This document shows positions 1 to 64,000 of a stretch of 64,000 nucleotides of DNA, one piece after another (the first letter of the stretch is position 1; each line of letters opens with the position of its first letter). This stretch comes from Candidatus Bathyarchaeota archaeon. GTDB lineage: Archaea; Thermoproteota; Bathyarchaeia; Bathyarchaeales; Bathyarchaeaceae. A model generated the notes under the pieces. It ran no database searches. It worked only from the letters and a program-made list of their open reading frames with translations, and was not told where the DNA came from. The translations under genes were made by a program, and so were the position numbers. The DNA lies in the NCBI GenBank assembly GCA_963772765.1, contig CAVYYP010000013.1:560308-624307 (forward strand), given 5' to 3'.

Positions 1-1
1 A

Positions 2-148
2 GGCGAAAACTATCAAGACAACTATCCACTAATAGAACCTATAATAATTCCAGAGTTCCCTTCATGGATAGTTCTTCCAATAATAGTGACAGCAACTCTG
101 GTTTTCCTAGTGTATCGGAGCAGATTGACAAGAAAACTTGCTAACTAA
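2..148 (+). CDS. 3' end of a secreted surface protein with a PEF-CTERM-type anchor (gene starts left of the window)
   Basis: Frame 2 is open from the window edge. It ends GENYQDNYPLIEPIIIPEFPSWIVLPIIVTATLVFLVYRSRLTRKLAN*: PEF motif, one hydrophobic helix, basic tail. The same tail type occurs at 40946-41137 and 42266-43510. DNYPL resembles DDYPL near the C-terminus of the beta-helix protein 8281-9480. Confidence 0.6.
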   Translation, partial: GENYQDNYPLIEPIIIPEFPSWIVLPIIVTATLVFLVYRSRLTRKLAN

Positions 149-248
149 TTCGTCTTGAAGTCTAGTTTTATTTCCAAAAAACTTAGCACACAGAAGAACA
201 GCGTCAGAGATTAGGATCTCAAATTGCAAAAATACGTAGCACAAGACT

Positions 249-319
249 GTTTATTCACATGTTCATGCGCCTATTAAAAGCCTAATAGAAGTATATTGTT
301 GAAAACAATCTTTTCTGCA
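249..319. repeat. Intergenic repeat family, copy A (inverted relative to copies B and C)
   Basis: The reverse complement of 249-319 is tgcagaaaagattgttttcaacaatatacttctattaggcttttaataggcgcatgaacatgtgaataaac. It aligns by eye with 21500-21595 and, minus the central attgtt-gaa-aacaat hairpin module, with 44014-44054. Confidence 0.65.
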
Positions 320-354
320 AATTTTTTTGTGCTGCACACTTTTCTGAATTTTGT

Positions 355-720
355 TCATTTGTCTTTGGTGTTTCCGTTGTTTTTTAGTGGTACGCATACT
401 TTGCGTCCTGCTTGTTCTATGTATACTATTTTGACGTCTAGCCCGTAGGTTTGCTGCATGTTGTGTTCTGTTATCACGTCGTTGGCTGGTCCCATGTCAA
501 TGAAGTGGTGCCCCTTCATTACGCCGACCTTGTTTGACACCAAGAAGCTGTGGTCAGGAAAATGAGAAGTCATAACCACAGAAAAGCCCCTGCAAGACAA
601 ATCCTCAATCATATTTAGTATCTTGAACTGGTTCCCAAAATCCAGATGCGAAGTAGGCTCATCAAGAAGCACAATCTCAGGCTCCTGCGCTAAAACCTTC
701 GCAAACATAACAAGCTGCGC
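355..720 (-). pseudogene. 5'-truncated ABC importer ATPase (FepC/FecE/BtuD-like), C-terminal half only
   Basis: Translation reads ..AQLVMFAKVLAQEPEIVLLDEPTSHLD (Walker B and D-loop) and TSHFPDH (H-loop). The C-terminal tail is typical of iron-siderophore/cobalamin importer ATPases. Similarity stops near 718-720. Walker A, Q-loop and the LSGG signature are absent, and the frame runs into TAG TAG at 757-762. Confidence 0.75.
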
Positions 721-958
721 GCGCGCTCTCGCCTTGCTCTCCCACCCACCCGCCCACTACTACGGCAGCCTCGAAGCTCGCTCAGGATTATTTTCGGCGG
801 AGACCGCTCCGCCTACTGACTGACCAGACGTCAGGTAGTGGGCGCGCTCCTCATTTCGCTTCGTCTCGGCTTTTGCTACCGCAGCCGAGAACTCAGCGAG
901 GGATTGAAAAGTAGGAGAAGGGCTTGTGGTTAAGGGTTGGTTTTGGCGCGCGCCTACA
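717..958. other. GC-rich structured island of unknown nature (candidate ncRNA or foreign-DNA remnant)
   Basis: Hand count gives 146 G+C in 240 nt (721-960), against 12/60 and 24/60 in adjacent lines. The island is bounded by (GC)n runs tgcgcgcgcgc (716-726) and ggcgcgcgcc (944-953), which can pair. Internal stems: 752-761/835-844 (10 bp), 796-802/807-813 (7 bp, loop accg), 864-871/883-890 (8 bp). I recognised no tRNA T-loop, RNase P or SRP motif. Confidence 0.4.
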
Positions 959-975
959 GGTAATTTTTTCAATTT

Positions 976-1368
976 TTATTCAAAAGAAAAAGCGGTTGGA
1001 TTTATTACCTTTATTTTTTCGTTAATGAGGTTTACTAATTCTTCAGATTTGACTGGCTTTACCAAATATGCAATTGCCCCTTCATCCATTACTTTGGTGG
1101 CATCTTCTAATGATGGAAATCCAGTGATTACAATTTTAATAATATCGTGATTAATTTTGCTTATTTTAGATATTAGGTCTGTCCCATCTACATCGGGAAG
1201 TTTTACATCTACAAGAGCCAAATCATAATCTTTAGATCCCAGGTTCTCTAAAGCTTCTTTCCCCGTCTCCACGGTGTCAACCTCATATCCTTGTTTTCGA
1301 AGAATTCTGGAAAACACATTCAGGATAAATTTGTCGTCATCAATTATGAGGATGCTTTTTTGTTCCAA
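976..1368 (-). CDS. Single-domain response regulator (CheY-like receiver)
   Basis: 130 aa. Receiver signature: ILIIDDD, LALVDVKLPDVDG (phospho-Asp context), VITGF, LVKPV. No output domain. It overlaps the 3' end of the upstream kinase gene by 25 nt. Confidence 0.9.
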   Translation of the reverse strand: MEQKSILIIDDDKFILNVFSRILRKQGYEVDTVETGKEALENLGSKDYDLALVDVKLPDVDGTDLISKISKINHDIIKIVITGFPSLEDATKVMDEGAIAYLVKPVKSEELVNLINEKIKVINPTAFSFE

Positions 1369-3683
1369 AGATATTCTGCTCCTTGCCTGATTGGCAACTT
1401 TATTGTAAAAGTGGTTCCCTGTCCCTCTTCGCTTTTAAAAGTTATCTCTCCATTCTGAGCTTCGACCAACTTTTTACAGACTGCTAAACCAAAACCTTGC
1501 CCCTTAGATTTAGTGGTAAACAAGGGAGTGAAAATATGGGGCTTAACATCTTCAGGCATACCCATTCCGGTATCTTCTATGCGAAAACAAACACAATCAT
1601 CTGAATGATAAGCCACAATAGTCAATTCTCCCCCATCTGGCATGGCTTGCACAGCATTTCTTATCAGATTAGAGATTACACGTTTCAAGTTATCAGGATC
1701 TACAAAAAACTTCAATGGTTCTTCAGGAAGAACCACAGTGACAATAATATTGTCAGGAACCTCAACCAAAGCCAAAGAATTAGTTATTACACAGCTAAAA
1801 TCAACATTTTTCAAGTTGGGCTTGGCAGTTTTGGCGAAATCCTGCAGATCAGCGACCATATGATCAATATACCTAATCTGTTCAAGGATCAGGTTATGGA
1901 GTTCTTCAAGTTCTTTTTTCTGTGTGCTACCATCTGGAAGAGAATCAATAGTTTCTTTAGACAAATAAATGGCACCATCTATGCTTTGCAAAGGATTTCT
2001 GATGTCATGCCCAATCATTGCTGCAGTTTGACCAATAGCTGCCAATCGCTCAGCATCTCGGAGCTGTTTACTCTTTTCCTTGATTATTTCTTCCAAATGA
2101 GTTGTGTAAAATCTGACTTGTTCTCTGATCTCAACAAAATCCGTAATATCCTGAGTAGTCCCAAAACCTCCCTTGACATTTCCTTCTTCGTCAAATTCCA
2201 AATCAGCTTTTTCTCGCACCCACTTCACTTTACCATCTACAATTATTCGATGCTCAATATCATACGGTTCACCATCGAGTGCTGCTTTCCATTTTGTGTC
2301 AACATATTCTCGGTCATCCCAATGTATTATTTTTAAAAAAGATTCATAATCCATTGGCGTTAATTTTGGGACACCAAATATTTTATAGTTCTCATCAGAC
2401 CATTCCAAATTATTTTTTATAGTATTTAATCGCCAACTTCCAATTTTGCCTACAGCCTGAGCATGATTCAGATCATGCTGAGCTTCTCTAAGCGTTTCTT
2501 CTCTTTTCTTTCTTGGAGTTATATCATGTAAAATAGCTACGCTTCCTGTAATTTTTCCATCCTTGTTTTTTACAAGACTGGATGATATTGAAATTGGAAT
2601 AGGCGAACTGTCTTTCTTGTGGCAGATCAACTCCCCATGCCAAGAACCATTACTCCTAAGCTTTGCGTGCGCGCGCTCGCGCGCATAGATAGAGTAAACA
2701 GGATTTAATACCTCTGGTGTAGCTTTTCCTATCACTTCTTCGGCTTTCCAACCAAAAGTACGCTCAGCGGCTTGGTTCCAGCTTTTGATCACAAATGATT
2801 CATCTGTAGAGAAAATGGCGTCAGTTGTAGAGGATATTACCAGATTTTGTTCACGAAGTTGTTCCTCTATTGTCTTTTGTTTAGTGATATCTAGGCAGAT
2901 TCCCAACATTCTAATTGGTTGACCTTTTTTGTCATAAATTGCTTTTCCTAAAGCGTTTATCCAAACTATTTTACCATCGGGCTGAACAATTCTATACACA
3001 TTATCAAGAGACTTGTGATCTTTTATTGCTCTATTAATGTTATCAAGGGTGTTCTTTTTATCTTCAGGATGTAAAAGTGATTCCCAGATTTTAAAGGATG
3101 CATCATCCTTACTGGAATCAAGAGCAAAAAGGTGAAACATCTCGGGTGTCCATTCAATTTTACCCGTTCCGATGTCCCAGTCCCATAAACCTATCTGAGT
3201 GGCTTTTTGAGCTAATTCAAAACGTTCTTTTAATTGTATAAGCTGCGTTTCAGCTTCCTTGCGTTCGGTGATGTTTTGAAATATTGCTAGTGCTGCGATA
3301 ATTTTGCCATTTTTATCTTTGATTGGAGAAGCAGAAGTCCCAACAATTATCCTTGAACCATCGGGACGCTCAATCATCAATTCATCATTGATAATTTTGC
3401 CGGTTATTAGTGCCCTTCTTGTCGGAAGTTGCTCGGTTGCGTAAACTGCACCATTTAAAGTTAAAAGTTTCAATTTTGTGGATTGATTACTCATTTCTAG
3501 ACCGGATGGATCCACACCATACAATTCTTTTGCAATTTTATTCGCATATATGACTTTGCCGTTATTTTTTTCAATAATCAATATCCCACTAGGAATGCTA
3601 TCAAGAAGTGAGGCATGTAATCGAAAAATTCCATTGAAGAGATTTTTTTCCAACTCTTTCCCCCAATTATTGTGAAGAGACAT
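1344..3683 (-). CDS. Multi-PAS sensor histidine kinase
   Basis: 779 aa, with several PAS/PAC-like repeats. H-box GHDIRNPLQ, N-box NLIRNAVQAM, G-boxes EDTGMGM and GQGFGLAVCKK. No obvious TM segment. Confidence 0.9.
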   Translation of the reverse strand: MSLHNNWGKELEKNLFNGIFRLHASLLDSIPSGILIIEKNNGKVIYANKIAKELYGVDPSGLEMSNQSTKLKLLTLNGAVYATEQLPTRRALITGKIINDELMIERPDGSRIIVGTSASPIKDKNGKIIAALAIFQNITERKEAETQLIQLKERFELAQKATQIGLWDWDIGTGKIEWTPEMFHLFALDSSKDDASFKIWESLLHPEDKKNTLDNINRAIKDHKSLDNVYRIVQPDGKIVWINALGKAIYDKKGQPIRMLGICLDITKQKTIEEQLREQNLVISSTTDAIFSTDESFVIKSWNQAAERTFGWKAEEVIGKATPEVLNPVYSIYARERAHAKLRSNGSWHGELICHKKDSSPIPISISSSLVKNKDGKITGSVAILHDITPRKKREETLREAQHDLNHAQAVGKIGSWRLNTIKNNLEWSDENYKIFGVPKLTPMDYESFLKIIHWDDREYVDTKWKAALDGEPYDIEHRIIVDGKVKWVREKADLEFDEEGNVKGGFGTTQDITDFVEIREQVRFYTTHLEEIIKEKSKQLRDAERLAAIGQTAAMIGHDIRNPLQSIDGAIYLSKETIDSLPDGSTQKKELEELHNLILEQIRYIDHMVADLQDFAKTAKPNLKNVDFSCVITNSLALVEVPDNIIVTVVLPEEPLKFFVDPDNLKRVISNLIRNAVQAMPDGGELTIVAYHSDDCVCFRIEDTGMGMPEDVKPHIFTPLFTTKSKGQGFGLAVCKKLVEAQNGEITFKSEEGQGTTFTIKLPIRQGAEYLWNKKASS

Positions 3684-3782
3684 TTTTGTTTTTCGAGTTC
3701 TGAGAAGGTATTCGATATTTTTTAGGTGATTTCTAAATATTTAAAGTATGTGACATTTTTTGATTTCCGAATCTTAACTTTT

Positions 3783-4412
3783 TTAGTTGAGTATTTGTTT
3801 GGAGTCTAGAAGTTGTTCTATGAATTTTATTTGTAAATTATTTAATTTAGTGAACCAAACTTCTCTTTTAAGTTGGAGAACATTTAATGAGACAAATTTT
3901 AGCACTTTGTACGAATATTCTTGAACTATTTTTCCTTGTAGAGTATTTTGTGTTGTTTTTTGGTTTGAGTTATGCTTAGTCTTTATCAAGTCGGTGAGCG
4001 TTTGTCTGAATTTTCCGTTAACTGAGAAGGAACGTTTACAGAAAAGCCAACATAAAGCCACTGTTTTTAATGCTAATGAGTTCTTGTTTTCTGCATCTAT
4101 GCTTTTTAGAAGATACTTTTTCAGATAAGAAAAACTCCGACCCAAAAAATACATAGCCGTAACATCAACAAAGCTATGCCAACCAGATGCAATCGCGTCT
4201 TTTTCTTTAATCCTAACTTGTCTTTTCCTGTCTCTACACACCTTGAATTCTTTTTCCTCAAAGACCAAAATACAATGAATGTGAGGATGACCATTTTTAT
4301 ATGATTCAAAAACCCTACAACAAGAAACCTTTCCAAAATTCTTTCTGATATATGCCATGAACCGATTAAATTCAACAGCAACTGAGAAAATTATGCTCAA
4401 ATTTAACCTCAA
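3783..4412 (-). CDS. HUH-superfamily rolling-circle Rep-like protein, probably a remnant of an integrated plasmid or virus
   Basis: GHPHIHCILVF is an HUH motif followed by hydrophobics. About 50 aa downstream, FSYLKKYLLKS matches Y-x-x-K-Y-x-x-K (compare YVAKYVNK of phiX174 protein A). LSIIFS near the N-terminus could be motif 1. There is no ATG: the frame opens only 7 codons upstream of a TTG at 4412. No helicase domain is present. Confidence 0.5.
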   Translation of the reverse strand: MRLNLSIIFSVAVEFNRFMAYIRKNFGKVSCCRVFESYKNGHPHIHCILVFEEKEFKVCRDRKRQVRIKEKDAIASGWHSFVDVTAMYFLGRSFSYLKKYLLKSIDAENKNSLALKTVALCWLFCKRSFSVNGKFRQTLTDLIKTKHNSNQKTTQNTLQGKIVQEYSYKVLKFVSLNVLQLKREVWFTKLNNLQIKFIEQLLDSKQILN

Positions 4413-4445
4413 AATCTGATAGTCTGGAATAACTTAAATTGGGCT

Positions 4446-5601
4446 ATGTATCACGTTATGCAAAAGGTGTCGAGAGTGAAGCTGCAAACATCCATCGACT
4501 TTGTTAAAGCTGAAGTTGACAAGCACAAGCTGCAGATATCCTCTGAAAAGACCCTTGCCATACTCAGTTCAGCAGTCCACAACGGAGGTTTTACAAAAGC
4601 AAAAACGATAATCAGTATTCATGTTCCAGAACACAACGACGAAAACTGCAACCGAAAGATGGATGATCTAGACAAAGAACTTCACGAAAACCCAGAACTC
4701 ATCCTACAACGCGCCATAAAACGGCTAGGAATCAGCTTGGATGATGCTGTAGGGATTATGACACATGCAGACGTAAGAAACGTGGACATTTCACACCAAA
4801 AATATGATGCCGTAACATTGAGCGTCTTTGTAACTGCAGGCGTCGAAGTTGCCGCCAGAGCAAGCGAACTGACTATATCTCTGCCAAACCAACCAAAAAT
4901 TGACATAGGCACAATCAACATTGTCCTGCTAATTGACGGAAACCTTACAGAAAGCTGCATGGTTGACGCCATGAAAGACCATTACCGAAGCAAAAACCGT
5001 GGCACTCAAAGAGCTGGACGTGAGAAGCTGCTTTTCTGGCGATTCAGCCAGCGGAACCGTAACAGACAGCGTGGTAGTTGCCTGCACAAACCGCGGAGAG
5101 CCAATAAGCTATGTGGGAACAGCCACAGTAATAGGAGAACTAATAGGAAAATCCGTAAAACAGTCCCTGAAAAAGACACTTTACAACGAACAGCAAGTTG
5201 AAGCAGACCGATGCCTAACAAAAAGGCTCAAAGAACGGCGAATATCCCTCGAAAACGTGATGAAAATCTTCCTAGACACGCATCCTGAGCTTTCCCAAAA
5301 AGAAGACCAATTTAAAAAACAGGTAGAAACTGCACTGTCTAATCCAAAAATAGTTCCCCTTGTAATTGCAGGTCTCAGACTAGATGAAGACATAAAAGAC
5401 GGCTTAGTTCCAAAAAACATGTTTGACAAATCCGCAATTATAGAAACTCTTCAAGCCGCGGTAGCCAAATGCTTATGCAACAAAAATCCAGATGCCATAA
5501 AAGTTGAGGCTACCAGCTTAGCTGCTGAAGAGAAGCTAGGTCCAGTAACCGAAAAGATTCTTGCAACAATTATGAGCTGCATATCTTCAAGTCTGCTCTA
5601 A
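4446..5601 (+). pseudogene. cbiZ: Adenosylcobinamide amidohydrolase CbiZ with an extra C-terminal region; one frameshift as sequenced
   Basis: The N-part (frame of 4446) reads ..TLAILSSAVHNGGF..INIVLLIDGNLTESCMVDAM. The C-part (frame of 4999) reads KTITEAKTVALKELDVRSCFSGDSASGTVTDSVVVAC. They join cleanly if one A of atgaaagacc (4971-4980) is removed. About 130 further C-terminal residues are of unknown function. Confidence 0.7.
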
Positions 5602-5688
5602 GTTGTGTTCACGGTATTCTTATATTTCATTCAAACAGAGAGAATAGCACCTAGCATTCACAAATATTGTAGTAGGAGTGTTGATGGC

Positions 5689-6336
5689 ATGTCCAAAGTT
5701 GTTGCTTTTTCGTCTGGGGGAAAAGATTCAATGCACGCCCTATACGTGGCACTAAACAGCGGAATCAAAGTAGACTATCTACTTTTCGTAAAAAATGGCA
5801 GCAAAGCACACCGACTAAACAGCTGGGTACTCAAACTAGTATCAGAAACACTAGGAATACCCGCGGTAACCACCGAAAAACAGTTACCAAAAATACGAAA
5901 AACACTCACAGACCTGAAAGCCACAAAAGTAATCTCTGGAGTAATGGTAACACCCGAACACATGGACTGGTACAAACAAATCTGCGACCCAATAAACGTC
6001 AAACACATCGCGCCGCTCTGGGGAAAAAAACCAATAGAAGCACTCAAAGAAATAACAGGTTTGGGCTTTCAAACAAAAATAATTGAGCTAGACACCACAT
6101 GGGGAGCCAGCAAAAACTGGATAGGACAAAATCTAGACGCCGCACTCATACAAGAAATGGAAGACCTTGAAAAGCAACAAAAAATCAACTCGTCCGGCGA
6201 GCTGGGAGCATACCACACCTTCGTGACGGACTGTCCACTATTCGAAAAACGAATAAATATTCTTGACTCAGAAGTTTTTTGGGAAGACTCTAAGGGCTAT
6301 TTTGTAATAAAAGATGCAAAACTACAACAAAAATAG
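5689..6336 (+). CDS. PP-loop ATP pyrophosphatase of the MJ0570/Dph6 (diphthine-ammonia ligase-like) family
   Basis: 215 aa from ATG 5689, with AGGAG 12 nt upstream. VVAFSSGGKDS is a PP-loop. The track ORF begins at an upstream GTG (5605), which I consider less likely. Confidence 0.65.
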   Translation: MSKVVAFSSGGKDSMHALYVALNSGIKVDYLLFVKNGSKAHRLNSWVLKLVSETLGIPAVTTEKQLPKIRKTLTDLKATKVISGVMVTPEHMDWYKQICDPINVKHIAPLWGKKPIEALKEITGLGFQTKIIELDTTWGASKNWIGQNLDAALIQEMEDLEKQQKINSSGELGAYHTFVTDCPLFEKRINILDSEVFWEDSKGYFVIKDAKLQQK

Positions 6337-6409
6337 CAACTCTAAGGGTGAAATATGTTACTGGAAATGGAGATAATTTAATATAGTCTCCAACGGCAAG
6401 TAAAACAAT

Positions 6410-6422
6410 ATTTTAATATATA
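6410..6422 (+). promoter_or_regulatory. Putative TATA box for 6449-7519
   Basis: ttttaatatatat is centred about 33 nt upstream of ATG 6449. This is consistent with an archaeal TATA box and a short or absent leader. Confidence 0.3.
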
Positions 6423-6448
6423 TCATGTTCTTGTAGTAGAACACTAAA

Positions 6449-7519
6449 ATGGGGTTGATACACCTGCAAACTAAAGGACCTATGTTCATCATGGTTTGGC
6501 GATGCACTCATGGCTGTAACCTCAATTGCATGTACTGTAGTTTCAGGGGCGGAGACCTACCTAAAGTCCCAGCTCCCGATGAACTAGACGTTAAAGGCGC
6601 CCTTCACGTTGTAGATGAAATTTACGATTTTGGCGCCACATGGTTCGGCTTAAGTGGCGGCGAACCACTTACAAGAAAAGACATTTTTGAGCCCATTCAT
6701 CATGCAAACCAGCTGGGAATGAATGTAAGCTTGATCACAAACGGGCTTTTTGTTGACGGAGAAGTCTACAATCGGCTCATAAAAGAAAACGTCATGACAT
6801 CCATCAGCCTTGATGGACCAGAACACGTCCAAGACAAGCTCAGAGGAAAAGGCGAACACAAACTAGCCTACTCTGCAATCCAAAAACTATCAAAAGTTGA
6901 CCTTCTGGACTGTCTTGTTACCACAGTTACAAAACTTAACATGAAAGAAATGGACTACCTAGTCAACGTAGCAGACGAATACAACGCAAAACGACTAGTT
7001 ATCCACAACTATGTTCCTGTAGGCAACGGAAAATACAATGTAGAACTTGCTCCAACTGCCGAAGACTATGAAGTGCTCTGGAACCACGTGTATGACCTTT
7101 ACCAAGAGTACAAGGGCAAGGTCGACATCAAAGTTTACAGCCCATTCTATGCTCGTGTAGTAAGAGAACGAGGAATGCACAACTTCTGGGACTGGTACGC
7201 AAACGATTTCCTAGGCAAATGCACCATGGACGGACACTACGTAAGCATATCTCCAAACGGAGACGTTAAACCATGTGGCTTCAATGAAACACTCAAACTG
7301 GCTAACCTGAAAGACAAGAGCCTACGAGAAATCTGGGACGACCTGCAAAACGACGAATTCTACCTCAAAATAAGAGACAAACGCAACCTTAAAGGCAAAT
7401 GTGGAATATGCGAATATCGCGAAATCTGCGGCGGATGCAGAACAAGAGCCGAATACTACACCGGAGACATCTTCGAATCAGACCCAGCATGCGCATACAT
7501 ACCAAAAGCAATGCGTTAA
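6449..7519 (+). CDS. Radical SAM enzyme with SPASM-type C-terminal auxiliary-cluster domain (NirJ/AhbC/AhbD-like size class)
   Basis: CNLNCMYC (CxxxCxxC) and SGGEPL. C-terminal Cys-rich CGICEYREICGGCRTRAEYYTGDIFESDPACAY. Confidence 0.85.
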   Translation: MGLIHLQTKGPMFIMVWRCTHGCNLNCMYCSFRGGDLPKVPAPDELDVKGALHVVDEIYDFGATWFGLSGGEPLTRKDIFEPIHHANQLGMNVSLITNGLFVDGEVYNRLIKENVMTSISLDGPEHVQDKLRGKGEHKLAYSAIQKLSKVDLLDCLVTTVTKLNMKEMDYLVNVADEYNAKRLVIHNYVPVGNGKYNVELAPTAEDYEVLWNHVYDLYQEYKGKVDIKVYSPFYARVVRERGMHNFWDWYANDFLGKCTMDGHYVSISPNGDVKPCGFNETLKLANLKDKSLREIWDDLQNDEFYLKIRDKRNLKGKCGICEYREICGGCRTRAEYYTGDIFESDPACAYIPKAMR

Positions 7520-7579
7520 TATCGGTAAAACAGATGCTTTGTAGTTCAGATATCTGACTGCAAGGCTTTCATAGACTCT

Positions 7580-8284
7580 TTAGTCTTTTTCTTTTTGTTT
7601 GTATCCTCGTAAGTGGGGTATAAACAGGGGAACGTTCTGTTTGTATTTTCGGAATTCGTCTCCGAACTTGTTTTCCATTATTTCTGCTTCTTCTTTTGCC
7701 AGCCTATAGTACAAAATGACCAGCAAAGGCCACAAAATAAGCGAAAGAATGGTGAGCCATTGGACGTTCATTCCAAACGTGAGCAGCAGCATTCCTAGAT
7801 ACTGTGGGTTGCGAACATGTGCGTAGATTCCTGTTGTTACCAGTTTTTTTCCTTTGGCATTGAAGATTTGTCTCCAACCGACTATTATGAGAATGATTCC
7901 TATGAGCATGATGATGTTTGAGAGTGGCAGCAGTATGACGTGGAAGATGAATGCGAACAGGTCTTCTCCGATTATTCCTGCAAACAGATGCTCTAGGGTA
8001 TAGACGTTGTTGTATCCGAAGAGCCAGCTAAAGATGTACAGCGTTAAGGGGAAGCCGTACATTTCTGCATATAATGCGACAATGAATGCCAAGTAAACAC
8101 TTGCAGGAAGGCGCGAAAGCTTCTTTCTAACCTGTGTAAACAGCACAAATGCTCCAAAAAATGCGATGTTCACTAGCGCAAAGCCCCAGTTGTCCCAGCC
8201 ATACACGGCTACGCTGATATAAAACAGGCAAACAGACACCACTGCCACAAGCAACAGGAGTTCAACAAGTCTTACAAGCTTCAT
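7580..8284 (-). CDS. Polytopic membrane protein, ICMT/phospholipid-methyltransferase-like
   Basis: Start taken at ATG 8284 (ATGA overlap with the stop of 8281-9480). Several hydrophobic helices. The C-terminal LVTTGIYAHVRNPQYLG...EEAEIMENKFGDEFRKY resembles isoprenylcysteine carboxyl methyltransferase-type proteins. Confidence 0.6.
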   Translation of the reverse strand: MKLVRLVELLLLVAVVSVCLFYISVAVYGWDNWGFALVNIAFFGAFVLFTQVRKKLSRLPASVYLAFIVALYAEMYGFPLTLYIFSWLFGYNNVYTLEHLFAGIIGEDLFAFIFHVILLPLSNIIMLIGIILIIVGWRQIFNAKGKKLVTTGIYAHVRNPQYLGMLLLTFGMNVQWLTILSLILWPLLVILYYRLAKEEAEIMENKFGDEFRKYKQNVPLFIPHLRGYKQKEKD

Positions 8285-9480
8285 ATATGTCGCCTTCTCG
8301 TCAGAACATATGAAACTATGGAAACCGTTACTATAATTGCTATTCCCGCAACAGCCCACTGAACAAAGTTTGATTCTGGATAAAAATTGCTGTACGGCTG
8401 CATAAGCGGATAATCATCAATGTTATCTGAATCAATAATGTATGGTGTGTCTCCGAATCCGTCGTTGTTGCTGTCTTGACCATTGTAGTCACTCCAGTAG
8501 TTGCCGCCAACATGTTCTCCATCATCCCAGTTGTCGATGCTGACGCCGAAAAGCCAGACTTGATTTGCGTTATCAACAAAATTATTGTTGTAGAATATGT
8601 TGTCTGAGGAATCTGACAGAAAGACTCCGTATCCTTTGTTTTCCGTTATGTTGTTGTATTCAAAAGAGCAAAGCTGCGAGTTTACCAGTGCGATGCCGCC
8701 CCAGTCATTTTCTATCACACGGTTACCTATGACAGAGCAGTTAGAACATTCTATAAGCCATATTGCATCCATGTTAGCTGTTACTGTGACGTTTTCGATA
8801 TTGGAATCTGTTGTGTATGCAAGCATGATGGTCTGCCAATTCTTTGCTATGTTCAGGTCTTTGACAGTAATTCCTGTGGAATTAATGACTGCCACATAAC
8901 CTGCATCTGCTGGAACTTGTTTGCCTGCTTGGTTTATCCAATATACTACCGTTTTGCCGTCAACAGTATTCGACATGTCTATATCATGAATAAACTCTTG
9001 AAGACTGCCTCCTGAAACACCAAAATTGAATTCGTTCCCAGTCATGTTGTTGTTCCTGAGCTTGCAGTTAGAGGAAGAAGACAAATAGATGCCAATATGA
9101 TTGCCACTTAACTTGTTATTGGAAAGCAAGATGGTATACGAGCCATTAATATTGACTCCGCTGTCAGTCAAATCGTAACCGCTATTCTGTATTGTAAAGT
9201 TGTTCACTTCCGTATTGTTTGCTTTCACATAAACGGATGTTCCTGTTCCGCTGCCGTCAATTACAGTGGTGTCGCTGTTTTCTCCTATGAGCCTCATACC
9301 ATTTTTGTCCAAGACAACATTTTCATTGTAAACTCCAGATTTCACAAATACTGTATCTCCAGAACTTGAATGGTCAACTGCTTTTTGGATAGTCGAATAA
9401 TCGTCAGGAACAACAATCACACTATTCGCAGTAGCAGACAGAACACTAAACATCAGAACTAAGCTGACAAACAGAAACAA
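8281..9480 (-). CDS. Secreted right-handed beta-helix (NosD/PbH1-repeat) surface protein with C-terminal TM anchor
   Basis: Repetitive N/G/I/V-rich beta-helix repeats. Paralog of 42266-43510 (DIDMSNTVDGKTVVYWINQ vs DIDASNTIDGKPIIYWVSE). The C-terminus reads DDYPLMQPY...WAVAGIAIIVTVSIVSYVLTRRRHI. The as-given frame starts at TTG 9480. An ATG-initiated signal peptide (MRGTKFREATSIF...) from 9526 is restored if one T of tttt 9511-9514 is removed. Confidence 0.75.
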   Translation of the reverse strand: MFLFVSLVLMFSVLSATANSVIVVPDDYSTIQKAVDHSSSGDTVFVKSGVYNENVVLDKNGMRLIGENSDTTVIDGSGTGTSVYVKANNTEVNNFTIQNSGYDLTDSGVNINGSYTILLSNNKLSGNHIGIYLSSSSNCKLRNNNMTGNEFNFGVSGGSLQEFIHDIDMSNTVDGKTVVYWINQAGKQVPADAGYVAVINSTGITVKDLNIAKNWQTIMLAYTTDSNIENVTVTANMDAIWLIECSNCSVIGNRVIENDWGGIALVNSQLCSFEYNNITENKGYGVFLSDSSDNIFYNNNFVDNANQVWLFGVSIDNWDDGEHVGGNYWSDYNGQDSNNDGFGDTPYIIDSDNIDDYPLMQPYSNFYPESNFVQWAVAGIAIIVTVSIVSYVLTRRRHI

Positions 9481-9584
9481 TGTACAGAAAATGCTGGTAG
9501 CTTCTCTGAATTTTGGTCCCCCTCATTTTAGATGCAAAGACGCTTGGTTAACCATCTGTCTCACAATAATTTTGGTAACCAAGG

Positions 9585-10895
9585 TTATTGTTTTTCGCAG
9601 AATTCCCAGACTATGTTGTATCTCCACAGGTCGCCTTTCTCTGTCACTCGGATTTCTTTGTCATCAACTTCAAGCAAGCCCTTGTTTACCAGCCGTTCTA
9701 TGGCGCCTGGAAATGCTTCTTCAGGAGTCATGCCAAATTCTTTCTTGAACTTGATTTTATCTACTGGCTGACGGACATACAGGCGCGTCATTACCTTTTT
9801 CATCGTGTCCTCTTTTGAGTCTACTGAAAGTTTTGCGATTGGGAATGCTCCCTTGGAAACAAAATCGATGTATGCTCGAGCAGGTTCAATATTTAGATAT
9901 GAAAATGGTCCAAGGTAGCCCATGAAGCATCCAGAGCCTGTTGTAAGCTGTCCTGCCCATGGCCATCCTGCGACACAAGACTCTGTAAAGTGTTCCTGAA
10001 CGTATGAGAATCGGCTGTGTCCTGTGGGTTTGTAGCCTCCTTGCTTGAAAAGCTCATACGCTTCCAGATACATCGCCTTCTCTGTGTCTGCATCTGCCAA
10101 ATCAGGTACCTTTCCCGAATTAACCTGTTTCTGCAAAGGAGTGTCAGGATGAATGCTTAGCGCATAGTAGTCGATTCCTTCTGGTCTTAACTCCATGGCT
10201 GCCTCAACATCTTTTCTGACAGTTTCCATGGTTTCTCCAGGAAGATTATACATCAAGTCGATGCATGCATAGATTCCCATGTCACGCACAGTTTTGATGA
10301 CATCGGATGCCTCTTCGGCGCTGTCCACAATATTCAGGATTTTTCTTATTGTATCATCAAAAGTTTGCACGCCAATATCAATTTGGGTGCATCTGGCATC
10401 CACTCGGTTGGCAAAGTCGGAAATTGCTTGTAGTTTCTCTACTGTAAGATTGTGTGTGCATCCGGCAACTTTTACCATAACATCATCGGTTAAATTGAAA
10501 TTATCTTTACAGAATTCTAAAATTTCGACAAGCTGGTCTGCTTCCAAGACAGTGGGGCTTCCGCCACCCAAAACTACTTCGTCAAAAATGCTGGTTTTTA
10601 TGTATCGGGTTTTTGCGTACATTCCCAGCTCTTTTTTTAGTGCCTTGACGTAGGGCTTCATCAGTGACTTGGAAAATGATTCGTTAGGGAAGTAGCAAAA
10701 GCTGCATTTGGAGTCACAGAATGATACCCATGGCTGCAGTTCCATTTTTAGGCCGACCTCGTTTTCGGTGTTCAAGAATTCTGTGAATGCTTTCATGTTC
10801 TCTGGTGTGACTTCTGGGTATTCTGTGTAAGTGTATGGTGGCCAATTTTCTACTTCTTCATACGGTTCTGATTTATTGCTGTTATTAGCTGTCAT
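9585..10895 (-). CDS. HemN-like (class C) radical SAM protein, paralog 1
   Basis: 436 aa. WPPYTYTEYPE (compare HemN PRYTSYPTA), CDSKCSFCYF radical-SAM motif, GGGSPT. Paralog of 20024-21316. Confidence 0.85.
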   Translation of the reverse strand: MTANNSNKSEPYEEVENWPPYTYTEYPEVTPENMKAFTEFLNTENEVGLKMELQPWVSFCDSKCSFCYFPNESFSKSLMKPYVKALKKELGMYAKTRYIKTSIFDEVVLGGGSPTVLEADQLVEILEFCKDNFNLTDDVMVKVAGCTHNLTVEKLQAISDFANRVDARCTQIDIGVQTFDDTIRKILNIVDSAEEASDVIKTVRDMGIYACIDLMYNLPGETMETVRKDVEAAMELRPEGIDYYALSIHPDTPLQKQVNSGKVPDLADADTEKAMYLEAYELFKQGGYKPTGHSRFSYVQEHFTESCVAGWPWAGQLTTGSGCFMGYLGPFSYLNIEPARAYIDFVSKGAFPIAKLSVDSKEDTMKKVMTRLYVRQPVDKIKFKKEFGMTPEEAFPGAIERLVNKGLLEVDDKEIRVTEKGDLWRYNIVWEFCEKQ

Positions 10896-11135
10896 AAAAG
10901 TGACCCAACTATCTTTTAGTTAGGAATTTAGGGCTTACTCCCCCTCATAAGTTTGTCGATAATATCAGATAACATCGAATTAACGCATTTTTGAAAAAAT
11001 TTTTAATTCTACATAATTGCTTAACCGCAACTTCTGTACTTTTTGGCAATTTTATGATAGGTTGTTGTCTTTCTGTTATTCTCGGTAAGTTTATTTTTAG
11101 CATGTCTACCTACCTTTAGTTGTACCCCAAAATAC

Positions 11136-12566
11136 ATGCTCTCTGGAAAGATACCGATGGACCTTTTGACAAACGAAAACTTATGGAATGCTGTTCTCAA
11201 GACGCCTCCAGTAAAATGGATGCTAAAAACTACCTTGACCACTTGCCACAAATGCAACAGAACTCCACTTACTACGGCACTAGACAACTATTCTGGAAAC
11301 AAACACGCCTTCTGTAACAGCTGCGGGCTTTACGCCAGAGTAATAGAATTCTGGATAGGCTTCATACAAAAAGCACTAAATGTTGACATGAGCCGCGTTT
11401 CAAAACTTTTTGCAGACTCGTATGTTAGGCGTGCCGTAAACAGCATCGTGTCAGGTTTTTCCGAGTACGGATTTAATCGCCCCATACAGGTCCATGCACC
11501 CTTCCTAGTGGTATGGAACTTCACATACAAATGCAACCTCAAATGCAAGCACTGCTACTCAAACTCTGGCAAAGGCTCAAACATGGAACTATCAACAGAA
11601 GAGGCCATGAAAGTCGTAGACCAGCTAGCAGATTTTGGCGTGACCTCTTTGGCTTTTTCAGGCGGCGAACCCCTGATGCGAAAAGACTTTTTTGATGTGG
11701 CACGGCATGCTGTTGAGTCTGGATTGTATGTCTCTTTAGCCACAAATGGCACATTGCTCACAGAAGAGAATGTAAAGAAACTCAAAGATGTTGGAGTACA
11801 TTACGTGGAAGTTAGTGTTGACGGCGCTAATGCTAAGACTCATGATTATTTCAGGGGAATAGAGGGCGCCTTTGAGCAGACCCTGCAGGGCTTGAAGAAT
11901 TGCATGGACAAGCAGATTTGCACCTGTATTGCTATAACTGGCACCAAAAATAATCTGAAAGAGATTCCTGCAGTTCTTGAAATGGCTGAAAACATGGGAA
12001 TCGACAGATTTACATTGTTCAATTTTGTGCCCACAGGCAGAGGCAAAGACATAATTGAAGTTGACCCCTCTCCAAAGGAGCGCGAAGAAATCCTAAGTTT
12101 CCTAAACCAGAAGCTGTCAGAAGACCACAAGATTGCAATATTGAGCACCACACCGCAGCTTGCCCGAGTTGCTTTGCAGTGTTCCGCAACCCAAGAAGAA
12201 CTAATTTTGCCTCTTGCTCACATGGAGGCAACAAAAGTAAGCAAAAGAGCAAGAGCTCTGGCAGACTTTATTGGCGGATGCGGAGCAGGACGATTCTACT
12301 GTGCAATCTCTCCAGAAGGAAAAGTTCAACCCTGCGTCTTTATGCCCCTAGTGGTTGGAGACCTGAAAACAGAAAAAATAGAAGACATCTGGACAAACTC
12401 CCTTGTCCTTTCTGACCTACGAAACAGAGAAAAACTCAAAGGCCGCTGCAGCAAATGCGAATACAAATATGTCTGTGGCGGATGCAGAGCCAGAGCATAT
12501 TCATATCACGACGACTATCTAATGTCAGACCCCGGATGCATCAGAAAACTTACGGAGGGCGACTAA
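11136..12566 (+). CDS. Radical SAM/SPASM enzyme with N-terminal zinc-ribbon-like extension
   Basis: 476 aa. N-terminal CHKC...CNSC pairs, then CNLKCKHC, SGGEPL and the SPASM tail CSKCEYKYVCGGCRARAYSYHDDYLMSDPGC. The start codon is uncertain, with several in-frame Met. Confidence 0.85.
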   Translation: MLSGKIPMDLLTNENLWNAVLKTPPVKWMLKTTLTTCHKCNRTPLTTALDNYSGNKHAFCNSCGLYARVIEFWIGFIQKALNVDMSRVSKLFADSYVRRAVNSIVSGFSEYGFNRPIQVHAPFLVVWNFTYKCNLKCKHCYSNSGKGSNMELSTEEAMKVVDQLADFGVTSLAFSGGEPLMRKDFFDVARHAVESGLYVSLATNGTLLTEENVKKLKDVGVHYVEVSVDGANAKTHDYFRGIEGAFEQTLQGLKNCMDKQICTCIAITGTKNNLKEIPAVLEMAENMGIDRFTLFNFVPTGRGKDIIEVDPSPKEREEILSFLNQKLSEDHKIAILSTTPQLARVALQCSATQEELILPLAHMEATKVSKRARALADFIGGCGAGRFYCAISPEGKVQPCVFMPLVVGDLKTEKIEDIWTNSLVLSDLRNREKLKGRCSKCEYKYVCGGCRARAYSYHDDYLMSDPGCIRKLTEGD

Positions 12567-12569
12567 CAC

Positions 12570-13568
12570 ATGAAAAAATTGAAGATAGGCATCTTCAAAA
12601 CCGACAACGACCTAGAAACTGCCCTAAAAGATGCACTGAAAACAGCTGACTGGGAGCAACACATCAAAGGCAAAGTTTTCATTAAGCCAAACCTGTGCAG
12701 CAAAACCTACATTCAGGGCGCAGTAACAAATCCGCTCCTTCTGTTTCATCTAATCGGCATTCTTAGAGACCGTGCTGAGGAAGTTGTTGTCGGCGAATCC
12801 AACGGCTACAACTACTGCTGCACCGATGCATTGTCCATGACAGGAGTAAAAAGGATAGTTGAAAAAGCTGGAGCAACAACAATCAACCTATCCGAAGACG
12901 AAATCGTGAAGGTTGACGACCCTAAAACATATGTTTTGAAAAATTTTCCTATGCCCAAAACTCTAATCGAAGCTGACTCTGTTGTTGATATTCCAGTAAT
13001 GAAAACTCACGAATTCACAACATATAGTGGTGCCATAAAGAACCTGTTTGGCTGCATACCTGATGATCGTCGAATTTTTCTTCATCCACACTTTGATGAA
13101 GTTATGCATGATTTGCTGGTTTTGCTTAAGCCCAAGTTTGTTGTTATGGATGCCACATTCACCATGGAAGGAAATGGACCAAACAGAGGAATCGTTATAC
13201 CCTCAAATCTGGTCATGACCAGCAGCGACCTTTTAGAAATAGACAAACTCTGTTGCGAAATCATGGGCATAAACTGGAAAGACATAACATATCTAAAATT
13301 CATTGACAAATACTATCAGCGGGAAGAAACGGAACTGCAAATTATTGGCGAAAAAGTTGAAGACATTAAGCGCACATATCGGCTTCCTTATACGGATTTG
13401 GCTGTCAGGGCGCAGCGTTGGGTGTACAAAAACTATTTTCTTACACGCCTTTGTTTTGGAACGCCTTTCTTGAATATGCTACAGGGCTGCCTCAATGTTT
13501 ACAGAAAGGTCGATGAAGAAATCAAGGGAAAAGAATGGGTGGACAAGCACTGGGACAAATCATTATAG
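12570..13568 (+). CDS. DUF362-like protein, translationally linked to the preceding radical SAM gene
   Basis: 332 aa, starting 3 nt after the upstream stop. KVFIKPNL, VVGES, PVMKTHEFT and KNLFGCIP follow the pattern I recall for DUF362. Family assignment is from memory only. Confidence 0.6.
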   Translation: MKKLKIGIFKTDNDLETALKDALKTADWEQHIKGKVFIKPNLCSKTYIQGAVTNPLLLFHLIGILRDRAEEVVVGESNGYNYCCTDALSMTGVKRIVEKAGATTINLSEDEIVKVDDPKTYVLKNFPMPKTLIEADSVVDIPVMKTHEFTTYSGAIKNLFGCIPDDRRIFLHPHFDEVMHDLLVLLKPKFVVMDATFTMEGNGPNRGIVIPSNLVMTSSDLLEIDKLCCEIMGINWKDITYLKFIDKYYQREETELQIIGEKVEDIKRTYRLPYTDLAVRAQRWVYKNYFLTRLCFGTPFLNMLQGCLNVYRKVDEEIKGKEWVDKHWDKSL

Positions 13569-13572
13569 TATT

Positions 13573-14763
13573 TTAGCTTGTCTTCAAAAGTTGATGATAC
13601 AAATCAATAACCTGTCCTGTGATGATGCGCCAATCAAGCTTTTCTTCTATCAGCTTTCTTCCATGGTCTCCCATCTGCTTTGCAAGTTCTGGACTCTGCA
13701 GTAGAGCCAGCACTTTTTGTGTTAGTTGTTTTGTGTCGCCAGGGTCTATCAAAAAGCCATTTTCAGTGTCCACCAAAAATTCTGGTATGCCTCCGACTTT
13801 AGTGGAGATAACTGGAAGTGCCGTGGATTGTGCTTCAAGTATTGCGAAAGGAAAGTTTTCGTAGATGGCAGGCAGGACGAATATGTCTGAAGCAGAGTAA
13901 AGTAGTGGCAGTTTGTCGTCGGGAACGTATCCCAGAAACTTTACGTGGTCTTCTATGCCTAGTTGTTTTGCCAAGTTTTTGAGGCTTTCTTCTTTTTGTT
14001 TGAATCCTGTTCCCGATATGACAAATTTGACGTTGTTGAACTCTTTGAGAACTGGTGGAACAGACTCCAGCAATGTTTCTAATCCTTTTCTGTGATAGAG
14101 CCGCCCAACAAAAAGAACAACCTTCTCCTTTTTTAGTCCAAATTCTTTTCTTAGTTCGTCGCGGTTTGGTCTTGGCTTGAATCTTTCTATGTCTACGCCG
14201 TTGTAGATTACATGAATCTTGTTTTTGTCAATGCCATAAAGGTCAGTTAACTCATCGACGGTATATTTGCTTACAGCAATCAATGCGTTAGAGCGCTTCA
14301 TCAGCTTCTTTTCATATTTTCTGAGCATAAAATTGAATCTCAGCATAGACTTCTCGTTAGGATTCAATTCTTTGGGATTGTCCTGTTTTGTTACGAGGGC
14401 TTCTCCTTTCCAAGTCGAATGAACCGCACAAACAATCGCCTTAGCCACATTGTCTGGTATAGCAAAACTTGGAACCAACGGAAGATTAGCATGAATTATA
14501 TCAAAAGGCTTCTCAGCATTTAGCTCCTTTAGTTTCTTGGATGCTGAACGAGAAAAACTCCAGAATCTTACCAGAGCGTTACGTCCGCCTTTTATGTAGT
14601 GGACCTGAATGCCGTTAATCGTTTTTTCTGAATTTTGCTCATCTCTGGCTACCACATGAACCTCGTGTCCAAGCTTTTGGAGCCTATGAGACAGATAGTA
14701 GACGTAGGCTCCAGTTCCTCCCGATATGGGAAAATATTCTGGGGTTACGAAGCAGACATTCAA
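13573..14763 (-). CDS. Family 4 glycosyltransferase
   Basis: VCFVTPEYFPISGGTGAYVY N-terminus; C-terminal E..FPFAILEAQSTALPVISTKVGGIPE. TTG 14763 forms a TTGA overlap with the stop of 14760-15782. The track start at 14829 would overlap the upstream gene by 70 nt. Confidence 0.8.
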   Translation of the reverse strand: MNVCFVTPEYFPISGGTGAYVYYLSHRLQKLGHEVHVVARDEQNSEKTINGIQVHYIKGGRNALVRFWSFSRSASKKLKELNAEKPFDIIHANLPLVPSFAIPDNVAKAIVCAVHSTWKGEALVTKQDNPKELNPNEKSMLRFNFMLRKYEKKLMKRSNALIAVSKYTVDELTDLYGIDKNKIHVIYNGVDIERFKPRPNRDELRKEFGLKKEKVVLFVGRLYHRKGLETLLESVPPVLKEFNNVKFVISGTGFKQKEESLKNLAKQLGIEDHVKFLGYVPDDKLPLLYSASDIFVLPAIYENFPFAILEAQSTALPVISTKVGGIPEFLVDTENGFLIDPGDTKQLTQKVLALLQSPELAKQMGDHGRKLIEEKLDWRIITGQVIDLYHQLLKTS

Positions 14764-15782
14764 GATTTTTTGTCCTCGCCTCTTGATAATGCAGTTTGGA
14801 TTAAAGAGGTTGTTCCTCCTAACGTCCACCCAAGTGCTCTGGTGAAATAGATTACGACAAGATACATAGCTGCTATGTCATGAAAGATGTAGGAAATTTT
14901 TACAGCCGAAAACGTGTACTGAAGCAACGTCAAAATTACTATTGCAAGAAAAATGGCTGACGGAATTATGTTAAAGCCCGTTACAAGGCTGATGATAAGA
15001 AAGATTGCTGTGATTCCATACAGTATGGGCTGTACGTTCATCCAGCCGTCTGTTATTTTGTCTCCTCTAGCCAGCTTCGGATGCTTAAAGTATAGTTTCC
15101 ATGTGTTCTGACCATACTTGTATTGCTGCTTAAAGAATGCCCGCAATGTGGGACGATGAAAATGATAACATTTAGCGTCAACATCAAATGCTATCCTGTA
15201 ACCTGCCTCCGCCAATCTTGCGCCTATGTCCGTATCATACTGTGTTGGAAGTAGCTCATCAAAGCCGCCAATTTCTCGGGTTATATCTGTTTTCAACAAC
15301 AAATTCATCGTTGCAACTCTCTCAATCGTGTGAGGAAGGCGCTGATACCTGTAGTTTAGTTCATAGCCGATGACTCTTGGAACCAGTTTGTCATTGTTCC
15401 ATGTTTCTACGGTTCCGCTTGCGCCAGCAACATTAGGCTCATTTAGTAGCTTTACAAGTTTTTTAAGCCAGCTTTTTTCCACTTTTGCGTCAGAATCAAT
15501 CAAGCCTATTACTTCATTTTGCACGTCTTTCAAAACAAAGTTGTATGCAGCAGCAGGATTCAGTTGAGTATAAATAAGTTTGACTGGATACTTTTTGGCG
15601 CGCTTCATTGTGTCGTCTGTTGAGCCGCCGTCAACAATAATTACTTCCAGCAGTTCGTGGGGATAGTCAAGGTCAAGAATGGCTTTGAGGCAATCATCGA
15701 TAGTAGGTGCACTGTTGAATGTGGTTACTATAATGCTGACTCCTGGAAGAGTTTCTTCTTTTGTTGCTGTTTTTGTTTTCAA
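14760..15782 (-). CDS. Family 2 glycosyltransferase with C-terminal membrane helices
   Basis: VSIIVTTFNSAPTIDDCL, IIVDGGSTDDT, IDSD. Two to three hydrophobic helices follow near the C-terminus. TTG start with GAGG upstream. Confidence 0.8.
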   Translation of the reverse strand: MKTKTATKEETLPGVSIIVTTFNSAPTIDDCLKAILDLDYPHELLEVIIVDGGSTDDTMKRAKKYPVKLIYTQLNPAAAYNFVLKDVQNEVIGLIDSDAKVEKSWLKKLVKLLNEPNVAGASGTVETWNNDKLVPRVIGYELNYRYQRLPHTIERVATMNLLLKTDITREIGGFDELLPTQYDTDIGARLAEAGYRIAFDVDAKCYHFHRPTLRAFFKQQYKYGQNTWKLYFKHPKLARGDKITDGWMNVQPILYGITAIFLIISLVTGFNIIPSAIFLAIVILTLLQYTFSAVKISYIFHDIAAMYLVVIYFTRALGWTLGGTTSLIQTALSRGEDKKS

Positions 15783-15808
15783 TTGGTTGCCTCGCTAACT
15801 ATTGACTG

Positions 15809-16540
15809 TCATGTTGTCTGTTTGAATACATAAGAGGATATTATGGCACGAAGTATTCTGGCGCCGTCCCTTATTGGGTCAAGTTTTGATACGCCCATTG
15901 TCCGCTGGTCAAAGCTGATAGGAATTTCTATAACCCTTGCCTTCATCCGTAATGCCTTCACAAGCATCTCCGACTCCACCTCGTATCCATGAGACGCCAG
16001 CTCCATCTTTTTTATCAATGAAGCCCTGATTGCCCTAAACCCTGACTGGGTATCAGAAATTTTCATTCCAGTAATACAACCAGTCAAACCGTTAAAGAGA
16101 CGATTCCCAATCCTGTTTAATCTAGGAACCTTTGCCTCATTTTCAACAGAATTTGCAAATCTTGAACCCACAACAAAATCTGCAATATCATCAATTAAAT
16201 ATCCAAGAACAAGCGGAATTTCCTCTGGCTTATGAGAGCCATCCCCATCTAGGGTAACCACAAATTTGCCCTTAGCCTGATTAAAGCCTGCACGTAAAGC
16301 AAAGCCCTTTCCCTTGTGCCCCTCTTTTACAACGTGAGCTTTTCGTGTCCTTGCTATGTCTGCGGAGCAATCTTCTGAACAATTATCAACAACAAGCACC
16401 TCAAAACTGATGGACATTTTTTCCAATGTTTTGTTTGTCCTGGCAACCACATCCCCTATGGTTGCTTCTTCATTGAACACTGGAATAATAACAGAGACAA
16501 CAATACCTTTTTTGTCCCTATCTTCCTTACTTAGTGCCAT
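15809..16540 (-). CDS. Family 2 glycosyltransferase, polyprenyl/dolichyl-phosphate sugar synthase-like
   Basis: VSVIIPVFNEEATIGDVV, VVDNCSEDCS, LDGDGSH. 243 aa soluble DPM1-like layout. Confidence 0.8.
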   Translation of the reverse strand: MALSKEDRDKKGIVVSVIIPVFNEEATIGDVVARTNKTLEKMSISFEVLVVDNCSEDCSADIARTRKAHVVKEGHKGKGFALRAGFNQAKGKFVVTLDGDGSHKPEEIPLVLGYLIDDIADFVVGSRFANSVENEAKVPRLNRIGNRLFNGLTGCITGMKISDTQSGFRAIRASLIKKMELASHGYEVESEMLVKALRMKARVIEIPISFDQRTMGVSKLDPIRDGARILRAIISSYVFKQTT

Positions 16541-16702
16541 TGTGTTTGAGATTTGACTACTTCACAAATTAAATAGTTTGCCAAGTTTTTCGCAAATACA
16601 CGATTAATAGTCTAACTTTTATATCAATAGGTTGATTAGTTCTGAAATACTGTGCAATGATTGTTCGTGCAGTTCTGGACTATATAAGAGAAGGAAGCCA
16701 AA

Positions 16703-17314
16703 GTGACACAAACTCTGCAAGAAATCGAACAAAACATCAAATCCAGACGAAAAACAGACAAAATCATGTGGTTCTCCATGTGGGCTGTCCTGTCAGTTGC
16801 AAGTTTTGGCATAGCTTGGTTTCCCTTGATATACTATTCAATCAAAAGAAGAAACAACCATCTCTTAAGACAAGAAAAACTTGAAAAACTCGTACTAAAC
16901 AAACTAAAAAAAACAGACGCCAAAGAAGACGCTATGGAAACAAAAAGCCAGTTAAGCCAAAGAAACGCAGTTGTATGGACGATTTCGACGATTCTTGTTG
17001 TTCCAGCCTTCTACATCTTCTATGTTCTAATGGTTGACCTTAAGAAACACGAAATGCATGAACACGAGTTCTTGTCTGAAGTAGTTAAGCTGGCAAAAGG
17101 TTCTGGAGTGCCTTTGGACATTCAAGAGTTTGTTGATTTGCCGTCTATATCGCGTGACAAGTTTGTGGCTTTGAGCGTGGTGACCTGCGGTTTGGCAGGC
17201 GTTTACTGGATTTACAGAATCTTCAACGAGTATAACAGCCATTTTAGGATGCAATGGATGCTTGAAGATACACTACTTAGTTTTCTCGAGGAACTTGACA
17301 AAAAACAGAAATAG
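16703..17314 (+). CDS. Membrane protein, unknown function (DUF4234-like helices)
   Basis: 203 aa with four hydrophobic segments. GLAGVYWIYRIFNEYN resembles the YW-containing DUF4234 motif. GTG start. Confidence 0.45.
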   Translation: MTQTLQEIEQNIKSRRKTDKIMWFSMWAVLSVASFGIAWFPLIYYSIKRRNNHLLRQEKLEKLVLNKLKKTDAKEDAMETKSQLSQRNAVVWTISTILVVPAFYIFYVLMVDLKKHEMHEHEFLSEVVKLAKGSGVPLDIQEFVDLPSISRDKFVALSVVTCGLAGVYWIYRIFNEYNSHFRMQWMLEDTLLSFLEELDKKQK

Positions 17315-17390
17315 GCTTGTTTTTGCTGTTAATTTTTATACTTGTCTTACCAATACGAAGGTCTGAAAACTCAAAGGAAGCCACAACATC

Positions 17391-18530
17391 ATGGTAGACG
17401 TTTCCAAGCTGGTAAAAAAGTCCCTTAGAAACTTGACTCCCTACTTTCATGGTGGGAACGTTTGGGAGTTTTCAGAAACCTACGGAATCACTGTCGAGGA
17501 GCTTATTGATTTTAGTATATCCACTAATCCTTTGGGTGCACCCGAATCAGCACTGGAAAGCATTCGTGGACACCTTAACTTGGTGAAACATTACCCTGAT
17601 CCAGACCCAGAATGGCTTCTTGAGGTTCTAGCAAAAGCTGCTGGAGTCTCCGCAAACAATATCATATTGGGGAACGGCTCCACCGAGTTGATTTACTTGT
17701 TTGTTGATGTTTTTCTTGAGGACGGATACGAGGCTGTTATTCCTGTTCCTTCTTTTAGCGAATACAAGGCAGCCATAGAACGATTTGAAGGCAACATGAC
17801 ATTTCTGCATTGCCGTTCTTCAAAGAGCTTTCAGCTAAACGTAGAAGAACTGGAGGGAACAGTCTCAGAGAAGACCAGAATCATTTTTCTCTGTAATCCT
17901 AACAGTCCGACTGGTGTGCTTTATAGTAAAGAGGACCTTTTGCGGATTATCAGATTCGCTGCAGAACGTGACATTCTTGTTTTTCTTGACGAGGATTACA
18001 TCGATTTTGTAGATGACAAAAAACGCTATTCAATGGCAAAATACGTTAACGAATACAACAACCTGTTTGTTCTAAGGTCACTGACAAAGTTTTATGGTTT
18101 GGCAGGTCTCAGAATCGGCTTTGGCATAGGCTCCCCCGAGCTTGTGAGCATTCTGAACGCGATAAAGATGCCGTGGAGCGTCAACAGCATAGCCATGTTT
18201 GCCACTGAAGCGGCAGTCAACGACGTTGAGTTCACAAAAAAGTCCAGGCTACTTGTCTCGAACAGCAGACGAGAAATGATAAAAGACCTTAACACTATAT
18301 CTTGGCTGAAGGTTTACCCTTCCGAAACCAACTTTTTGCTGCTTGAAATAATCAAAGGAGATTTGACTTCAACAGACATTAAAGAGGGGCTTGCAAAACA
18401 GGGTATGCTTATCAGAGACTGCAAAGACTTTGATGGACTAAACAACAAGTTCTTCAGAGTAACCGTGAGACGTCCAGAAGAGAATAGAAAACTGATTGAT
18501 AACATGAAGTTGCTGGGAAAACAAAACTAA
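17391..18530 (+). CDS. cobD: L-threonine-O-3-phosphate decarboxylase CobD (class II aminotransferase fold)
   Basis: The N-terminus YFHGGNVWEFSETYGITVEELIDFSISTNPLGAP matches the CobD hallmark (HGGN ... DFS.N.NPLG). PLP-Lys context SLTKFYGLAGLRIGF. It neighbours cobY and cobS. Confidence 0.75.
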   Translation: MVDVSKLVKKSLRNLTPYFHGGNVWEFSETYGITVEELIDFSISTNPLGAPESALESIRGHLNLVKHYPDPDPEWLLEVLAKAAGVSANNIILGNGSTELIYLFVDVFLEDGYEAVIPVPSFSEYKAAIERFEGNMTFLHCRSSKSFQLNVEELEGTVSEKTRIIFLCNPNSPTGVLYSKEDLLRIIRFAAERDILVFLDEDYIDFVDDKKRYSMAKYVNEYNNLFVLRSLTKFYGLAGLRIGFGIGSPELVSILNAIKMPWSVNSIAMFATEAAVNDVEFTKKSRLLVSNSRREMIKDLNTISWLKVYPSETNFLLLEIIKGDLTSTDIKEGLAKQGMLIRDCKDFDGLNNKFFRVTVRRPEENRKLIDNMKLLGKQN

Positions 18531-18536
18531 CCTGAA

Positions 18537-19157
18537 TTAGTTCCTGTTTTTGTTTTTTAGAACATAGTTTTTTGCTGCTTCCAAATCTTTTTTGGAGTTA
18601 ACTGTGAAAACCGCTTCAGGTCTGCTCGTGACTACAACTTCTTGTTCCTGTTCCTCTAGAATCCGTTTTCCATCCATTATGTTAACCCCAGAAACCGCGT
18701 ACATCCTTCCATTGTATTCATAGAGAGAAACAGCGGACAAGCCATACTCGAGGAAAGTTTCTTCAGGAACCATTACTGTCAAGGCAGGTTTTTCTGATTC
18801 AATATATTTTGTTATTATTTCATCCAGAAATTCTCCAGTCAAAAGGGGAATGTCCGCGGAGATAATTAGAACAGGACACGCCAAGTTAGCTGTCTTTACT
18901 GCTTGCTGAATATCTTCATGATATCCCTTGCCATCTGTTTCAATGACATTTACTGAAGCTTTTTTTGCTTCCTCGGCTGTTTTTGGACTGTTTGCCGTAA
19001 CAGCCACATACGTTTCTGCAATCTTCTTTGATGCTTTAGCTGCTTCGATGACTCTTTGTATGATTGTTTTTCCCATAAAGTCTGCCATGGGCTTTTCTGT
19101 GTCGCCTCCAAAACGTGTGCCTTTTCCGCCTGCCATAATCAATGCCACCAGCTTCAT
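18537..19157 (-). CDS. cobY: Adenosylcobinamide-phosphate guanylyltransferase CobY (NTP-transferase fold)
   Basis: 206 aa. ALIMAGGKGTRFGGDTEKPM nucleotidyltransferase motif. TAATG overlap with the cobS stop. Archaeal CobY size and context. Confidence 0.65.
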   Translation of the reverse strand: MKLVALIMAGGKGTRFGGDTEKPMADFMGKTIIQRVIEAAKASKKIAETYVAVTANSPKTAEEAKKASVNVIETDGKGYHEDIQQAVKTANLACPVLIISADIPLLTGEFLDEIITKYIESEKPALTVMVPEETFLEYGLSAVSLYEYNGRMYAVSGVNIMDGKRILEEQEQEVVVTSRPEAVFTVNSKKDLEAAKNYVLKNKNRN

Positions 19158-19993
19158 TAGACCACCAGCAAAAGCACAAGCAATGCAACCATTCTTGCTA
19201 TCTCGTTGGTTGCCCCAAACACGTCCCCGTTTACGCCACCAAAAACTTGCCTGCCCAACAGAATCATTACCCCGCCAACAAGAATTCCTGATGCCACAGG
19301 AAACACGCCAACTAAACCAAACAAGCCAACACTAACAATAAGCGAGAAAACCAGCGATATTGCGTATAGTCCGTGCTTTTTGTTGATGGATTCGATGAAG
19401 CTTCTTCCTTTTTCCCACCTGTGTTCATAGAATTTGGGCGGTGGAGAGTTGCCCTGCCAGCCTGTAGTGACCATGGCCAGTTTTGCTGTAACCTCGGCGA
19501 CTATCAGCGCTTGTATGATCACGTTCACGTTTGTCAAGAAAATAGTCAAGAAAGTAAAGAACAGAATCACAAGAGCAAAGAGTGCGCCTGTCCGGGTAAC
19601 AGTCCAATCATGAGCAATATCCACTTTCTCTTTTAGTGAAGCTTTTCTTATGCTCAAGGCATTTCCTACGTCAACCAGTCCGTCTGTGTGCTGAAGCCCA
19701 ATAATCACAAGCAGAAATGCGATAGTCATACCGCTTGCGAGGCTCTTGGCTACAAAATCAAAAAAGATGCTGTAGCCACCAGCGAATATTAGGTTGTTTA
19801 TGGCTCCGAATAGAACGAAGAGGACAACGTGTGTGAAGCGGGCGTATAGTCCGGCAAGAACCCCTATCAGTGCGCCTATTACTGGAAAAAGGTACATGTA
19901 TCTGGCTGCGATGTCTAGGAAACTTTCATCCATGTTCACAGGAATTGCTGTGAGAAATGCGATTAAGCCTCTAAAGACTCGTAGTGCATTCAC
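19157..19993 (-). CDS. cobS: Adenosylcobinamide-GDP ribazoletransferase (cobalamin synthase) CobS
   Basis: 278 aa polytopic membrane protein. FRGLIAFLTAIPV N-terminal motif and DGLxD-like HTDGLVDVGN. Confidence 0.8.
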   Translation of the reverse strand: MNALRVFRGLIAFLTAIPVNMDESFLDIAARYMYLFPVIGALIGVLAGLYARFTHVVLFVLFGAINNLIFAGGYSIFFDFVAKSLASGMTIAFLLVIIGLQHTDGLVDVGNALSIRKASLKEKVDIAHDWTVTRTGALFALVILFFTFLTIFLTNVNVIIQALIVAEVTAKLAMVTTGWQGNSPPPKFYEHRWEKGRSFIESINKKHGLYAISLVFSLIVSVGLFGLVGVFPVASGILVGGVMILLGRQVFGGVNGDVFGATNEIARMVALLVLLLVV

Positions 19994-20023
19994 TGTCTAT
20001 TTCCCTGCTGTGCTCTATTTTTG

Positions 20024-21316
20024 TTATTTTTGTGGGCGAGAAAATTCCCAGCAAACATTGTATCGCCATATGTCGCCCAGCTTGGTTAATCTTACTTCTT
20101 GATCATCAACTTCAACTAAGCCCTTCTCAACGAGGTTACGGATTGTGTCTCCGAATGCCTCTTCGGGATATTTTCCGAAACGGTCCTTAAATTCGCGCTT
20201 ATTCACTGGCAACCGAATATACAGGCGCATCATCATCTTTCCCATTTCATCATCCTTAGAATCCATCAACAACTTTGCAATAGGAAACTCTCCACGGTTA
20301 ACCGCATCAACATAAGCATCAGAAGGCTCAATGTCTACGTATGAGAACTTTCCAAGCGTGCCCATAAAGAAGCCAGCACCAGTACCCAGAACCTCCATGC
20401 ACGGCTCCTTGAAATCTTCGGGTATTCTAGAAAATCGATTATGACACGTCTTTTCGTAACCCGCCTCCTTGAACGTTCGCTCTGCCTCAAGATACATCTC
20501 AGTTTCCGTTTCCTGGTCGCCTCGGGGCGGAACGTTTCCTGTCTCTAGCTGTTTAGCTAGCTTGGTGTCTGGATAAACGTCTAGGGCGTAGCAGTCTGCG
20601 CTTTCGACGCCGAGCTCTAGGGCTCTTTGGATGTCTCTGCTCCACACTTTCAGGTTTTGTCCAGGAAGATTATACATCAAATCAATGCTTACGCGGAGTC
20701 CAAGGTCATGTGCAGCCTTGATAGTTTCTTCGGCATTTTTTGCTTTATCTATCAGATTGACCATTCTTCTGACGTCGTCGTCAAATGTCTGGATTCCCAT
20801 ATCCAGCTGGTCTACTCCATACTCTGACAGCGCCTCAAGCTTCTTAATATTGAAGTCATGAGTGCAGCCTGTTAGTTTGATTTCTTTATCTGGACTGATG
20901 TTGAAGTTTTGTTCACAAAAATCCAAGAGCTCAATTGTCTGCTGAGCGGACATGATGCTTGGAGTTCCGCCAGCCAGGTATATCTCTGAAAACTCGCTTG
21001 TCTTGACATATTTTGTTTCGGCATATTTTTTCAGAGATTTTTTGAGGGCTTCAAGATATCTTCCCATCTGATTGTTTGACATCAGTTCAGTGGGAAAATA
21101 ACAAAAATTACACTTTAAACTGCAGAAAGGTATCCATGGCTGTATTTCTTTTCTTGCTTTGCTGGTGTTTTCTGTGTTCAGCATGTCCTTGAATGCTTGG
21201 AGCGTCTCAGGGGCAACTTTAGGATAGTCACGATACGTGTATGGCGGCCAGTGCATCGTTTTTTCGTAAACCGCTGTATGCTCAGTGTATTTTGTCATTC
21301 CTTGAGTTTTCTCCAT
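20024..21316 (-). CDS. HemN-like (class C) radical SAM protein, paralog 2, in-line with cobS-cobY
   Basis: MHWPPYTYRDYPK, CSLKCNFCYF, AGGTPS. Collinear similarity to 9585-10895 throughout. The stop lies 30 nt upstream of the cobS start on the same strand. ATG 21316 preferred over the track start at 21346. Confidence 0.85.
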   Translation of the reverse strand: MEKTQGMTKYTEHTAVYEKTMHWPPYTYRDYPKVAPETLQAFKDMLNTENTSKARKEIQPWIPFCSLKCNFCYFPTELMSNNQMGRYLEALKKSLKKYAETKYVKTSEFSEIYLAGGTPSIMSAQQTIELLDFCEQNFNISPDKEIKLTGCTHDFNIKKLEALSEYGVDQLDMGIQTFDDDVRRMVNLIDKAKNAEETIKAAHDLGLRVSIDLMYNLPGQNLKVWSRDIQRALELGVESADCYALDVYPDTKLAKQLETGNVPPRGDQETETEMYLEAERTFKEAGYEKTCHNRFSRIPEDFKEPCMEVLGTGAGFFMGTLGKFSYVDIEPSDAYVDAVNRGEFPIAKLLMDSKDDEMGKMMMRLYIRLPVNKREFKDRFGKYPEEAFGDTIRNLVEKGLVEVDDQEVRLTKLGDIWRYNVCWEFSRPQK

Positions 21317-21499
21317 CTTTTTCCCGCATCTGCCCCGTACGGACAATAGCCGGAAACTTTGTGCCCTCCATGCTTTGAGAATCTTTACGATGCCTCTTGT
21401 AGAGTGCTTTCCTGTTTAATGTGTTGCAACTTTTAAAATCTTCTGCTAACAAACAAAAATGTGTGCAAGCATGTGAATTTTTCTTGGAAAGTTGTGTTG

Positions 21500-21595
21500 T
21501 GCAGAAAAATTCTGAAAAAAGATTGTTTTCAACAATATACTTCTATTGGGCTCCATAATAGGTTCCAAATAGGATGCATGAGCGTGTGAATAAAC
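21500..21595. repeat. Intergenic repeat family, copy B (longest copy)
   Basis: tgcagaaaaattctgaaaaaagattgttttcaacaatatacttctattgggctccataataggttccaaataggatgcatgagcgtgtgaataaac. It shares the hairpin module and the aatagg(N)gcatga(NN)gtgtgaata module with copies A and C. Confidence 0.65.
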
Positions 21596-21604
21596 GGTAT
21601 TATG

Positions 21605-22138
21605 TTATGCATTTTTTGTCGTTTGGGCTTTTATTTTTCTAACGAGGTCTTCTGTTTCTTTGATTATTAAGTATCCTCTGCCTGAGAAGAAGGGGTCGTA
21701 GTCGAATGTCATCTGTAAGGAAGTGTGTGTTGTTGCTGCTTAGTGTGTATCTGTCAGGGTCTTGGGGATAGTATTTCCAGATCAGCGAAATGTCTTTTCC
21801 AAGCAGGTCGTTTGGAATGGTGATGTTGTATGTGATGGTTTTTTCTGTTCATCCATGGAAGTAAACCTCTATAGCATGTTGGTTAGGGTCGGAATAATTA
21901 ATCAGAGAAACAGTTGGTGCATGCTCTTCATTCCAGTTGGTTTTCAGGGTTACAATGAATGTTTTATCTTCCTCTGAAAGAGATACGTGTACAACTCGCT
22001 GTCGGAAACGTCGCCTTTTCCAAAATCACTCAATAGAATCCCAACAACTATTACAGATGAAGTCAACACCATAAGAGTAAGACTAACACAGTTTTTTTCA
22101 TCAACATAACCATAAATTAACAGACATACAGACATCAA
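21605..22138 (-). pseudogene. Decayed gene for a small N-terminally anchored protein
   Basis: An N-terminal ORF (22135 down to about 22000) has a hydrophobic helix. The protein-like sequence VHVSLSEEDKTFIVTLKTNWNEEHAPTVSLINYSDPNQHAIEVYFHG continues in another frame. It then hits an in-frame TGA (21849-21851) and continues TEKTITYNITIPNDLLGKDISLIWKYYPQDPDRY. The frame is ambiguous in the last ~120 nt. Confidence 0.35.
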
Positions 22139-22299
22139 AAAGAGTTTTTATCAAGAACCTTGACTAAAACCTGACTTTTCGTGGTCAAGAAACATTGACT
22201 GACAACTGTGTGATTTTTAGTATGTTTTATCCGAAAGTTTATATTCATTCCAATGCAATGCCCTTTTCAGCGTGTATAGCGGACACTGGTGAAAATGTC

Positions 22300-22578
22300 A
22301 TGATTTATTTTGTGATCGGTTTTGTTGTGCTTTTTGTTTTGATGTTGGCAGTCGGCATCAATGACCCTACTGGCGGAACAAGCATGAAAGGCTGGTGCTA
22401 TCAATACTTAGTCGTAGCGTTAGTTTTTGATGCGTTTGCAGTGTTTGCTCTGTTTTATCAAAATGAACTACTTACTGAGTTGTTGCTTGGTGTTGCCGCA
22501 GGCTCTGCAACTGTCCTAGGACTTCATGTGGCACATCACATCTCTGAAGAAAATGCAGGTCACGCTCACGAACATTAA
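22300..22578 (+). CDS. Small membrane protein with His-rich C-terminus
   Basis: 92 aa from ATG 22300, three hydrophobic helices. The C-terminus reads HVAHHISEENAGHAHEH. The upstream part of the track ORF looks non-coding. Confidence 0.45.
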   Translation: MIYFVIGFVVLFVLMLAVGINDPTGGTSMKGWCYQYLVVALVFDAFAVFALFYQNELLTELLLGVAAGSATVLGLHVAHHISEENAGHAHEH

Positions 22579-22664
22579 AATGGCAACATTTAGTCATACA
22601 TGATTCCTTTTAGGAATTGATTTAAGCCCATTTCGTGATATTAGTTGTATTCTGAGGCTTTACT

Positions 22665-24095
22665 ATGAAAAATTATGATTTAATCACTATAGGCACTGGT
22701 TCTGCGATAAGTGTTGTTGAGGCAATGATTCAACAGAATCCGAAGGCTAAGATTGCTGTCATAGACAAGGACGAACCTGGAGGCATCTGCTTAACAAGAG
22801 GCTGTATCCCTTCTAAGTTGCTTCTTTATCCTGCAGATTTGGTGCGGCTCGTTGAAAAGGCAAGAACGTTTGGGATTGATTCTGAAATAGAAAAGATTGA
22901 CTTTCAGAAAGTTATGGAGCGGATGAGAAGCAGCATCTATAAGGACATAAATGATATCCGCGAAGGGCTGACTAACTCCAAGCATGTAGATTATTATCCC
23001 GAAGCCGCAGAATTTGTTGCTCCCTACACACTAAAGGTTGGCAAAGAAACAATCACAGCCAAGATGATAATTTTAGGCACAGGCTCAAAACCTGCAATAC
23101 CTCCCATAAAAGGAATAGAGGACGTAGACTACCTAACGAGCGACACAATTGTCAAAATGAACGAGCTGCCAAAAAGCATCATAATCGTTGGCGGAGGGTA
23201 CATAGCCGCAGAATACTGCCACTTCTTTTCAGCCATGGGTGCAGAAGTCACAATCGTCGGCAGAAACCCCCAGTTTATACCTGAAGAAGAACCCGAAGTC
23301 TCAGCAGTAGCCAAAAGAGAACTTGAAAAATATGTCATGATCTACACCAATCACGAGGCATATGAAGCAAAAACAACATCAACTGGACAAAAAATGCTTA
23401 TTGCAGTTGATCGTGAAACAAAAAAGAAACTGAAACTAACCGCAGACGAGATACTCATCGCAACCGGAAGAACAGCCCTCTCAGATTTGCTCCATCCAGA
23501 AAAAGCTGGAATAAAAACAGACAAACGAGGCTGGATCATCGTCGACGACTACCTACAGACGTCACAGCCAAACATTTGGGCACTTGGAGACGCCAACGGC
23601 AAATACCCCTTTAAGCATGCAGCCAACCACGAAGCAGCAGTCGTCTATCATAATGCTGTGGCAGGACACAAAGTAAAGGCAGACTATCATGCAGTGCCCC
23701 ATGCCGTATTTACATATCCAGAAATTGCAGCATTCGGTTTAGGAGAAAAAGCGGCTATAGAAAAGTTTGGCGAAGAAAATGTTCTGATTGGCTTCTACCG
23801 GTACGAAGACACAGCAAAAGGAGAAGCCATGGACGCACATGATTGCTTCGTCAAAGTAATAGTTGAACCCGGCACCATGAGAATTCTCGGAGCACACATC
23901 ATAGGACCATATGCCTCTGTCTTAATCCACGAAATCATACCACTGATGTATACCAAAGAACAAAGCGCAAGACCCATACTTGACGGAATGCATATTCATC
24001 CAGCATTAAGCGAGGTCGTTGAGAGGGCATTTCGTTCACTATTGCCCCCTGAGCACTATCATCATCTGATTGAACATCACTACAAGCTTCTGTAG
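22665..24095 (+). CDS. Class I pyridine nucleotide-disulfide oxidoreductase (dihydrolipoamide dehydrogenase/glutathione reductase-like)
   Basis: DLITIGTGSA dinucleotide fold, redox-active GGICLTRGCIPSK (CxxxxC), a second GGGYIAAE fold, and the C-terminal dimerisation motif HIHPALSEVV. Confidence 0.85.
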   Translation: MKNYDLITIGTGSAISVVEAMIQQNPKAKIAVIDKDEPGGICLTRGCIPSKLLLYPADLVRLVEKARTFGIDSEIEKIDFQKVMERMRSSIYKDINDIREGLTNSKHVDYYPEAAEFVAPYTLKVGKETITAKMIILGTGSKPAIPPIKGIEDVDYLTSDTIVKMNELPKSIIIVGGGYIAAEYCHFFSAMGAEVTIVGRNPQFIPEEEPEVSAVAKRELEKYVMIYTNHEAYEAKTTSTGQKMLIAVDRETKKKLKLTADEILIATGRTALSDLLHPEKAGIKTDKRGWIIVDDYLQTSQPNIWALGDANGKYPFKHAANHEAAVVYHNAVAGHKVKADYHAVPHAVFTYPEIAAFGLGEKAAIEKFGEENVLIGFYRYEDTAKGEAMDAHDCFVKVIVEPGTMRILGAHIIGPYASVLIHEIIPLMYTKEQSARPILDGMHIHPALSEVVERAFRSLLPPEHYHHLIEHHYKLL

Positions 24096-24137
24096 ACTAG
24101 ATGTAATGGCTCCGCAAAGGACACTGAGAAATTAGTT

Positions 24138-25628
24138 TCACTCGCTGGTCGGCTGTGGTATACTGAATTTTTTCTCCACTTGCTTTCTGTAGAGCATGTT
24201 GTAGACACAGAAGGGTATGATTCTGTTGTCTGGAGTCATGTAATGGATAACACAGTGGTGTGCCCTTTCAACATCGAATGTGTATGGGTCCATGAATGCC
24301 ATGCAGCCAATAAGTAACAATCTTCGTCGGATGTAGCCCAGCGAATCATACGACGGGTCAGTGTGAATCTGGATTAACGTTCTTACTGCATTTAAAAGTC
24401 CAGCTTCTCGTTGTACCTTTCTCCAGTCGAGTGACCGAAATGACGCAAGCAGCAGCCTCATGTATATTCCGATTTTGCTGACCTTTTTTGCTTCAATCAG
24501 CTTGTTCAATGTTCTAAGGTCGGACATGAAAGTGTCAAATTTCAGGAAACGGTTGATTGGCGTAAACTTGTCCTTTCCTTGCTTGGAGACCAGTATCCAG
24601 TTCCAGAGCCCACAGTATGGAGTAGGCGTGAATGGAGGCCATGTCTTGGATAGAAAACTGTTCATGACCTTGAGCGGCGGGACCATAACTGATACAGGGA
24701 ACAGGTCCTTTTCTGATATCATTCCTTTTGTTTGCTCTTGGATTTTTTGTGCAAGCAACGAGTTGTCGATTCTGTTTTTTCTAGAAACATACTCTGCGGT
24801 TCTTCCGGTAAAGGACATGGGCTGAAAAACTATTCCTCGTATTATGTCCACGTTTTCTGCGGCAAATCTTATCATGTCGCCTACTTCATTATCGTTAATT
24901 TCGCCCTGAAGTGTGGGCACCAAAATAATTTCGATATCCTGTTCTCGGCAGAGCTCAACCAGCCGCAGCTTGTTTGGAAGCAGTTTTGCGTTCCTAAGTT
25001 TCTGGTAAGGCGCATCAGTGAGCCCATCAAACTGCAGATACACAATGTTTAATCCTGCCTTCTTCAGGTTCTTGACAAGTTCGGGGTCATTTGACATTCT
25101 GATACCGTTTGTTGCCAGAAGAATCATGAATTTCAGTTCATGCGCCATTTTTACGATTTCAACTATGTCATCGCGGACTGTTGGCTCTCCGCCCGCAAAC
25201 ATTACGGCAAGAGGAGGCAACTCCTGTTTCTTCAGGTGCTTTAGCATATTATGAATTGTTTCCAGCGATGGCTTGTACAAGTCAGTGGGCTTTGCTGCAT
25301 TTGCGAAACATATTGGGCATCTTAGGTCGCATTCGTTGGTTACGTCGATGACTGCCATGACTGTTGTGGAAACATGGTTAGGACAGCTGTTGACTCCGCA
25401 TCCGCTTGGGCAATTGTCTTGAAAAGGCGTACAAGACGGTTTCTTGAATTCTTCTGCATTGTAATAAATGTCTGGTCTTGACCAGTAAGTGTCATTGAAT
25501 TTTCCATGTTCATCGCATTCTTTTAGGATGACTATTTTTCCGTTTTTTTCTGCGACTTGTGCTTTTATTTTCTTTAGGCAAACTGGGCAAACGCTGAAAG
25601 TTTCCCTGAGAATCTTTGGTTCCGTCAT
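24138..25628 (-). CDS. Radical SAM enzyme with N-terminal Cys4/rubredoxin-like segment; tetraether lipid synthase (Tes/GDGT-MAS, MJ0619-like) candidate
   Basis: 496 aa. CPVCLKK...CDEHG, then CTPFQDNCPSGCGVNSCPNH, then the radical-SAM motif CDLRCPIC, then GGEPT. ATGA overlap with the upstream UbiA gene. The radical SAM call is firm. The Tes assignment is from remembered family layout plus context. Confidence 0.75.
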   Translation of the reverse strand: MTEPKILRETFSVCPVCLKKIKAQVAEKNGKIVILKECDEHGKFNDTYWSRPDIYYNAEEFKKPSCTPFQDNCPSGCGVNSCPNHVSTTVMAVIDVTNECDLRCPICFANAAKPTDLYKPSLETIHNMLKHLKKQELPPLAVMFAGGEPTVRDDIVEIVKMAHELKFMILLATNGIRMSNDPELVKNLKKAGLNIVYLQFDGLTDAPYQKLRNAKLLPNKLRLVELCREQDIEIILVPTLQGEINDNEVGDMIRFAAENVDIIRGIVFQPMSFTGRTAEYVSRKNRIDNSLLAQKIQEQTKGMISEKDLFPVSVMVPPLKVMNSFLSKTWPPFTPTPYCGLWNWILVSKQGKDKFTPINRFLKFDTFMSDLRTLNKLIEAKKVSKIGIYMRLLLASFRSLDWRKVQREAGLLNAVRTLIQIHTDPSYDSLGYIRRRLLLIGCMAFMDPYTFDVERAHHCVIHYMTPDNRIIPFCVYNMLYRKQVEKKFSIPQPTSE

Positions 25629-26482
25629 GTTAAAGCCCCTAGGATTAACGCTATGGGTATGAGTATCATTGTCCTAGTTACTAATCTTTCGTGCTTTATT
25701 ACCACATTAATGTCTTGGTTTTTAAGAAGAGAAAACCCAGAAATGACAAGAATTACGTCCCAAATCAGTATCGGAATCAAATACGCATAGCCGACTGCAT
25801 TCACAAAATAGGGAATCGGAGAAGCAATCACATTGAGCAAAAAGAAGACTGCACCTATTTTTGTAGCAAATGATGGTCCACGTTTAACTGCCAATGTTGC
25901 ATAGCCAGCTTTCTGGTCTCCTTCTAAGCTTAGTACATCTCTTAGTATGTTTCCGCCAATGCTTCCCATGCTCATAAACGACAAAGAGAACGAAGTAAAT
26001 GTGATAGTTCCAAAAAGGGCTGCTTCACCATAAACAAAAGATGTTCCTATAAGAAAGCCCATCAAAAAGCTTCCAAAAAATCCAGCAGACCGTTTGATAT
26101 ACTTGGAATATGCCACCAGGAGAAGAACATCCATCAGTGCAATTCCAAAGCACAACCAGTTGATAGAAAACGAGGCTGTCAGTCCAATCAAAAACAGAAC
26201 TGCTGCCGCCACAAGTGCGTGCCACGGCTCCAAAGTTTTAGAAGGAATAGGTCTGTCCTTTTTTACGATGGCATCTGATTCTTCGTCAATGTAGTCGTTG
26301 TAGGCAAAGCCGCCAGAGCTGATGCATATTGCTGACAGAATAACTAATCCGAGCAGATAATAATCTGGTATGCCTCTCTCCAATGTGAACATGGTTAATG
26401 CAGAGAGACCGCCTGTCATGAGCCAGTATGGGGGACGAATGAGTTTGATAACGGCTTTAAGCCTATTCTTTAACGTAGGCAT
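25625..26482 (-). CDS. UbiA-family prenyltransferase (DGGGP synthase-like)
   Basis: 285 aa with 8-9 hydrophobic helices. First Asp-rich motif NDYIDEESD; a second acidic motif region lies later. Confidence 0.85.
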   Translation of the reverse strand: MPTLKNRLKAVIKLIRPPYWLMTGGLSALTMFTLERGIPDYYLLGLVILSAICISSGGFAYNDYIDEESDAIVKKDRPIPSKTLEPWHALVAAAVLFLIGLTASFSINWLCFGIALMDVLLLVAYSKYIKRSAGFFGSFLMGFLIGTSFVYGEAALFGTITFTSFSLSFMSMGSIGGNILRDVLSLEGDQKAGYATLAVKRGPSFATKIGAVFFLLNVIASPIPYFVNAVGYAYLIPILIWDVILVISGFSLLKNQDINVVIKHERLVTRTMILIPIALILGALT

Positions 26483-26493
26483 TTAAATCGAGC

Positions 26494-27471
26494 CTAGTAT
26501 TTTCCTGAGCTTATTAACTTTTTCAGTCCTTCTCTAAATGTTACCTGAGGTGTCCACTGTAGTATCTTCATCGCTTTCCTGTTGTCTGCCAATGTGATGT
26601 CCATGTCACCTGCCCATGCCTGACCGCCCTTGAACGAGATTTCAGTGTTCTTCAGTTCCATAAGCTCGATCAGCATCTTTGCGACTTCGGCTACAGATGT
26701 TGTTGTTCCAGTGCCAATATTGAATACCTGACCTGCAGCTTCTGGAGTAATTGCGGCTCTTAGCAGAGCATCTACCATGTCTGTGATATAAACAAAGTCT
26801 CTTGATTGCTTTCCTGTGCCTAAAACTTCCAGCTTGGCTGGGTTTTTCTGTAGTTTTTTGATGAAATCGTAGATTGCTCCATGACAGTTTGGACCATATA
26901 CATTGAATATTCTGAACCTAACAATTTCTGAATTGTAGGTTTCTTGATAGAATTCACAGTATTCTTCGCCAAGAAGCTTTGTCAACCCGTAAAATGCGAT
27001 TGGATGTGTTGGTTGGGTTTCAGGTGTTGGTCTTTTTTCTGGATTGCCATAAACTGCGCATGAGGATGAAAAGACAACTCTTGCGCCTGCTTTTCTTGCA
27101 GCTTCAAGAACATTCAAGGTTCCGACAACGTTGATTTCGCAGTCTTCTTTTGGGTTTTCCATAGAGAATGGAACACTTGTTTGGGCTGCAAGATGAAAAA
27201 TGTATTTGCAATCTTTTGTTGCTTCTTCTATTTCGGTTGGATATCTGATGTCTCCTTTAACAAAGTTTAAACCTTTATCGAGTAGTTCGTTTATGAACTT
27301 CATTTTTCCTGAATACAAGTTATCAAATACTGTTACTTTGGCGCCAAGCTCCAGCAACTTTCTGCAAAGATTAGAGCCTATGAATCCAGCGCCGCCAGTA
27401 ACAACAACTTTTTGTCCATTGAATCTTTTCAAGTCAATACCCCAGTTAATGGTGGAATCTAATTGAAACAC
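26494..27471 (-). CDS. NAD-dependent sugar-nucleotide epimerase/dehydratase (extended SDR, UXS/GalE-like)
   Basis: VVVTGGAGFIGSNL Rossmann motif, catalytic YGLTK, 325 aa. The stop lies 11 nt upstream of the UbiA start. Confidence 0.85.
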   Translation of the reverse strand: MFQLDSTINWGIDLKRFNGQKVVVTGGAGFIGSNLCRKLLELGAKVTVFDNLYSGKMKFINELLDKGLNFVKGDIRYPTEIEEATKDCKYIFHLAAQTSVPFSMENPKEDCEINVVGTLNVLEAARKAGARVVFSSSCAVYGNPEKRPTPETQPTHPIAFYGLTKLLGEEYCEFYQETYNSEIVRFRIFNVYGPNCHGAIYDFIKKLQKNPAKLEVLGTGKQSRDFVYITDMVDALLRAAITPEAAGQVFNIGTGTTTSVAEVAKMLIELMELKNTEISFKGGQAWAGDMDITLADNRKAMKILQWTPQVTFREGLKKLISSGKY

Positions 27472-27793
27472 TCATCAGTTAATTACCCAATTTTTTTGGA
27501 AGAATCAACTTTTGAGGGATGTCTCAAGTTCCACTTTGCCTTAAAAACTCTTCGTGAGCATAAAAGGGTATTGGAAATATTCTAAACTGACCTATTAACA
27601 TTCTAAGTCAAGACAACAAAAACAACATAAGTTATGTCTAATATTCTCTTATTTTTCGCTCATGAAAATTGACAAATTAATCTTTTTCACGTTTAAACAT
27701 TTATTTTTTTCCATTTTTTGTTGTAAGTGGGAGTATTACATACAATACTTTTTAAAAACAAAAATATTAACCCTGAATCTCAGTGAGAAAGAA

Positions 27794-30538
27794 ATGAAAA
27801 AAAATAATTTGAAAATTGAATTGACTACCATTGTCACTATTGCTCTTCTGATGACTACTATTTCTGTTCTAGTAATTTCAGTAAATGCGCAAGACCTTCC
27901 TGAAGAAATCGTCATTGGTCCTGCTCCTGCAGGCGTCACCGAAGATATGATGGTTCCTACAGAAATCATTCTGATGATTAGACCAAACCCAATTGGTCTC
28001 AACCAAGAATTCTTAGCTAACATCTGGACAGTACGCGCTCCAGGTTCACAAAGGGCATTCCTAGGGTATGAAATTACAATAACCAAACCCTCAGGCGCCA
28101 CAACAAGCTTCACAATGGACTCCTTCGTTGCAGACGGAACTGCATGGTTCCCATGGATAGCAGACGAAGTAGGCGACTGGCAAATACAGGTGAAGTTCCC
28201 AGGAAACTGGTTACCCGCAGGATTCTACGTTGATGGAGAAAGAGTGAACGCCTCAGGAACCTCAGGGTTCTTTGGATCCGGCGGCACACAATACAATGAA
28301 GGCGTTTATGTTGAACCATCCGAGAGCCCAGTAATAACATTGACTGTACAACAAGATTTTGTACCAATATGGCCAGAATCTGAACTACCAACTGACTACT
28401 GGACACGACCTGTTGCATCTGAAAACAGAGAATGGTGGCCAATCACTGGAGACTTTCCATGGTTCGGAACCGGAGAAAGCGCACTATGGGATCAATATTA
28501 CCCCAACACAAACGCATACCCAGCAACCGTTGGAAGCACAAGCGACTATGCATTTACTCCATGGGTTGAAGGACCAGACACAGGACACATCGTATGGAAA
28601 CGAATGGACCAAATAGGCGGAATCATTGGCGGTAGCCAAGCTATAGGCTCAGACATCTACTGGGATCCAGTATGGCTGGACAGACCAACCGTGATTCTAA
28701 TGGGCAGATGCTACCAAGCAGTAACAAAGACAAGTCAGGATGGACCTGAAGCTTCGTCATACTGGCAATGCTATGACATTCGAACAGGAGAAGTATACTG
28801 GGAAAGACCGCTCTATCCAGGAGAAGTAGAACCAAGATTCATCGAATATGCAGCATCACCTTACTCGCTTAGCCTTGGCGGACGAGGCATTACAGGTATT
28901 GTACCGAAATTGAGTAAGCCAAGTCTGATGAGCATAAGCGGAGGCAGAATCATGAAATATGATCCAGTGGACGGCTCAATGATTCTAAACCAATCCATAG
29001 CTCCCATGACCGGCAGCGGAGGCACATACTACATGAACGGCTATGTGCTCGGCGTGCAGAATCTTGGCGGCGGCGAATATCGTTTGATTAACTGGACAAC
29101 AATAGGATCAGCTTCCAACTTTGAAGACCGAGTGATAAGCAACACAACATATGCACGAAGCAGCCTACCCAGTCGCATTGATTGGGAAACAGGCATAGGT
29201 GCTGTCGTGAGCGATGTTGAAAGAGGCGGAATTCGTTGGGGACAAAGAATGGTCGCATACGACCTGACAACAGGTCAAGAGCTATGGGACAAAACAGTTG
29301 AAGCACCTCAATTCAGCGGCTCTGCAGTTCTAGCAGACCACGGAAAACTTCTCATCGGCTCAATGTATGGACACTTCGAAGCATACGACCTTCACACAGG
29401 AGACTTTGTGTGGAAGACAGAAACAATGGATTATCCATGGGACATTACCGGCTGGGGATCATACGGCATGATCTCTGCATATGGAAATTTCTATTGGGGA
29501 GCACCATCAAGCTACTATGCCTTCAGCTGGGAAACTGGAGAAACAGTCTGGCAATTCCAGATACCTGCTGAATTCCCATTCGAAACCGCATACGGCACAG
29601 GAACCGATGCTGAAAACAGCGAAACAGTGTACCCATTCCACGCACCAGGAATTTGTGCTGATGGAAAAATATTCGTCTACTCGCTACAGCACTCACCTGA
29701 ACCACCTTACTTCAGAGGTCAACCAATGCTAGCCATAGACGCATATACGGGAGACCTTGTCTGGAAGCTAGGCGGATTCACTGGATGTGGACAACACACC
29801 CGCGCTGGCGTAATGATAACAGTAGCCGACGGATACCTGACACTTGGATGCAGAGATGGATACATGTATGTTATCGGCAAAGGCAAGAGCGAAACAACAG
29901 TAACAGCACCTGACGTAGCAGTACCGAAAGGAACTGCAATGACAATCAAAGGCACAGTACTTGACCTGTCACCTGCACAGCCAGGAGCAGCATGTGTTTC
30001 AGCAGACTCGATAGAGGTCCAGATGCAGTACATACACCTTCAGATGCCAATTGACGGAATCCACCACAACGTTACCTTGACTGGCGTTCCAGTAGCATTG
30101 TGTGCAATAGCCGAAGACGGCACCTACATTGACATTGGCACAGTCACATCAGACGGATACACAGGCGCTTTCGGAGCATCATGGACACCAACAGCAGAAG
30201 GCACATACAAGATCGTTGCATCCTTTGCTGGAGACGACTCATACGGCAGTTCGGACGCAGCAACTTATGTAACAGTTGGTCCAGCCGCAGCAGCAGGCGG
30301 AACAATACAACCTGAACCTCAAGAACCAAGCACAGGCGGAACAACAACACCTACAGAGCCAACACCAGAAGAACCAACCCCAGAACAGCCAACACCTGAA
30401 CAACCAACACCAGAAGAACCAGAACCAACAGTGCCAGAACACCCACTGATCAGCGCAGAACTTGCAATCGTTATCGCAGTTGTAGCTGCATGCATCATTG
30501 GTGCAGTAGCCTACGTCGCACTAAGACGACGCAAATAA
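27794..30538 (+). CDS. Large secreted PQQ-like beta-propeller protein with PT/PE-rich stalk and C-terminal TM anchor
   Basis: Signal peptide from ATG 27794 (MKKNNLKIELTTIVTIALLMTTISVLVISVNAQ). Repeated D..TG...W motifs (YDIRTGEVYWE, YDLTTGQELWD, YDLHTGDFVWK, SWETGETVWQ, DAYTGDLVWK). C-terminus: TPTEPTPEEPTPEQPTPEQPTPEEPEP, then a helix, then RRRK. Confidence 0.75.
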   Translation: MKKNNLKIELTTIVTIALLMTTISVLVISVNAQDLPEEIVIGPAPAGVTEDMMVPTEIILMIRPNPIGLNQEFLANIWTVRAPGSQRAFLGYEITITKPSGATTSFTMDSFVADGTAWFPWIADEVGDWQIQVKFPGNWLPAGFYVDGERVNASGTSGFFGSGGTQYNEGVYVEPSESPVITLTVQQDFVPIWPESELPTDYWTRPVASENREWWPITGDFPWFGTGESALWDQYYPNTNAYPATVGSTSDYAFTPWVEGPDTGHIVWKRMDQIGGIIGGSQAIGSDIYWDPVWLDRPTVILMGRCYQAVTKTSQDGPEASSYWQCYDIRTGEVYWERPLYPGEVEPRFIEYAASPYSLSLGGRGITGIVPKLSKPSLMSISGGRIMKYDPVDGSMILNQSIAPMTGSGGTYYMNGYVLGVQNLGGGEYRLINWTTIGSASNFEDRVISNTTYARSSLPSRIDWETGIGAVVSDVERGGIRWGQRMVAYDLTTGQELWDKTVEAPQFSGSAVLADHGKLLIGSMYGHFEAYDLHTGDFVWKTETMDYPWDITGWGSYGMISAYGNFYWGAPSSYYAFSWETGETVWQFQIPAEFPFETAYGTGTDAENSETVYPFHAPGICADGKIFVYSLQHSPEPPYFRGQPMLAIDAYTGDLVWKLGGFTGCGQHTRAGVMITVADGYLTLGCRDGYMYVIGKGKSETTVTAPDVAVPKGTAMTIKGTVLDLSPAQPGAACVSADSIEVQMQYIHLQMPIDGIHHNVTLTGVPVALCAIAEDGTYIDIGTVTSDGYTGAFGASWTPTAEGTYKIVASFAGDDSYGSSDAATYVTVGPAAAAGGTIQPEPQEPSTGGTTTPTEPTPEEPTPEQPTPEQPTPEEPEPTVPEHPLISAELAIVIAVVAACIIGAVAYVALRRRK
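30356..30430 (+). repeat. In-frame 15-nt tandem repeat encoding the (P-T-P-E-E/Q)n stalk
   Basis: ccaacaccagaagaa / ccaaccccagaacag / ccaacacctgaacaa / ccaacaccagaagaa, then ccagaaccaaca. Confidence 0.6.
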
Positions 30539-30855
30539 ACAGAGGAATATTTTCCTCCCATTTTTTTGGGAAACAAACGTGGAGAAGGGGCTGAAAAAAC
30601 ATGAATTCGGGAGTATTGCATTGTTATCCCCCACCAATTGGATACCTGTGCACATCAACAACTTCCATCATTCAAGTTTCAGCCTCCCCTTGCTCCAGAA
30701 AACGTTTTGTAGAATGGACTGAGAAACACAGAGGTAAGAAAAAATGAAGTTTGTCAATTCTTCATTTGTCTTTCTCCTTTAACAATTACCTTATGTGTTC
30801 AGTAAACCATTCTACTAAAATAGAATCGAACTTGGATTCGTTTACAATCTTTTGT

Positions 30856-31383
30856 CTACTGTTGGATGGCGTCTACTGAAAGGTTAACCCAATTCCCAGT
30901 GTATTGGTCCATTCCAGAAGTTGCATTCATATACCACAGTTCAAAGATTATCCTGTTGGTGCCAGCTTTTTCGATGTTTATTGTTACTGGGAACTCCCAT
31001 TGGTCTCCATTGTTCAGAGTATTCTCAAAGGTTTCCACGGGCTCTGCTAAGCTAGGGTTTATTGGCTCTTTTCCATCATCTATCTTTAGTTTCACAATAT
31101 AGTCTATTGGTGTCTTAGTGCCGTTCTGGTTTTCCACTCCAAGCCATAGTGAGAATGTGCTGTTCTCTCCTAAGATGACTGTTTTTGGAAGGTTAGTTGT
31201 CTGTTTTTCTGAATCCAAATAATAAATTCCAGAGAACGGTTCAGTCTCTATTGGCGTGAAAAAGGTCAACTTCACTAAAAGGGCAGCAAAAACTATCAGT
31301 GCTATCAGAATGGTAACGATTATGGTTTTTTCTTCATTGTTCGAAAACGTTTTTTTCTGGGTTCTTCTGATTTTCTTTTCCAT
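30856..31383 (-). CDS. Small N-terminally anchored extracytoplasmic protein, unknown function
   Basis: 175 aa from ATG 31383 (MEKKIRRTQKK... then helix IIVTILIALIVFAALLV). It lies directly downstream of two glycosyltransferase genes on the same strand. Confidence 0.5.
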   Translation of the reverse strand: MEKKIRRTQKKTFSNNEEKTIIVTILIALIVFAALLVKLTFFTPIETEPFSGIYYLDSEKQTTNLPKTVILGENSTFSLWLGVENQNGTKTPIDYIVKLKIDDGKEPINPSLAEPVETFENTLNNGDQWEFPVTINIEKAGTNRIIFELWYMNATSGMDQYTGNWVNLSVDAIQQ

Positions 31384-31463
31384 AACACTTTGTATCTTTA
31401 TTGTCTCGTGGAAGATGTGAACCCGCCCGTTCATGTCATACGCCTCTACTGAGTAGCATTACA

Positions 31464-32150
31464 TTACGCTTGTCCCAATAAAAGAATTCTGAGAATCTCC
31501 CATCCCGCCTTAAGCCTATTCATCTTGGTTTGGCTCTCTTCATCGCGTGGACGATAAACTGATGGAAACTCTGTAATCCTAAAACCCTTCTTGGCAGCTT
31601 CGGTTAGAAAAACAGTTGCAAGACCCATACCATCAGAATACAAATCTAAACAATCAATCGCATTCTTCTTCATTGCCCGAAATCCAGTCTGAGTGTCACT
31701 GACATTTTGGCGATAAAGCACATTATACATTGAGGTAAACATACGGTTTCCAAACAAATTCATTCCAGGCATAGACCCGGGCAGGAGCTTTCCTCCAAGC
31801 CTTGAAGCCAAACACACGTCTGCTTCATCTTTTAGTAACGGCTGAACAACCCTGTTTATGTCACTTGCATCATATGTGTCGTCAGCGTCGATTATGACTA
31901 CGATGTCGCCTTTTGCATGGTCTATCCCTGTTTTTATTGCCCGTCCATATCCTACTCTTTTTTCGGTTACAAATTGGGCGTTTTCTTCTTTGGCTATTTC
32001 TTCGGTTCCATCGTTCGAGTAGCCGTCAACAACAATAATTTCTGTGTTGTAGCTCGAAGAATTCTTCAGGTCTCGTATAACTTTGCGAATAGTTCTGCCT
32101 TCCTTAAAGGCGGGTATGACTATGGAAACAACAGGATCTTTTTCTGACAA
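31464..32150 (-). CDS. Family 2 glycosyltransferase, polyprenyl-phosphate sugar synthase-like
   Basis: VSIVIPAFKEGRTI, VVDGYSNDGT, IDADDTY. 228 aa. Confidence 0.8.
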   Translation of the reverse strand: MSEKDPVVSIVIPAFKEGRTIRKVIRDLKNSSSYNTEIIVVDGYSNDGTEEIAKEENAQFVTEKRVGYGRAIKTGIDHAKGDIVVIIDADDTYDASDINRVVQPLLKDEADVCLASRLGGKLLPGSMPGMNLFGNRMFTSMYNVLYRQNVSDTQTGFRAMKKNAIDCLDLYSDGMGLATVFLTEAAKKGFRITEFPSVYRPRDEESQTKMNRLKAGWEILRILLLGQA

Positions 32151-32208
32151 AGGCGGCAGCTCTGATATTTTTCAATTTACTTGCATGAGTTGAGTATCTC
32201 TATATAAA

Positions 32209-33375
32209 TTAGTTTCTGTACCGCAAGAATTCGCTGTAAACTGCCTTGAGTTGGCGAACATTTTCTTCCCAGCTAAAGCTTTCTCTGATTTTCTTTGTTG
32301 CTTTCTCACCAATTGTCGTTGTTAGTTCATCGTTTTCAAGCAAATTTGACAGTGCCTGTGCCATTGCCTCTGGGTCTCTTGGCGGTATAAGAACACCGTT
32401 TTTCATGTTGTCGACTATTTCTGGGATTCCTCCGACTGTTGTCGCTATTACTGGAAGTCCACATGACATTGCTTCAAAAAGAACCAGCGGCAGTCCCTCT
32501 CCAGATGCAGAAGGGAGAATGAAGTAGTCGGCAGCATTGTAGTACACGGGCAGTAGCTCGTCGGGAACGAATCCTGTTAGTTTGATGTTATTTTCTATTC
32601 CTAGTTCTTTTATTCTGTTTTCGATGAGTCCTTTGCTTGGTCCTTTTCCTGCAACAACAAAAAGAATATCTGGATAATCTTTTGAGACAAGCTTTGCTGA
32701 GTCTATCAGTGTGCCTATTCCGTTCTTGTAGACGAGTCTTCGTACGCTAAATACTATTTTTCTATCTTCGGGTAGGTCCAGTTTTTTTCTGCTTTCAGTC
32801 TTGTGTATGGAACAAAAACAGTTTGTGTCTACGCCATTATACATTACCGATGTTGTTTCTTTGTCAGCGCCCAGTCTTAGAACATATTTCAGGGTTTCTT
32901 TGCTGACTGTCAGGGTGCGGTCTGCATCTTTCAGAACAGTTTTTCCGATGAGTTCATCATTCAAGTTTTCTAGCATGTTCAGCCCTGATTTGTAGTCTAT
33001 CCAAGTGTTATGCTGAGTTACAATGAACGGTTTATTGTACTTCTTGGCAAGCTTCCCTGCCAAGCATGATGACATGTAAACGTGACCATGCGCATGAACA
33101 ATATCGCACTTTCTTATTAGGTCAGAAAACTGCTTGAATGCTCCTACTGTGAGAATGGGATATGGGACACCGAATCGTTCAGCAATTTTTAGGCTTGAAT
33201 ATGGAAAAACTCTGATTCCTTTTTTTGGGTTCCTGTTTTGTCCTTCTATTTTGCTTGTCAAAACGTCTATTTCGTAGCCTGATTCTGCCAATCGCTTGCT
33301 TTGTTCATATGATACCTTTTCTATACCACCCATGTGCGGCGGAAAAAAGTGCGTAACGAGGCATATTCTAGGCAT
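32209..33375 (-). CDS. Family 4 glycosyltransferase
   Basis: ICLVTHFFPPHMGGIE N-terminus. C-terminal EGLPLVLFEAMSCGLPVIATTVGGIPE. Confidence 0.8.
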   Translation of the reverse strand: MPRICLVTHFFPPHMGGIEKVSYEQSKRLAESGYEIDVLTSKIEGQNRNPKKGIRVFPYSSLKIAERFGVPYPILTVGAFKQFSDLIRKCDIVHAHGHVYMSSCLAGKLAKKYNKPFIVTQHNTWIDYKSGLNMLENLNDELIGKTVLKDADRTLTVSKETLKYVLRLGADKETTSVMYNGVDTNCFCSIHKTESRKKLDLPEDRKIVFSVRRLVYKNGIGTLIDSAKLVSKDYPDILFVVAGKGPSKGLIENRIKELGIENNIKLTGFVPDELLPVYYNAADYFILPSASGEGLPLVLFEAMSCGLPVIATTVGGIPEIVDNMKNGVLIPPRDPEAMAQALSNLLENDELTTTIGEKATKKIRESFSWEENVRQLKAVYSEFLRYRN

Positions 33376-33504
33376 AGGTGCACGGTAGATGCCTGCAAAT
33401 TTAACTATTTCGCACTAATCCGCCTGACTACGTAGGAAGTTGTCTTGTTGGTTGTATTCATTGCAAAACATCTAAATTCTACAGACAAAATTAACGTAAC
33501 AGAG

Positions 33505-34971
33505 ATGTCAGCCCAAAAACAACAAAGCGCAGTTCGCATCGGCTTGGAAGTTCATGCTCAACTTACCAGTCTAGAAACTAAACTCTTCTGCGGCTGCTCA
33601 TCTGACTACAAAGGCAAAGACCCAAACTTTCTCGTCTGCCCAGTCTGTCTCGGACTGCCCGGGTCACTCCCCGTTCTCAACGAGAAATCAGTAGAATATG
33701 CCGTTATGGCTGCCTTGGCTCTGAACTGCAAAATTTCAGAACGAATGTTCTTTTTCAGAAAGAACTACTACTATCCTGATCTGCCCAAAAACTTCCAGAT
33801 TTCCCAGTATGACAAAGCTGGGGGAGTTCCGCTTGCTGTGGACGGGCATCTATGTATTGATGTTGACAACACTGAAAAGAAAATCAGAATCGGCAGGGCT
33901 CACCTAGAAGAAGACCCAGGACGGCTGGTTCATCAGGGCGCCATAGACACTTCACCTTACACTCTGGTTGACTATAACCGTTCAGGAATCACGCTGCTTG
34001 AGATTGTTACAGAGCCAGACCTTAGTTCTCCTAAAGAGGCAAGAATTTTTCTCCAGAAACTGCGTTCCATTCTTGAGCATTTGGGAATTTTTTCAGGCAA
34101 ACTAGAAGGGTCAATGCGTTGTGACGCAAACATTTCTCTTATTGGCGGAACAAGAGTAGAAGTAAAGAACATTTCATCCTTCAAAGAAGTAGAGCGAGCA
34201 TTGGGCTTTGAGATTATGCGCCAAAAAAATCTGGTCAAGAAGGGCATGTCTGTTCAGCTAGAAACACGGCACTGGGATGAAACCCGCAGAGTCACAATCT
34301 CTTTGCGTACAAAAGAGGAAGAACACGATTACAGGTATTTCCCTGAACCCGACCTTGTTCCAATAGTAATTTCCAAAAACTTCATAGAAACTGCAAAGGG
34401 GCAAATGCCAGAACTTCCTGAAGCCAGAATCAGCCGCTTTGTCAAAGATTACAGTTTGCCCAAATATGATGCCGAAGTTTTGGTCAGTGACAAAGCTTTA
34501 GCAGACTTTTTTGAAGAAGCCGTAAAACTATACGACAATCCAAAAGAAATCAGCAACTGGATGATGGGAGACCTTCTGCGCAACCTTAACGAAAACAATT
34601 TTGAACTCCAAGAATGCAAGATCACTCCCAACAGCTTGGTTGAAATGATAAAACTGATTGAAGATGGCACGATAAGTGGCAAGATTGGAAAACGTGTTCT
34701 GCCAGAAATTGTTCAAACAGGCAAACGTCCGTCCCAGATTATCAAAGAAAAAGGCTTAGTGAAGATTTCTTCCCGAAAAGAACTTCAAGAAATCATAGAG
34801 AACGTTTTCGCTCAGTATCCGAAGTGTGTAACGGATGCACTCAGTGACGAAGGTGCAGTTCATTTTCTTGTAGGCCAGCTTATGCGCGCAACAAAAGGCA
34901 AGGCTGATCCACAGCTAGCAAACCAGCTTATACATGAAAAACTGAAAACCGTAAAAACTGAAAAGTCCTAG
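33505..34971 (+). CDS. gatB: Asp/Glu-tRNA amidotransferase subunit B
   Basis: IGLEVHAQL, CPVCLGLPGSLPVLN, NRSGITLLEIVTEPD, and a C-terminal YqeY-like tail. ATG 33505 preferred over the upstream track start. Confidence 0.9.
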   Translation: MSAQKQQSAVRIGLEVHAQLTSLETKLFCGCSSDYKGKDPNFLVCPVCLGLPGSLPVLNEKSVEYAVMAALALNCKISERMFFFRKNYYYPDLPKNFQISQYDKAGGVPLAVDGHLCIDVDNTEKKIRIGRAHLEEDPGRLVHQGAIDTSPYTLVDYNRSGITLLEIVTEPDLSSPKEARIFLQKLRSILEHLGIFSGKLEGSMRCDANISLIGGTRVEVKNISSFKEVERALGFEIMRQKNLVKKGMSVQLETRHWDETRRVTISLRTKEEEHDYRYFPEPDLVPIVISKNFIETAKGQMPELPEARISRFVKDYSLPKYDAEVLVSDKALADFFEEAVKLYDNPKEISNWMMGDLLRNLNENNFELQECKITPNSLVEMIKLIEDGTISGKIGKRVLPEIVQTGKRPSQIIKEKGLVKISSRKELQEIIENVFAQYPKCVTDALSDEGAVHFLVGQLMRATKGKADPQLANQLIHEKLKTVKTEKS

Positions 34972-35651
34972 AGTTGTTCTGTTGGTTCTTTAGTTGGGCA
35001 CTCTTTTTTGTCTGGTATGTCTTGTTTGTCTTCAAGAATGTTCATCAATGTTTTGAAGACTGCTAGTGCGATTCCTCGTTCTGCTCCAAAGCCTGTTGTT
35101 GTTCCCAGCAGGCATATGCCTTTCCATCCCCGTTTTTTTGCGAGTCCCAAGAGTAGTCCTGTTGCTCCGATTATTCTGCCTTCGCTGTAGATTTTGGCTC
35201 CTTTGTTAACGTATTTTTTGGCTAGGTTTTCGGATGTGGCGGCGATGTATACATCATCTGTGGGGTTGGCTGCAGTTAGTCCTCCCATGGTGACTATGAA
35301 TTTGGTACCGTGTTTTGCTGCAAAATTTAAGATTTCGTCGCATATGTCGTAGTGGGCTAATGTGTCTTCCATGGCTGGCTGTGAGTCACCAGTCATGATA
35401 ATGTAGTGGTTTTTTTCTGTTTTTGCTGCATAAAACCTGTAGCGGGGTGGACGGCAAGTTCCGTCCTTGTTTACCTTTACGTAATCTGGAAAATAAGGAG
35501 CATACAGTTCAGCGAAAACTTTGGCGCCAGTAGCTTCTATTAGGCTTCGTGCGGCAATCATTCCCACATTTCCTAAGCCTGAGAGTCCCTCTACAAATAT
35601 TGGATTTTTGAGTTCTGGATTGAATAGCTGACGGTAATATGGTTTATCCAT
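34968..35651 (-). CDS. PAC2-family (proteasome assembly chaperone-like) protein
   Basis: NPIFVEGLSGLGNVGMIAARSLIE is the typical PAC2 N-terminal motif. ATG 35651 avoids the 44-nt overlap with gatA that the track start at 35750 implies. Confidence 0.6.
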   Translation of the reverse strand: MDKPYYRQLFNPELKNPIFVEGLSGLGNVGMIAARSLIEATGAKVFAELYAPYFPDYVKVNKDGTCRPPRYRFYAAKTEKNHYIIMTGDSQPAMEDTLAHYDICDEILNFAAKHGTKFIVTMGGLTAANPTDDVYIAATSENLAKKYVNKGAKIYSEGRIIGATGLLLGLAKKRGWKGICLLGTTTGFGAERGIALAVFKTLMNILEDKQDIPDKKECPTKEPTEQL

Positions 35652-35706
35652 GAGTTCATCACATATGCGTCTATTATTGAGTGCTATAGTTGTTTTGAGT
35701 TCTTCA

Positions 35707-37170
35707 TTAAAGTGCTGGTTTTTTGTTTCCGTAATCCGTGTTCTGCTCAAAAGTGTAAGCAGCCTGCAACATCAAATCTTCTCTTAGGTGCGAAGCCATT
35801 ATCTGCATTCCAACTGGAAGTCCGTCAGTGAATCCGCATGGAACAGAAATAGCGGGCAGTCCTGCTAGGTTGGCTGATACAGTGTCTACATCGCTCATGT
35901 ATAGTGCCAGTGGGTCTTCTATTTTTTCGCCGATTTTGAATGCCGGAAACGGCATAGTTGGACCAACTACGATGTCAAATTTTTTGAAGGCTTCTTCAAA
36001 GTCTTTTCTGATTAGGGTTCGAATCTTTAGGGCTTTTACGTAGTATTTGTTGTAGTAGCCTGTTGACAGGGCGTATGTGCCTAGTATTATTCGCCGTCTT
36101 ACTTCTGCTCCAAATCCTTGTGTTCTGTCTTGTGCATAGACTGTTGCCCAGTCGCCCTCATCTTTTTCAACACGATAACCGTAACGCAAGCCGTCATATC
36201 TGGCAAGGTTTGAGCTTGCTTCAGACATGGCTACAATGTAGTATGTGGCAAGTGACTCTTCAAGAGTCGGAAGAGACGTCTTCTCGTAGGTTGCTCCCAG
36301 TTCTTCAAGCTTGTGAATTCCGCTCCAAATCTGCTTCTCCACAGCTTTGCTTGTTCCTCCACCAAAGAATTCCTTGGGCACACCAATCTTGAAGCCCTCA
36401 ACATCGTTTTTGAGGCACTCAGTGTAATCCTTTGATGGTGTATCAACTGATGTTGCATCTTTTGAATCATGACCTGCAAGTATTGTAAGAAACAGGGCAC
36501 AATCGTAAACATTCTTTGCCATTGGACCAATCTGTTCAAGACTGTTTGCATATGCGATTAGTCCGTAGCGGCTGACCAGCCCATATGTTGGCTTCAACCC
36601 TACAATTGAGCAGTAGCTTGCAGGGCAACGAATTGAACCTCCTGTGTCTGTCCCCAAGGCTAAGATTGCTTCGTCAGTGGCTATGCATGCGGCGCTGCCT
36701 CCTGATGATCCTCCGGGAACTCTAGTTGTGTCCCATGGGTTGTGGGTTGGACCAAAATAGCTTGTTTCTGTCGAGGAGCCCATGGCAAACTCGTCCATGT
36801 TAGTTTTTCCGATGATTATTCCGTCTTCTTTTTTGAGTCGTTTTATTACTTCCGCGTCATATGGTGGAACAAAATTTTTGAGCATTCGCGAGGAGCACGT
36901 TGTGAGAATGTCTTTTGTGCAGATTGCATCTTTGACGGCTATGGATACTCCTGCCAGTTTACCGACAGTTTTTCCTTCAGAAATTTTTTTGTCAAGCTTC
37001 TTGGCTTGGGCTATTGCTTCTTTTTCAACGAGTGTCACGTATGAGTTAATTTTGTCTTCAACTTTTTGGATTCTCTCAAAAACTGCCTGAACACACTCAA
37101 GCGCGGATGCCTCGTTGTTGACGATTTTTTGGTGTGTCTCTTGGGCTGTTAACTCATGTAGCTTTGGCAT
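35707..37170 (-). CDS. gatA: Asp/Glu-tRNA amidotransferase subunit A (amidase signature family)
   Basis: 487 aa. Amidase signature GGSSGGSAA; GTDTGGSIRCPASYC. Confidence 0.9.
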   Translation of the reverse strand: MPKLHELTAQETHQKIVNNEASALECVQAVFERIQKVEDKINSYVTLVEKEAIAQAKKLDKKISEGKTVGKLAGVSIAVKDAICTKDILTTCSSRMLKNFVPPYDAEVIKRLKKEDGIIIGKTNMDEFAMGSSTETSYFGPTHNPWDTTRVPGGSSGGSAACIATDEAILALGTDTGGSIRCPASYCSIVGLKPTYGLVSRYGLIAYANSLEQIGPMAKNVYDCALFLTILAGHDSKDATSVDTPSKDYTECLKNDVEGFKIGVPKEFFGGGTSKAVEKQIWSGIHKLEELGATYEKTSLPTLEESLATYYIVAMSEASSNLARYDGLRYGYRVEKDEGDWATVYAQDRTQGFGAEVRRRIILGTYALSTGYYNKYYVKALKIRTLIRKDFEEAFKKFDIVVGPTMPFPAFKIGEKIEDPLALYMSDVDTVSANLAGLPAISVPCGFTDGLPVGMQIMASHLREDLMLQAAYTFEQNTDYGNKKPAL

Positions 37171-37182
37171 CTTGTCTGTTTC

Positions 37183-37485
37183 CTAAACAATTCTTGGTGC
37201 TTTAAAAAATTTCTTTTCTTTCTTGGGCGCATTTTCTAGAACCTTTTCAGTAGGCAAAGAAGGTTCTGTTTTGTCTTTTCTGAAAACATTGTTGATGTCC
37301 AGAACATGGTAAGTGGGCTCAATGTCTTCTGTGTCTACTTCATCAATCTTCTTGAAGTACTCCAAAATTTCGTTAAACTGTTCAGTGAATAACGTCTTTT
37401 CCTGTTCAGAAAGCTCTATATGTGCTAGCCAAGCAACATGCTCAACTTCTTTTTTAGACAGATGCTGTTTTTCCGTGCTCACCAT
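37183..37485 (-). CDS. gatC: Asp/Glu-tRNA amidotransferase subunit C
   Basis: 100 aa, immediately upstream of gatA. VEHVAWLAHIELSEQE...FNEILEYF pattern. Confidence 0.8.
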   Translation of the reverse strand: MVSTEKQHLSKKEVEHVAWLAHIELSEQEKTLFTEQFNEILEYFKKIDEVDTEDIEPTYHVLDINNVFRKDKTEPSLPTEKVLENAPKKEKKFFKAPRIV

Positions 37486-37796
37486 TAATCACAATCCACT
37501 GGGGACAGCCCCTTCTTTGTCATGCACTACTCTAGAAAGCTTTTAACTCTTCTGCACCCACAAACAACTGCCCCATTTAATAAACTCTTTCAACTCAATA
37601 ACAATACCTGTTTTTCCAAACTATTTTCTGGTCATATTAACATCAATATTAATTAAAAATACAGAACAGTTTTATTACTCAATATCCGAATCTGATGTGA
37701 GCACACGCAATTTGTTTTAAGGTTGAAAATTAGCGTTCCCACCCACACGCCAATTCGCCTTCTTTTGCGTGTGCTCCCTTATGTTTTGGTGTTGGT

Positions 37797-39788
37797 TTAT
37801 TCGTATTCTTCTCTTCTTTTTCTGATGAATATGACTGCGCCGACTCCTCCTGCTCCTCCTGCGCCGCCTATGATGTAGATTAGGTATTGGTTTAGGAATG
37901 TGTCGTTTACTGTGAATGTTGTTGTGTTGCTGTAGGCTGGACTTATTGATGCGTTGCCTTCTATGTGGGTGTAGACTTGCCACATTTCCATTGTGGTTGG
38001 TTGGAATTCGACTGTGTATGTTCCGTTTTTGGTTGTTAGTGCAGTTTTTGTAAATGTTTCATTTGATGATGTGAACAGTACATTGACTGAAATATTTTCT
38101 ATTCTGGGGTCTATTGTGCCAGTTACTGTGATGTTTTCTCCGATGGTTACGCTCTGCGATGTGTTGCAAGTTACAGCGATGTACATTTGTTGTGTGGTGA
38201 CGTTTCTGTAGTTGCTGGCTGCTTCGAAGTATGTTTCGCTTCCGTTCCATGTTGCCCAGATTAGCCATGTTCCTGTTCTGTTCATGGTTTGTTCGTCAAG
38301 AAAGTTGCCTGAAGAGTCAGTGGTTACATTTCTGGACAGAATCGAGCCGTTAGCTGTGTAATTTATTATGGTGCCATTCGTAAGCGCCTTTTCTAAAGTG
38401 GTGCCGTTTACAGCAGAAGCATTCAGCATCCCATATATTACTGTCAGATTTGCCCCGCTTACTGGAGTGGAACCTGAGACTGTGATGTTTTCTCCAAACT
38501 TTGCAACAAGGTCTGAAACCTCTAACGTAATGTTTGCAAAATTCTTCACTGGGTAGCTGCTTTCAAGTTCTGCGGTGTTGCCGCTTATGTCCTGTGCCAA
38601 AATTGTATATTTGACCAGTGTTCCTGCTGGTTGCCCGGGGACTGTTGCGTTGTATGTGCTGTTCGGGTATGCGACCATGTCTTTGGTGGCGTATTTGGTG
38701 CCGTTGTCTGTTGAGTACTTTAGGTTTATCGTTTTTAGAGTGAATTCTTCGTTTACATGGACATTGATTGTTGTTTCGTTGTTTGGGTTTACCTTCTGTA
38801 TGGGATCAACTAGTGTTAGTTCTGGCGCTTCAAAATCTGTTTTAACCATGAACTCTATTGTGCCCGCTTCATATTCGGCTATGAATGCAAGATGATACAG
38901 AACGTTTCCCTCAACGGGAACTGTGTAGTTTATCAGCATGTCCTGTCCGGGGTATTCGCAGCTTGCCATCGCATTGTTGACTCTGGTGCCTTCGCTGTCT
39001 AGGTTGTAGCCGCCATAAATTCCTGAAGTTTTGCTGTATAGTCCCTCTTCCAGTGACAAGGGAACGCCATTAAGGATTGTGCCTACGTTTGCTTCTGGAT
39101 TTGCCATAAGGTAAAGCCGTGCTTCATACATGTCAAGGGTGTCTGGCACTTTCACTATAACGTCAATGTGGTTCTTTGTTGTGTTGAATTCGTATGCCCA
39201 TGCTGTTTTTTCAACTGGCTCATCGTCCACTTTTCCTTCCATGTCCAGCTTATACCACTTGTCCGTTTCTATGTGCTCGATTACCATGAATGTTGCTGCT
39301 TCGGCTCCATTGCTTTCTCTTGCGTCATTTTTTATCTGAAAACTGTAATCTCCTGACTGTTTCGGGACAAAGAATGGATGGTCAACTGTTGTGCCTAAAT
39401 GTTCGGGCAATCCTGCTGCTTCGGTGTGGTATGATTCCAGTTTTCCTGCTGGATCATAGACGAAGATGTCATAGTCTGTCTTGTTTGAGTCTGTTTCATC
39501 ATTTATCCAGTCACCGTAGCAGTAGACTCGGTAAGCTCTTCCTTGTTCCAGCCTGAAAACGTATGTCCAGTCTGAGCCTATAGGAATCTGTGAGGCATTA
39601 ATTTGGATAGGAAGAACAGGTTTGCTGATATATGTCCAGTTTCCTACGGTGTAGGGAACGTTGGGCTCCGCCGAGACCGTTTTGACTGACGGAACAGACA
39701 TAAGAAGAGGTGCCGGGGTGATTCCTGATAGTGTCCAGATTAGGATAATTATGGATAAGCATGCTCCTTTAGTTGACCACCCACGCAC
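37797..39788 (-). CDS. Large secreted, sequon-rich surface protein with C-terminal TM anchor (S-layer/adhesin-like)
   Basis: 663 aa with a signal-like N-terminus. I hand-counted 29 N-x-S/T sequons, concentrated in the C-terminal half. C-terminus: YLIYIIGGAGGAGGVGAVIFIRKRREEYE. Confidence 0.65.
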   Translation of the reverse strand: MRGWSTKGACLSIIILIWTLSGITPAPLLMSVPSVKTVSAEPNVPYTVGNWTYISKPVLPIQINASQIPIGSDWTYVFRLEQGRAYRVYCYGDWINDETDSNKTDYDIFVYDPAGKLESYHTEAAGLPEHLGTTVDHPFFVPKQSGDYSFQIKNDARESNGAEAATFMVIEHIETDKWYKLDMEGKVDDEPVEKTAWAYEFNTTKNHIDVIVKVPDTLDMYEARLYLMANPEANVGTILNGVPLSLEEGLYSKTSGIYGGYNLDSEGTRVNNAMASCEYPGQDMLINYTVPVEGNVLYHLAFIAEYEAGTIEFMVKTDFEAPELTLVDPIQKVNPNNETTINVHVNEEFTLKTINLKYSTDNGTKYATKDMVAYPNSTYNATVPGQPAGTLVKYTILAQDISGNTAELESSYPVKNFANITLEVSDLVAKFGENITVSGSTPVSGANLTVIYGMLNASAVNGTTLEKALTNGTIINYTANGSILSRNVTTDSSGNFLDEQTMNRTGTWLIWATWNGSETYFEAASNYRNVTTQQMYIAVTCNTSQSVTIGENITVTGTIDPRIENISVNVLFTSSNETFTKTALTTKNGTYTVEFQPTTMEMWQVYTHIEGNASISPAYSNTTTFTVNDTFLNQYLIYIIGGAGGAGGVGAVIFIRKRREEYE

Positions 39789-40023
39789 CTGCTGTTCCTC
39801 ATGTAATTTTTAGTTTGAATCTAGATTTCACTATGTGATTGTTTGTGGGCAGTAAAAATCTGTTATGAACAGGAAGTAACTAGCCAAAATATTGATTCTG
39901 CTACAACTAGTTACAGGAGAAAACTGAGATGCAGTGATGTTATGAGATGCTGTCGTTTCAGAACGTTACACACGCCTTGTTTTAAGACCTATCAAACGAA
40001 TAACCCTACTGGAGCTAATCTAT

Positions 40024-40410
40024 ATGTCAGCTGATGAAGAAACTTACGATGAGCAAGAAGAAGAGGAGACTAAGCTTCTTAATGCTGAACAGGTCACCGT
40101 GCTTGCAACAAGCTTTTTGAAAAGAATGGGAAACAGTCAGGGTTTAAAGCCAATTAAGGCTTCTCTTGAAGATGACGTTTACATTGTTGAAGTCGGGTTG
40201 CCCAAAAAGATTGCCACTGTCCAGATCGATGCCGCGACCGAGAACATCAAGGAATATGAAATCAAAGAAAAAGAGCAACAGAAAACTGCATCATCTTTTC
40301 CTTTACCTCTTACACCGCAAAACATACTCGTACTCGCTGGAACAGCAATCGGATCAATAGTTATATCAGCACTTCTAGGACTCCAATCACTCATACCCAG
40401 CCTATTCTAA
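40024..40410 (+). CDS. Hypothetical protein, acidic N-terminus and C-terminal TM helix
   Basis: 128 aa. DEETYDEQEEEE, then a small alpha/beta-looking domain, then VLAGTAIGSIVISALLGL. T-rich tracts follow the stop. Confidence 0.45.
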   Translation: MSADEETYDEQEEEETKLLNAEQVTVLATSFLKRMGNSQGLKPIKASLEDDVYIVEVGLPKKIATVQIDAATENIKEYEIKEKEQQKTASSFPLPLTPQNILVLAGTAIGSIVISALLGLQSLIPSLF

Positions 40411-40785
40411 ATCACATGCCCAAAAGTTGCTAGAACTAACTCTAGTTTCTTTTCGTTTTCTTTATGCTTGTGAACTTTTTTGCTATGATTGTTCTGTCCT
40501 GCTGATTTGTGAAAAAGGACTGATAACTGCAATTAAAATTTAATTTAGTTAGTTTGATATACTAATCTTGAATAGAGAAAAATTGTTTTTAAACTTTATC
40601 ACAATGGTTTGGGGTTAAATTTAACCAAAAAAATGTACGCCTGAATAATGGCTTGAAAATCCATTAAATGCCCTTGTCGTCAAATACAGAAAATGAAGCC
40701 AAGGGCATTCAGTCTGCGCTATGCGTCCCGCCAGTCTAACTTCAGTCAGATGGCGGGAAAAAAATGATTTTGACTAGGAATCAGA

Positions 40786-40854
40786 TTGATTACAGTTAGA
40801 AAGTCAAATTGAATTTTGGTTTGATTACAGTTAGAATACAGTATTACAGTAAGA
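40786..40854. repeat. Direct repeats ttgattacagttagaa (x2, 35-nt period) plus a partial third copy
   Basis: 40786-40801 and 40821-40836 are identical. attacagtaaga at 40843-40854 is partial. Confidence 0.6.
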
Positions 40855-40872
40855 TATCAAAGAAGTATAATC

Positions 40873-40940
40873 CGTATACCCTTTTAGTAAAAAGGATATA
40901 CCAATAAAATTCGTATATCCCTAAGAGAAAAAGGATATAC
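40873..40940. repeat. Two tandem ~29-nt hairpin units (cgtataYcc-N-ggatatac), 39-nt period, just 3' of the minus-strand gene ending at 40946
   Basis: Unit 1 (40873-40901): cgtatacccttttagtaaaaaggatatac. Unit 2 (40912-40940): cgtatatccctaagagaaaaaggatatac, with a perfect gtatatcc/ggatatac stem. Confidence 0.55.
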
Positions 40941-40945
40941 TTGAA

Positions 40946-42279
40946 CTATTGACTTCTTTTCATTTTTCTTCTATAAACTATAACTACTAATGTTGCAACC
41001 AAAAACAATGGCAGAATAATCCATGAAGGAAACTCTGGAACACCTTGTGCATTGGTTTTCACCACCCAAAAATCTTGATCTACTTTTTCATAATAATTTT
41101 CATCATTAAGTTCCCAAAATTCAACATAACCAGCCAAGGTATACCCACCATCAGCATTTTGGATAACAGAATTTGCTACCTCATGTTGTGAAGTCCCATA
41201 AAACCGATCCCACTCCTTGTCCCCAAAGGAATCAGTCTTAACTAACCAAAAATCAGGATTTCCATACCCAAACGACCGTGTATAACCCGCTAATGCAAAT
41301 CCCCCATCAGAAGACTCTATAATAGAAGAAACAAGATCATAAGCTTCTCCACCATACTTTTATCCCACTCCAAATTTCCAAATCCATCAGTCTTAATCAA
41401 CCAAAAGTCAGGTAAATCATTTTCAGGAGGATCCTCAGGACCGTTTGCTGAATATTTTAGGCAAGCCAACGCATAACCACCATCAGACGCTTGCACTAAA
41501 TCAACAGCACGATCACCATCTTCTCCGCCATATATTTGATCCCACTCTAAGTTTCCAGATGAATCAGTCTTGAGTAGCCAAACATAGGAATACCCAACCC
41601 CAGCAGAACGTTTGTGACCAGCCAATGCATAACCACCATCAGAAGTCTTTACCATACAATAAGCACCCTCCAAAGCTGAACTCCCATAGGTTTTCTCCCA
41701 CTCAACATTTCCAAAAGCATCTGTTTTAACTAACCAAACATCTGATTCCCCAGCCCCAAAAGAATATGTCACACCTGCTAACACAAATCCTCCATCAGAA
41801 CTCTGACATACAGAATATGCAGAATCTGCCCCTTCCCCACCATATGTCTGATTCCACTCAACAATACCATCACCATCAGTTTTAACTAACCAAAAATCCC
41901 TCAGTCCATTACCAAAAGACCAAGTATACCCAGCCAAAGCAAAACCTCCATCAGAAGTTACGATTATAGAATAACAAGCATCATAATCGCTTCCACCATA
42001 TGTCCTGTTCCACAACATATTACCCAGACTATCAGTCTTAATTAACCAAAAATCGTTTTTTCCCATACCAAAAGAATATGTATCTCCCGCTAATGCAAAT
42101 CCCCCGTCAGACGTAGCTACAACTGAATAAGCCCGATCATCATCGACTCCACCATATGACTGGGTCCATTCTACCCAAGGAACTACCTGAGCATGAACAA
42201 TATTAACACTAAAAGAAGCTAACAAAAGAAAGAGAATAAAAGCTGAAAATAATTTTTTGAACAAATTATTGTCTCCCAT
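40946..42279 (-). pseudogene. Secreted repeat (beta-propeller-like) protein with PEF-CTERM anchor; one frameshift as sequenced
   Basis: Signal peptide, then about 7 repeats of ..YGG..D.AYS...TSDGGFALAGYT.SFG.G..DFWLVKTD..GN.EW... After NLEWDK the repeat continues in another frame (YGGEEAYDLVSSIIESSDGGFALAGYTRSFGYGNPDFWLVKTD...). It runs to GVPEFPSWIILPLFLVATLVVIVYRRKMKRSQ*. The shift maps to the tttt run at 41358-41361. Confidence 0.7.
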
Positions 42280-43510
42280 ATTTCTGTAAATTGTGTTTGT
42301 AAATACTAATTACTCCAATAATCGCAACAAACATAACCAAAAAAAGAGCCAATGATGGAAACTCTGGAATGTCGCCTGTGTCTTCATAGTTGTTGTCAGC
42401 GACGGTGTTGTTGTTTGAATCGTTTCCCCAGATTTTGAGGTTTTCTTCCGTGTTTCCAAACAGGGTGTTTTCGGAGATGAAGGCGTCTCTGGAATCAAAA
42501 AAGTTGATGCCATTCTCTTGGTTGTTTGTTATGGTGTTTCCTATGATGATTGTATCTTCAGAGTTCCATGAATTGATACCATCAACGGTGTTCGCTGTTA
42601 TGTTGTTTTCTGTTATTGTATTGCCGACGCACATTTCGTATGGCGCAAAAAGTGTGATTCCGTACCCGTTGTTTTCTATGTGGTTTCGTGTTATCACCGA
42701 ATGGTTTGTGGCAATCACCAGTACACCTTGACTGTTGTCTGTGAGTGTTTGGTCTTTAACCGTTATGCCTGAACAGTTTACCAAAGCAACATATGCGGCT
42801 CCGGATGGCACAGTTTTATCGCGTTCGCTAACCCAGTAAATTATTGGTTTGCCGTCTATTGTGTTTGAGGCGTCAATGTCGTTGATGAAGTGCCTCATTT
42901 GAACGGATAGTTCGCAGTTTGTCCAGAAGCTGTGCACGTTGTTGATTAACTGGTTATCTCTGAACGTGTTGTTTGCGGACTGGGTCATGTAGATGCCATA
43001 AGTGTTGTTTTCAATTACGTTGCCTAAAACAGAGTTGCTATGCAAAAACATTGAGACCCTTATTCCGTGATCGCTGTCTGTTATGGTGTTTCCAGAAATG
43101 GTAACGTTCGTGTGACTATCCATGCTCCACCCAAAAGTAAGTGTAATGCCGCTGTGAAAATTTTTGATGTGTAAATTCCGTATTTCTACGTTGTATTTTT
43201 CTTGGAGCCAAACACCTGAAAGGTCTCCATTTCCTTGAAGCGTGTAACCCGCCCCATCAATGACGATGTCGTTGCGGAAAACCACGATTGTACCCTTAAC
43301 GTCTCCGGTAAAAGTGTAAATGTTGTCATTTCGCTGAATCAGGTCTGTTCCATTTACGTCCCCTTCATCAGTGATTTCGATGCTGTGAGTAGGAACTTGA
43401 GCAGGAATAAAATTTGCAGAGACCAAGCCGACAAACTGTAAAGCACTAAACAACGAAAGCGATAGAAGAAACAGAATAAATGAAGCCACAACTTTTTTCA
43501 TAGCCGCCAC
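42266..43510 (-). CDS. Secreted right-handed beta-helix (NosD/PbH1-repeat) protein with PEF-CTERM anchor
   Basis: 414 aa with a signal peptide and beta-helix repeats. The C-terminus reads GDIPEFPSLALFLVMFVAIIGVISIYKH. Paralog of 8281-9480. Confidence 0.8.
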   Translation of the reverse strand: MAAMKKVVASFILFLLSLSLFSALQFVGLVSANFIPAQVPTHSIEITDEGDVNGTDLIQRNDNIYTFTGDVKGTIVVFRNDIVIDGAGYTLQGNGDLSGVWLQEKYNVEIRNLHIKNFHSGITLTFGWSMDSHTNVTISGNTITDSDHGIRVSMFLHSNSVLGNVIENNTYGIYMTQSANNTFRDNQLINNVHSFWTNCELSVQMRHFINDIDASNTIDGKPIIYWVSERDKTVPSGAAYVALVNCSGITVKDQTLTDNSQGVLVIATNHSVITRNHIENNGYGITLFAPYEMCVGNTITENNITANTVDGINSWNSEDTIIIGNTITNNQENGINFFDSRDAFISENTLFGNTEENLKIWGNDSNNNTVADNNYEDTGDIPEFPSLALFLVMFVAIIGVISIYKHNLQKYGRQ

Positions 43511-43586
43511 TCTAACAACTCAGTTTCTCACTTGGAATTGATAAAAGGATTTTTGTAAAAGTTTCTTGACCAACAAATAATCTATA

Positions 43587-43602
43587 AGTCAAGAATTCTT
43601 GA
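43587..43602. promoter_or_regulatory. Perfect 16-nt palindrome gtcaagaattcttgac upstream of the PEF-CTERM operon (possible operator)
   Basis: Self-complementary. A third cttgac half-site lies at 43564-43569. The site is about 80-90 nt upstream of the start at 43510. Confidence 0.3.
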
Positions 43603-43760
43603 CAAACATTCCAATGCGGTTTCAATAGACTACGGAGACAAGAGTCAAAATTGAAGAATTTAGAGTCCAAGAATTTCATACTTGCTATATTCTAACCTTA
43701 ATTATATACTTCAAAAAATTAAGTTTTTAACTTCTAAAAAAGCGGTAACATTCTTTTTTA

Positions 43761-43910
43761 TTAAGACTCCAAGTCTTCAAAGTCTGGGCAAACACCTTCT
43801 ATCTCAATTTTTTCGTCAACAACTAGTATTGAACATACAGGTATCTCACCAGTACTTTGATTTCGGTCAAGGTTTTTACAAACCCAGCATGAATCACTAA
43901 TCACTTTCAT
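43761..43910 (-). CDS. Possible small Cys-containing protein (49 aa), below the track's size cut-off
   Basis: ATG 43910 preceded by gtgat (SD-like). Translation: MKVISDSCWVCKNLDRNQSTGEIPVCSILVVDEKIEIEGVCPDFEDLES*. Four Cys, including a CxxC. Confidence 0.3.
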   Translation of the reverse strand: MKVISDSCWVCKNLDRNQSTGEIPVCSILVVDEKIEIEGVCPDFEDLES

Positions 43911-44013
43911 TTCTTTATCACAACTTTATGATAATGACCAACATGAAACAAGATTATTGAAATTTACCTAAGAAACATTTGTTGTCAACGTAGAATTCAT
44001 GAGGTCGATTGTA

Positions 44014-44054
44014 TGCAGAAAAGGCTCCAAATAGGATGCATGAAAGTGTGAATA
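44014..44054. repeat. Intergenic repeat family, copy C (short form, no hairpin module)
   Basis: tgcagaaaaggctccaaataggatgcatgaaagtgtgaata, in the same orientation as copy B. It lies 22 nt from the cheB stop. Confidence 0.55.
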
Positions 44055-44075
44055 TTTGTGGGTAAGTCTGTTGTT

Positions 44076-45098
44076 TTAGCACCATTTTGTTAGTTGTTCT
44101 GGGATTTTGGATAGGGGCAGTATTTTGTCTGCTGTGCCTTCTTCTATGGCTGTTTTTGGCATGCCGAACACTGTGCAGGTTTCTTTGTTTTGTGCGATTG
44201 TTCTTCCGCCGTTGTCTTTGATGGCTCTCATGCCTTGGGCGCCGTCTCTTCCCATTCCCGTTAATATGACTCCGATGACATCTGACTGGTAAACTTCTGC
44301 TATGGTCCTCATCATTGGGTCAACTGCTGGTCTCACGCCATGTATTGTATGACCATCGTCGAGTTCTATTCTGCCATCTCCTGTGACTGTCATGTGGTAG
44401 CCTGCTGGAGCAATGAGTGCAAGTCCTTGTTTTATTTTGTCGTCTTGTTCGGCTTCTTTTACGTTAAAACTGCATTGCCTGTCTAGCCGTTTTGCGAACA
44501 GTTCTGTGAATCCAACTGGCATGTGCTGAACAATAAGTATTGGCGGTATGTTCTTTGGCAGATGACATAGAATTTCTTCGAGTGCGGGTGGTCCTCCTGT
44601 TGAGGCTCCTATTGTGATTATTTTGTCTGTGAATTCTCTTTTGATAGAAACCCGGGGACGGGCTGCTTCCTTGTGAGTGACCAGGTTGGCGTGTGATGCG
44701 GTTTTGATTTTTTCTACAAGCTCATTTCTCACCCTTTCTATGTCCAGCGAGATTTGTCCTGACGGTTTTTGTATGTAGTCTACGGCACCGAGTTTGAGTG
44801 CTTTGAATGTTATTTCTGCGCCCTCTTGAGTGGTTGCGCTGAGCATAATCACTGGCACGGGACTTTGTTTCATGATTTTTTGGAGTGTTGTCAATCCGTC
44901 CATGCGGGGCATGTTAACATCTAAGGTGATTACGTCTGGGCGAACTTCAGGAATTTTTTGCAACGCATTAAGTCCATCAAATGCAGTTCCGACAACAGTC
45001 AATTCTGGGTCAGAATCAATCATTTGTGTGACGATTTTTCGCATGAACGCCGAGTCGTCAACTACTAGGACCTTCAACCTGTTTTCCACCCACGTCAA
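44076..45098 (-). CDS. cheB: Chemotaxis methylesterase CheB (receiver + esterase)
   Basis: N-terminal receiver (VLVVDDSAFMR, ITLDVNMPRMDG). C-terminal esterase (GASTGGPPAL, HMPVGFT, GMGRDGA). Confidence 0.9.
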   Translation of the reverse strand: MTWVENRLKVLVVDDSAFMRKIVTQMIDSDPELTVVGTAFDGLNALQKIPEVRPDVITLDVNMPRMDGLTTLQKIMKQSPVPVIMLSATTQEGAEITFKALKLGAVDYIQKPSGQISLDIERVRNELVEKIKTASHANLVTHKEAARPRVSIKREFTDKIITIGASTGGPPALEEILCHLPKNIPPILIVQHMPVGFTELFAKRLDRQCSFNVKEAEQDDKIKQGLALIAPAGYHMTVTGDGRIELDDGHTIHGVRPAVDPMMRTIAEVYQSDVIGVILTGMGRDGAQGMRAIKDNGGRTIAQNKETCTVFGMPKTAIEEGTADKILPLSKIPEQLTKWC

Positions 45099-45184
45099 CC
45101 ATGTTTTGTTTAGTCAAAAAAGAAAAATGGGGTAAGGAGCTAAACGGTTCTTTCAGTCTGTGCTCCAACATGATTTTGCTATTT

Positions 45185-45685
45185 TTAGGCAGCGGCTATC
45201 TTAACAGCCGTAGGCTTGGATTTACTTGCTACTTTTTCTTGCTCTGACATGTCATCTTTGGATTCAGTGATTATCTTTGTAAGGTCAAGGATAACTATGA
45301 GTTTGTCTTCCTGTTTTCCGACGCCAACCACATATTTTTCCAATCTTTTGGTTACCTGAATGTGTCTTTCTATTTCTGTGCCCGCAAGCGTTGTTACTTC
45401 TGTTACTGTATCTACTACGACTCCTACTGCTGATTTGCCCATCTCGATGACAATGATTTTTTCGCCGCCCCCTTCCACCTCTTCAATGTTAAGGCGCTTT
45501 CTTAGATCCATTATTGTAATTATCTGTCCCCTGAGGTTCGTTACGCCTTCCACGTAGCTGGGCGCTCCTGGAACTGCTGTTACCGCTTGCACGTCTCTGA
45601 CTTCTCTTACTTGCTCCACTGGAACACCATAGTTGACGTCTCCCATCGTGAAATTGACTATCTGCATATTATCAGATGCTGCCAT
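45185..45685 (-). CDS. cheW: Coupling protein CheW (copy 1)
   Basis: 166 aa. NYGVPVEQVREV...APSYVEGVTNLRGQIITIMDLRKRL. Near-identical over its first ~120 aa to 47587-48087. Confidence 0.9.
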   Translation of the reverse strand: MAASDNMQIVNFTMGDVNYGVPVEQVREVRDVQAVTAVPGAPSYVEGVTNLRGQIITIMDLRKRLNIEEVEGGGEKIIVIEMGKSAVGVVVDTVTEVTTLAGTEIERHIQVTKRLEKYVVGVGKQEDKLIVILDLTKIITESKDDMSEQEKVASKSKPTAVKIAAA

Positions 45686-45694
45686 GGTAATCGC

Positions 45695-47443
45695 CTATTG
45701 CCACATGTCCTTGAAGGTTTTAGCTTCAGATGCAATCTTTTGTGCTAGCTCTATTACTTTGGCGACCTCTTCCTGAACCTTTGTAGATGCGACTGCAACC
45801 TCTTCTGTGGCTGCTGTTTGTTCTTCAATGCTTGCCGCCGTCTCTTCGGAAGCTGATGCAGACTCTTCTGAGAAGCTGGCTACCTGCTGGATTACTCCGC
45901 TCACTTCTTCTAGGTATTTTACGCTTTCCTGAACTGCTGTTTCCAGATTCTTGGTTACTCCCAAAATTTTGTCCATTGACGTTGCAAGGTTTTGTGACCC
46001 GTTCAGTGCCTCTGTTACGTTTATGTCTCCGTCTCTTGCTGCTTGGTCCGCGCTTTTGGACATTGTTCCTGCGCGCTCTCCAGCTTTTGTAATAGTATCA
46101 ATTGATTCTACAGAAGTTTTGGCTGCTGTTCCTGCTTGGCCTGCTAGCTGTTTTACTGCGTCTGCTACGACTGCGAATCCTCTTCCTGCCTCGCCTGCTC
46201 TTGCCGCTTCTATTGCCGCGTTCAGAGCCAGCATGTTAATTTGTCCGGCTATCTGCGAGATGTCGTCTGCTAGTCCTGCAACGTTTTTGACTGAAGAATT
46301 CACTTCGCCAATTGTTACTGACACGTCATTTGAGGCATCCTTGATTGCGCCTAATGACCTAAGTGCTTCTTTTCCGCTTTCACTTGTGTCTTTGGCTATT
46401 TTGTTTGATTCTGCTACTATCTTGTTTACTTCAATAGTGTTTGTGTTGACGTGGTTCATTCTTTGCATCAGAACTTGAACATTCTTTGCTGTTTCCTGAG
46501 CCAGTTTTGAGAGGTTCTGTGCTCCATCTGAAACATTCTGTGAAGCCGCCATTACCTGCTCCATCGTGTTGCTCAGTCTTTCAGATGCCTGCGAAGACTG
46601 TGCACCCATTGCGCCTATACTATCAGCGGTTGACAAAATCTGTTGCGATAGACCTGCAATGTTATCAGATACAGAAATGCTGACTTGAACCAAACTTTGA
46701 GTGCTCTCCAGCATTCCCTTAAGCTCAGAAATGTCTGTAACATATTCTACCGCACCGACTACCTTGCCTTCGCCATCAAGAAGAGGTGAACCCGTATACT
46801 TGATACTCATTTCACCATTAGCCATTGTCTCAGAAGTTGCTGGTTGCTTGGTTTTCATTGCAATAGCACAAGCACACTTGGAAGTTTTACAGTCATCAGT
46901 CTTAAACAGATCATAGCATTTTTTGCCAACAAGCTTGTCAGGAGTAGAACCTAACATGTTGGCGCCATACGTGTTGACGTAATTCACATTAAACTCCTTG
47001 TCAATGGACAAAACTGGTGTCTGAACAGCTTCAAGATACTGAACCTGTCTCTTGCTCTTCTCTGTCTCTTCTTTGAGCGATGTTATGTCAACAACGTATT
47101 CGATTGCTCCGTTAACTTTTCCCTCATTGTCATATGTTGGTGTGCCAGTCATCCAAAGATTCATGTTCTTTTTAGAAACAGTCTCCATTGAAGCCGTTTT
47201 CTTCTTTTTCATTGCCATTACACATGCACATTTGTCGGTTTTGCAGTTTGCAGTGTCAAACAGGTCATAACATTTTTTCTTACGGATAATTTTGCCTGGT
47301 GTAGAATTCAGCATTTTTGCGCCATATTCATTTATGTATGTGACATCAAAGTCTTGGTTGATTGCCACAACAGCTCCTTGGACACCTTGAAGATATTGAA
47401 GATATTTTGTCGCTGTCGTGTTTAGCATTTTGTATCTAGGCAT
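45695..47443 (-). CDS. Soluble methyl-accepting chemotaxis protein with two N-terminal Cys-motif PAS-like modules (MCP1)
   Basis: 582 aa with no hydrophobic TM segment. There are two ~115-aa modules, each with KKCYDLF.T..C.T.KCAC. The conserved signalling hairpin reads QINMLALNAAIEAARAGEAGRGFAVVADAVKQLA. Confidence 0.85.
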   Translation of the reverse strand: MPRYKMLNTTATKYLQYLQGVQGAVVAINQDFDVTYINEYGAKMLNSTPGKIIRKKKCYDLFDTANCKTDKCACVMAMKKKKTASMETVSKKNMNLWMTGTPTYDNEGKVNGAIEYVVDITSLKEETEKSKRQVQYLEAVQTPVLSIDKEFNVNYVNTYGANMLGSTPDKLVGKKCYDLFKTDDCKTSKCACAIAMKTKQPATSETMANGEMSIKYTGSPLLDGEGKVVGAVEYVTDISELKGMLESTQSLVQVSISVSDNIAGLSQQILSTADSIGAMGAQSSQASERLSNTMEQVMAASQNVSDGAQNLSKLAQETAKNVQVLMQRMNHVNTNTIEVNKIVAESNKIAKDTSESGKEALRSLGAIKDASNDVSVTIGEVNSSVKNVAGLADDISQIAGQINMLALNAAIEAARAGEAGRGFAVVADAVKQLAGQAGTAAKTSVESIDTITKAGERAGTMSKSADQAARDGDINVTEALNGSQNLATSMDKILGVTKNLETAVQESVKYLEEVSGVIQQVASFSEESASASEETAASIEEQTAATEEVAVASTKVQEEVAKVIELAQKIASEAKTFKDMWQ

Positions 47444-47586
47444 TATTCGGTTTTTCCTCCTTTATACCCAATAAAGCAAAAAAGAGGCACAAAAAAACTT
47501 TAGATTATGTGCATAGGTCTATCCGACACACAATCAAGAAAACAAAAAAGAAAGAGTGAAATCCTGTTTCACTCATTGTTTAGTGC

Positions 47587-48087
47587 TTATGCAACAGCTA
47601 TCTTTTCAACTGTCATAGGTCTTTTTGCTGGTATCTTTCCTTGTTCGGGAAGGTCTTCTTTGGAATTGTTGATTATTTTTGCCAAATCCAAGATGACTAT
47701 GAGTTTGTCTTCCTGTTTTCCAACGCCTACCACGTAGTTGTCTAGGGTCGTTGTGGTTTTCACGTAGCGGTCTATCTCTGTTCCAGGTATTGTTGTTACT
47801 TCTGTTACTGTGTCTACTACGACTCCTACTGCTGCTTTGCCCATCTCGATGACAATGATTTTTTCGCCGCCTCCTTCCATCTCTTCGATGTTAAGGCGTT
47901 TTCGTAGGTCCATTATTGTGATTATTTGTCCTCTTAGGTTTGTTACTCCTTCTACATAGCTGGGTGCTCCTGGGACTGCTGTTACCGCTTGCACGTCTCT
48001 GACTTCTCTTACTTGCTCCACTGGGACACCATAATTGACGTCTCCAATGGTGAAGTTGACTATCTGCACTTCATCAGTTACTACCAT
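47587..48087 (-). CDS. cheW: Coupling protein CheW (copy 2)
   Basis: 166 aa paralog of 45185-45685, with long stretches of near-identical nucleotide sequence. Confidence 0.9.
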   Translation of the reverse strand: MVVTDEVQIVNFTIGDVNYGVPVEQVREVRDVQAVTAVPGAPSYVEGVTNLRGQIITIMDLRKRLNIEEMEGGGEKIIVIEMGKAAVGVVVDTVTEVTTIPGTEIDRYVKTTTTLDNYVVGVGKQEDKLIVILDLAKIINNSKEDLPEQGKIPAKRPMTVEKIAVA

Positions 48088-49878
48088 TTTAGGTCAACTC
48101 TTTTAGGTTTTATAGCTGTACTTTGCTGAGTTCTTCTCGGAGCTTCTTGACGGCTTCTACAATCTGCTGAGACAACTGGGACTGCGTTAGCGCCCTCTTC
48201 CTGCACTTTCTTGGTGGCCTGCAACTTCTTCTGTGGCTGCGTCTGTTCCTCAATGCTTGCTGAAGCTTCCTCTGAGGCTGATGCAGACTCTTCTGAGAAG
48301 CTGGCTACCTGCTGGATTGCTCCATTTACTTCTTCAAGAGCTTCTACGCTCTGCTCAACAGTTGCGCCAAGGTTTTGGGTTACTCCCAAGATTTTTTCCA
48401 TAGATGAAGCCACTTGCTGAGAGCCGGTAACTGCCTCGCTGATCTTTAAGTCTCCTTCTTTAGCTGCTTGACCTGCATTCTTAGACATGCTGCCTGCCTG
48501 CTCGCCAGCTTTTGTTATGCCCTCAATAGATTCTACTGCAGTTTTGGCTGCTGTTCCTGCTTGGCCTGCTAGCTGTTTTACTGCGTCTGCTACGACTGCG
48601 AATCCTCTTCCTGCTTCTCCTGCTCTTGCTGCTTCTATTGCCGCGTTCAGAGCCAGCATGTTGACCTGTCCGGCTATCTGTGAGATGTCGTCTGCTAGTC
48701 CTGCAACGTTTTTGACTGAAGAGTTTACTTCGCCAATTGTGGTTTCCACATTTACTGACGCGCTTTTGATTTGGTTAAGTGATTCTAGTGCTTGTTTTCC
48801 GCCCTCACTGACGTTTTGTGCCAGTTTGTTTGAGCCTTCTACGATTTTGTTTACTTCGCCTGTGCCCTTGTTAACATCAGTCATTTTCTGCATAAGATTC
48901 TGAACATTTCTTGCAGTTTCCTGAGCCAGCTTTGAGAGGCTTTGTGCTCCATCTGAAACATTCTGTGATGCTGCTTGAACTTGCTGCATGCTGGTGCTTA
49001 GCCTGTCAGCTGCCTGTGCTGATTGGGTTCCCATTGCACCAATGTTTTGTGCTGCAACTAGCACCTTATCTGAAAGGCCTTCAACAGTTTGAGACACATC
49101 AGTGCTGGCTTTAACCACATTTTCTATGGTGAGCATCATTTCCTTAATTTTAGTAATATCTGCGACAAACTCTAGAGCACCAATAACTTTACCTGCCTCA
49201 TCAATCAATGGCGAACCAGTGTACTGAATGTGCATTTTGCCGTTTGATACTGTTTCTGAAGTTGCTGGCTTCTTTGTTTTCATTGCAATATCGCAAGCAC
49301 ACTTGGCTGTCTGACAGTCTGTAGTTTTGAACAGGTCGTAACATTTCTTTCCAACAATCTTATCGCTAGTTGTTCCAAGCATTTTTGCGCCAAAATCATT
49401 CATGAAAACGACATTGAAGTCGCAGTCAATCGCCACTACTGGCGTCTGGACTCCTTGAAGGTATTGGTACTTGTTGATTGCTTTTTCTAATTTCCTCTTT
49501 TACTTCTGTCAAGTCGGCAACATACTCTATTGCTCCTACGAGTTTGCCTGAACTATCAAGTAGTGGTGAGCCCGTGTAACGGATGTGCATTGTGCCGTTT
49601 GAGATTGTTTCAGAAGTTACTGCCTTTTTTGTCTTCATCGCGGTTGCACAGGCACATTTGGCTGTTCTACAGTCGCCTGTTTTGAATAAGTCATAGCATT
49701 TTTTGCCAACAAGTTTGTCGCTACTAGATTTCAGTAATTTTGCACCGAAATCGTTAATATAAGTAACGTCAAAGTCCTTGTTAATTGCCATGACTGGTGT
49801 TTGGACTCCTTCCAGATATTGGAGGTAATCATTTGATTGTTCTATATTTTGTATTGATTTTGCCATTTCATCACTCAC
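48081..49878 (-). pseudogene. Second soluble Cys-motif PAS-like MCP (MCP2); frame disrupted as sequenced
   Basis: Same architecture as MCP1. After module 1 (..RKSNQQV) the frame breaks at gg 49466-49467. Removing one base restores QYLQGVQTPVVAIDCDFN. Near the 3' end there is a compensated -1/-2 shift (48213-48250). A further shift at ggg 48178-48180, if corrected, gives QLSQQIVEAVKKLREELSKVQL* with the stop at 48110-48112. Confidence 0.8.
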
Positions 49879-50029
49879 CTAAGCCTTATATTTTTAACAA
49901 AATCTTGCGATATCGTTATTATTTTATGTACATATCACACTCGTACACACGATTCGTACAAAAGATTTGAATCTTCTATACACCAAGGTTTTTATGGAAA
50001 AACGAAATAAACAGTCAGTATTTTTGCAA

Positions 50030-50067
50030 ATATATACTAAAAAACCAAACAAAAAGCATATGCTTTT
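50030..50067 (-). terminator. Possible terminator after cheR: 16-nt palindrome followed by a T-rich tract (minus strand)
   Basis: aaaagcatatgctttt (50052-50067) is self-complementary. On the minus strand it is followed by tgtttggtttttt. Confidence 0.3.
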
Positions 50068-50104
50068 CATAAGAAATTATTGCCAAAATCTGCAAAAAAT
50101 ATAC

Positions 50105-50935
50105 TCATTTACACTTTCTATAGACCCGACAGTTAGGATTGACATCAATAAACTTCTTGCTTGCATCGCCCCCAACAAACTCTGTCTTACCACTTATCAA
50201 ATAACCGCCAGCCCTCAAAGAATCATAAAAATGCCCATAAATCTTCTGCTGAATCTCTCTTGAAAAATAGATCATAACATTCCTGCACAAAATCAAATCC
50301 AAATTACGCCTAATCGGAGGCGTCATCAAATCCTGCTCCTCAAAATGAATAATCTTCTTAACAAAAGACTTCACCCGGTAAACCTCATCTTCAAAATCAA
50401 AATACTTGCCAAGCAACTTCTCATCAACACCTTGAATCCCACGCACATCATATTCTCCACTTTCAGCTTTCGCTAATGCACTCTTGTCAAGGTCCGACGC
50501 ATAAATAGTGATTTTACTATTTTCAATCTGTTGTTTTGCAACTTCATGTATCAAAATAGCCAGAGAATAAGGCTCTTCGCCAGTGGCGCATCCTGCACTC
50601 CAGATTCTAATCCAGCTTTTCGAAGATGACAATAGTTCAGGCAGGAGCGTCTCCTTCAGAAACTGGTACACATCGGGGTCTCTGAAAAATTTTGTATAAT
50701 TGATGGTGATGTCGTTGACGAGAAGATCAAACTCGTTAGGGTTTGCCTGCAAGTACTGACCATACTCGGCATATGATTGTGTTTTTGTCACCATTAACCG
50801 CACTTTAAGGCGCCTTTTCAAGTAAGACTCGCGGTAATAGTCAAAGTTGATATTGGTACCGTCATGCATCACTTTTTTCAGTTTTTCAAAATCAGCATTA
50901 TCATTGTCTTCAGTGGCAAGTGTCATATTCATCAA
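50105..50935 (-). CDS. cheR: Chemotaxis methyltransferase CheR
   Basis: 276 aa. YTKFFRDP, IWSAGCATGEEPYSLAI, ILCRNVMIYF. Confidence 0.9.
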   Translation of the reverse strand: MMNMTLATEDNDNADFEKLKKVMHDGTNINFDYYRESYLKRRLKVRLMVTKTQSYAEYGQYLQANPNEFDLLVNDITINYTKFFRDPDVYQFLKETLLPELLSSSKSWIRIWSAGCATGEEPYSLAILIHEVAKQQIENSKITIYASDLDKSALAKAESGEYDVRGIQGVDEKLLGKYFDFEDEVYRVKSFVKKIIHFEEQDLMTPPIRRNLDLILCRNVMIYFSREIQQKIYGHFYDSLRAGGYLISGKTEFVGGDASKKFIDVNPNCRVYRKCK

Positions 50936-51045
50936 CTATCACCCACACCCATCAAACAAATCTAATACACAGCCAGATAGCAGTTATGAACTCTCAAGTC
51001 TTATTAGCAGTACGCATATTAAATGAAGACACCACGTTCAGCATA

Positions 51046-51690
51046 TCAGCAGAGCCATTCACGACTTTTATTGACCAACAACTGCTTCATCTCTTCGCTG
51101 GGAAACACCAAAATTGTTCCCGCAGCCTTGCTGCTACTTCGTTTAAAGCAACCATCAAAGATCAAAGCAACATCTGAAACTAAAGCCTGCTTTACAAGGA
51201 AACTGTCAAGTATCGCATCAAATGAACCCCTGACAAGTTGAGGCGGCATCGGAACAAGTGATATGCCCGTAAAGTCCGAGATTGCAGTAAGAAAGCCGCC
51301 TATCATGATGTTTCCGAGTTCTTCTATTGCTGAGTTTTCCATTTCTGGGTCCAGTTCCTCTGTTGGAGTCATAGTCATCATCGAAGCTATATTCTTGGAT
51401 TCTTCTAGCTCAAAAAGCAACAAAATGTCGCAGTCAGTATCGCCTGTCAACTGCATATGAATTACTGCCATAATCTGATCATGTTTGTCAAATATTTTAG
51501 GAACCAGATGCGGCTCTGAAAGATGCAATCTGGGCACTTCAACCACAATTTTCTCATTGAGCATCTCTGAGAGAGCTGTAGTTGCATTTCCGGCTCCAAT
51601 ATTTCCCAGTTCTATCAGTATATCGAGGTCTTGTTCATCTTTGTTGTTGCACTCATTTTTTGCAGTTGATTGAACTGCTTTTTCAGCCAT
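51046..51690 (-). CDS. cheC: CheC-family CheY-P phosphatase (copy 2)
   Basis: ELGNIGAGNATTALSEML plus a second ELGNIMIGGFLTA motif. 214 aa. Confidence 0.8.
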   Translation of the reverse strand: MAEKAVQSTAKNECNNKDEQDLDILIELGNIGAGNATTALSEMLNEKIVVEVPRLHLSEPHLVPKIFDKHDQIMAVIHMQLTGDTDCDILLLFELEESKNIASMMTMTPTEELDPEMENSAIEELGNIMIGGFLTAISDFTGISLVPMPPQLVRGSFDAILDSFLVKQALVSDVALIFDGCFKRSSSKAAGTILVFPSEEMKQLLVNKSREWLC

Positions 51691-51692
51691 TT

Positions 51693-52319
51693 TTATCCCA
51701 CCCAGTCCTTTGCTTTGTCTGTTAACACGTTTTGCAATTCTTTACTTGGGAACACCATTAGAATGCCGCTGATGTTGCCGTCGACACGTTTAAAATAGGT
51801 GTCAAATATTATCGCCATGTCCGAAGCAAGAGTTTGTTTTAGAAGAAAACTGGTAAGTATTGCATCAAAGGAGCTGGTTGCTCTTTCTGGAGGATTAGGC
51901 ACCAGATTCACGCCAGTAAAATCAGAGAGTGCTGCCAGGAACGAGCCTATCATGATGTTTCCGAGTTCTTCTATTGCTGAGTTTTCCATTTCTGGGTCCA
52001 GTTCCTCTGTTGGAGTCATAGTCATCATCGAAGCTATCTTTTTTGCTTCTTCGTGTTCAAAGAGCAGCAGAATGTCACATTCTGCCTCTCCTCGCAATTG
52101 CATATAAATCGCTGTTGTCTGAACATCATGTTTATTATAGAATTCGGGAACAAGATGAGGCTCCACTGTGTGAATCTTTGGCACCTCTATAGAAATCTGT
52201 TCCTGAAAAATTTCTGACAGCGACGTAGCGGCATTTCCTGCACCTATGCTTCCCAGTTCAAGAAATATTTCCAAATCTATACCTTGATTTTGTTTCTCTT
52301 TTGTTATACTCTCTGTCAT
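51693..52319 (-). CDS. cheC: CheC-family CheY-P phosphatase (copy 1)
   Basis: ELGSIGAGNAATSLSEIF plus ELGNIMIGSFLAA. 208 aa, in tandem with copy 2. Confidence 0.8.
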   Translation of the reverse strand: MTESITKEKQNQGIDLEIFLELGSIGAGNAATSLSEIFQEQISIEVPKIHTVEPHLVPEFYNKHDVQTTAIYMQLRGEAECDILLLFEHEEAKKIASMMTMTPTEELDPEMENSAIEELGNIMIGSFLAALSDFTGVNLVPNPPERATSSFDAILTSFLLKQTLASDMAIIFDTYFKRVDGNISGILMVFPSKELQNVLTDKAKDWVG

Positions 52320-52834
52320 AGTTTTATAACCTCCCCATTTCCATTTCGAACAAAAACTGAACCATCAGTAATATTGAAGACAACTTTTCTGCCATAAGTT
52401 CCCTTAACATCTTCAGCCAACAGCTTTATTCCCTTGATATCCAACGCTTCCTTGACAGCTTCAACATTTTTTTCGCCAATGTTAAGCGAATTAGCCTTCA
52501 GGCTCGGAAACATGTTCGCTCCACCAGCAATTTTTGCTGTAAGACGAGACCTGCTCTTTGCGATTTTTTCCAGGTTTTCTGTCAAGGCTGGAACTGCAGT
52601 GTCTGCATATTTTGATGGAATAGAATTCCGTTGAGTTATCTTGGAACTGGGCAGCATTATATGAGCCAGTCCACCACACTTGTTTAAGGAGTCGTGGATA
52701 CAAATTGCGACACACGACCCAACATTTGTTACCAAGACAACAGGTCGATTTTCGACTTTCATTTCAGCCATGTCGACCCGTAATTCTTCTAATTTTTGGG
52801 TTGTCGGTTTTTGGATGGTTGGAGCCGCAGACAT
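52316..52834 (-). CDS. cheD: Chemoreceptor glutamine deamidase CheD
   Basis: VGSCVAICIHD...GGLAHIMLPSS. ATG 52834 gives 172 aa. The track start (TTG 52954) adds 40 non-conserved residues. Confidence 0.8.
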   Translation of the reverse strand: MSAAPTIQKPTTQKLEELRVDMAEMKVENRPVVLVTNVGSCVAICIHDSLNKCGGLAHIMLPSSKITQRNSIPSKYADTAVPALTENLEKIAKSRSRLTAKIAGGANMFPSLKANSLNIGEKNVEAVKEALDIKGIKLLAEDVKGTYGRKVVFNITDGSVFVRNGNGEVIKL

Positions 52835-52964
52835 GTGAGATGTGAAGTGCGACTTTGCTGTTAGTGATGAATCCAGACTGCCTTGTGGCGATTTGGTCCA
52901 ATCCGCGCCTAACGTGTTAATTGGTACCAACAGTTGGCAAAGTCGTGTCCACAACTGGTTAACC

Positions 52965-53333
52965 TCAGCAATATTTGGACAAGACTTCTAGAACTTTTTG
53001 GGGTTTGAATGGTTTTGTGACGAAGTCTTTTGCTCCTGCTTTTAGGGCTTCAACGATTAGGCTTTGTTGTCCCATGGAGCTGCACATTACACATTTGGCT
53101 GCCGTGTCTTCTGACATGATTTGTTTTAGTGCCTCGATTCCGTCTTTGGCCATTGCTCCAGCGGGCATTACTATGTCCATCAGAACAAGGTCTGGTTTGT
53201 GCTGGCGATACATTACTATCGCTTCATCTCCGGACCCTGCTTCAGCAATTACGTCGTGTCCTGCTTGGAGTACGATTCGTTTTAGCACGTTTCTCATAAA
53301 TGAGGCATCGTCGGCTATTAGAACTCCTGCCAT
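52965..53333 (-). CDS. cheY: Chemotaxis response regulator CheY
   Basis: 122 aa single receiver. VLIADDASFMR, LVLMDIVMP, CSSMG, FVTKPF. Confidence 0.85.
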   Translation of the reverse strand: MAGVLIADDASFMRNVLKRIVLQAGHDVIAEAGSGDEAIVMYRQHKPDLVLMDIVMPAGAMAKDGIEALKQIMSEDTAAKCVMCSSMGQQSLIVEALKAGAKDFVTKPFKPQKVLEVLSKYC

Positions 53334-53517
53334 GTTAGTTCTCTCCTAAGCCGCGCTTTTGGCTTGTGTTTCTTAGGCTTTTCATTAGGTTCCCACCAAT
53401 TTTGTTTTAATCGTGAATAAGGAATAAAAATATTATGTCTTAAGATACCCTATTATTGAACTTTATGACTGAACCCTATGTTCAATCAAGTTTTTGTAAC
53501 GCTCAACTTCGTACGCA

Positions 53518-53934
53518 CTAAATGACGTAACGGCGAACTTTGCTGTTCATCTGCTGCCGCACCCAGCTCTCACTAAAAAGAGACCATTTAAACACATTAT
53601 TTTCAGCCTGCAACACAAGCAAAAGGTCAGAATCATCAAGCTTGGTGTATTCTATCAAGGTATCATACATTTTCTGGGAGATGTCAAAGTCCAAATCAAG
53701 CAGCTGATTGTCGCTCAATCTTTTGGCACGGAAAACTGCGTTGTAAGCCTTTTTTGCTTCAGAATAATGGACATTCACTTTGTCAACATGATACAAGTTG
53801 TCTTCGTATTTCAAAATGACATGACGAGAATTCTGTGACCTTGTTTCTAGCTTGTGACTCACGTGAATCGATGCCACCCACATCAATTGCATACATGCAA
53901 TCACAGTTAAAGGGTATTTCCATATTCGATACAT
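53518..53934 (-). CDS. Hypothetical protein inside the che operon (between cheA and cheY)
   Basis: 138-aa ORF on the che strand, 62 nt after the cheA stop. I recognised no motif. The start codon is uncertain. Confidence 0.4.
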   Translation of the reverse strand: MYRIWKYPLTVIACMQLMWVASIHVSHKLETRSQNSRHVILKYEDNLYHVDKVNVHYSEAKKAYNAVFRAKRLSDNQLLDLDFDISQKMYDTLIEYTKLDDSDLLLVLQAENNVFKWSLFSESWVRQQMNSKVRRYVI

Positions 53935-53996
53935 CCCAAAAATACTAGTTTTGTAACGAAAAGTCAGCGTTTTTAGCCTGCAGATGCTTGTTGAGC

Positions 53997-55973
53997 TTAT
54001 TCGCTTCCGTTGTTTTCTTGGTGGTTTATGAAATGAGGTAAGTCCAAGACCGGAATCACTCGACCGTTTCCGAGAATCGTGAAGCCGCTGTAACCTTTGA
54101 CGTTTATCATTGTTTCCGCCAACGGTTTTATCATTATTTCTTGCTGGTCAATAACAAAGTCTATAGCAAGTCCAACCTTTTTGTCCTCGTTGTTTCCGTG
54201 AGTTACTAATACTTCAAGATGTTCGGGTTCATCTGTTCCTTCCAGGCTGATCAGTTCATGCAGGTGTATGAGCGGCAGTACGCGTCCACGGACAAATTGC
54301 CCTGAATCCTCCCAGAGCCTTAATATTTTCCTTGTTGACACGAACAATCTCTGAAACCATGCTTGTTGGAATCGCAAACGTCTGATATTCCTTAACAAGA
54401 AGAGACGTAACAATCGCTAATGTGAGTGGCAATCTAAGGCTAATCTTTGTGCCCAACCCAACCTGAGTGTCCATATTCACTGTGCCCCCAAGAGCGGCTG
54501 TCTTCGTCTTTACCACATCCATTCCCACGCCCCTGCCACTAGTCTCTGTGATTGACTTTGAAGTGGACATTCCAGGCAGAAAAATCGGTTTGTGAGCTGT
54601 TCTTTGCTCATCTTTTCTGCTTCAGCTTCTGATAAGAAGCCTTTTTTCATTGCAGATTGTTTGACTTTTTCTGGATCAATACCTGTGCCATCATCTGAAA
54701 CTTCAATGACAACATGTTCGCCTTCACGTTTTGCAACAAGATTTATTGTTCCTGTAGGGTCTTTGCCAGACTCTTTTCGTTCTTGGGGCAGTTCTATTCC
54801 ATGGTCAACGCTGTTTCTGATTATATGTATAAGCGGCTGACCGATTTCATCCAATACTGTTCGGTCAACTTCTATTTCTCTTCCTTTAACTACCATGTTG
54901 ATTTTTTTTCCATTCTTTCTTGCCAAATCTCTTACAAGTCTAGGAAACCTATCAAAAACCTGACTAACAGGAACCATTCTGATCTGCATAGCCAAGTCCT
55001 GAAGGTCTGTTGTGAGCCTGTCAATATTCCTTGTTAAACGTCTTAAAGCATCATTTTTTGTCACAGAAGTGGTCTGGAGCAACGCAATCTTGTTTATCAC
55101 AAGTTCTCCAGTCAAATTCATCAATTCATCTAGCTGCTCAAAATGAACTCTAACAGTTTGAGACGTTCGAGCATCAACCGCAGGCTTTGACTCCTTTGCA
55201 GTCTTGACTTTTTGTATATCCTTCTTGTCATTAGATTCCAAGTCAAACGTTTCAACCTGAACTTTTTCTATTTCACAAACCGAACTTGTACAACCCTCTA
55301 TCTCTTTTACATCTAACTTTGTTACAAAAATAATCTTGAAATCTGCACTTTTCTCAATCTCTTCACTCTGCACTTTCGGGCTTGTTTTAGCTATCTTCCC
55401 TTTCTTCTCCAGATTTTCTACAACCATATTCGCTCTTAACTGCTTGAAAGCACAGTCTTCACTAAACTTGGCAACAACAAGAAAACAGTTTTTTCCCGAC
55501 TTTATGGCTTTTTTGATTTTTTGTTTTTCTTTTTCGCTAAGACTTGGTGTGTTTGTTTGTTTTTGTGTGGTCTCTGATGTTGTTTTTGGGTCTGTGTTTT
55601 GTGTTTTTTTGGAAAACCCGTGTAGCCTTTGGATGAATTGTGTGGTTTCGATTTGTTCATCTATGCCGTTTTGTATGTTTTCTATTCTGCCTGTGAGGGC
55701 GTCGATGCATTCGAGTTGGACGTCGATTAAGTCGCTTGTGACTTGGCCGCCTTTTCGTAAGCCATCAAATACGTCCTCCATTGCGTGAGAGAGGTCTGAG
55801 AGGTCTTTGAATCCCATCATTCCTGATGAGCCTTTGAGTGTGTGGGCTGATCTAAAGATGTTGTTTAGTGCGTCTGTGTTGTTTGGTTCTTTTTCTAAAA
55901 TCAGGAGGGATTGGGTCAATGTTTCTATGTGCTCTAGGGCTTCTTCTATGAATGCTTCTTTGTATTGTTCCAT
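53997..55973 (-). pseudogene. cheA: Chemotaxis histidine kinase CheA; split over three frames as sequenced
   Basis: Hpt (FRSAHTLKGSSGMMGF), dimerisation, and HATPase (HIIRNSVDHGIE, DDGTGID) domains. After ..KEQLTN the frame shifts to FLPGMSTSKSITETSGRGVGMDVV, at or next to the A5 run 54580-54584. After ..NKENIKAL it shifts again to EDSGQFVRGRVLPLIHLHEL (CheW-like domain), at ccc 54311-54313. ATG 55973. Confidence 0.85.
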
Positions 55974-55988
55974 ATCCAAAGACAATCT

Positions 55989-56264
55989 TTACACTTCCAT
56001 GGAGTCACTTGCCGTTATTACTGCGCGTAGTGTATTGCACTTGTTTTGCTTCCAAGAAATTATGTGTCCATGTGCGTCAATACATGCTACATATGTAGTG
56101 AGCAATTTTTTTGATCCTGGATACTTTTTTTGTTTTTGGATTTCTTTGTTTGAGTGTAGAGCTTGATTTTTTCTATTGATGCAAAAGTTGTAGTTTTCTT
56201 TTGAGGTGTTAAACCTCAAAACCAATATTGAATCATGCGACATAATATACTTATTTAGGCGCAT
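55989..56264 (-). CDS. Hypothetical ORF at the head of the che operon
   Basis: 91 aa, ending 15 nt before the cheA start. Lys-rich. YVACIDAHGHIISWKQN is faintly PAS-like. It may not be a real gene. Confidence 0.25.
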   Translation of the reverse strand: MRLNKYIMSHDSILVLRFNTSKENYNFCINRKNQALHSNKEIQKQKKYPGSKKLLTTYVACIDAHGHIISWKQNKCNTLRAVITASDSMEV

Positions 56265-56456
56265 CTATGTAATGGTTATACGAAAAGTGGGTGGTTAGTA
56301 AATGCCTCAAATTAGATACAGAGTTGAAGCGAAACAAAACAGAAGTGACGGTCTTCTGCAGGAAACTCAACTTTGTAAAATTATCTCCCTCATTTTATCT
56401 CCCTCTCCACCCACTTCCCAAAAAAACCCAAATTACCTAAGGAGGTGGGAAGTATA
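56265..56456. promoter_or_regulatory. Divergent control region between the che operon and the filament locus
   Basis: 192 nt separate two divergent gene sets. Direct repeat ttatctccct x2 (56381-56390, 56395-56404). Inverted pair aagtgggtgg (56291-56300) / ccacccactt (56408-56417). Strong SD ggaggtg at 56441-56447. Confidence 0.4.
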
Positions 56457-57035
56457 ATGAGAAGAATACTGAAAAATCGTTTAGCTTTGAGCACAGTAGT
56501 TACAACGCTGATCATCCTGGTAATCTCAGTACTGCTCGCGGGTGTCGTTTCATACTTTGCTATCAACGTCACCAGCACACGAGTACAAGAAGAATCAGTA
56601 CACATCACAAAACATCACGTATGGCACAGTGGATCAAACAGGGCACTTGCCAGTTTGATGATCATCAACACTGGTGGTAGGGACCTAGTTATCGACAAGA
56701 TAAGCGTCCGTGGACAGGAATGTGACTGGAACTCTACAACAAATGATAAGTTCGTCAACTTCTGCCGAACAACAAACACAATATCCTCAGACTTAGATTA
56801 TGTTGCCAGTTTTGCACGAGATGGTACAAACACTATAGTAGACATAGGTGGTGCTGATTACAACTTTACAGTTGCAGAAGACGATCTGATCCTCAAATCC
56901 GGTTGGACTATGCTAATCTACATCGAAAATCCAGACAGCATCTCAATCAACGACATCGGTTTGACCGTATCTATCGAAATCTTCACTGCTCAAGCAATGT
57001 ATTATAGGGAATCAAACGTCCAAGCAATAACATAA
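56457..57035 (+). CDS. Type IV pilin/archaellin-like filament subunit 1 (class III signal peptide-like N-terminus)
   Basis: 192 aa from ATG 56457. MRRILKNRLALSTVVTTLIILVISVLLAGVVSYFAINV is a basic stretch followed by a long hydrophobic helix. The remainder is Ser/Thr/Asn-rich and looks like a beta-rich domain. Confidence 0.7.
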   Translation: MRRILKNRLALSTVVTTLIILVISVLLAGVVSYFAINVTSTRVQEESVHITKHHVWHSGSNRALASLMIINTGGRDLVIDKISVRGQECDWNSTTNDKFVNFCRTTNTISSDLDYVASFARDGTNTIVDIGGADYNFTVAEDDLILKSGWTMLIYIENPDSISINDIGLTVSIEIFTAQAMYYRESNVQAIT

Positions 57036-57044
57036 CCTTTCCCC

Positions 57045-57072
57045 TTCCTTTTTTCTGGGGAACCATTTTTTC
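57045..57072 (+). terminator. Oligo-T tracts after filament subunit 1 (archaeal-type terminator)
   Basis: T6 at 57049-57054 and T6 at 57066-57071, within 40 nt of the stop. Confidence 0.4.
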
Positions 57073-57164
57073 TATTTTATTTTCAGTCATACAAAGGTGT
57101 AGTTTTTTGTTACGCACAAATGGTCATATCATTTTTTGACGTAGCACGTTTTTGGAGATAAAAA

Positions 57165-57714
57165 ATGAGGGACTTACGAAGAAACCGTTTGGCTTTGAGC
57201 ACAGTAGTTACAACGCTGATCATACTAGTAGTTTCAGGTACTGCTCGCGGGTGTTGTTTCATACTTTGCTATCAACGTCACCAGCACACGAGTACAAGAA
57301 GAGGCAGTTCACATAGCAAAGCAGCACGTATGGCACAATGGCACTTCCCAAGCACAATCAGCATTCTTAATGATCAACACTGGCGGTAGAGACCTAGTCA
57401 TCGACAAGATAAGTGTCCGAGGACAGGAATCAGACTGGAGCACAGTATTTTACAACGTAACAGATACATCCATTTCAGCTGACTTGCCATACAATGCAAC
57501 ACTGGAAGATGGAGGAGAAATCACAATAGGCACTCCATTCACTTTCACCGAAGCTACAGATGATATCACAGTTCGATCAGGATACAGCATTATAATATAC
57601 ATCCTGAACCCAGACAGCATCTCAGTGAACGACATCGGCCTAACCGTCGGCATGACCGTTCACACATCGCAGGCAATGTACTACAAAGAAACCAACGTCG
57701 AAGCCACAGAATAA
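57165..57714 (+). pseudogene. Type IV pilin/archaellin-like filament subunit 2; one frameshift as sequenced
   Basis: MRDLRRNRLALSTVVTTLIILVVS then goes out of frame. Subunit 1 has tctcagtactgctcgcgggtg where subunit 2 has tttcaggtactgctcgcgggtg. Subunit 2 therefore carries an extra g at 57237-57238. Removing it joins to ..VLLAGVVSYFAINVTSTRVQEEAVHIAKQHVWH...MINTGGRDLVIDKISVRGQE. Confidence 0.7.
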
Positions 57715-57872
57715 ACTCGTCCTATTGGATGGCAACATCCAATCTCCCTTTTCTTTTTTTGATTTTGATATCGAATATGTAGTTAGAATCTACGTACAAA
57801 CCATCTTATCCCTTCACGCAAAAACATTGTTTCTTCAAGAAGTATACGGCAAACAGGAGAAAACCCTAGAGA

Positions 57873-58766
57873 ATGACCCACCTAAACCAGAACACTTCCA
57901 ATAAGCAAAAGATGGGATGGAACCAACAAATGATAACAAAACATCTTAGACAACGAACCAAAAAGTTCCGCGTGTCAAAGAAGGCTCTAGCACTTCCAAT
58001 AACCTTTCTTATGCTGTTCGCTTCCCTGTTTATAGTAATCTCGCTTACTTACTACTTTGCAGTTTCCAAAGTCAACGCTAACAGCCAGATGCTCAAAATC
58101 TCAGCCGCAAAACAGAACATGAACACAGTAGAACAAACAATAGACTACATTCTTTGGCAGCCAGGATCTTCCAAAAACTGCGAATTCAACGACTGCGGCG
58201 GAACACTGATAACAGAACCAACCGCAAACCTGCTGACAATAAACATCACAGACAACACATTCTCAGAGGTTATATTCAATTCATCAATAGGCGGAGTCAC
58301 ATATGAGTTGCCTTACTCACAATCTGCTGACACTGGATTATACCTGAAAGGAACAAGCAAAGTTGTCGAAAACAAAAGCGGCGCAGTAATGCCACAGCTG
58401 TACATAGAAAGTGGCGAAGAACATCCAGAAATTCTTTTGCGGTACCGTCCAATGGTCTCCTCTGTAACTGGAGGAACCGAAAATGACAAGCCCATCAACT
58501 ATGTGCGAATATACGTTGTGAACCTGAATTCCTCACAGAACATTTACCTTATGGGAAAAATTCCCGTAAAAATTTCTTGCGAAAGCACCCAAACAGTGGT
58601 CAGCAGCTATAACTTGTCATATTCTCCTTCAATCTTGACCACTCAGGTAACATTAGATGGACGTGAAGCACAAGTATCATCAGCCCTTTCAAGTAATGCA
58701 AACGGTGCAATAATCAACGTAGAACTGGTAATCTGTAACGTCCAAATAGAACGGGGGCTACGATAA
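57873..58766 (+). CDS. Pilin-like/ArlG-ArlF-class accessory protein with N-terminal anchor
   Basis: RVSKKALALPITFLMLFASLFIVISL resembles the N-terminus of the two subunits (..RLALSTVV..). There is a ~230-aa extracytoplasmic part. Which in-frame Met is the start is uncertain. Confidence 0.45.
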   Translation: MTHLNQNTSNKQKMGWNQQMITKHLRQRTKKFRVSKKALALPITFLMLFASLFIVISLTYYFAVSKVNANSQMLKISAAKQNMNTVEQTIDYILWQPGSSKNCEFNDCGGTLITEPTANLLTINITDNTFSEVIFNSSIGGVTYELPYSQSADTGLYLKGTSKVVENKSGAVMPQLYIESGEEHPEILLRYRPMVSSVTGGTENDKPINYVRIYVVNLNSSQNIYLMGKIPVKISCESTQTVVSSYNLSYSPSILTTQVTLDGREAQVSSALSSNANGAIINVELVICNVQIERGLR

Positions 58767-58769
58767 ACA

Positions 58770-59222
58770 ATGCCCTCCATAATTCCCAGCTACGTCTACA
58801 CCTTTTTTGCCCTAAGCATAGTAGGCACCCTACTGATTTGCATGTTCAGCGGATTTGCCGTATCCGTGAAACAAGACGTTGAGGTAGAACAGCTCAAAAA
58901 CTTACTCGAACACGTGGCTGCAGAAAGCTGCGAGATCATCTCAACAACCCAGACCAACAACTCAACAGTAACAATCAGAGTCCAAATGCCTACGCGGCTT
59001 GGAGAAAAACAGTACTGGATACAATTCAGAAACGACACCGCACACGCCTGGGTTGAAGGCGGATTAGGCGCTGTCCCAGTCGAAACTAGCCTAGTAATAT
59101 ATGTGCCCGGACTGGTAGCCGCTTCTGGGCTATATCATAGTGGTTACGGTTTTGCAGAACTAGAATGCCAGCTGCAGGGAACCACAGTTTGTTTGAACTT
59201 ATCGGAGGCTTCATCATCATGA
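58770..59222 (+). CDS. Small N-terminally anchored accessory protein (ArlF/ArlG-class candidate)
   Basis: 150 aa. MPSIIPSYVYTFFALSIVGTLLICMF helix. ATGA overlap with the ATPase start. Confidence 0.4.
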   Translation: MPSIIPSYVYTFFALSIVGTLLICMFSGFAVSVKQDVEVEQLKNLLEHVAAESCEIISTTQTNNSTVTIRVQMPTRLGEKQYWIQFRNDTAHAWVEGGLGAVPVETSLVIYVPGLVAASGLYHSGYGFAELECQLQGTTVCLNLSEASSS

Positions 59223-60820
59223 AAGCTGGAAAAAAGAAGAACAAAAAGAACAAAAAACAAGTAGAAATGATATCTGCAGAAGACCTGATGGGCGACCTGA
59301 AACTTCTTCGAGCAGGAACCCCTGAAGGTTACATTGAGTTGGAATCTTATCCGCTTAATCCGCCCTTTGCGTATGCTTCTATTGTTCAAAGCAAAGAGAC
59401 AGCAGAGTATCTTTACATAGTTGACGAGTTGCCTCTGACAAAAGAGGAGCGGGAATCCTTCAAACGGCTGAAAAACGTTTTGGGTTACGAACTAAAAGCT
59501 CCAGAAGCAGAGGAGACACTGGTTGAATCATTCAGCAAACAGGTTCCTGAAATACTGAAAAAGAACCAGAAAACGCTCGGAGGCATATCCGATATTGGTT
59601 TCCGTAAAATCAACTACTACCTTGAACGAGACATGGTAGGCTACGGAAAAATTGACGCCTTCATGCACGACCTACATGTAGAAGATATCAGCTGCACTGG
59701 AGTTAACAAACCAATCTACCTGTGGCACAGAAAATACGAGAACATCAAAACCAACGTCATCTATCCAGAAGGTGAAGAACTTGACGACTTTGTAATGAAA
59801 ATAGTCCACAGGGCAGGAAAACACGTCAGCATCGCATACCCAATTGTTGACTTGACACTTCCAAACAAGCACCGCTTAGCCGTTACTTTCGGCAAGGAAA
59901 CAACTCCAGCAGGAACAAGCTTTACCATACGAAAATTCAGGGAAGACCCTCTAACGATTATTGATTTGATAGAAAACGAAACAATCGACGAAACAATAGC
60001 CGCATATGTCTGGCTTCTGATGGACAACAAAATGTCAGTAATGATCGCCGGAGCCACAGGAGCAGGAAAAACAACTGCACTAAACGCCATCGCATGCCTC
60101 ACAAACCCCGAATACAAAATGATATCAATCGAAGAAGTTGCAGAAATCAACCTAACTCACGAAAACTGGACCTCAACTATTGCACGACCAGGATTCGGGT
60201 CTGAAAGACAAGGTGAAATCACACTTTATGACCTTATCAAGTCTGCTGTTAGGCACCGTCCAGACATGATACTGGTAGGAGAAATTAGGGGAGAAGAGGC
60301 ATATGTGCTGTTTCAGGCGCTGGCAACAGGACACGGCGGCTTATGTACTACACACGCCGACGACATAGAAACAACACTCAAACGTCTAACCCAGCCACCC
60401 ATGAACATACCGCCTTCAATACTGCCACTAATGAACTGCATGATAATCGCAAAACGCGTAACCGCTCCATCCTTCCTTGATGATCCCACTCGCAGATTTG
60501 CAAGCCGAAAATTTTCCAGAATTGCAGAAATAAAGGATGCAGACACGGTTCATGATGCCTTTAGGTGGAACCCTTCCTTGGATTCGTTCCAGAACAATCT
60601 TGAAGGAAGCTACCTGTTGTCCCGAATATCAAAGGACCTGGATGTTCCCATTGAAACATTGTATGATGAGCTGGAAAGACGCAAACAAATCTTGTTAGCA
60701 ATGGTTGAACGAGGCATACGTGACTTCAGAAGCGTTAGCACTGTCCTAAGCCGCTACCAGAAGCATCCACGCCAAGTTCTAGAAGAATTCGTTGAACAGG
60801 ACGCAGGATGGTTAACCTAA
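59219..60820 (+). CDS. Type IV filament assembly ATPase (ArlI/FlaI - PilB/VirB11 family)
   Basis: 533 aa from ATG 59219. Walker A IAGATGAGKTT; Walker B/Asp box PDMILVGEIRGEEA; His box ATGHGGLCTTHA. Confidence 0.85.
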   Translation: MKAGKKKNKKNKKQVEMISAEDLMGDLKLLRAGTPEGYIELESYPLNPPFAYASIVQSKETAEYLYIVDELPLTKEERESFKRLKNVLGYELKAPEAEETLVESFSKQVPEILKKNQKTLGGISDIGFRKINYYLERDMVGYGKIDAFMHDLHVEDISCTGVNKPIYLWHRKYENIKTNVIYPEGEELDDFVMKIVHRAGKHVSIAYPIVDLTLPNKHRLAVTFGKETTPAGTSFTIRKFREDPLTIIDLIENETIDETIAAYVWLLMDNKMSVMIAGATGAGKTTALNAIACLTNPEYKMISIEEVAEINLTHENWTSTIARPGFGSERQGEITLYDLIKSAVRHRPDMILVGEIRGEEAYVLFQALATGHGGLCTTHADDIETTLKRLTQPPMNIPPSILPLMNCMIIAKRVTAPSFLDDPTRRFASRKFSRIAEIKDADTVHDAFRWNPSLDSFQNNLEGSYLLSRISKDLDVPIETLYDELERRKQILLAMVERGIRDFRSVSTVLSRYQKHPRQVLEEFVEQDAGWLT

Positions 60821-62322
60821 AGATGCAGCAGCCTTCACAAGGGTTTATCGGGAATCTAATTGCGAAAATCGCAAAGGGAACAAGCGAAAAGAAAGAAGAA
60901 ATAGACCGCGAACTTCCGTTTGTTGTAATGTTCTTTGCTTTACTATCAGCTAGCGGCGTTTCTCTTTATGATAGCTGGAAAAGAATGCGAAAGCTCACTC
61001 TTCTTCCACGTTTTAAGGAGGAAGCAGATGAAGTTGTCAGACAGGTTGAGGTGCTCGGAAAAGATCCTTTAACTGCTATGTATTCGCGAGCTGAAGAAAC
61101 TGGATCAAAAATGTACCGGGACTTTCTAGGCGGCTTTATTTCTTCAATCAAAAGTGGAGGAAAAGTAAGTGATTATATGAGAAGCAAGCTTCGGACAATA
61201 TTTGAGCTTAGAAACAAGGCAATGGTGCGCTCAACAGAAAAAATAGCTACATTGGTTGAAGGCTATTCCGTCATGCTGATCGTCATTTTGTGTGTGTATA
61301 TATTGTATGCGTTGCTTTCGTCGACAGCTACAATGGAACTGATGACTGGAATGTCCATTCCAACGTCGCCTCTGATCACTTATCTCATCACGTTTGTGAT
61401 GATGCCCATGATTTCCTTTATTTTCATGCTGATCGCACACAACTTACAAAGAAGCACGCTCATCAATTTGAAGCCCCTGTACAAAAAAGCATCAATTTTT
61501 CTAGTTGGCTCAATTGGGCTATTCATGGTTTATCTTTTAGTTCCTTCCCTAGGGGAGCTTATTGAGGCGCCGCTAATGCTAACAATTTGCCTCTCAATAG
61601 GAGTTTTGCCTGGAGCCTTTCAATATTTCAAAATTACAAGAATAAACTACAACGCAGAAGCGTCTCTGCCAAGCTTTCTCAGGGACATTACAGAGTCCCA
61701 AAAAACTGGAATCTCTCCCGAGAAGAGTATTATTCACGCAACAAAACGTAGAGACTACGGGCATTTCTCACAATTTTTAGGTCTTGTCCGCAGCCAAATC
61801 GAGTGGGGAGTGTCCCTGAAAGACATATTTGACAACTTCAAACAAAAAATCAGCAGCTGGCTAGTTCTTGTAAATTTCATGATGATGGTAGAAACCATCG
61901 AAGTCGGCGGTGGACAGGTGCGTGCATTGGAAATTCTTTCCGAGTACAGCGAAAAAGAGTTTGAGTCACAGGTTAACATGCGGGCGTTGCTTAAACCGTA
62001 TGTTATTCTTGCATTTGTCTGGAGTGTACTCATTGCATTGACGACAACAATTGTAACAATGACCATGTATATTTTGACACAGTTTTCAACCCCATCTCTC
62101 TTTGCGACTATGTCTGTTGAACTTGCGGGACAAATCGGAGTCTTTTCTTTGGGAATAATTTTCCAGTGCTGGATTTCAGGATTCTTTATCGGAAAAATCA
62201 GTGAAGGAAACTTTGCTGCAGGTCTAAAATATGCGGCTCTATTGGCTGTTACTGCATATGTGTCGCTTATCCTTTCACAGAACTTTATGGTCGGAATCTT
62301 TGGAGTAGCACCCCCAAGCTAA
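60808..62322 (+). CDS. Polytopic platform protein (ArlJ/FlaJ - PilC/TadC family)
   Basis: 504 aa. Two repeats of a cytoplasmic domain plus hydrophobic helices. It overlaps the ATPase stop by 13 nt. Confidence 0.8.
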   Translation: MVNLKMQQPSQGFIGNLIAKIAKGTSEKKEEIDRELPFVVMFFALLSASGVSLYDSWKRMRKLTLLPRFKEEADEVVRQVEVLGKDPLTAMYSRAEETGSKMYRDFLGGFISSIKSGGKVSDYMRSKLRTIFELRNKAMVRSTEKIATLVEGYSVMLIVILCVYILYALLSSTATMELMTGMSIPTSPLITYLITFVMMPMISFIFMLIAHNLQRSTLINLKPLYKKASIFLVGSIGLFMVYLLVPSLGELIEAPLMLTICLSIGVLPGAFQYFKITRINYNAEASLPSFLRDITESQKTGISPEKSIIHATKRRDYGHFSQFLGLVRSQIEWGVSLKDIFDNFKQKISSWLVLVNFMMMVETIEVGGGQVRALEILSEYSEKEFESQVNMRALLKPYVILAFVWSVLIALTTTIVTMTMYILTQFSTPSLFATMSVELAGQIGVFSLGIIFQCWISGFFIGKISEGNFAAGLKYAALLAVTAYVSLILSQNFMVGIFGVAPPS

Positions 62323-62345
62323 AAAAACTGTTAGGTGACGTAAGG

Positions 62346-63392
62346 ATGCCTGCAACTTCGATTGACACATTCTTTGCTTGCACTTTGATTGTCATTGTTG
62401 TAGTTGTATCAATGGCTGCCACAACAAATGTCGCGTTGCCCTACATTACATGCCTAGAAGACCTGAATGAGCCAGAATACCTGAGAAAAATTGCAGAGCA
62501 TACGATAACCAGTTCTGGAAGCCCAGAAAATTGGGGACAAAACCAAAGCCTTACACCTGACATTTTCGGCTTAGCTGAAGACAATTCATTTGGTTACAAA
62601 CTTGATTTGGACAAAGTGTCAAGACTTAACAGCCAAAACGCTTACGCCCTAACATATTTGGACGTTCTGAATACGCTAAGATTAGAAAATGTTGCACTTC
62701 ATTTTTCATTTTCACAGATAATGGACGTGAACATAACCTCTGACTCTAACACTACAGTTGTCGACACCACAACCTACACGTTTAACATTTACGTCACCAG
62801 AAATCAAGCCCCAGTTGCTACCACTTTGAATTATTACATCGTAGCAAACAACTATCTCAACTCATCCAGTTCAAGCACTGCAAACAACGGACAAGGCACC
62901 ATTGATGTGGAAATTCCAAATAGCTCAGCAGGCACAGCCTTACTTGTTGTCTTTGCACGTGCATCATACGACAGCAGAGTAACCGCTCAAGGAACATACT
63001 CTTTCGGTCACCTGTCATTTGAGCCTTCACCAAACAACACCTTCCTTAACCTGACTCCACTAAACTGTACCTTGCAGGTTGACCCGAACAGTTCTGAAGT
63101 GTCCCTGGATTCAGCTTATGCGTTCTCTTACAGCTACGAGACATCCCTATCATCTATATCAAACGAGACCTATACTATTCCAGAGTTTTTGGATTCAAGC
63201 CCGCAAGTGCTAGCTGTAACTGGATGGAACGGCTCAGACTATTTCATAGAATGGACAACATACCCGCAGGTTCCCTTGGAGATAGGCGCCAACTTCGATG
63301 ATGCTACAGAATGCTACTCATTTAACTACATTGTAACGATAGACAGTGTATTGTATCGACTTAACATCAAGTGTGGGGGTCCAAGCCTTTGA
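62346..63392 (+). CDS. N-terminally anchored extracytoplasmic protein, unknown (filament accessory candidate)
   Basis: 348 aa. MPATSIDTFFACTLIVIVVVVSMAATTN helix, then a Ser/Thr/Asn-rich domain with many sequons. Confidence 0.4.
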   Translation: MPATSIDTFFACTLIVIVVVVSMAATTNVALPYITCLEDLNEPEYLRKIAEHTITSSGSPENWGQNQSLTPDIFGLAEDNSFGYKLDLDKVSRLNSQNAYALTYLDVLNTLRLENVALHFSFSQIMDVNITSDSNTTVVDTTTYTFNIYVTRNQAPVATTLNYYIVANNYLNSSSSSTANNGQGTIDVEIPNSSAGTALLVVFARASYDSRVTAQGTYSFGHLSFEPSPNNTFLNLTPLNCTLQVDPNSSEVSLDSAYAFSYSYETSLSSISNETYTIPEFLDSSPQVLAVTGWNGSDYFIEWTTYPQVPLEIGANFDDATECYSFNYIVTIDSVLYRLNIKCGGPSL

Positions 63393-63814
63393 GCTTCAGA
63401 GCCGACAAGCGTGGACAGATACGCATGATAGAAGCCTTCTTTGCATCCCTTCTCATACTGTCAACAGTAGCTCTGATACCATCACAGTTTGGATCTGAAC
63501 AAACACATTACACCAAACACTACTCAGAAGCAACACAAGCCCTAGTCTCGCTTGATACCAACGGACTGCTATCAGGCCTGATAGCAGAAAGTAACTGGGT
63601 GTCACTACAAAACTCAATCCAAACAGCACTGCCCGTAAGCCTATGGTTCAACTTCACAGTCTTCAACGAGGACATGAACATACTAAATGACGTCACAATA
63701 TCTAATGGTGGTCCAGTCAGCGAAGAAGTTGTTGCTGTTAACTATGTTTGTGTGTCCTCAAATGGTAACTATGCTGTATACTTGGTTCGGTTGCAGGTGG
63801 CGGAGGCAAGCTAA
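63389..63814 (+). CDS. Minor pilin-like protein with class III signal peptide
   Basis: TTG 63389 (TTGA overlap with the upstream stop) gives MSFRADKRGQIRMIEAFFASLLILSTVALI. This is a basic n-region, G-Q, then a hydrophobic helix with Glu at +5 if cleaved after Q. Confidence 0.5.
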   Translation: MSFRADKRGQIRMIEAFFASLLILSTVALIPSQFGSEQTHYTKHYSEATQALVSLDTNGLLSGLIAESNWVSLQNSIQTALPVSLWFNFTVFNEDMNILNDVTISNGGPVSEEVVAVNYVCVSSNGNYAVYLVRLQVAEAS

Positions 63815-63817
63815 CTG

Positions 63818-64000
63818 ATGAGAAGAAATTTTCGCAGTCGCAAGAATTCGGGACAGACACTTGTCATTACCGCTCTTGTCATATCTTTGTTGATTCTTTC
63901 TGTGTTTTATAGTATGTTTGAGGCTGGAAGAAAAACTGAAACACGGTCTGCAACAACCTTAAACGATTATGTTATTGCCACAAAACTAGGATTAGATAAT
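63818..64000 (+). CDS. Minor pilin-like protein, 5' part (runs off the window)
   Basis: MRRNFRSRKNSGQTLVITALVISLLILSVFYSMF is a basic n-region, G-Q, then a hydrophobic helix. Confidence 0.45.
   Translation, partial: MRRNFRSRKNSGQTLVITALVISLLILSVFYSMFEAGRKTETRSATTLNDYVIATKLGLDN

Follow-up and report, generated by a model that had tools for sequence, protein, structure and literature searches.

Four PAS modules found in two tandem chemoreceptor genes of the window (the whole stretch of 64,000 nucleotides analyzed here, from a Bathyarchaeia-like archaeon) share a cysteine triad, and we give about an even chance (0.5) to the reading that they are Fe-S (Cys3+X) PAS sensors of redox state or O2 that drive taxis. 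The triad identifies a chemoreceptor sensor family of anaerobes that is widespread and so far uncharacterised. A metal-, redox- or O2-sensing role, as proposed in the first-pass annotation, is the best supported one because the triad lies in the E-alpha/F-alpha pocket, is invariant and occurs in hosts that are mostly anaerobes. The identity of the cofactor, the stimulus and the direction of signalling are what we infer.

MCP1 (45695..47443; all window features with coordinates given here are on the reverse strand) is intact and encodes a soluble chemoreceptor of 582 amino acids with the organization PAS-PAS-MCPsignal, according to its ORF and Pfam matches (PAS_9 3.4e-22, PAS_4 1e-17, MCPsignal 4.2e-27). 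PAS module 1 (residues ~13-130, 47054..47407) was delimited by alignment and by Pfam matches in two stretches, and PAS module 2 (residues 131-247, 46703..47053) by the AF2 model and Foldseek. A DIT-like motif, DIS, closes module 2 and is followed by the signalling helix, an unbroken helix being predicted with low confidence from residue 239 onward, directly after this motif. The coiled-coil signalling domain (residues 248-582, 45695..46702) was recognized by Pfam MCPsignal (372-523) and by signature matches, and its hairpin tip is LALNAAIEAARAGEAGRGFAVVA. No TM segment was detected in the MCP receptors by a 19-residue Kyte-Doolittle scan, their maximum hydropathy being 0.94-1.07 versus 2.6 in a membrane-anchored neighbour. 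Pfam searches of the receptors gave no HAMP match, even at E<=1, and detected no CZB zinc domain. The modules had been described as the only input domains of receptors free of TM segments and HAMP, and the Pfam, hydropathy, AF2 and Foldseek results for MCP1 agree with this. Orthologues of MCP1 have 82% identity in locus L002 and 73% in Ca. Bathyarchaeum tardum (L004).

The four homologous modules, of ~118 amino acids and with a mutual identity of 52-71%, are found where the first-pass annotation put them and are genuine PAS domains, and the PAS-like nature first attributed to them was confirmed by profile and structure searches. All four exceed the gathering score in their Pfam matches to PAS_9/PAS_4, with E-values from 1e-9 to 1e-22. 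The AF2 model of MCP1 module 2 has the canonical PAS topology with a mean pLDDT of 84, which falls to ~79 in the Cys loop, and its best Foldseek matches are the cofactor-binding PAS domains of DosP (heme), LOV and NifL (FAD), with about 12-21% identity among the matches listed. The motif C-x8-C-x4-C-x-C is present in all four modules: CYDLFDTANCKTDKCAC in module 1 (47222..47272, Cys58/67/72/74) and CYDLFKTDDCKTSKCAC in module 2 (46868..46918, Cys176/185/190/192) of MCP1, and CYDLFKTGDCRTAKCAC in module 3 (49648-49698) and CYDLFKTTDCQTAKCAC in module 4 (49293-49343) of MCP2. All 8 cysteines of MCP1 belong to these motifs. When the window is translated in six frames, the form CYDLF.T..C.T..C is found in these four places only; the spacing by itself is also matched elsewhere, by unrelated sequences, many with stop codons inside the match. 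In the numbering of the AF2 model, Cys46 opens helix 46-50, Cys55 is in a loop and Cys60/62 open helix 61-68. An hhalign comparison aligns Cys1 with the photoactive (adduct-forming) Cys of LOV in E-alpha and Cys3/4 with the first residues of F-alpha. Model and alignment together place the triad in the E-alpha/F-alpha cofactor pocket.

MCP2 is present as two ORFs. Fragment A (49426..49878) contains PAS module 3 and enters a +1 frameshift at ~49467; fragment B (48081..49436) contains PAS module 4 (~49137-49466) and the signalling domain. DNA alignment with the intact orthologue (L002, 3037-4845) and with MCP1 located the indels at ~49467 (+1, between the two modules), ~48240 (-1), ~48218 (-2) and ~48180 (+1), and three reading frames were needed to cover the fragment B region in tblastn with the intact orthologue as query. 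As assembled, the C-terminus is garbled, and MCP2 is either a pseudogene or a carrier of assembly errors. The statement that two modules open each receptor is thus correct for MCP1, and its four indels prevent MCP2 from being read in this way as one ORF.

Conservation among four paralogues of the window is little proof alone, and we regard as decisive the invariance seen across the aligned family, sampled as 250 modules from 150 cluster representatives (about 40-50% identity). Cys1 and Cys2 are present in 250/250 modules and Cys3 in 249/250, whereas Cys4 is found in 146 (58%) and missing in 42%. The motif had been called invariant over all its four cysteines; this holds for the first three, and the conserved unit is C-x8-C-x4-C, with the Cys4 of C-x-C dispensable. 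Asp/Glu is found at Cys1+2 in 70% of the modules and His or Asp directly before Cys2 in 92%. A Cys in column 43 is commoner in modules without Cys4 (46% vs 23%, p=2e-4), a Cys in column 74 is likewise enriched in them, and 24 of these 104 modules have no fourth Cys anywhere, which is the pattern of Cys3+X coordination and not of four fixed Cys ligands. The median score is 105 bits for modules with the triad, versus 19 (maximum 70) for modules without it, and the former make up a discrete PAS subfamily. It is highly improbable that the cysteines are structural only, in an ordinary metabolite-sensing cytoplasmic MCP with an empty PAS pocket or one occupied by an unrelated small organic ligand. 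The triad sits on the pocket-lining elements themselves, no close relative is without it, and Cys is otherwise avoided in these receptors (in 116 homologous receptors, 88% of the cysteines belong to the motif). In favor of such structural cysteines, the ligands of most PAS domains are unknown (PMC10468136), and the assignment of a metal site draws on sequence, model and analogy.

Receptors of the family contain arrays of 1-8 modules, usually in tandem. The MCP signalling signature was matched by 71 of the 94 module-bearing ORFs in the fetched loci; the others were mostly clipped by contig ends or were other PAS proteins without the triad. Among ten representatives classed as non-MCP by pattern search, nine have Pfam MCPsignal and the tenth has 4HB_MCP and HAMP. 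The triad-PAS family thus occurs almost exclusively in chemoreceptors. Most hosts are anaerobes (Desulfobulbales/Desulfobacterales, Bathyarchaeia, Thermoplasmata and Gastranaerophilales), and for a few a strictly anaerobic lifestyle is not obvious (Halochromatium, Myxococcota MAGs and Alphaproteobacteria MAGs). The hosts of the family inhabit sulfidic habitats, which would suit a metal-free thiol redox switch, where the clustered thiols would form a disulfide, trisulfide or persulfide in response to oxidants or to polysulfide and other reactive sulfur species of sulfidic sediments. Sensors of this type exist, such as ArcB, whose PAS domain works by disulfides, and FisR. The latter uses three Cys to sense reactive sulfur species, according to the passage of PMC12754779 where it is cited. 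We consider this switch improbable here, since three invariant Cys within 15 residues, together with the conserved His/Asp and Asp/Glu, resemble a coordination sphere and not a disulfide pair, and strict spacing maintained across ~40% identity argues for a fixed geometry around a bound centre.

By motif, the closest characterised relative appears to be the N-terminal PAS domain of OrpR (DVU2106) from Desulfovibrio vulgaris Hildenborough, compared here by its published motif, with conserved C52/C61/C65 and Asp/Glu54 (Fievet et al. 2021, PMC8359166). This domain acts as a redox-potential sensor: its [4Fe-4S]2+ cluster is converted to [3Fe-4S]1+ or destroyed by oxidants and O2, and a triple Cys-to-Ser mutant loses redox sensing (PMC8359166). 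The proposed chemistry thus has a precedent in a near-identical triad, and the pocket of the modules most likely holds an OrpR-like, redox- and O2-labile [4Fe-4S] cluster. The same precedent qualifies the earlier suggestion of an undescribed PAS subfamily, which is otherwise consistent with the lack of a dedicated model for the Cys pattern in Pfam or NCBIfam, of a PDB entry, and of a paper in the literature searched; in the passages searched of a 2023 PAS census, the NreB type only is named as Fe-S PAS. OrpR and the modules have in common a cytoplasmic PAS domain, an anaerobic host, a Cys3+X arrangement, the first spacing C-x8-C and an acidic residue at Cys1+2. However, OrpR has no fourth Cys in a C-x-C pair, and its single module is fused to a sigma54 AAA+ activator, whereas tandem modules are joined here to an MCP. 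The second spacing (x3 in OrpR, x4 in the modules) and the few hosts that are not obviously strict anaerobes count against the Fe-S reading. So does the C-x-C pair at a helix N-terminus, an unusual arrangement of Fe-S ligands.

In the proposed mechanism, a Cys3(+X) metal site would fill the PAS cofactor pocket, with Cys1 on E-alpha, Cys2 in the E-alpha/F-alpha loop and Cys3 at the F-alpha N-terminus. The fourth ligand would be the C-x-C cysteine in the window modules; elsewhere it may be a Cys five residues ahead of Cys1, a Cys further downstream, or a residue other than Cys, for example the Asp/Glu at Cys1+2 or the His/Asp that directly precedes Cys2. If the cluster were oxidized, converted or lost, the E-alpha/F-alpha lid would be rearranged along with the PAS beta-sheet, and the signal would pass via the conserved D-I-T/S motif and an unbroken helix to the MCP four-helix bundle, without HAMP. 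CheA activity would then be altered through CheW, with adaptation by CheR/CheB/CheC/CheD, and the receptor would guide the cell's movement in gradients of redox state or oxygen, as an anaerobe's redox taxis.

Fe-S and Zn both fit the triad, and its sequence does not separate them. Binding of Zn(II) or another thiophilic metal by the triad, with Cys, His or Asp as fourth ligand, is unlikely, and might clamp the E-alpha/F-alpha lid structurally or serve as a zinc-thiolate oxidant switch with a logic similar to that of the TlpD CZB domain; the output to the MCP would still be a redox/oxidant signal. Three invariant Cys, the His/Asp by Cys2 and the frequent Cys4 are compatible with Cys3His or Cys4 sites, and cytoplasmic Zn-binding PAS domains exist; the PDB matches include the WalK PAS structures 4mn5/4mn6, which we take to be Zn-binding. 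However, structural Zn sites normally retain all four ligands, and the fourth is not fixed here, the 24 modules mentioned above having no extra Cys. Moreover, OrpR, the nearest motif with experimental data, is Fe-S, and the anaerobic-host bias would be unexpected for a structural Zn site.

Several other known sensors resemble the modules in part. NreB, the O2 sensor kinase of Staphylococcus carnosus, also has a PAS pocket with a Cys-ligated, O2-labile [4Fe-4S]2+ cluster, but its four Cys are spaced C-x2-C-x11-C-x2-C, its output is a histidine kinase and its source a facultative aerobe. The 2023 census places the NreB PAS in heme-PAS cluster 3 and notes only nine such domains. In Aer (FAD), Aer2 (heme) and HemAT (globin-coupled), an MCP signalling domain likewise receives information on redox state or O2 from a cofactor-loaded domain, which is a PAS domain in Aer and Aer2, and Aer2 PAS structures were among the weak PDB matches. 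These receptors, however, use a flavin or heme and no Cys cluster, and do not repeat one sensor module in tandem; HAMP is part of Aer and Aer2 but not of MCP1. The CZB domain of TlpD/DgcZ also belongs to a soluble chemoreceptor and uses a metal site containing Cys for oxidant/energy sensing, but its fold is a four-helix bundle rather than PAS, its Zn site is of the His/Cys type, and it is C-terminal to the signalling domain. VnfA/AnfA, sigma54 nitrogenase regulators, have an N-terminal C-x-C-x4-C reported to bind an Fe-S cluster. This short sensor triad shares C-x-C and the x4 spacing with the modules, but the motif order is reversed, the proteins have a GAF domain rather than a PAS pocket, and their sequence is unrelated.

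The receptor gene is placed within a che operon that is conserved in Bathyarchaeia. It comprises CheB methylesterase (44076..45098; Pfam CheB_methylest 7e-68 and Response_reg), CheW1 downstream of MCP1 (45185..45685; Pfam CheW 8.2e-34), CheW2 downstream of MCP2 (47587..48087; Pfam CheW 1e-33), CheR methyltransferase (50105..50935; Pfam CheR 2.4e-53), two CheC-like phosphatases (51046..52319, as 51046-51690 and 51693-52319; Pfam CheC/CheX), CheD (52316..52954; Pfam CheD 2e-32) and CheY (52965..53333; Pfam Response_reg 1.2e-26), the last with 90-96% identity to Bathyarchaeia orthologues. CheA (53997..55985) is interrupted by paired compensating frameshifts, found by three-frame comparison with the intact CheA of L001, that leave ~54300-54570 out of frame; its Pfam matches are Hpt/P2/H-kinase_dim/HATPase_c on 54510-55985 and CheW on 53997-54413. 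The first-pass suggestion that the modules feed the che pathway may not apply to this organism: with MCP2 and CheA frameshifted the pathway may be inactive here, which also counts against the Fe-S taxis reading. It is conceivable, if rather doubtful, that the chemosensory system is decaying in this genome, leaving the modules cut off from a working pathway; this is compatible with the other alternatives. Besides the four indels in MCP2 and two in CheA, there is one in a neighbouring pilin paralogue, and the first 44 kb of the window are densely filled with long intact ORFs. In L001, the MCP2 orthologue contains a TAA in frame, and a Cys of its module 2 is replaced by Asn. On the other hand, MCP1, both CheW genes, CheB, CheR, CheC, CheD and CheY are intact, and relatives carry intact genes. 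The MCP-CheW unit is duplicated in tandem, with 47-94% DNA identity between units (150-nt windows). When read in the correct frame, the out-of-frame segments of MCP2 and CheA still yield perfectly conserved protein, so the lesions are very recent or are assembly/polishing errors, perhaps caused by paralogous repeats.

A complete chemotaxis operon was found on the minus strand of the window, and Pfam confirmed the identities of its genes. In order of transcription it contains CheA (53997-55985), a 138-aa ORF without a Pfam match that lies between CheA and CheY, CheY (52965-53333), CheD (52316-52954), two CheC (51046-52319), CheR (50105-50935), the chemoreceptor MCP2 (48081-49878), CheW2 (47587-48087), the chemoreceptor MCP1 (45695-47443), CheW1 (45185-45685) and CheB (44076-45098). 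The first-pass annotation had recognized two receptors. MCP1 is indeed intact (582 aa), whereas MCP2 is not a single ORF but is spread over more than one. The MCP-CheW unit is tandemly duplicated (45185-49878), and the DNA identity between the two units ranges from 47% to 94% in 150-nt windows, with peaks at the MCP hairpin tip and in the N-terminal half of CheW that could reflect gene conversion or strong constraint. About 0.6 kb past CheB, on the CheB side of the operon, an ORF is present (42266-43510, minus strand) for a NosD-like right-handed beta-helix protein, secreted or anchored, that has a signal at its N-terminus and a TM anchor at its C-terminus.

MCP1 is composed of two PAS domains (PAS_9, 3.4e-22, 79 bits; PAS_4, 1e-17, 65 bits) followed by an MCP signalling domain (MCPsignal, 4.2e-27 in Pfam) with the hairpin tip LALNAAIEAAR...RGFAVVA. 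The two MCP2 fragments are also above the Pfam gathering score for PAS profiles (clan CL0183). The precomputed Pfam list of P0159, a database protein identical to MCP1, has in addition PF28544.1, which is probably a marginal match and is absent from the list of the 98%-identical P0160. With an MCPsignal domain, the conserved tip and no transmembrane segment, MCP1 belongs to the cytoplasmic class of MCPs. Its peak 19-residue hydropathy is 0.94, against 2.6 in a membrane-anchored neighbour, and neither HAMP nor HAMP_2 gave a Pfam match in MCP1 even at E<=1, so that signal coupling through HAMP was rejected. The description of a receptor without TM or HAMP was therefore correct. For residues 239-331 a single helix was predicted by AF2 with low confidence. 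The model in question (residues 121-420) was built from a single sequence, is poor in its PAS part (pLDDT <50) and was used only for the helix that follows the DIS motif.

The four modules, 1 and 2 in MCP1 and 3 and 4 in MCP2, align across about 118 residues and are 52-71% identical. The four-module alignment confirmed C-x8-C-x4-C-x-C in all copies, in the context CYDLF.T..C.T..CAC, and all 8 Cys of MCP1 are within its two motifs. These modules, described at first only as PAS-like, are true PAS domains by Pfam score, and AF2 and Foldseek, run on module 2, agree. The AF2 model of module 2 has a mean pLDDT of 84 and the canonical PAS topology, a five-stranded antiparallel sheet with the C, D, E and F helices (elements E14-18, E22-26, H28-33, H38-41, H46-50, H61-68, E72-78, E82-92 and E98-107). 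Foldseek against the PDB gave a probability of 1.00 and TM values of 0.6-0.7 to the PAS domains of DosP (heme), LOV, NifL (FAD) and CitA, with about 12-21% sequence identity among the matches listed, while sequence and profile searches of the PDB returned weak generic PAS matches only and no structure of the Cys-triad subfamily. In the model, Cys1 is at the opening of the short helix 46-50, Cys2 is in the loop after it, and helix 61-68 has Cys3 and Cys4 at its N-terminus. When the profile was aligned to oat LOV2, with what we take to be the AsLOV2 sequence, Cys1 fell exactly on the flavin-adduct Cys of helix E-alpha and Cys3/4 at the start of F-alpha. Together, the model and this alignment indicate that the cysteines line the classical PAS cofactor pocket.

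The constraint on these cysteines was assessed at the family level. A word-indexed protein search gave 2 matches from one module and 8 from a 27-sequence profile; the word index is nearly blind to such a short domain, and an exhaustive search of representatives and a full-length query were therefore needed. In the exhaustive search, HMMER was run with the six closest modules as query against 1.84 billion cluster representatives and retrieved 15,005 proteins at E<1e-3, including 158 at E<1e-30. From the best 150 of the 15,005 proteins, 250 modules were delimited with a cut-off of >50 bits per module. Cys1 and Cys2 are each present in 250/250 modules and Cys3 in 249/250, and the second spacing is x4 in all four window modules and in 249/250 of the family, the sole exception being cut by the truncated end of its protein. 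The fourth Cys is found in only 146/250 modules and is otherwise Val, Thr or Leu. Thus, the invariant four-Cys motif initially proposed holds for the triad but not for its fourth member. A purely structural role of the Cys remains as one rival reading. Also near-invariant in the 250 modules are a Lys before Cys1, a Thr at +6, a Thr at Cys2+2 and a C-terminal D-I-T motif, and the residue directly before Cys2 is His (57%) or Asp (34%). At Cys1+2, Asp is present in all four window modules and Asp/Glu in 175/250 family modules (70%). Modules without the fourth Cys have a Cys five residues before Cys1 in 46% of cases, versus 23% of those with it (p=2e-4), and they more often carry a Cys at column 74; no extra Cys at all is found in 24 of these 104 modules.

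Modules with the triad have a median score of 105 bits, versus 19 bits (maximum 70) for PAS stretches without it. This gap and the invariance of the triad show that it sets apart a discrete subfamily to which no Cys-less PAS is closely related. Weak PAS-like stretches number 29 and 19 in two very large proteins, P0008 (4799 aa) and P0054 (3417 aa), respectively; none of them has the triad, and the high rank of these proteins is due only to summed scores. Of 116 full-length homologues, 95 have as many PAS modules as triads, and in the others the two counts are off by one; a TM-like segment is absent in 115, and the motif cysteines account for 88% of all Cys.

The pattern is also widespread outside the window. 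One genome per GTDB species was scanned with the peptide patterns [GK]KKCYD[LI]F and QY[LI][EQ][GA]VQ[TG][PA] and the four-module alignment A1, and 230 loci were found. The closest are in Bathyarchaeia MAGs, all with a syntenic che operon. In the Ca. Bathyarchaeum MAG locus L002 the identity is 72% for the module and 82% for full-length MCP1; for the complete Ca. Bathyarchaeum tardum genome the two values are 59% and 73%. Most other loci belong to Desulfobulbales and Desulfobacterales, including the cultured Desulfofustis glycolicus, Desulfopila aestuarii and Desulfosarcina variabilis, with scattered matches in Thermoplasmata, Gastranaerophilales, Chloroflexota, Myxococcota, Verrucomicrobiota and Halochromatium. 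No tblastn match was found in the plasmid collection. In the fetched loci the module is nearly always in tandem arrays of 1-8 copies, N-terminal to the MCP signalling domain. The Desulfobulbales and Desulfobacterales orthologues (L015, L018, L024, L029, L065, L067 and others) are soluble MCPs of about 900-1280 aa, each with a tandem array of 5-8 Cys-PAS modules in which four-Cys and three-Cys types occur together; the commonest mixed pattern among representatives from the exhaustive search is a four-Cys module followed by a three-Cys module. Of ten representatives that the regular expression missed, nine are MCPs by Pfam and the tenth, apparently truncated at its C-terminus, has 4HB_MCP and HAMP. 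Several of the nine are bound to the membrane and combine HAMP with a 4HB, Cache or PilJ sensor, and HAMP or HAMP_2 is present by Pfam in some bacterial members of the family. Public annotations name these proteins only as 'methyl-accepting chemotaxis protein' or 'PAS domain-containing protein'.

Several known cofactor-binding types were compared with the module. Known receptors for aerotaxis and energy taxis use flavin, heme, hemerythrin or zinc. A LOV or flavin PAS was rejected, as the context of Cys1 is GKKCYDLF and not GxNCRFLQ and the flavin-contacting Asn, Arg and Gln are absent. A c-type heme PAS (e.g. Geobacter GSU0582/0935, DcrA) was rejected because there is no CxxCH in MCP1 or MCP2, and the CZB zinc domain because it is not a PAS domain and was not detected. 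A Zn-thiolate site formed by the triad itself remains an alternative. The Fe-S PAS of NreB has the Cys spacing C-x2-C-x11-C-x2-C, and this type was rejected since no module has a C-x2-C pair. In the searched passages of a 2023 census of about 3 million PAS domains, the NreB type, with nine such domains, is the only Fe-S PAS named.

Pfam and NCBIfam have no dedicated model for the module, and literature searches with keywords and motif strings (CX8CX4CXC variants, CYDLFKT) found no description of a Cys-triad PAS family. To this extent the pattern is undescribed, as had been suspected, but it has a precedent in OrpR, a regulator of Desulfovibrio vulgaris. The PAS domain of OrpR has three fully conserved Cys (C52, C61 and C65, that is C-x8-C-x3-C) and a conserved Asp/Glu at position 54, and holds a [4Fe-4S]2+ cluster (PMC8359166). 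Mild oxidants convert this cluster to [3Fe-4S]1+, O2 destroys it, and redox sensing is lost in a triple Cys-to-Ser mutant (PMC8359166). OrpR, likened here by its published motif description, is the closest characterised case. It shares with our modules the C-x8-C first spacing, the acidic residue at Cys1+2 and the Cys3+X logic. However, its second spacing is x3 instead of x4, and the frequent C-x-C, the tandem repetition and the MCP output set our family apart. No OrpR-like sigma54 protein with a Cys-PAS was found in the fetched loci. The module is not filed in the OrpR family, although we propose, from a comparison of descriptions, that it may work like OrpR.

In the mechanism that we envisage, a Cys3+X [4Fe-4S] or related Fe-S cluster would fill the PAS pocket, and its oxidation, conversion or loss would re-order the lid formed by E-alpha and F-alpha together with the beta-sheet. 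The change would be relayed through the D-I-T/S motif to the helix that starts at residue 239, which, as predicted with low confidence and with no HAMP, may continue uninterrupted into the MCP bundle, and CheA would be modulated through CheW. What the analysis establishes is the fold, where the triad lies and that it is invariant, the domain architecture, the operon context and the distribution, and we infer from these which cofactor is bound, what the stimulus is and which sign the response has. Another rival is a thiol or persulfide switch without a metal at the same cysteines. Redox or oxidant sensing would survive under this switch and under a Zn-thiolate site. The metal, redox or O2 sensing first suggested was sound in direction, and is refined here by a triad in place of a tetrad, the OrpR precedent and a large chemoreceptor-specific family.

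We give a probability of roughly 0.4 to the full Fe-S reading, namely that Cys-triad PAS domains are a family of Fe-S sensors dedicated to chemoreceptors, and the first Fe-S-based chemoreceptors. Their arrays of 1-8 modules, mixing Cys4 (fully ligated) and Cys3+X (site-differentiated) types, would act as a graded gauge of redox potential or O2, or possibly as an intramolecular electron relay, and would set the swimming of anaerobes. Members of this family would be the sole receptor encoded in the operon of the Bathyarchaeum-type che system and the large conserved tandem-array receptor of many Desulfobulbales genomes. To our knowledge, little is understood about the way in which strict anaerobes locate and hold their position along redox gradients. 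If the Fe-S reading is true, a widespread Fe-S PAS wired directly to the MCP bundle would be a new sensing chemistry for chemotaxis, and the single characterised case of OrpR would be extended to a family of at least 158 clusters (50% identity, E<1e-30). Sulfate reducers that can be cultured would then offer candidates for testing (Desulfofustis glycolicus, Desulfopila aestuarii, Desulfosarcina variabilis and Desulfobulbus rhabdoformis). For the Bathyarchaeia, a major uncultured sediment lineage, this reading points to what the conserved che operon most probably senses. The signature C-[YFH]-[DENS]-x6-C-x-T-x2-C would permit a dedicated profile that separates these modules from undifferentiated PAS_4/PAS_9 annotations.

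In this genome the state of the pathway is affected by frameshifts. The minus-strand MCP2 departs from its intact orthologue in L002 (3037-4845) and from MCP1 by four indels. One nucleotide is inserted at ~49467, between modules 3 and 4, and another at ~48180; one nucleotide is deleted at ~48240 and two at ~48218. The two deletions (-1 plus -2) restore the frame, with 7 garbled residues between them. CheA has a compensating pair of frameshifts, with an out-of-frame stretch at ~54300-54570 that covers part of the ATP-binding domain; read in the other frame, the shifted segment is perfectly conserved CheA sequence. Of two tandem archaeal type IV pilin paralogues (56445-57035 and ~57150-57714), the second is frameshifted directly after its signal-peptide/hydrophobic N-terminus. 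Long ORFs densely fill the first 44 kb of the window, so that the lesions are concentrated in the motility region and pervasive sequencing error is not favoured as their cause; they reflect either decay that is very recent or errors of local assembly. The modules do lie within a CheA/W/Y/B/R/C/D operon, consistent with the proposal that they feed the che pathway, but indels in CheA and MCP2, if real, make it inactive in this genome. Intact orthologues in relatives show a chemosensory system that, judged from its genes, is functional in the lineage.

A type IV pilus-like system adjoins the che operon (56445-64000, plus strand), in which Pilin_N, a T2SSE ATPase, a T2SSF membrane protein and DUF7266 lie together with unknowns. 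The locus does not look like a recognisable archaellum; the ORFs scanned from 27.6 to 64 kb gave no match to archaellin, ArlH or CheF. In the MCP2-type orthologue of the metagenome contig L001 (8339-9547), module 2 has an in-frame TAA in place of the Tyr after Cys1, and Asn replaces Cys3, which suggests that decay of the second receptor paralogue is not confined to a single lineage.
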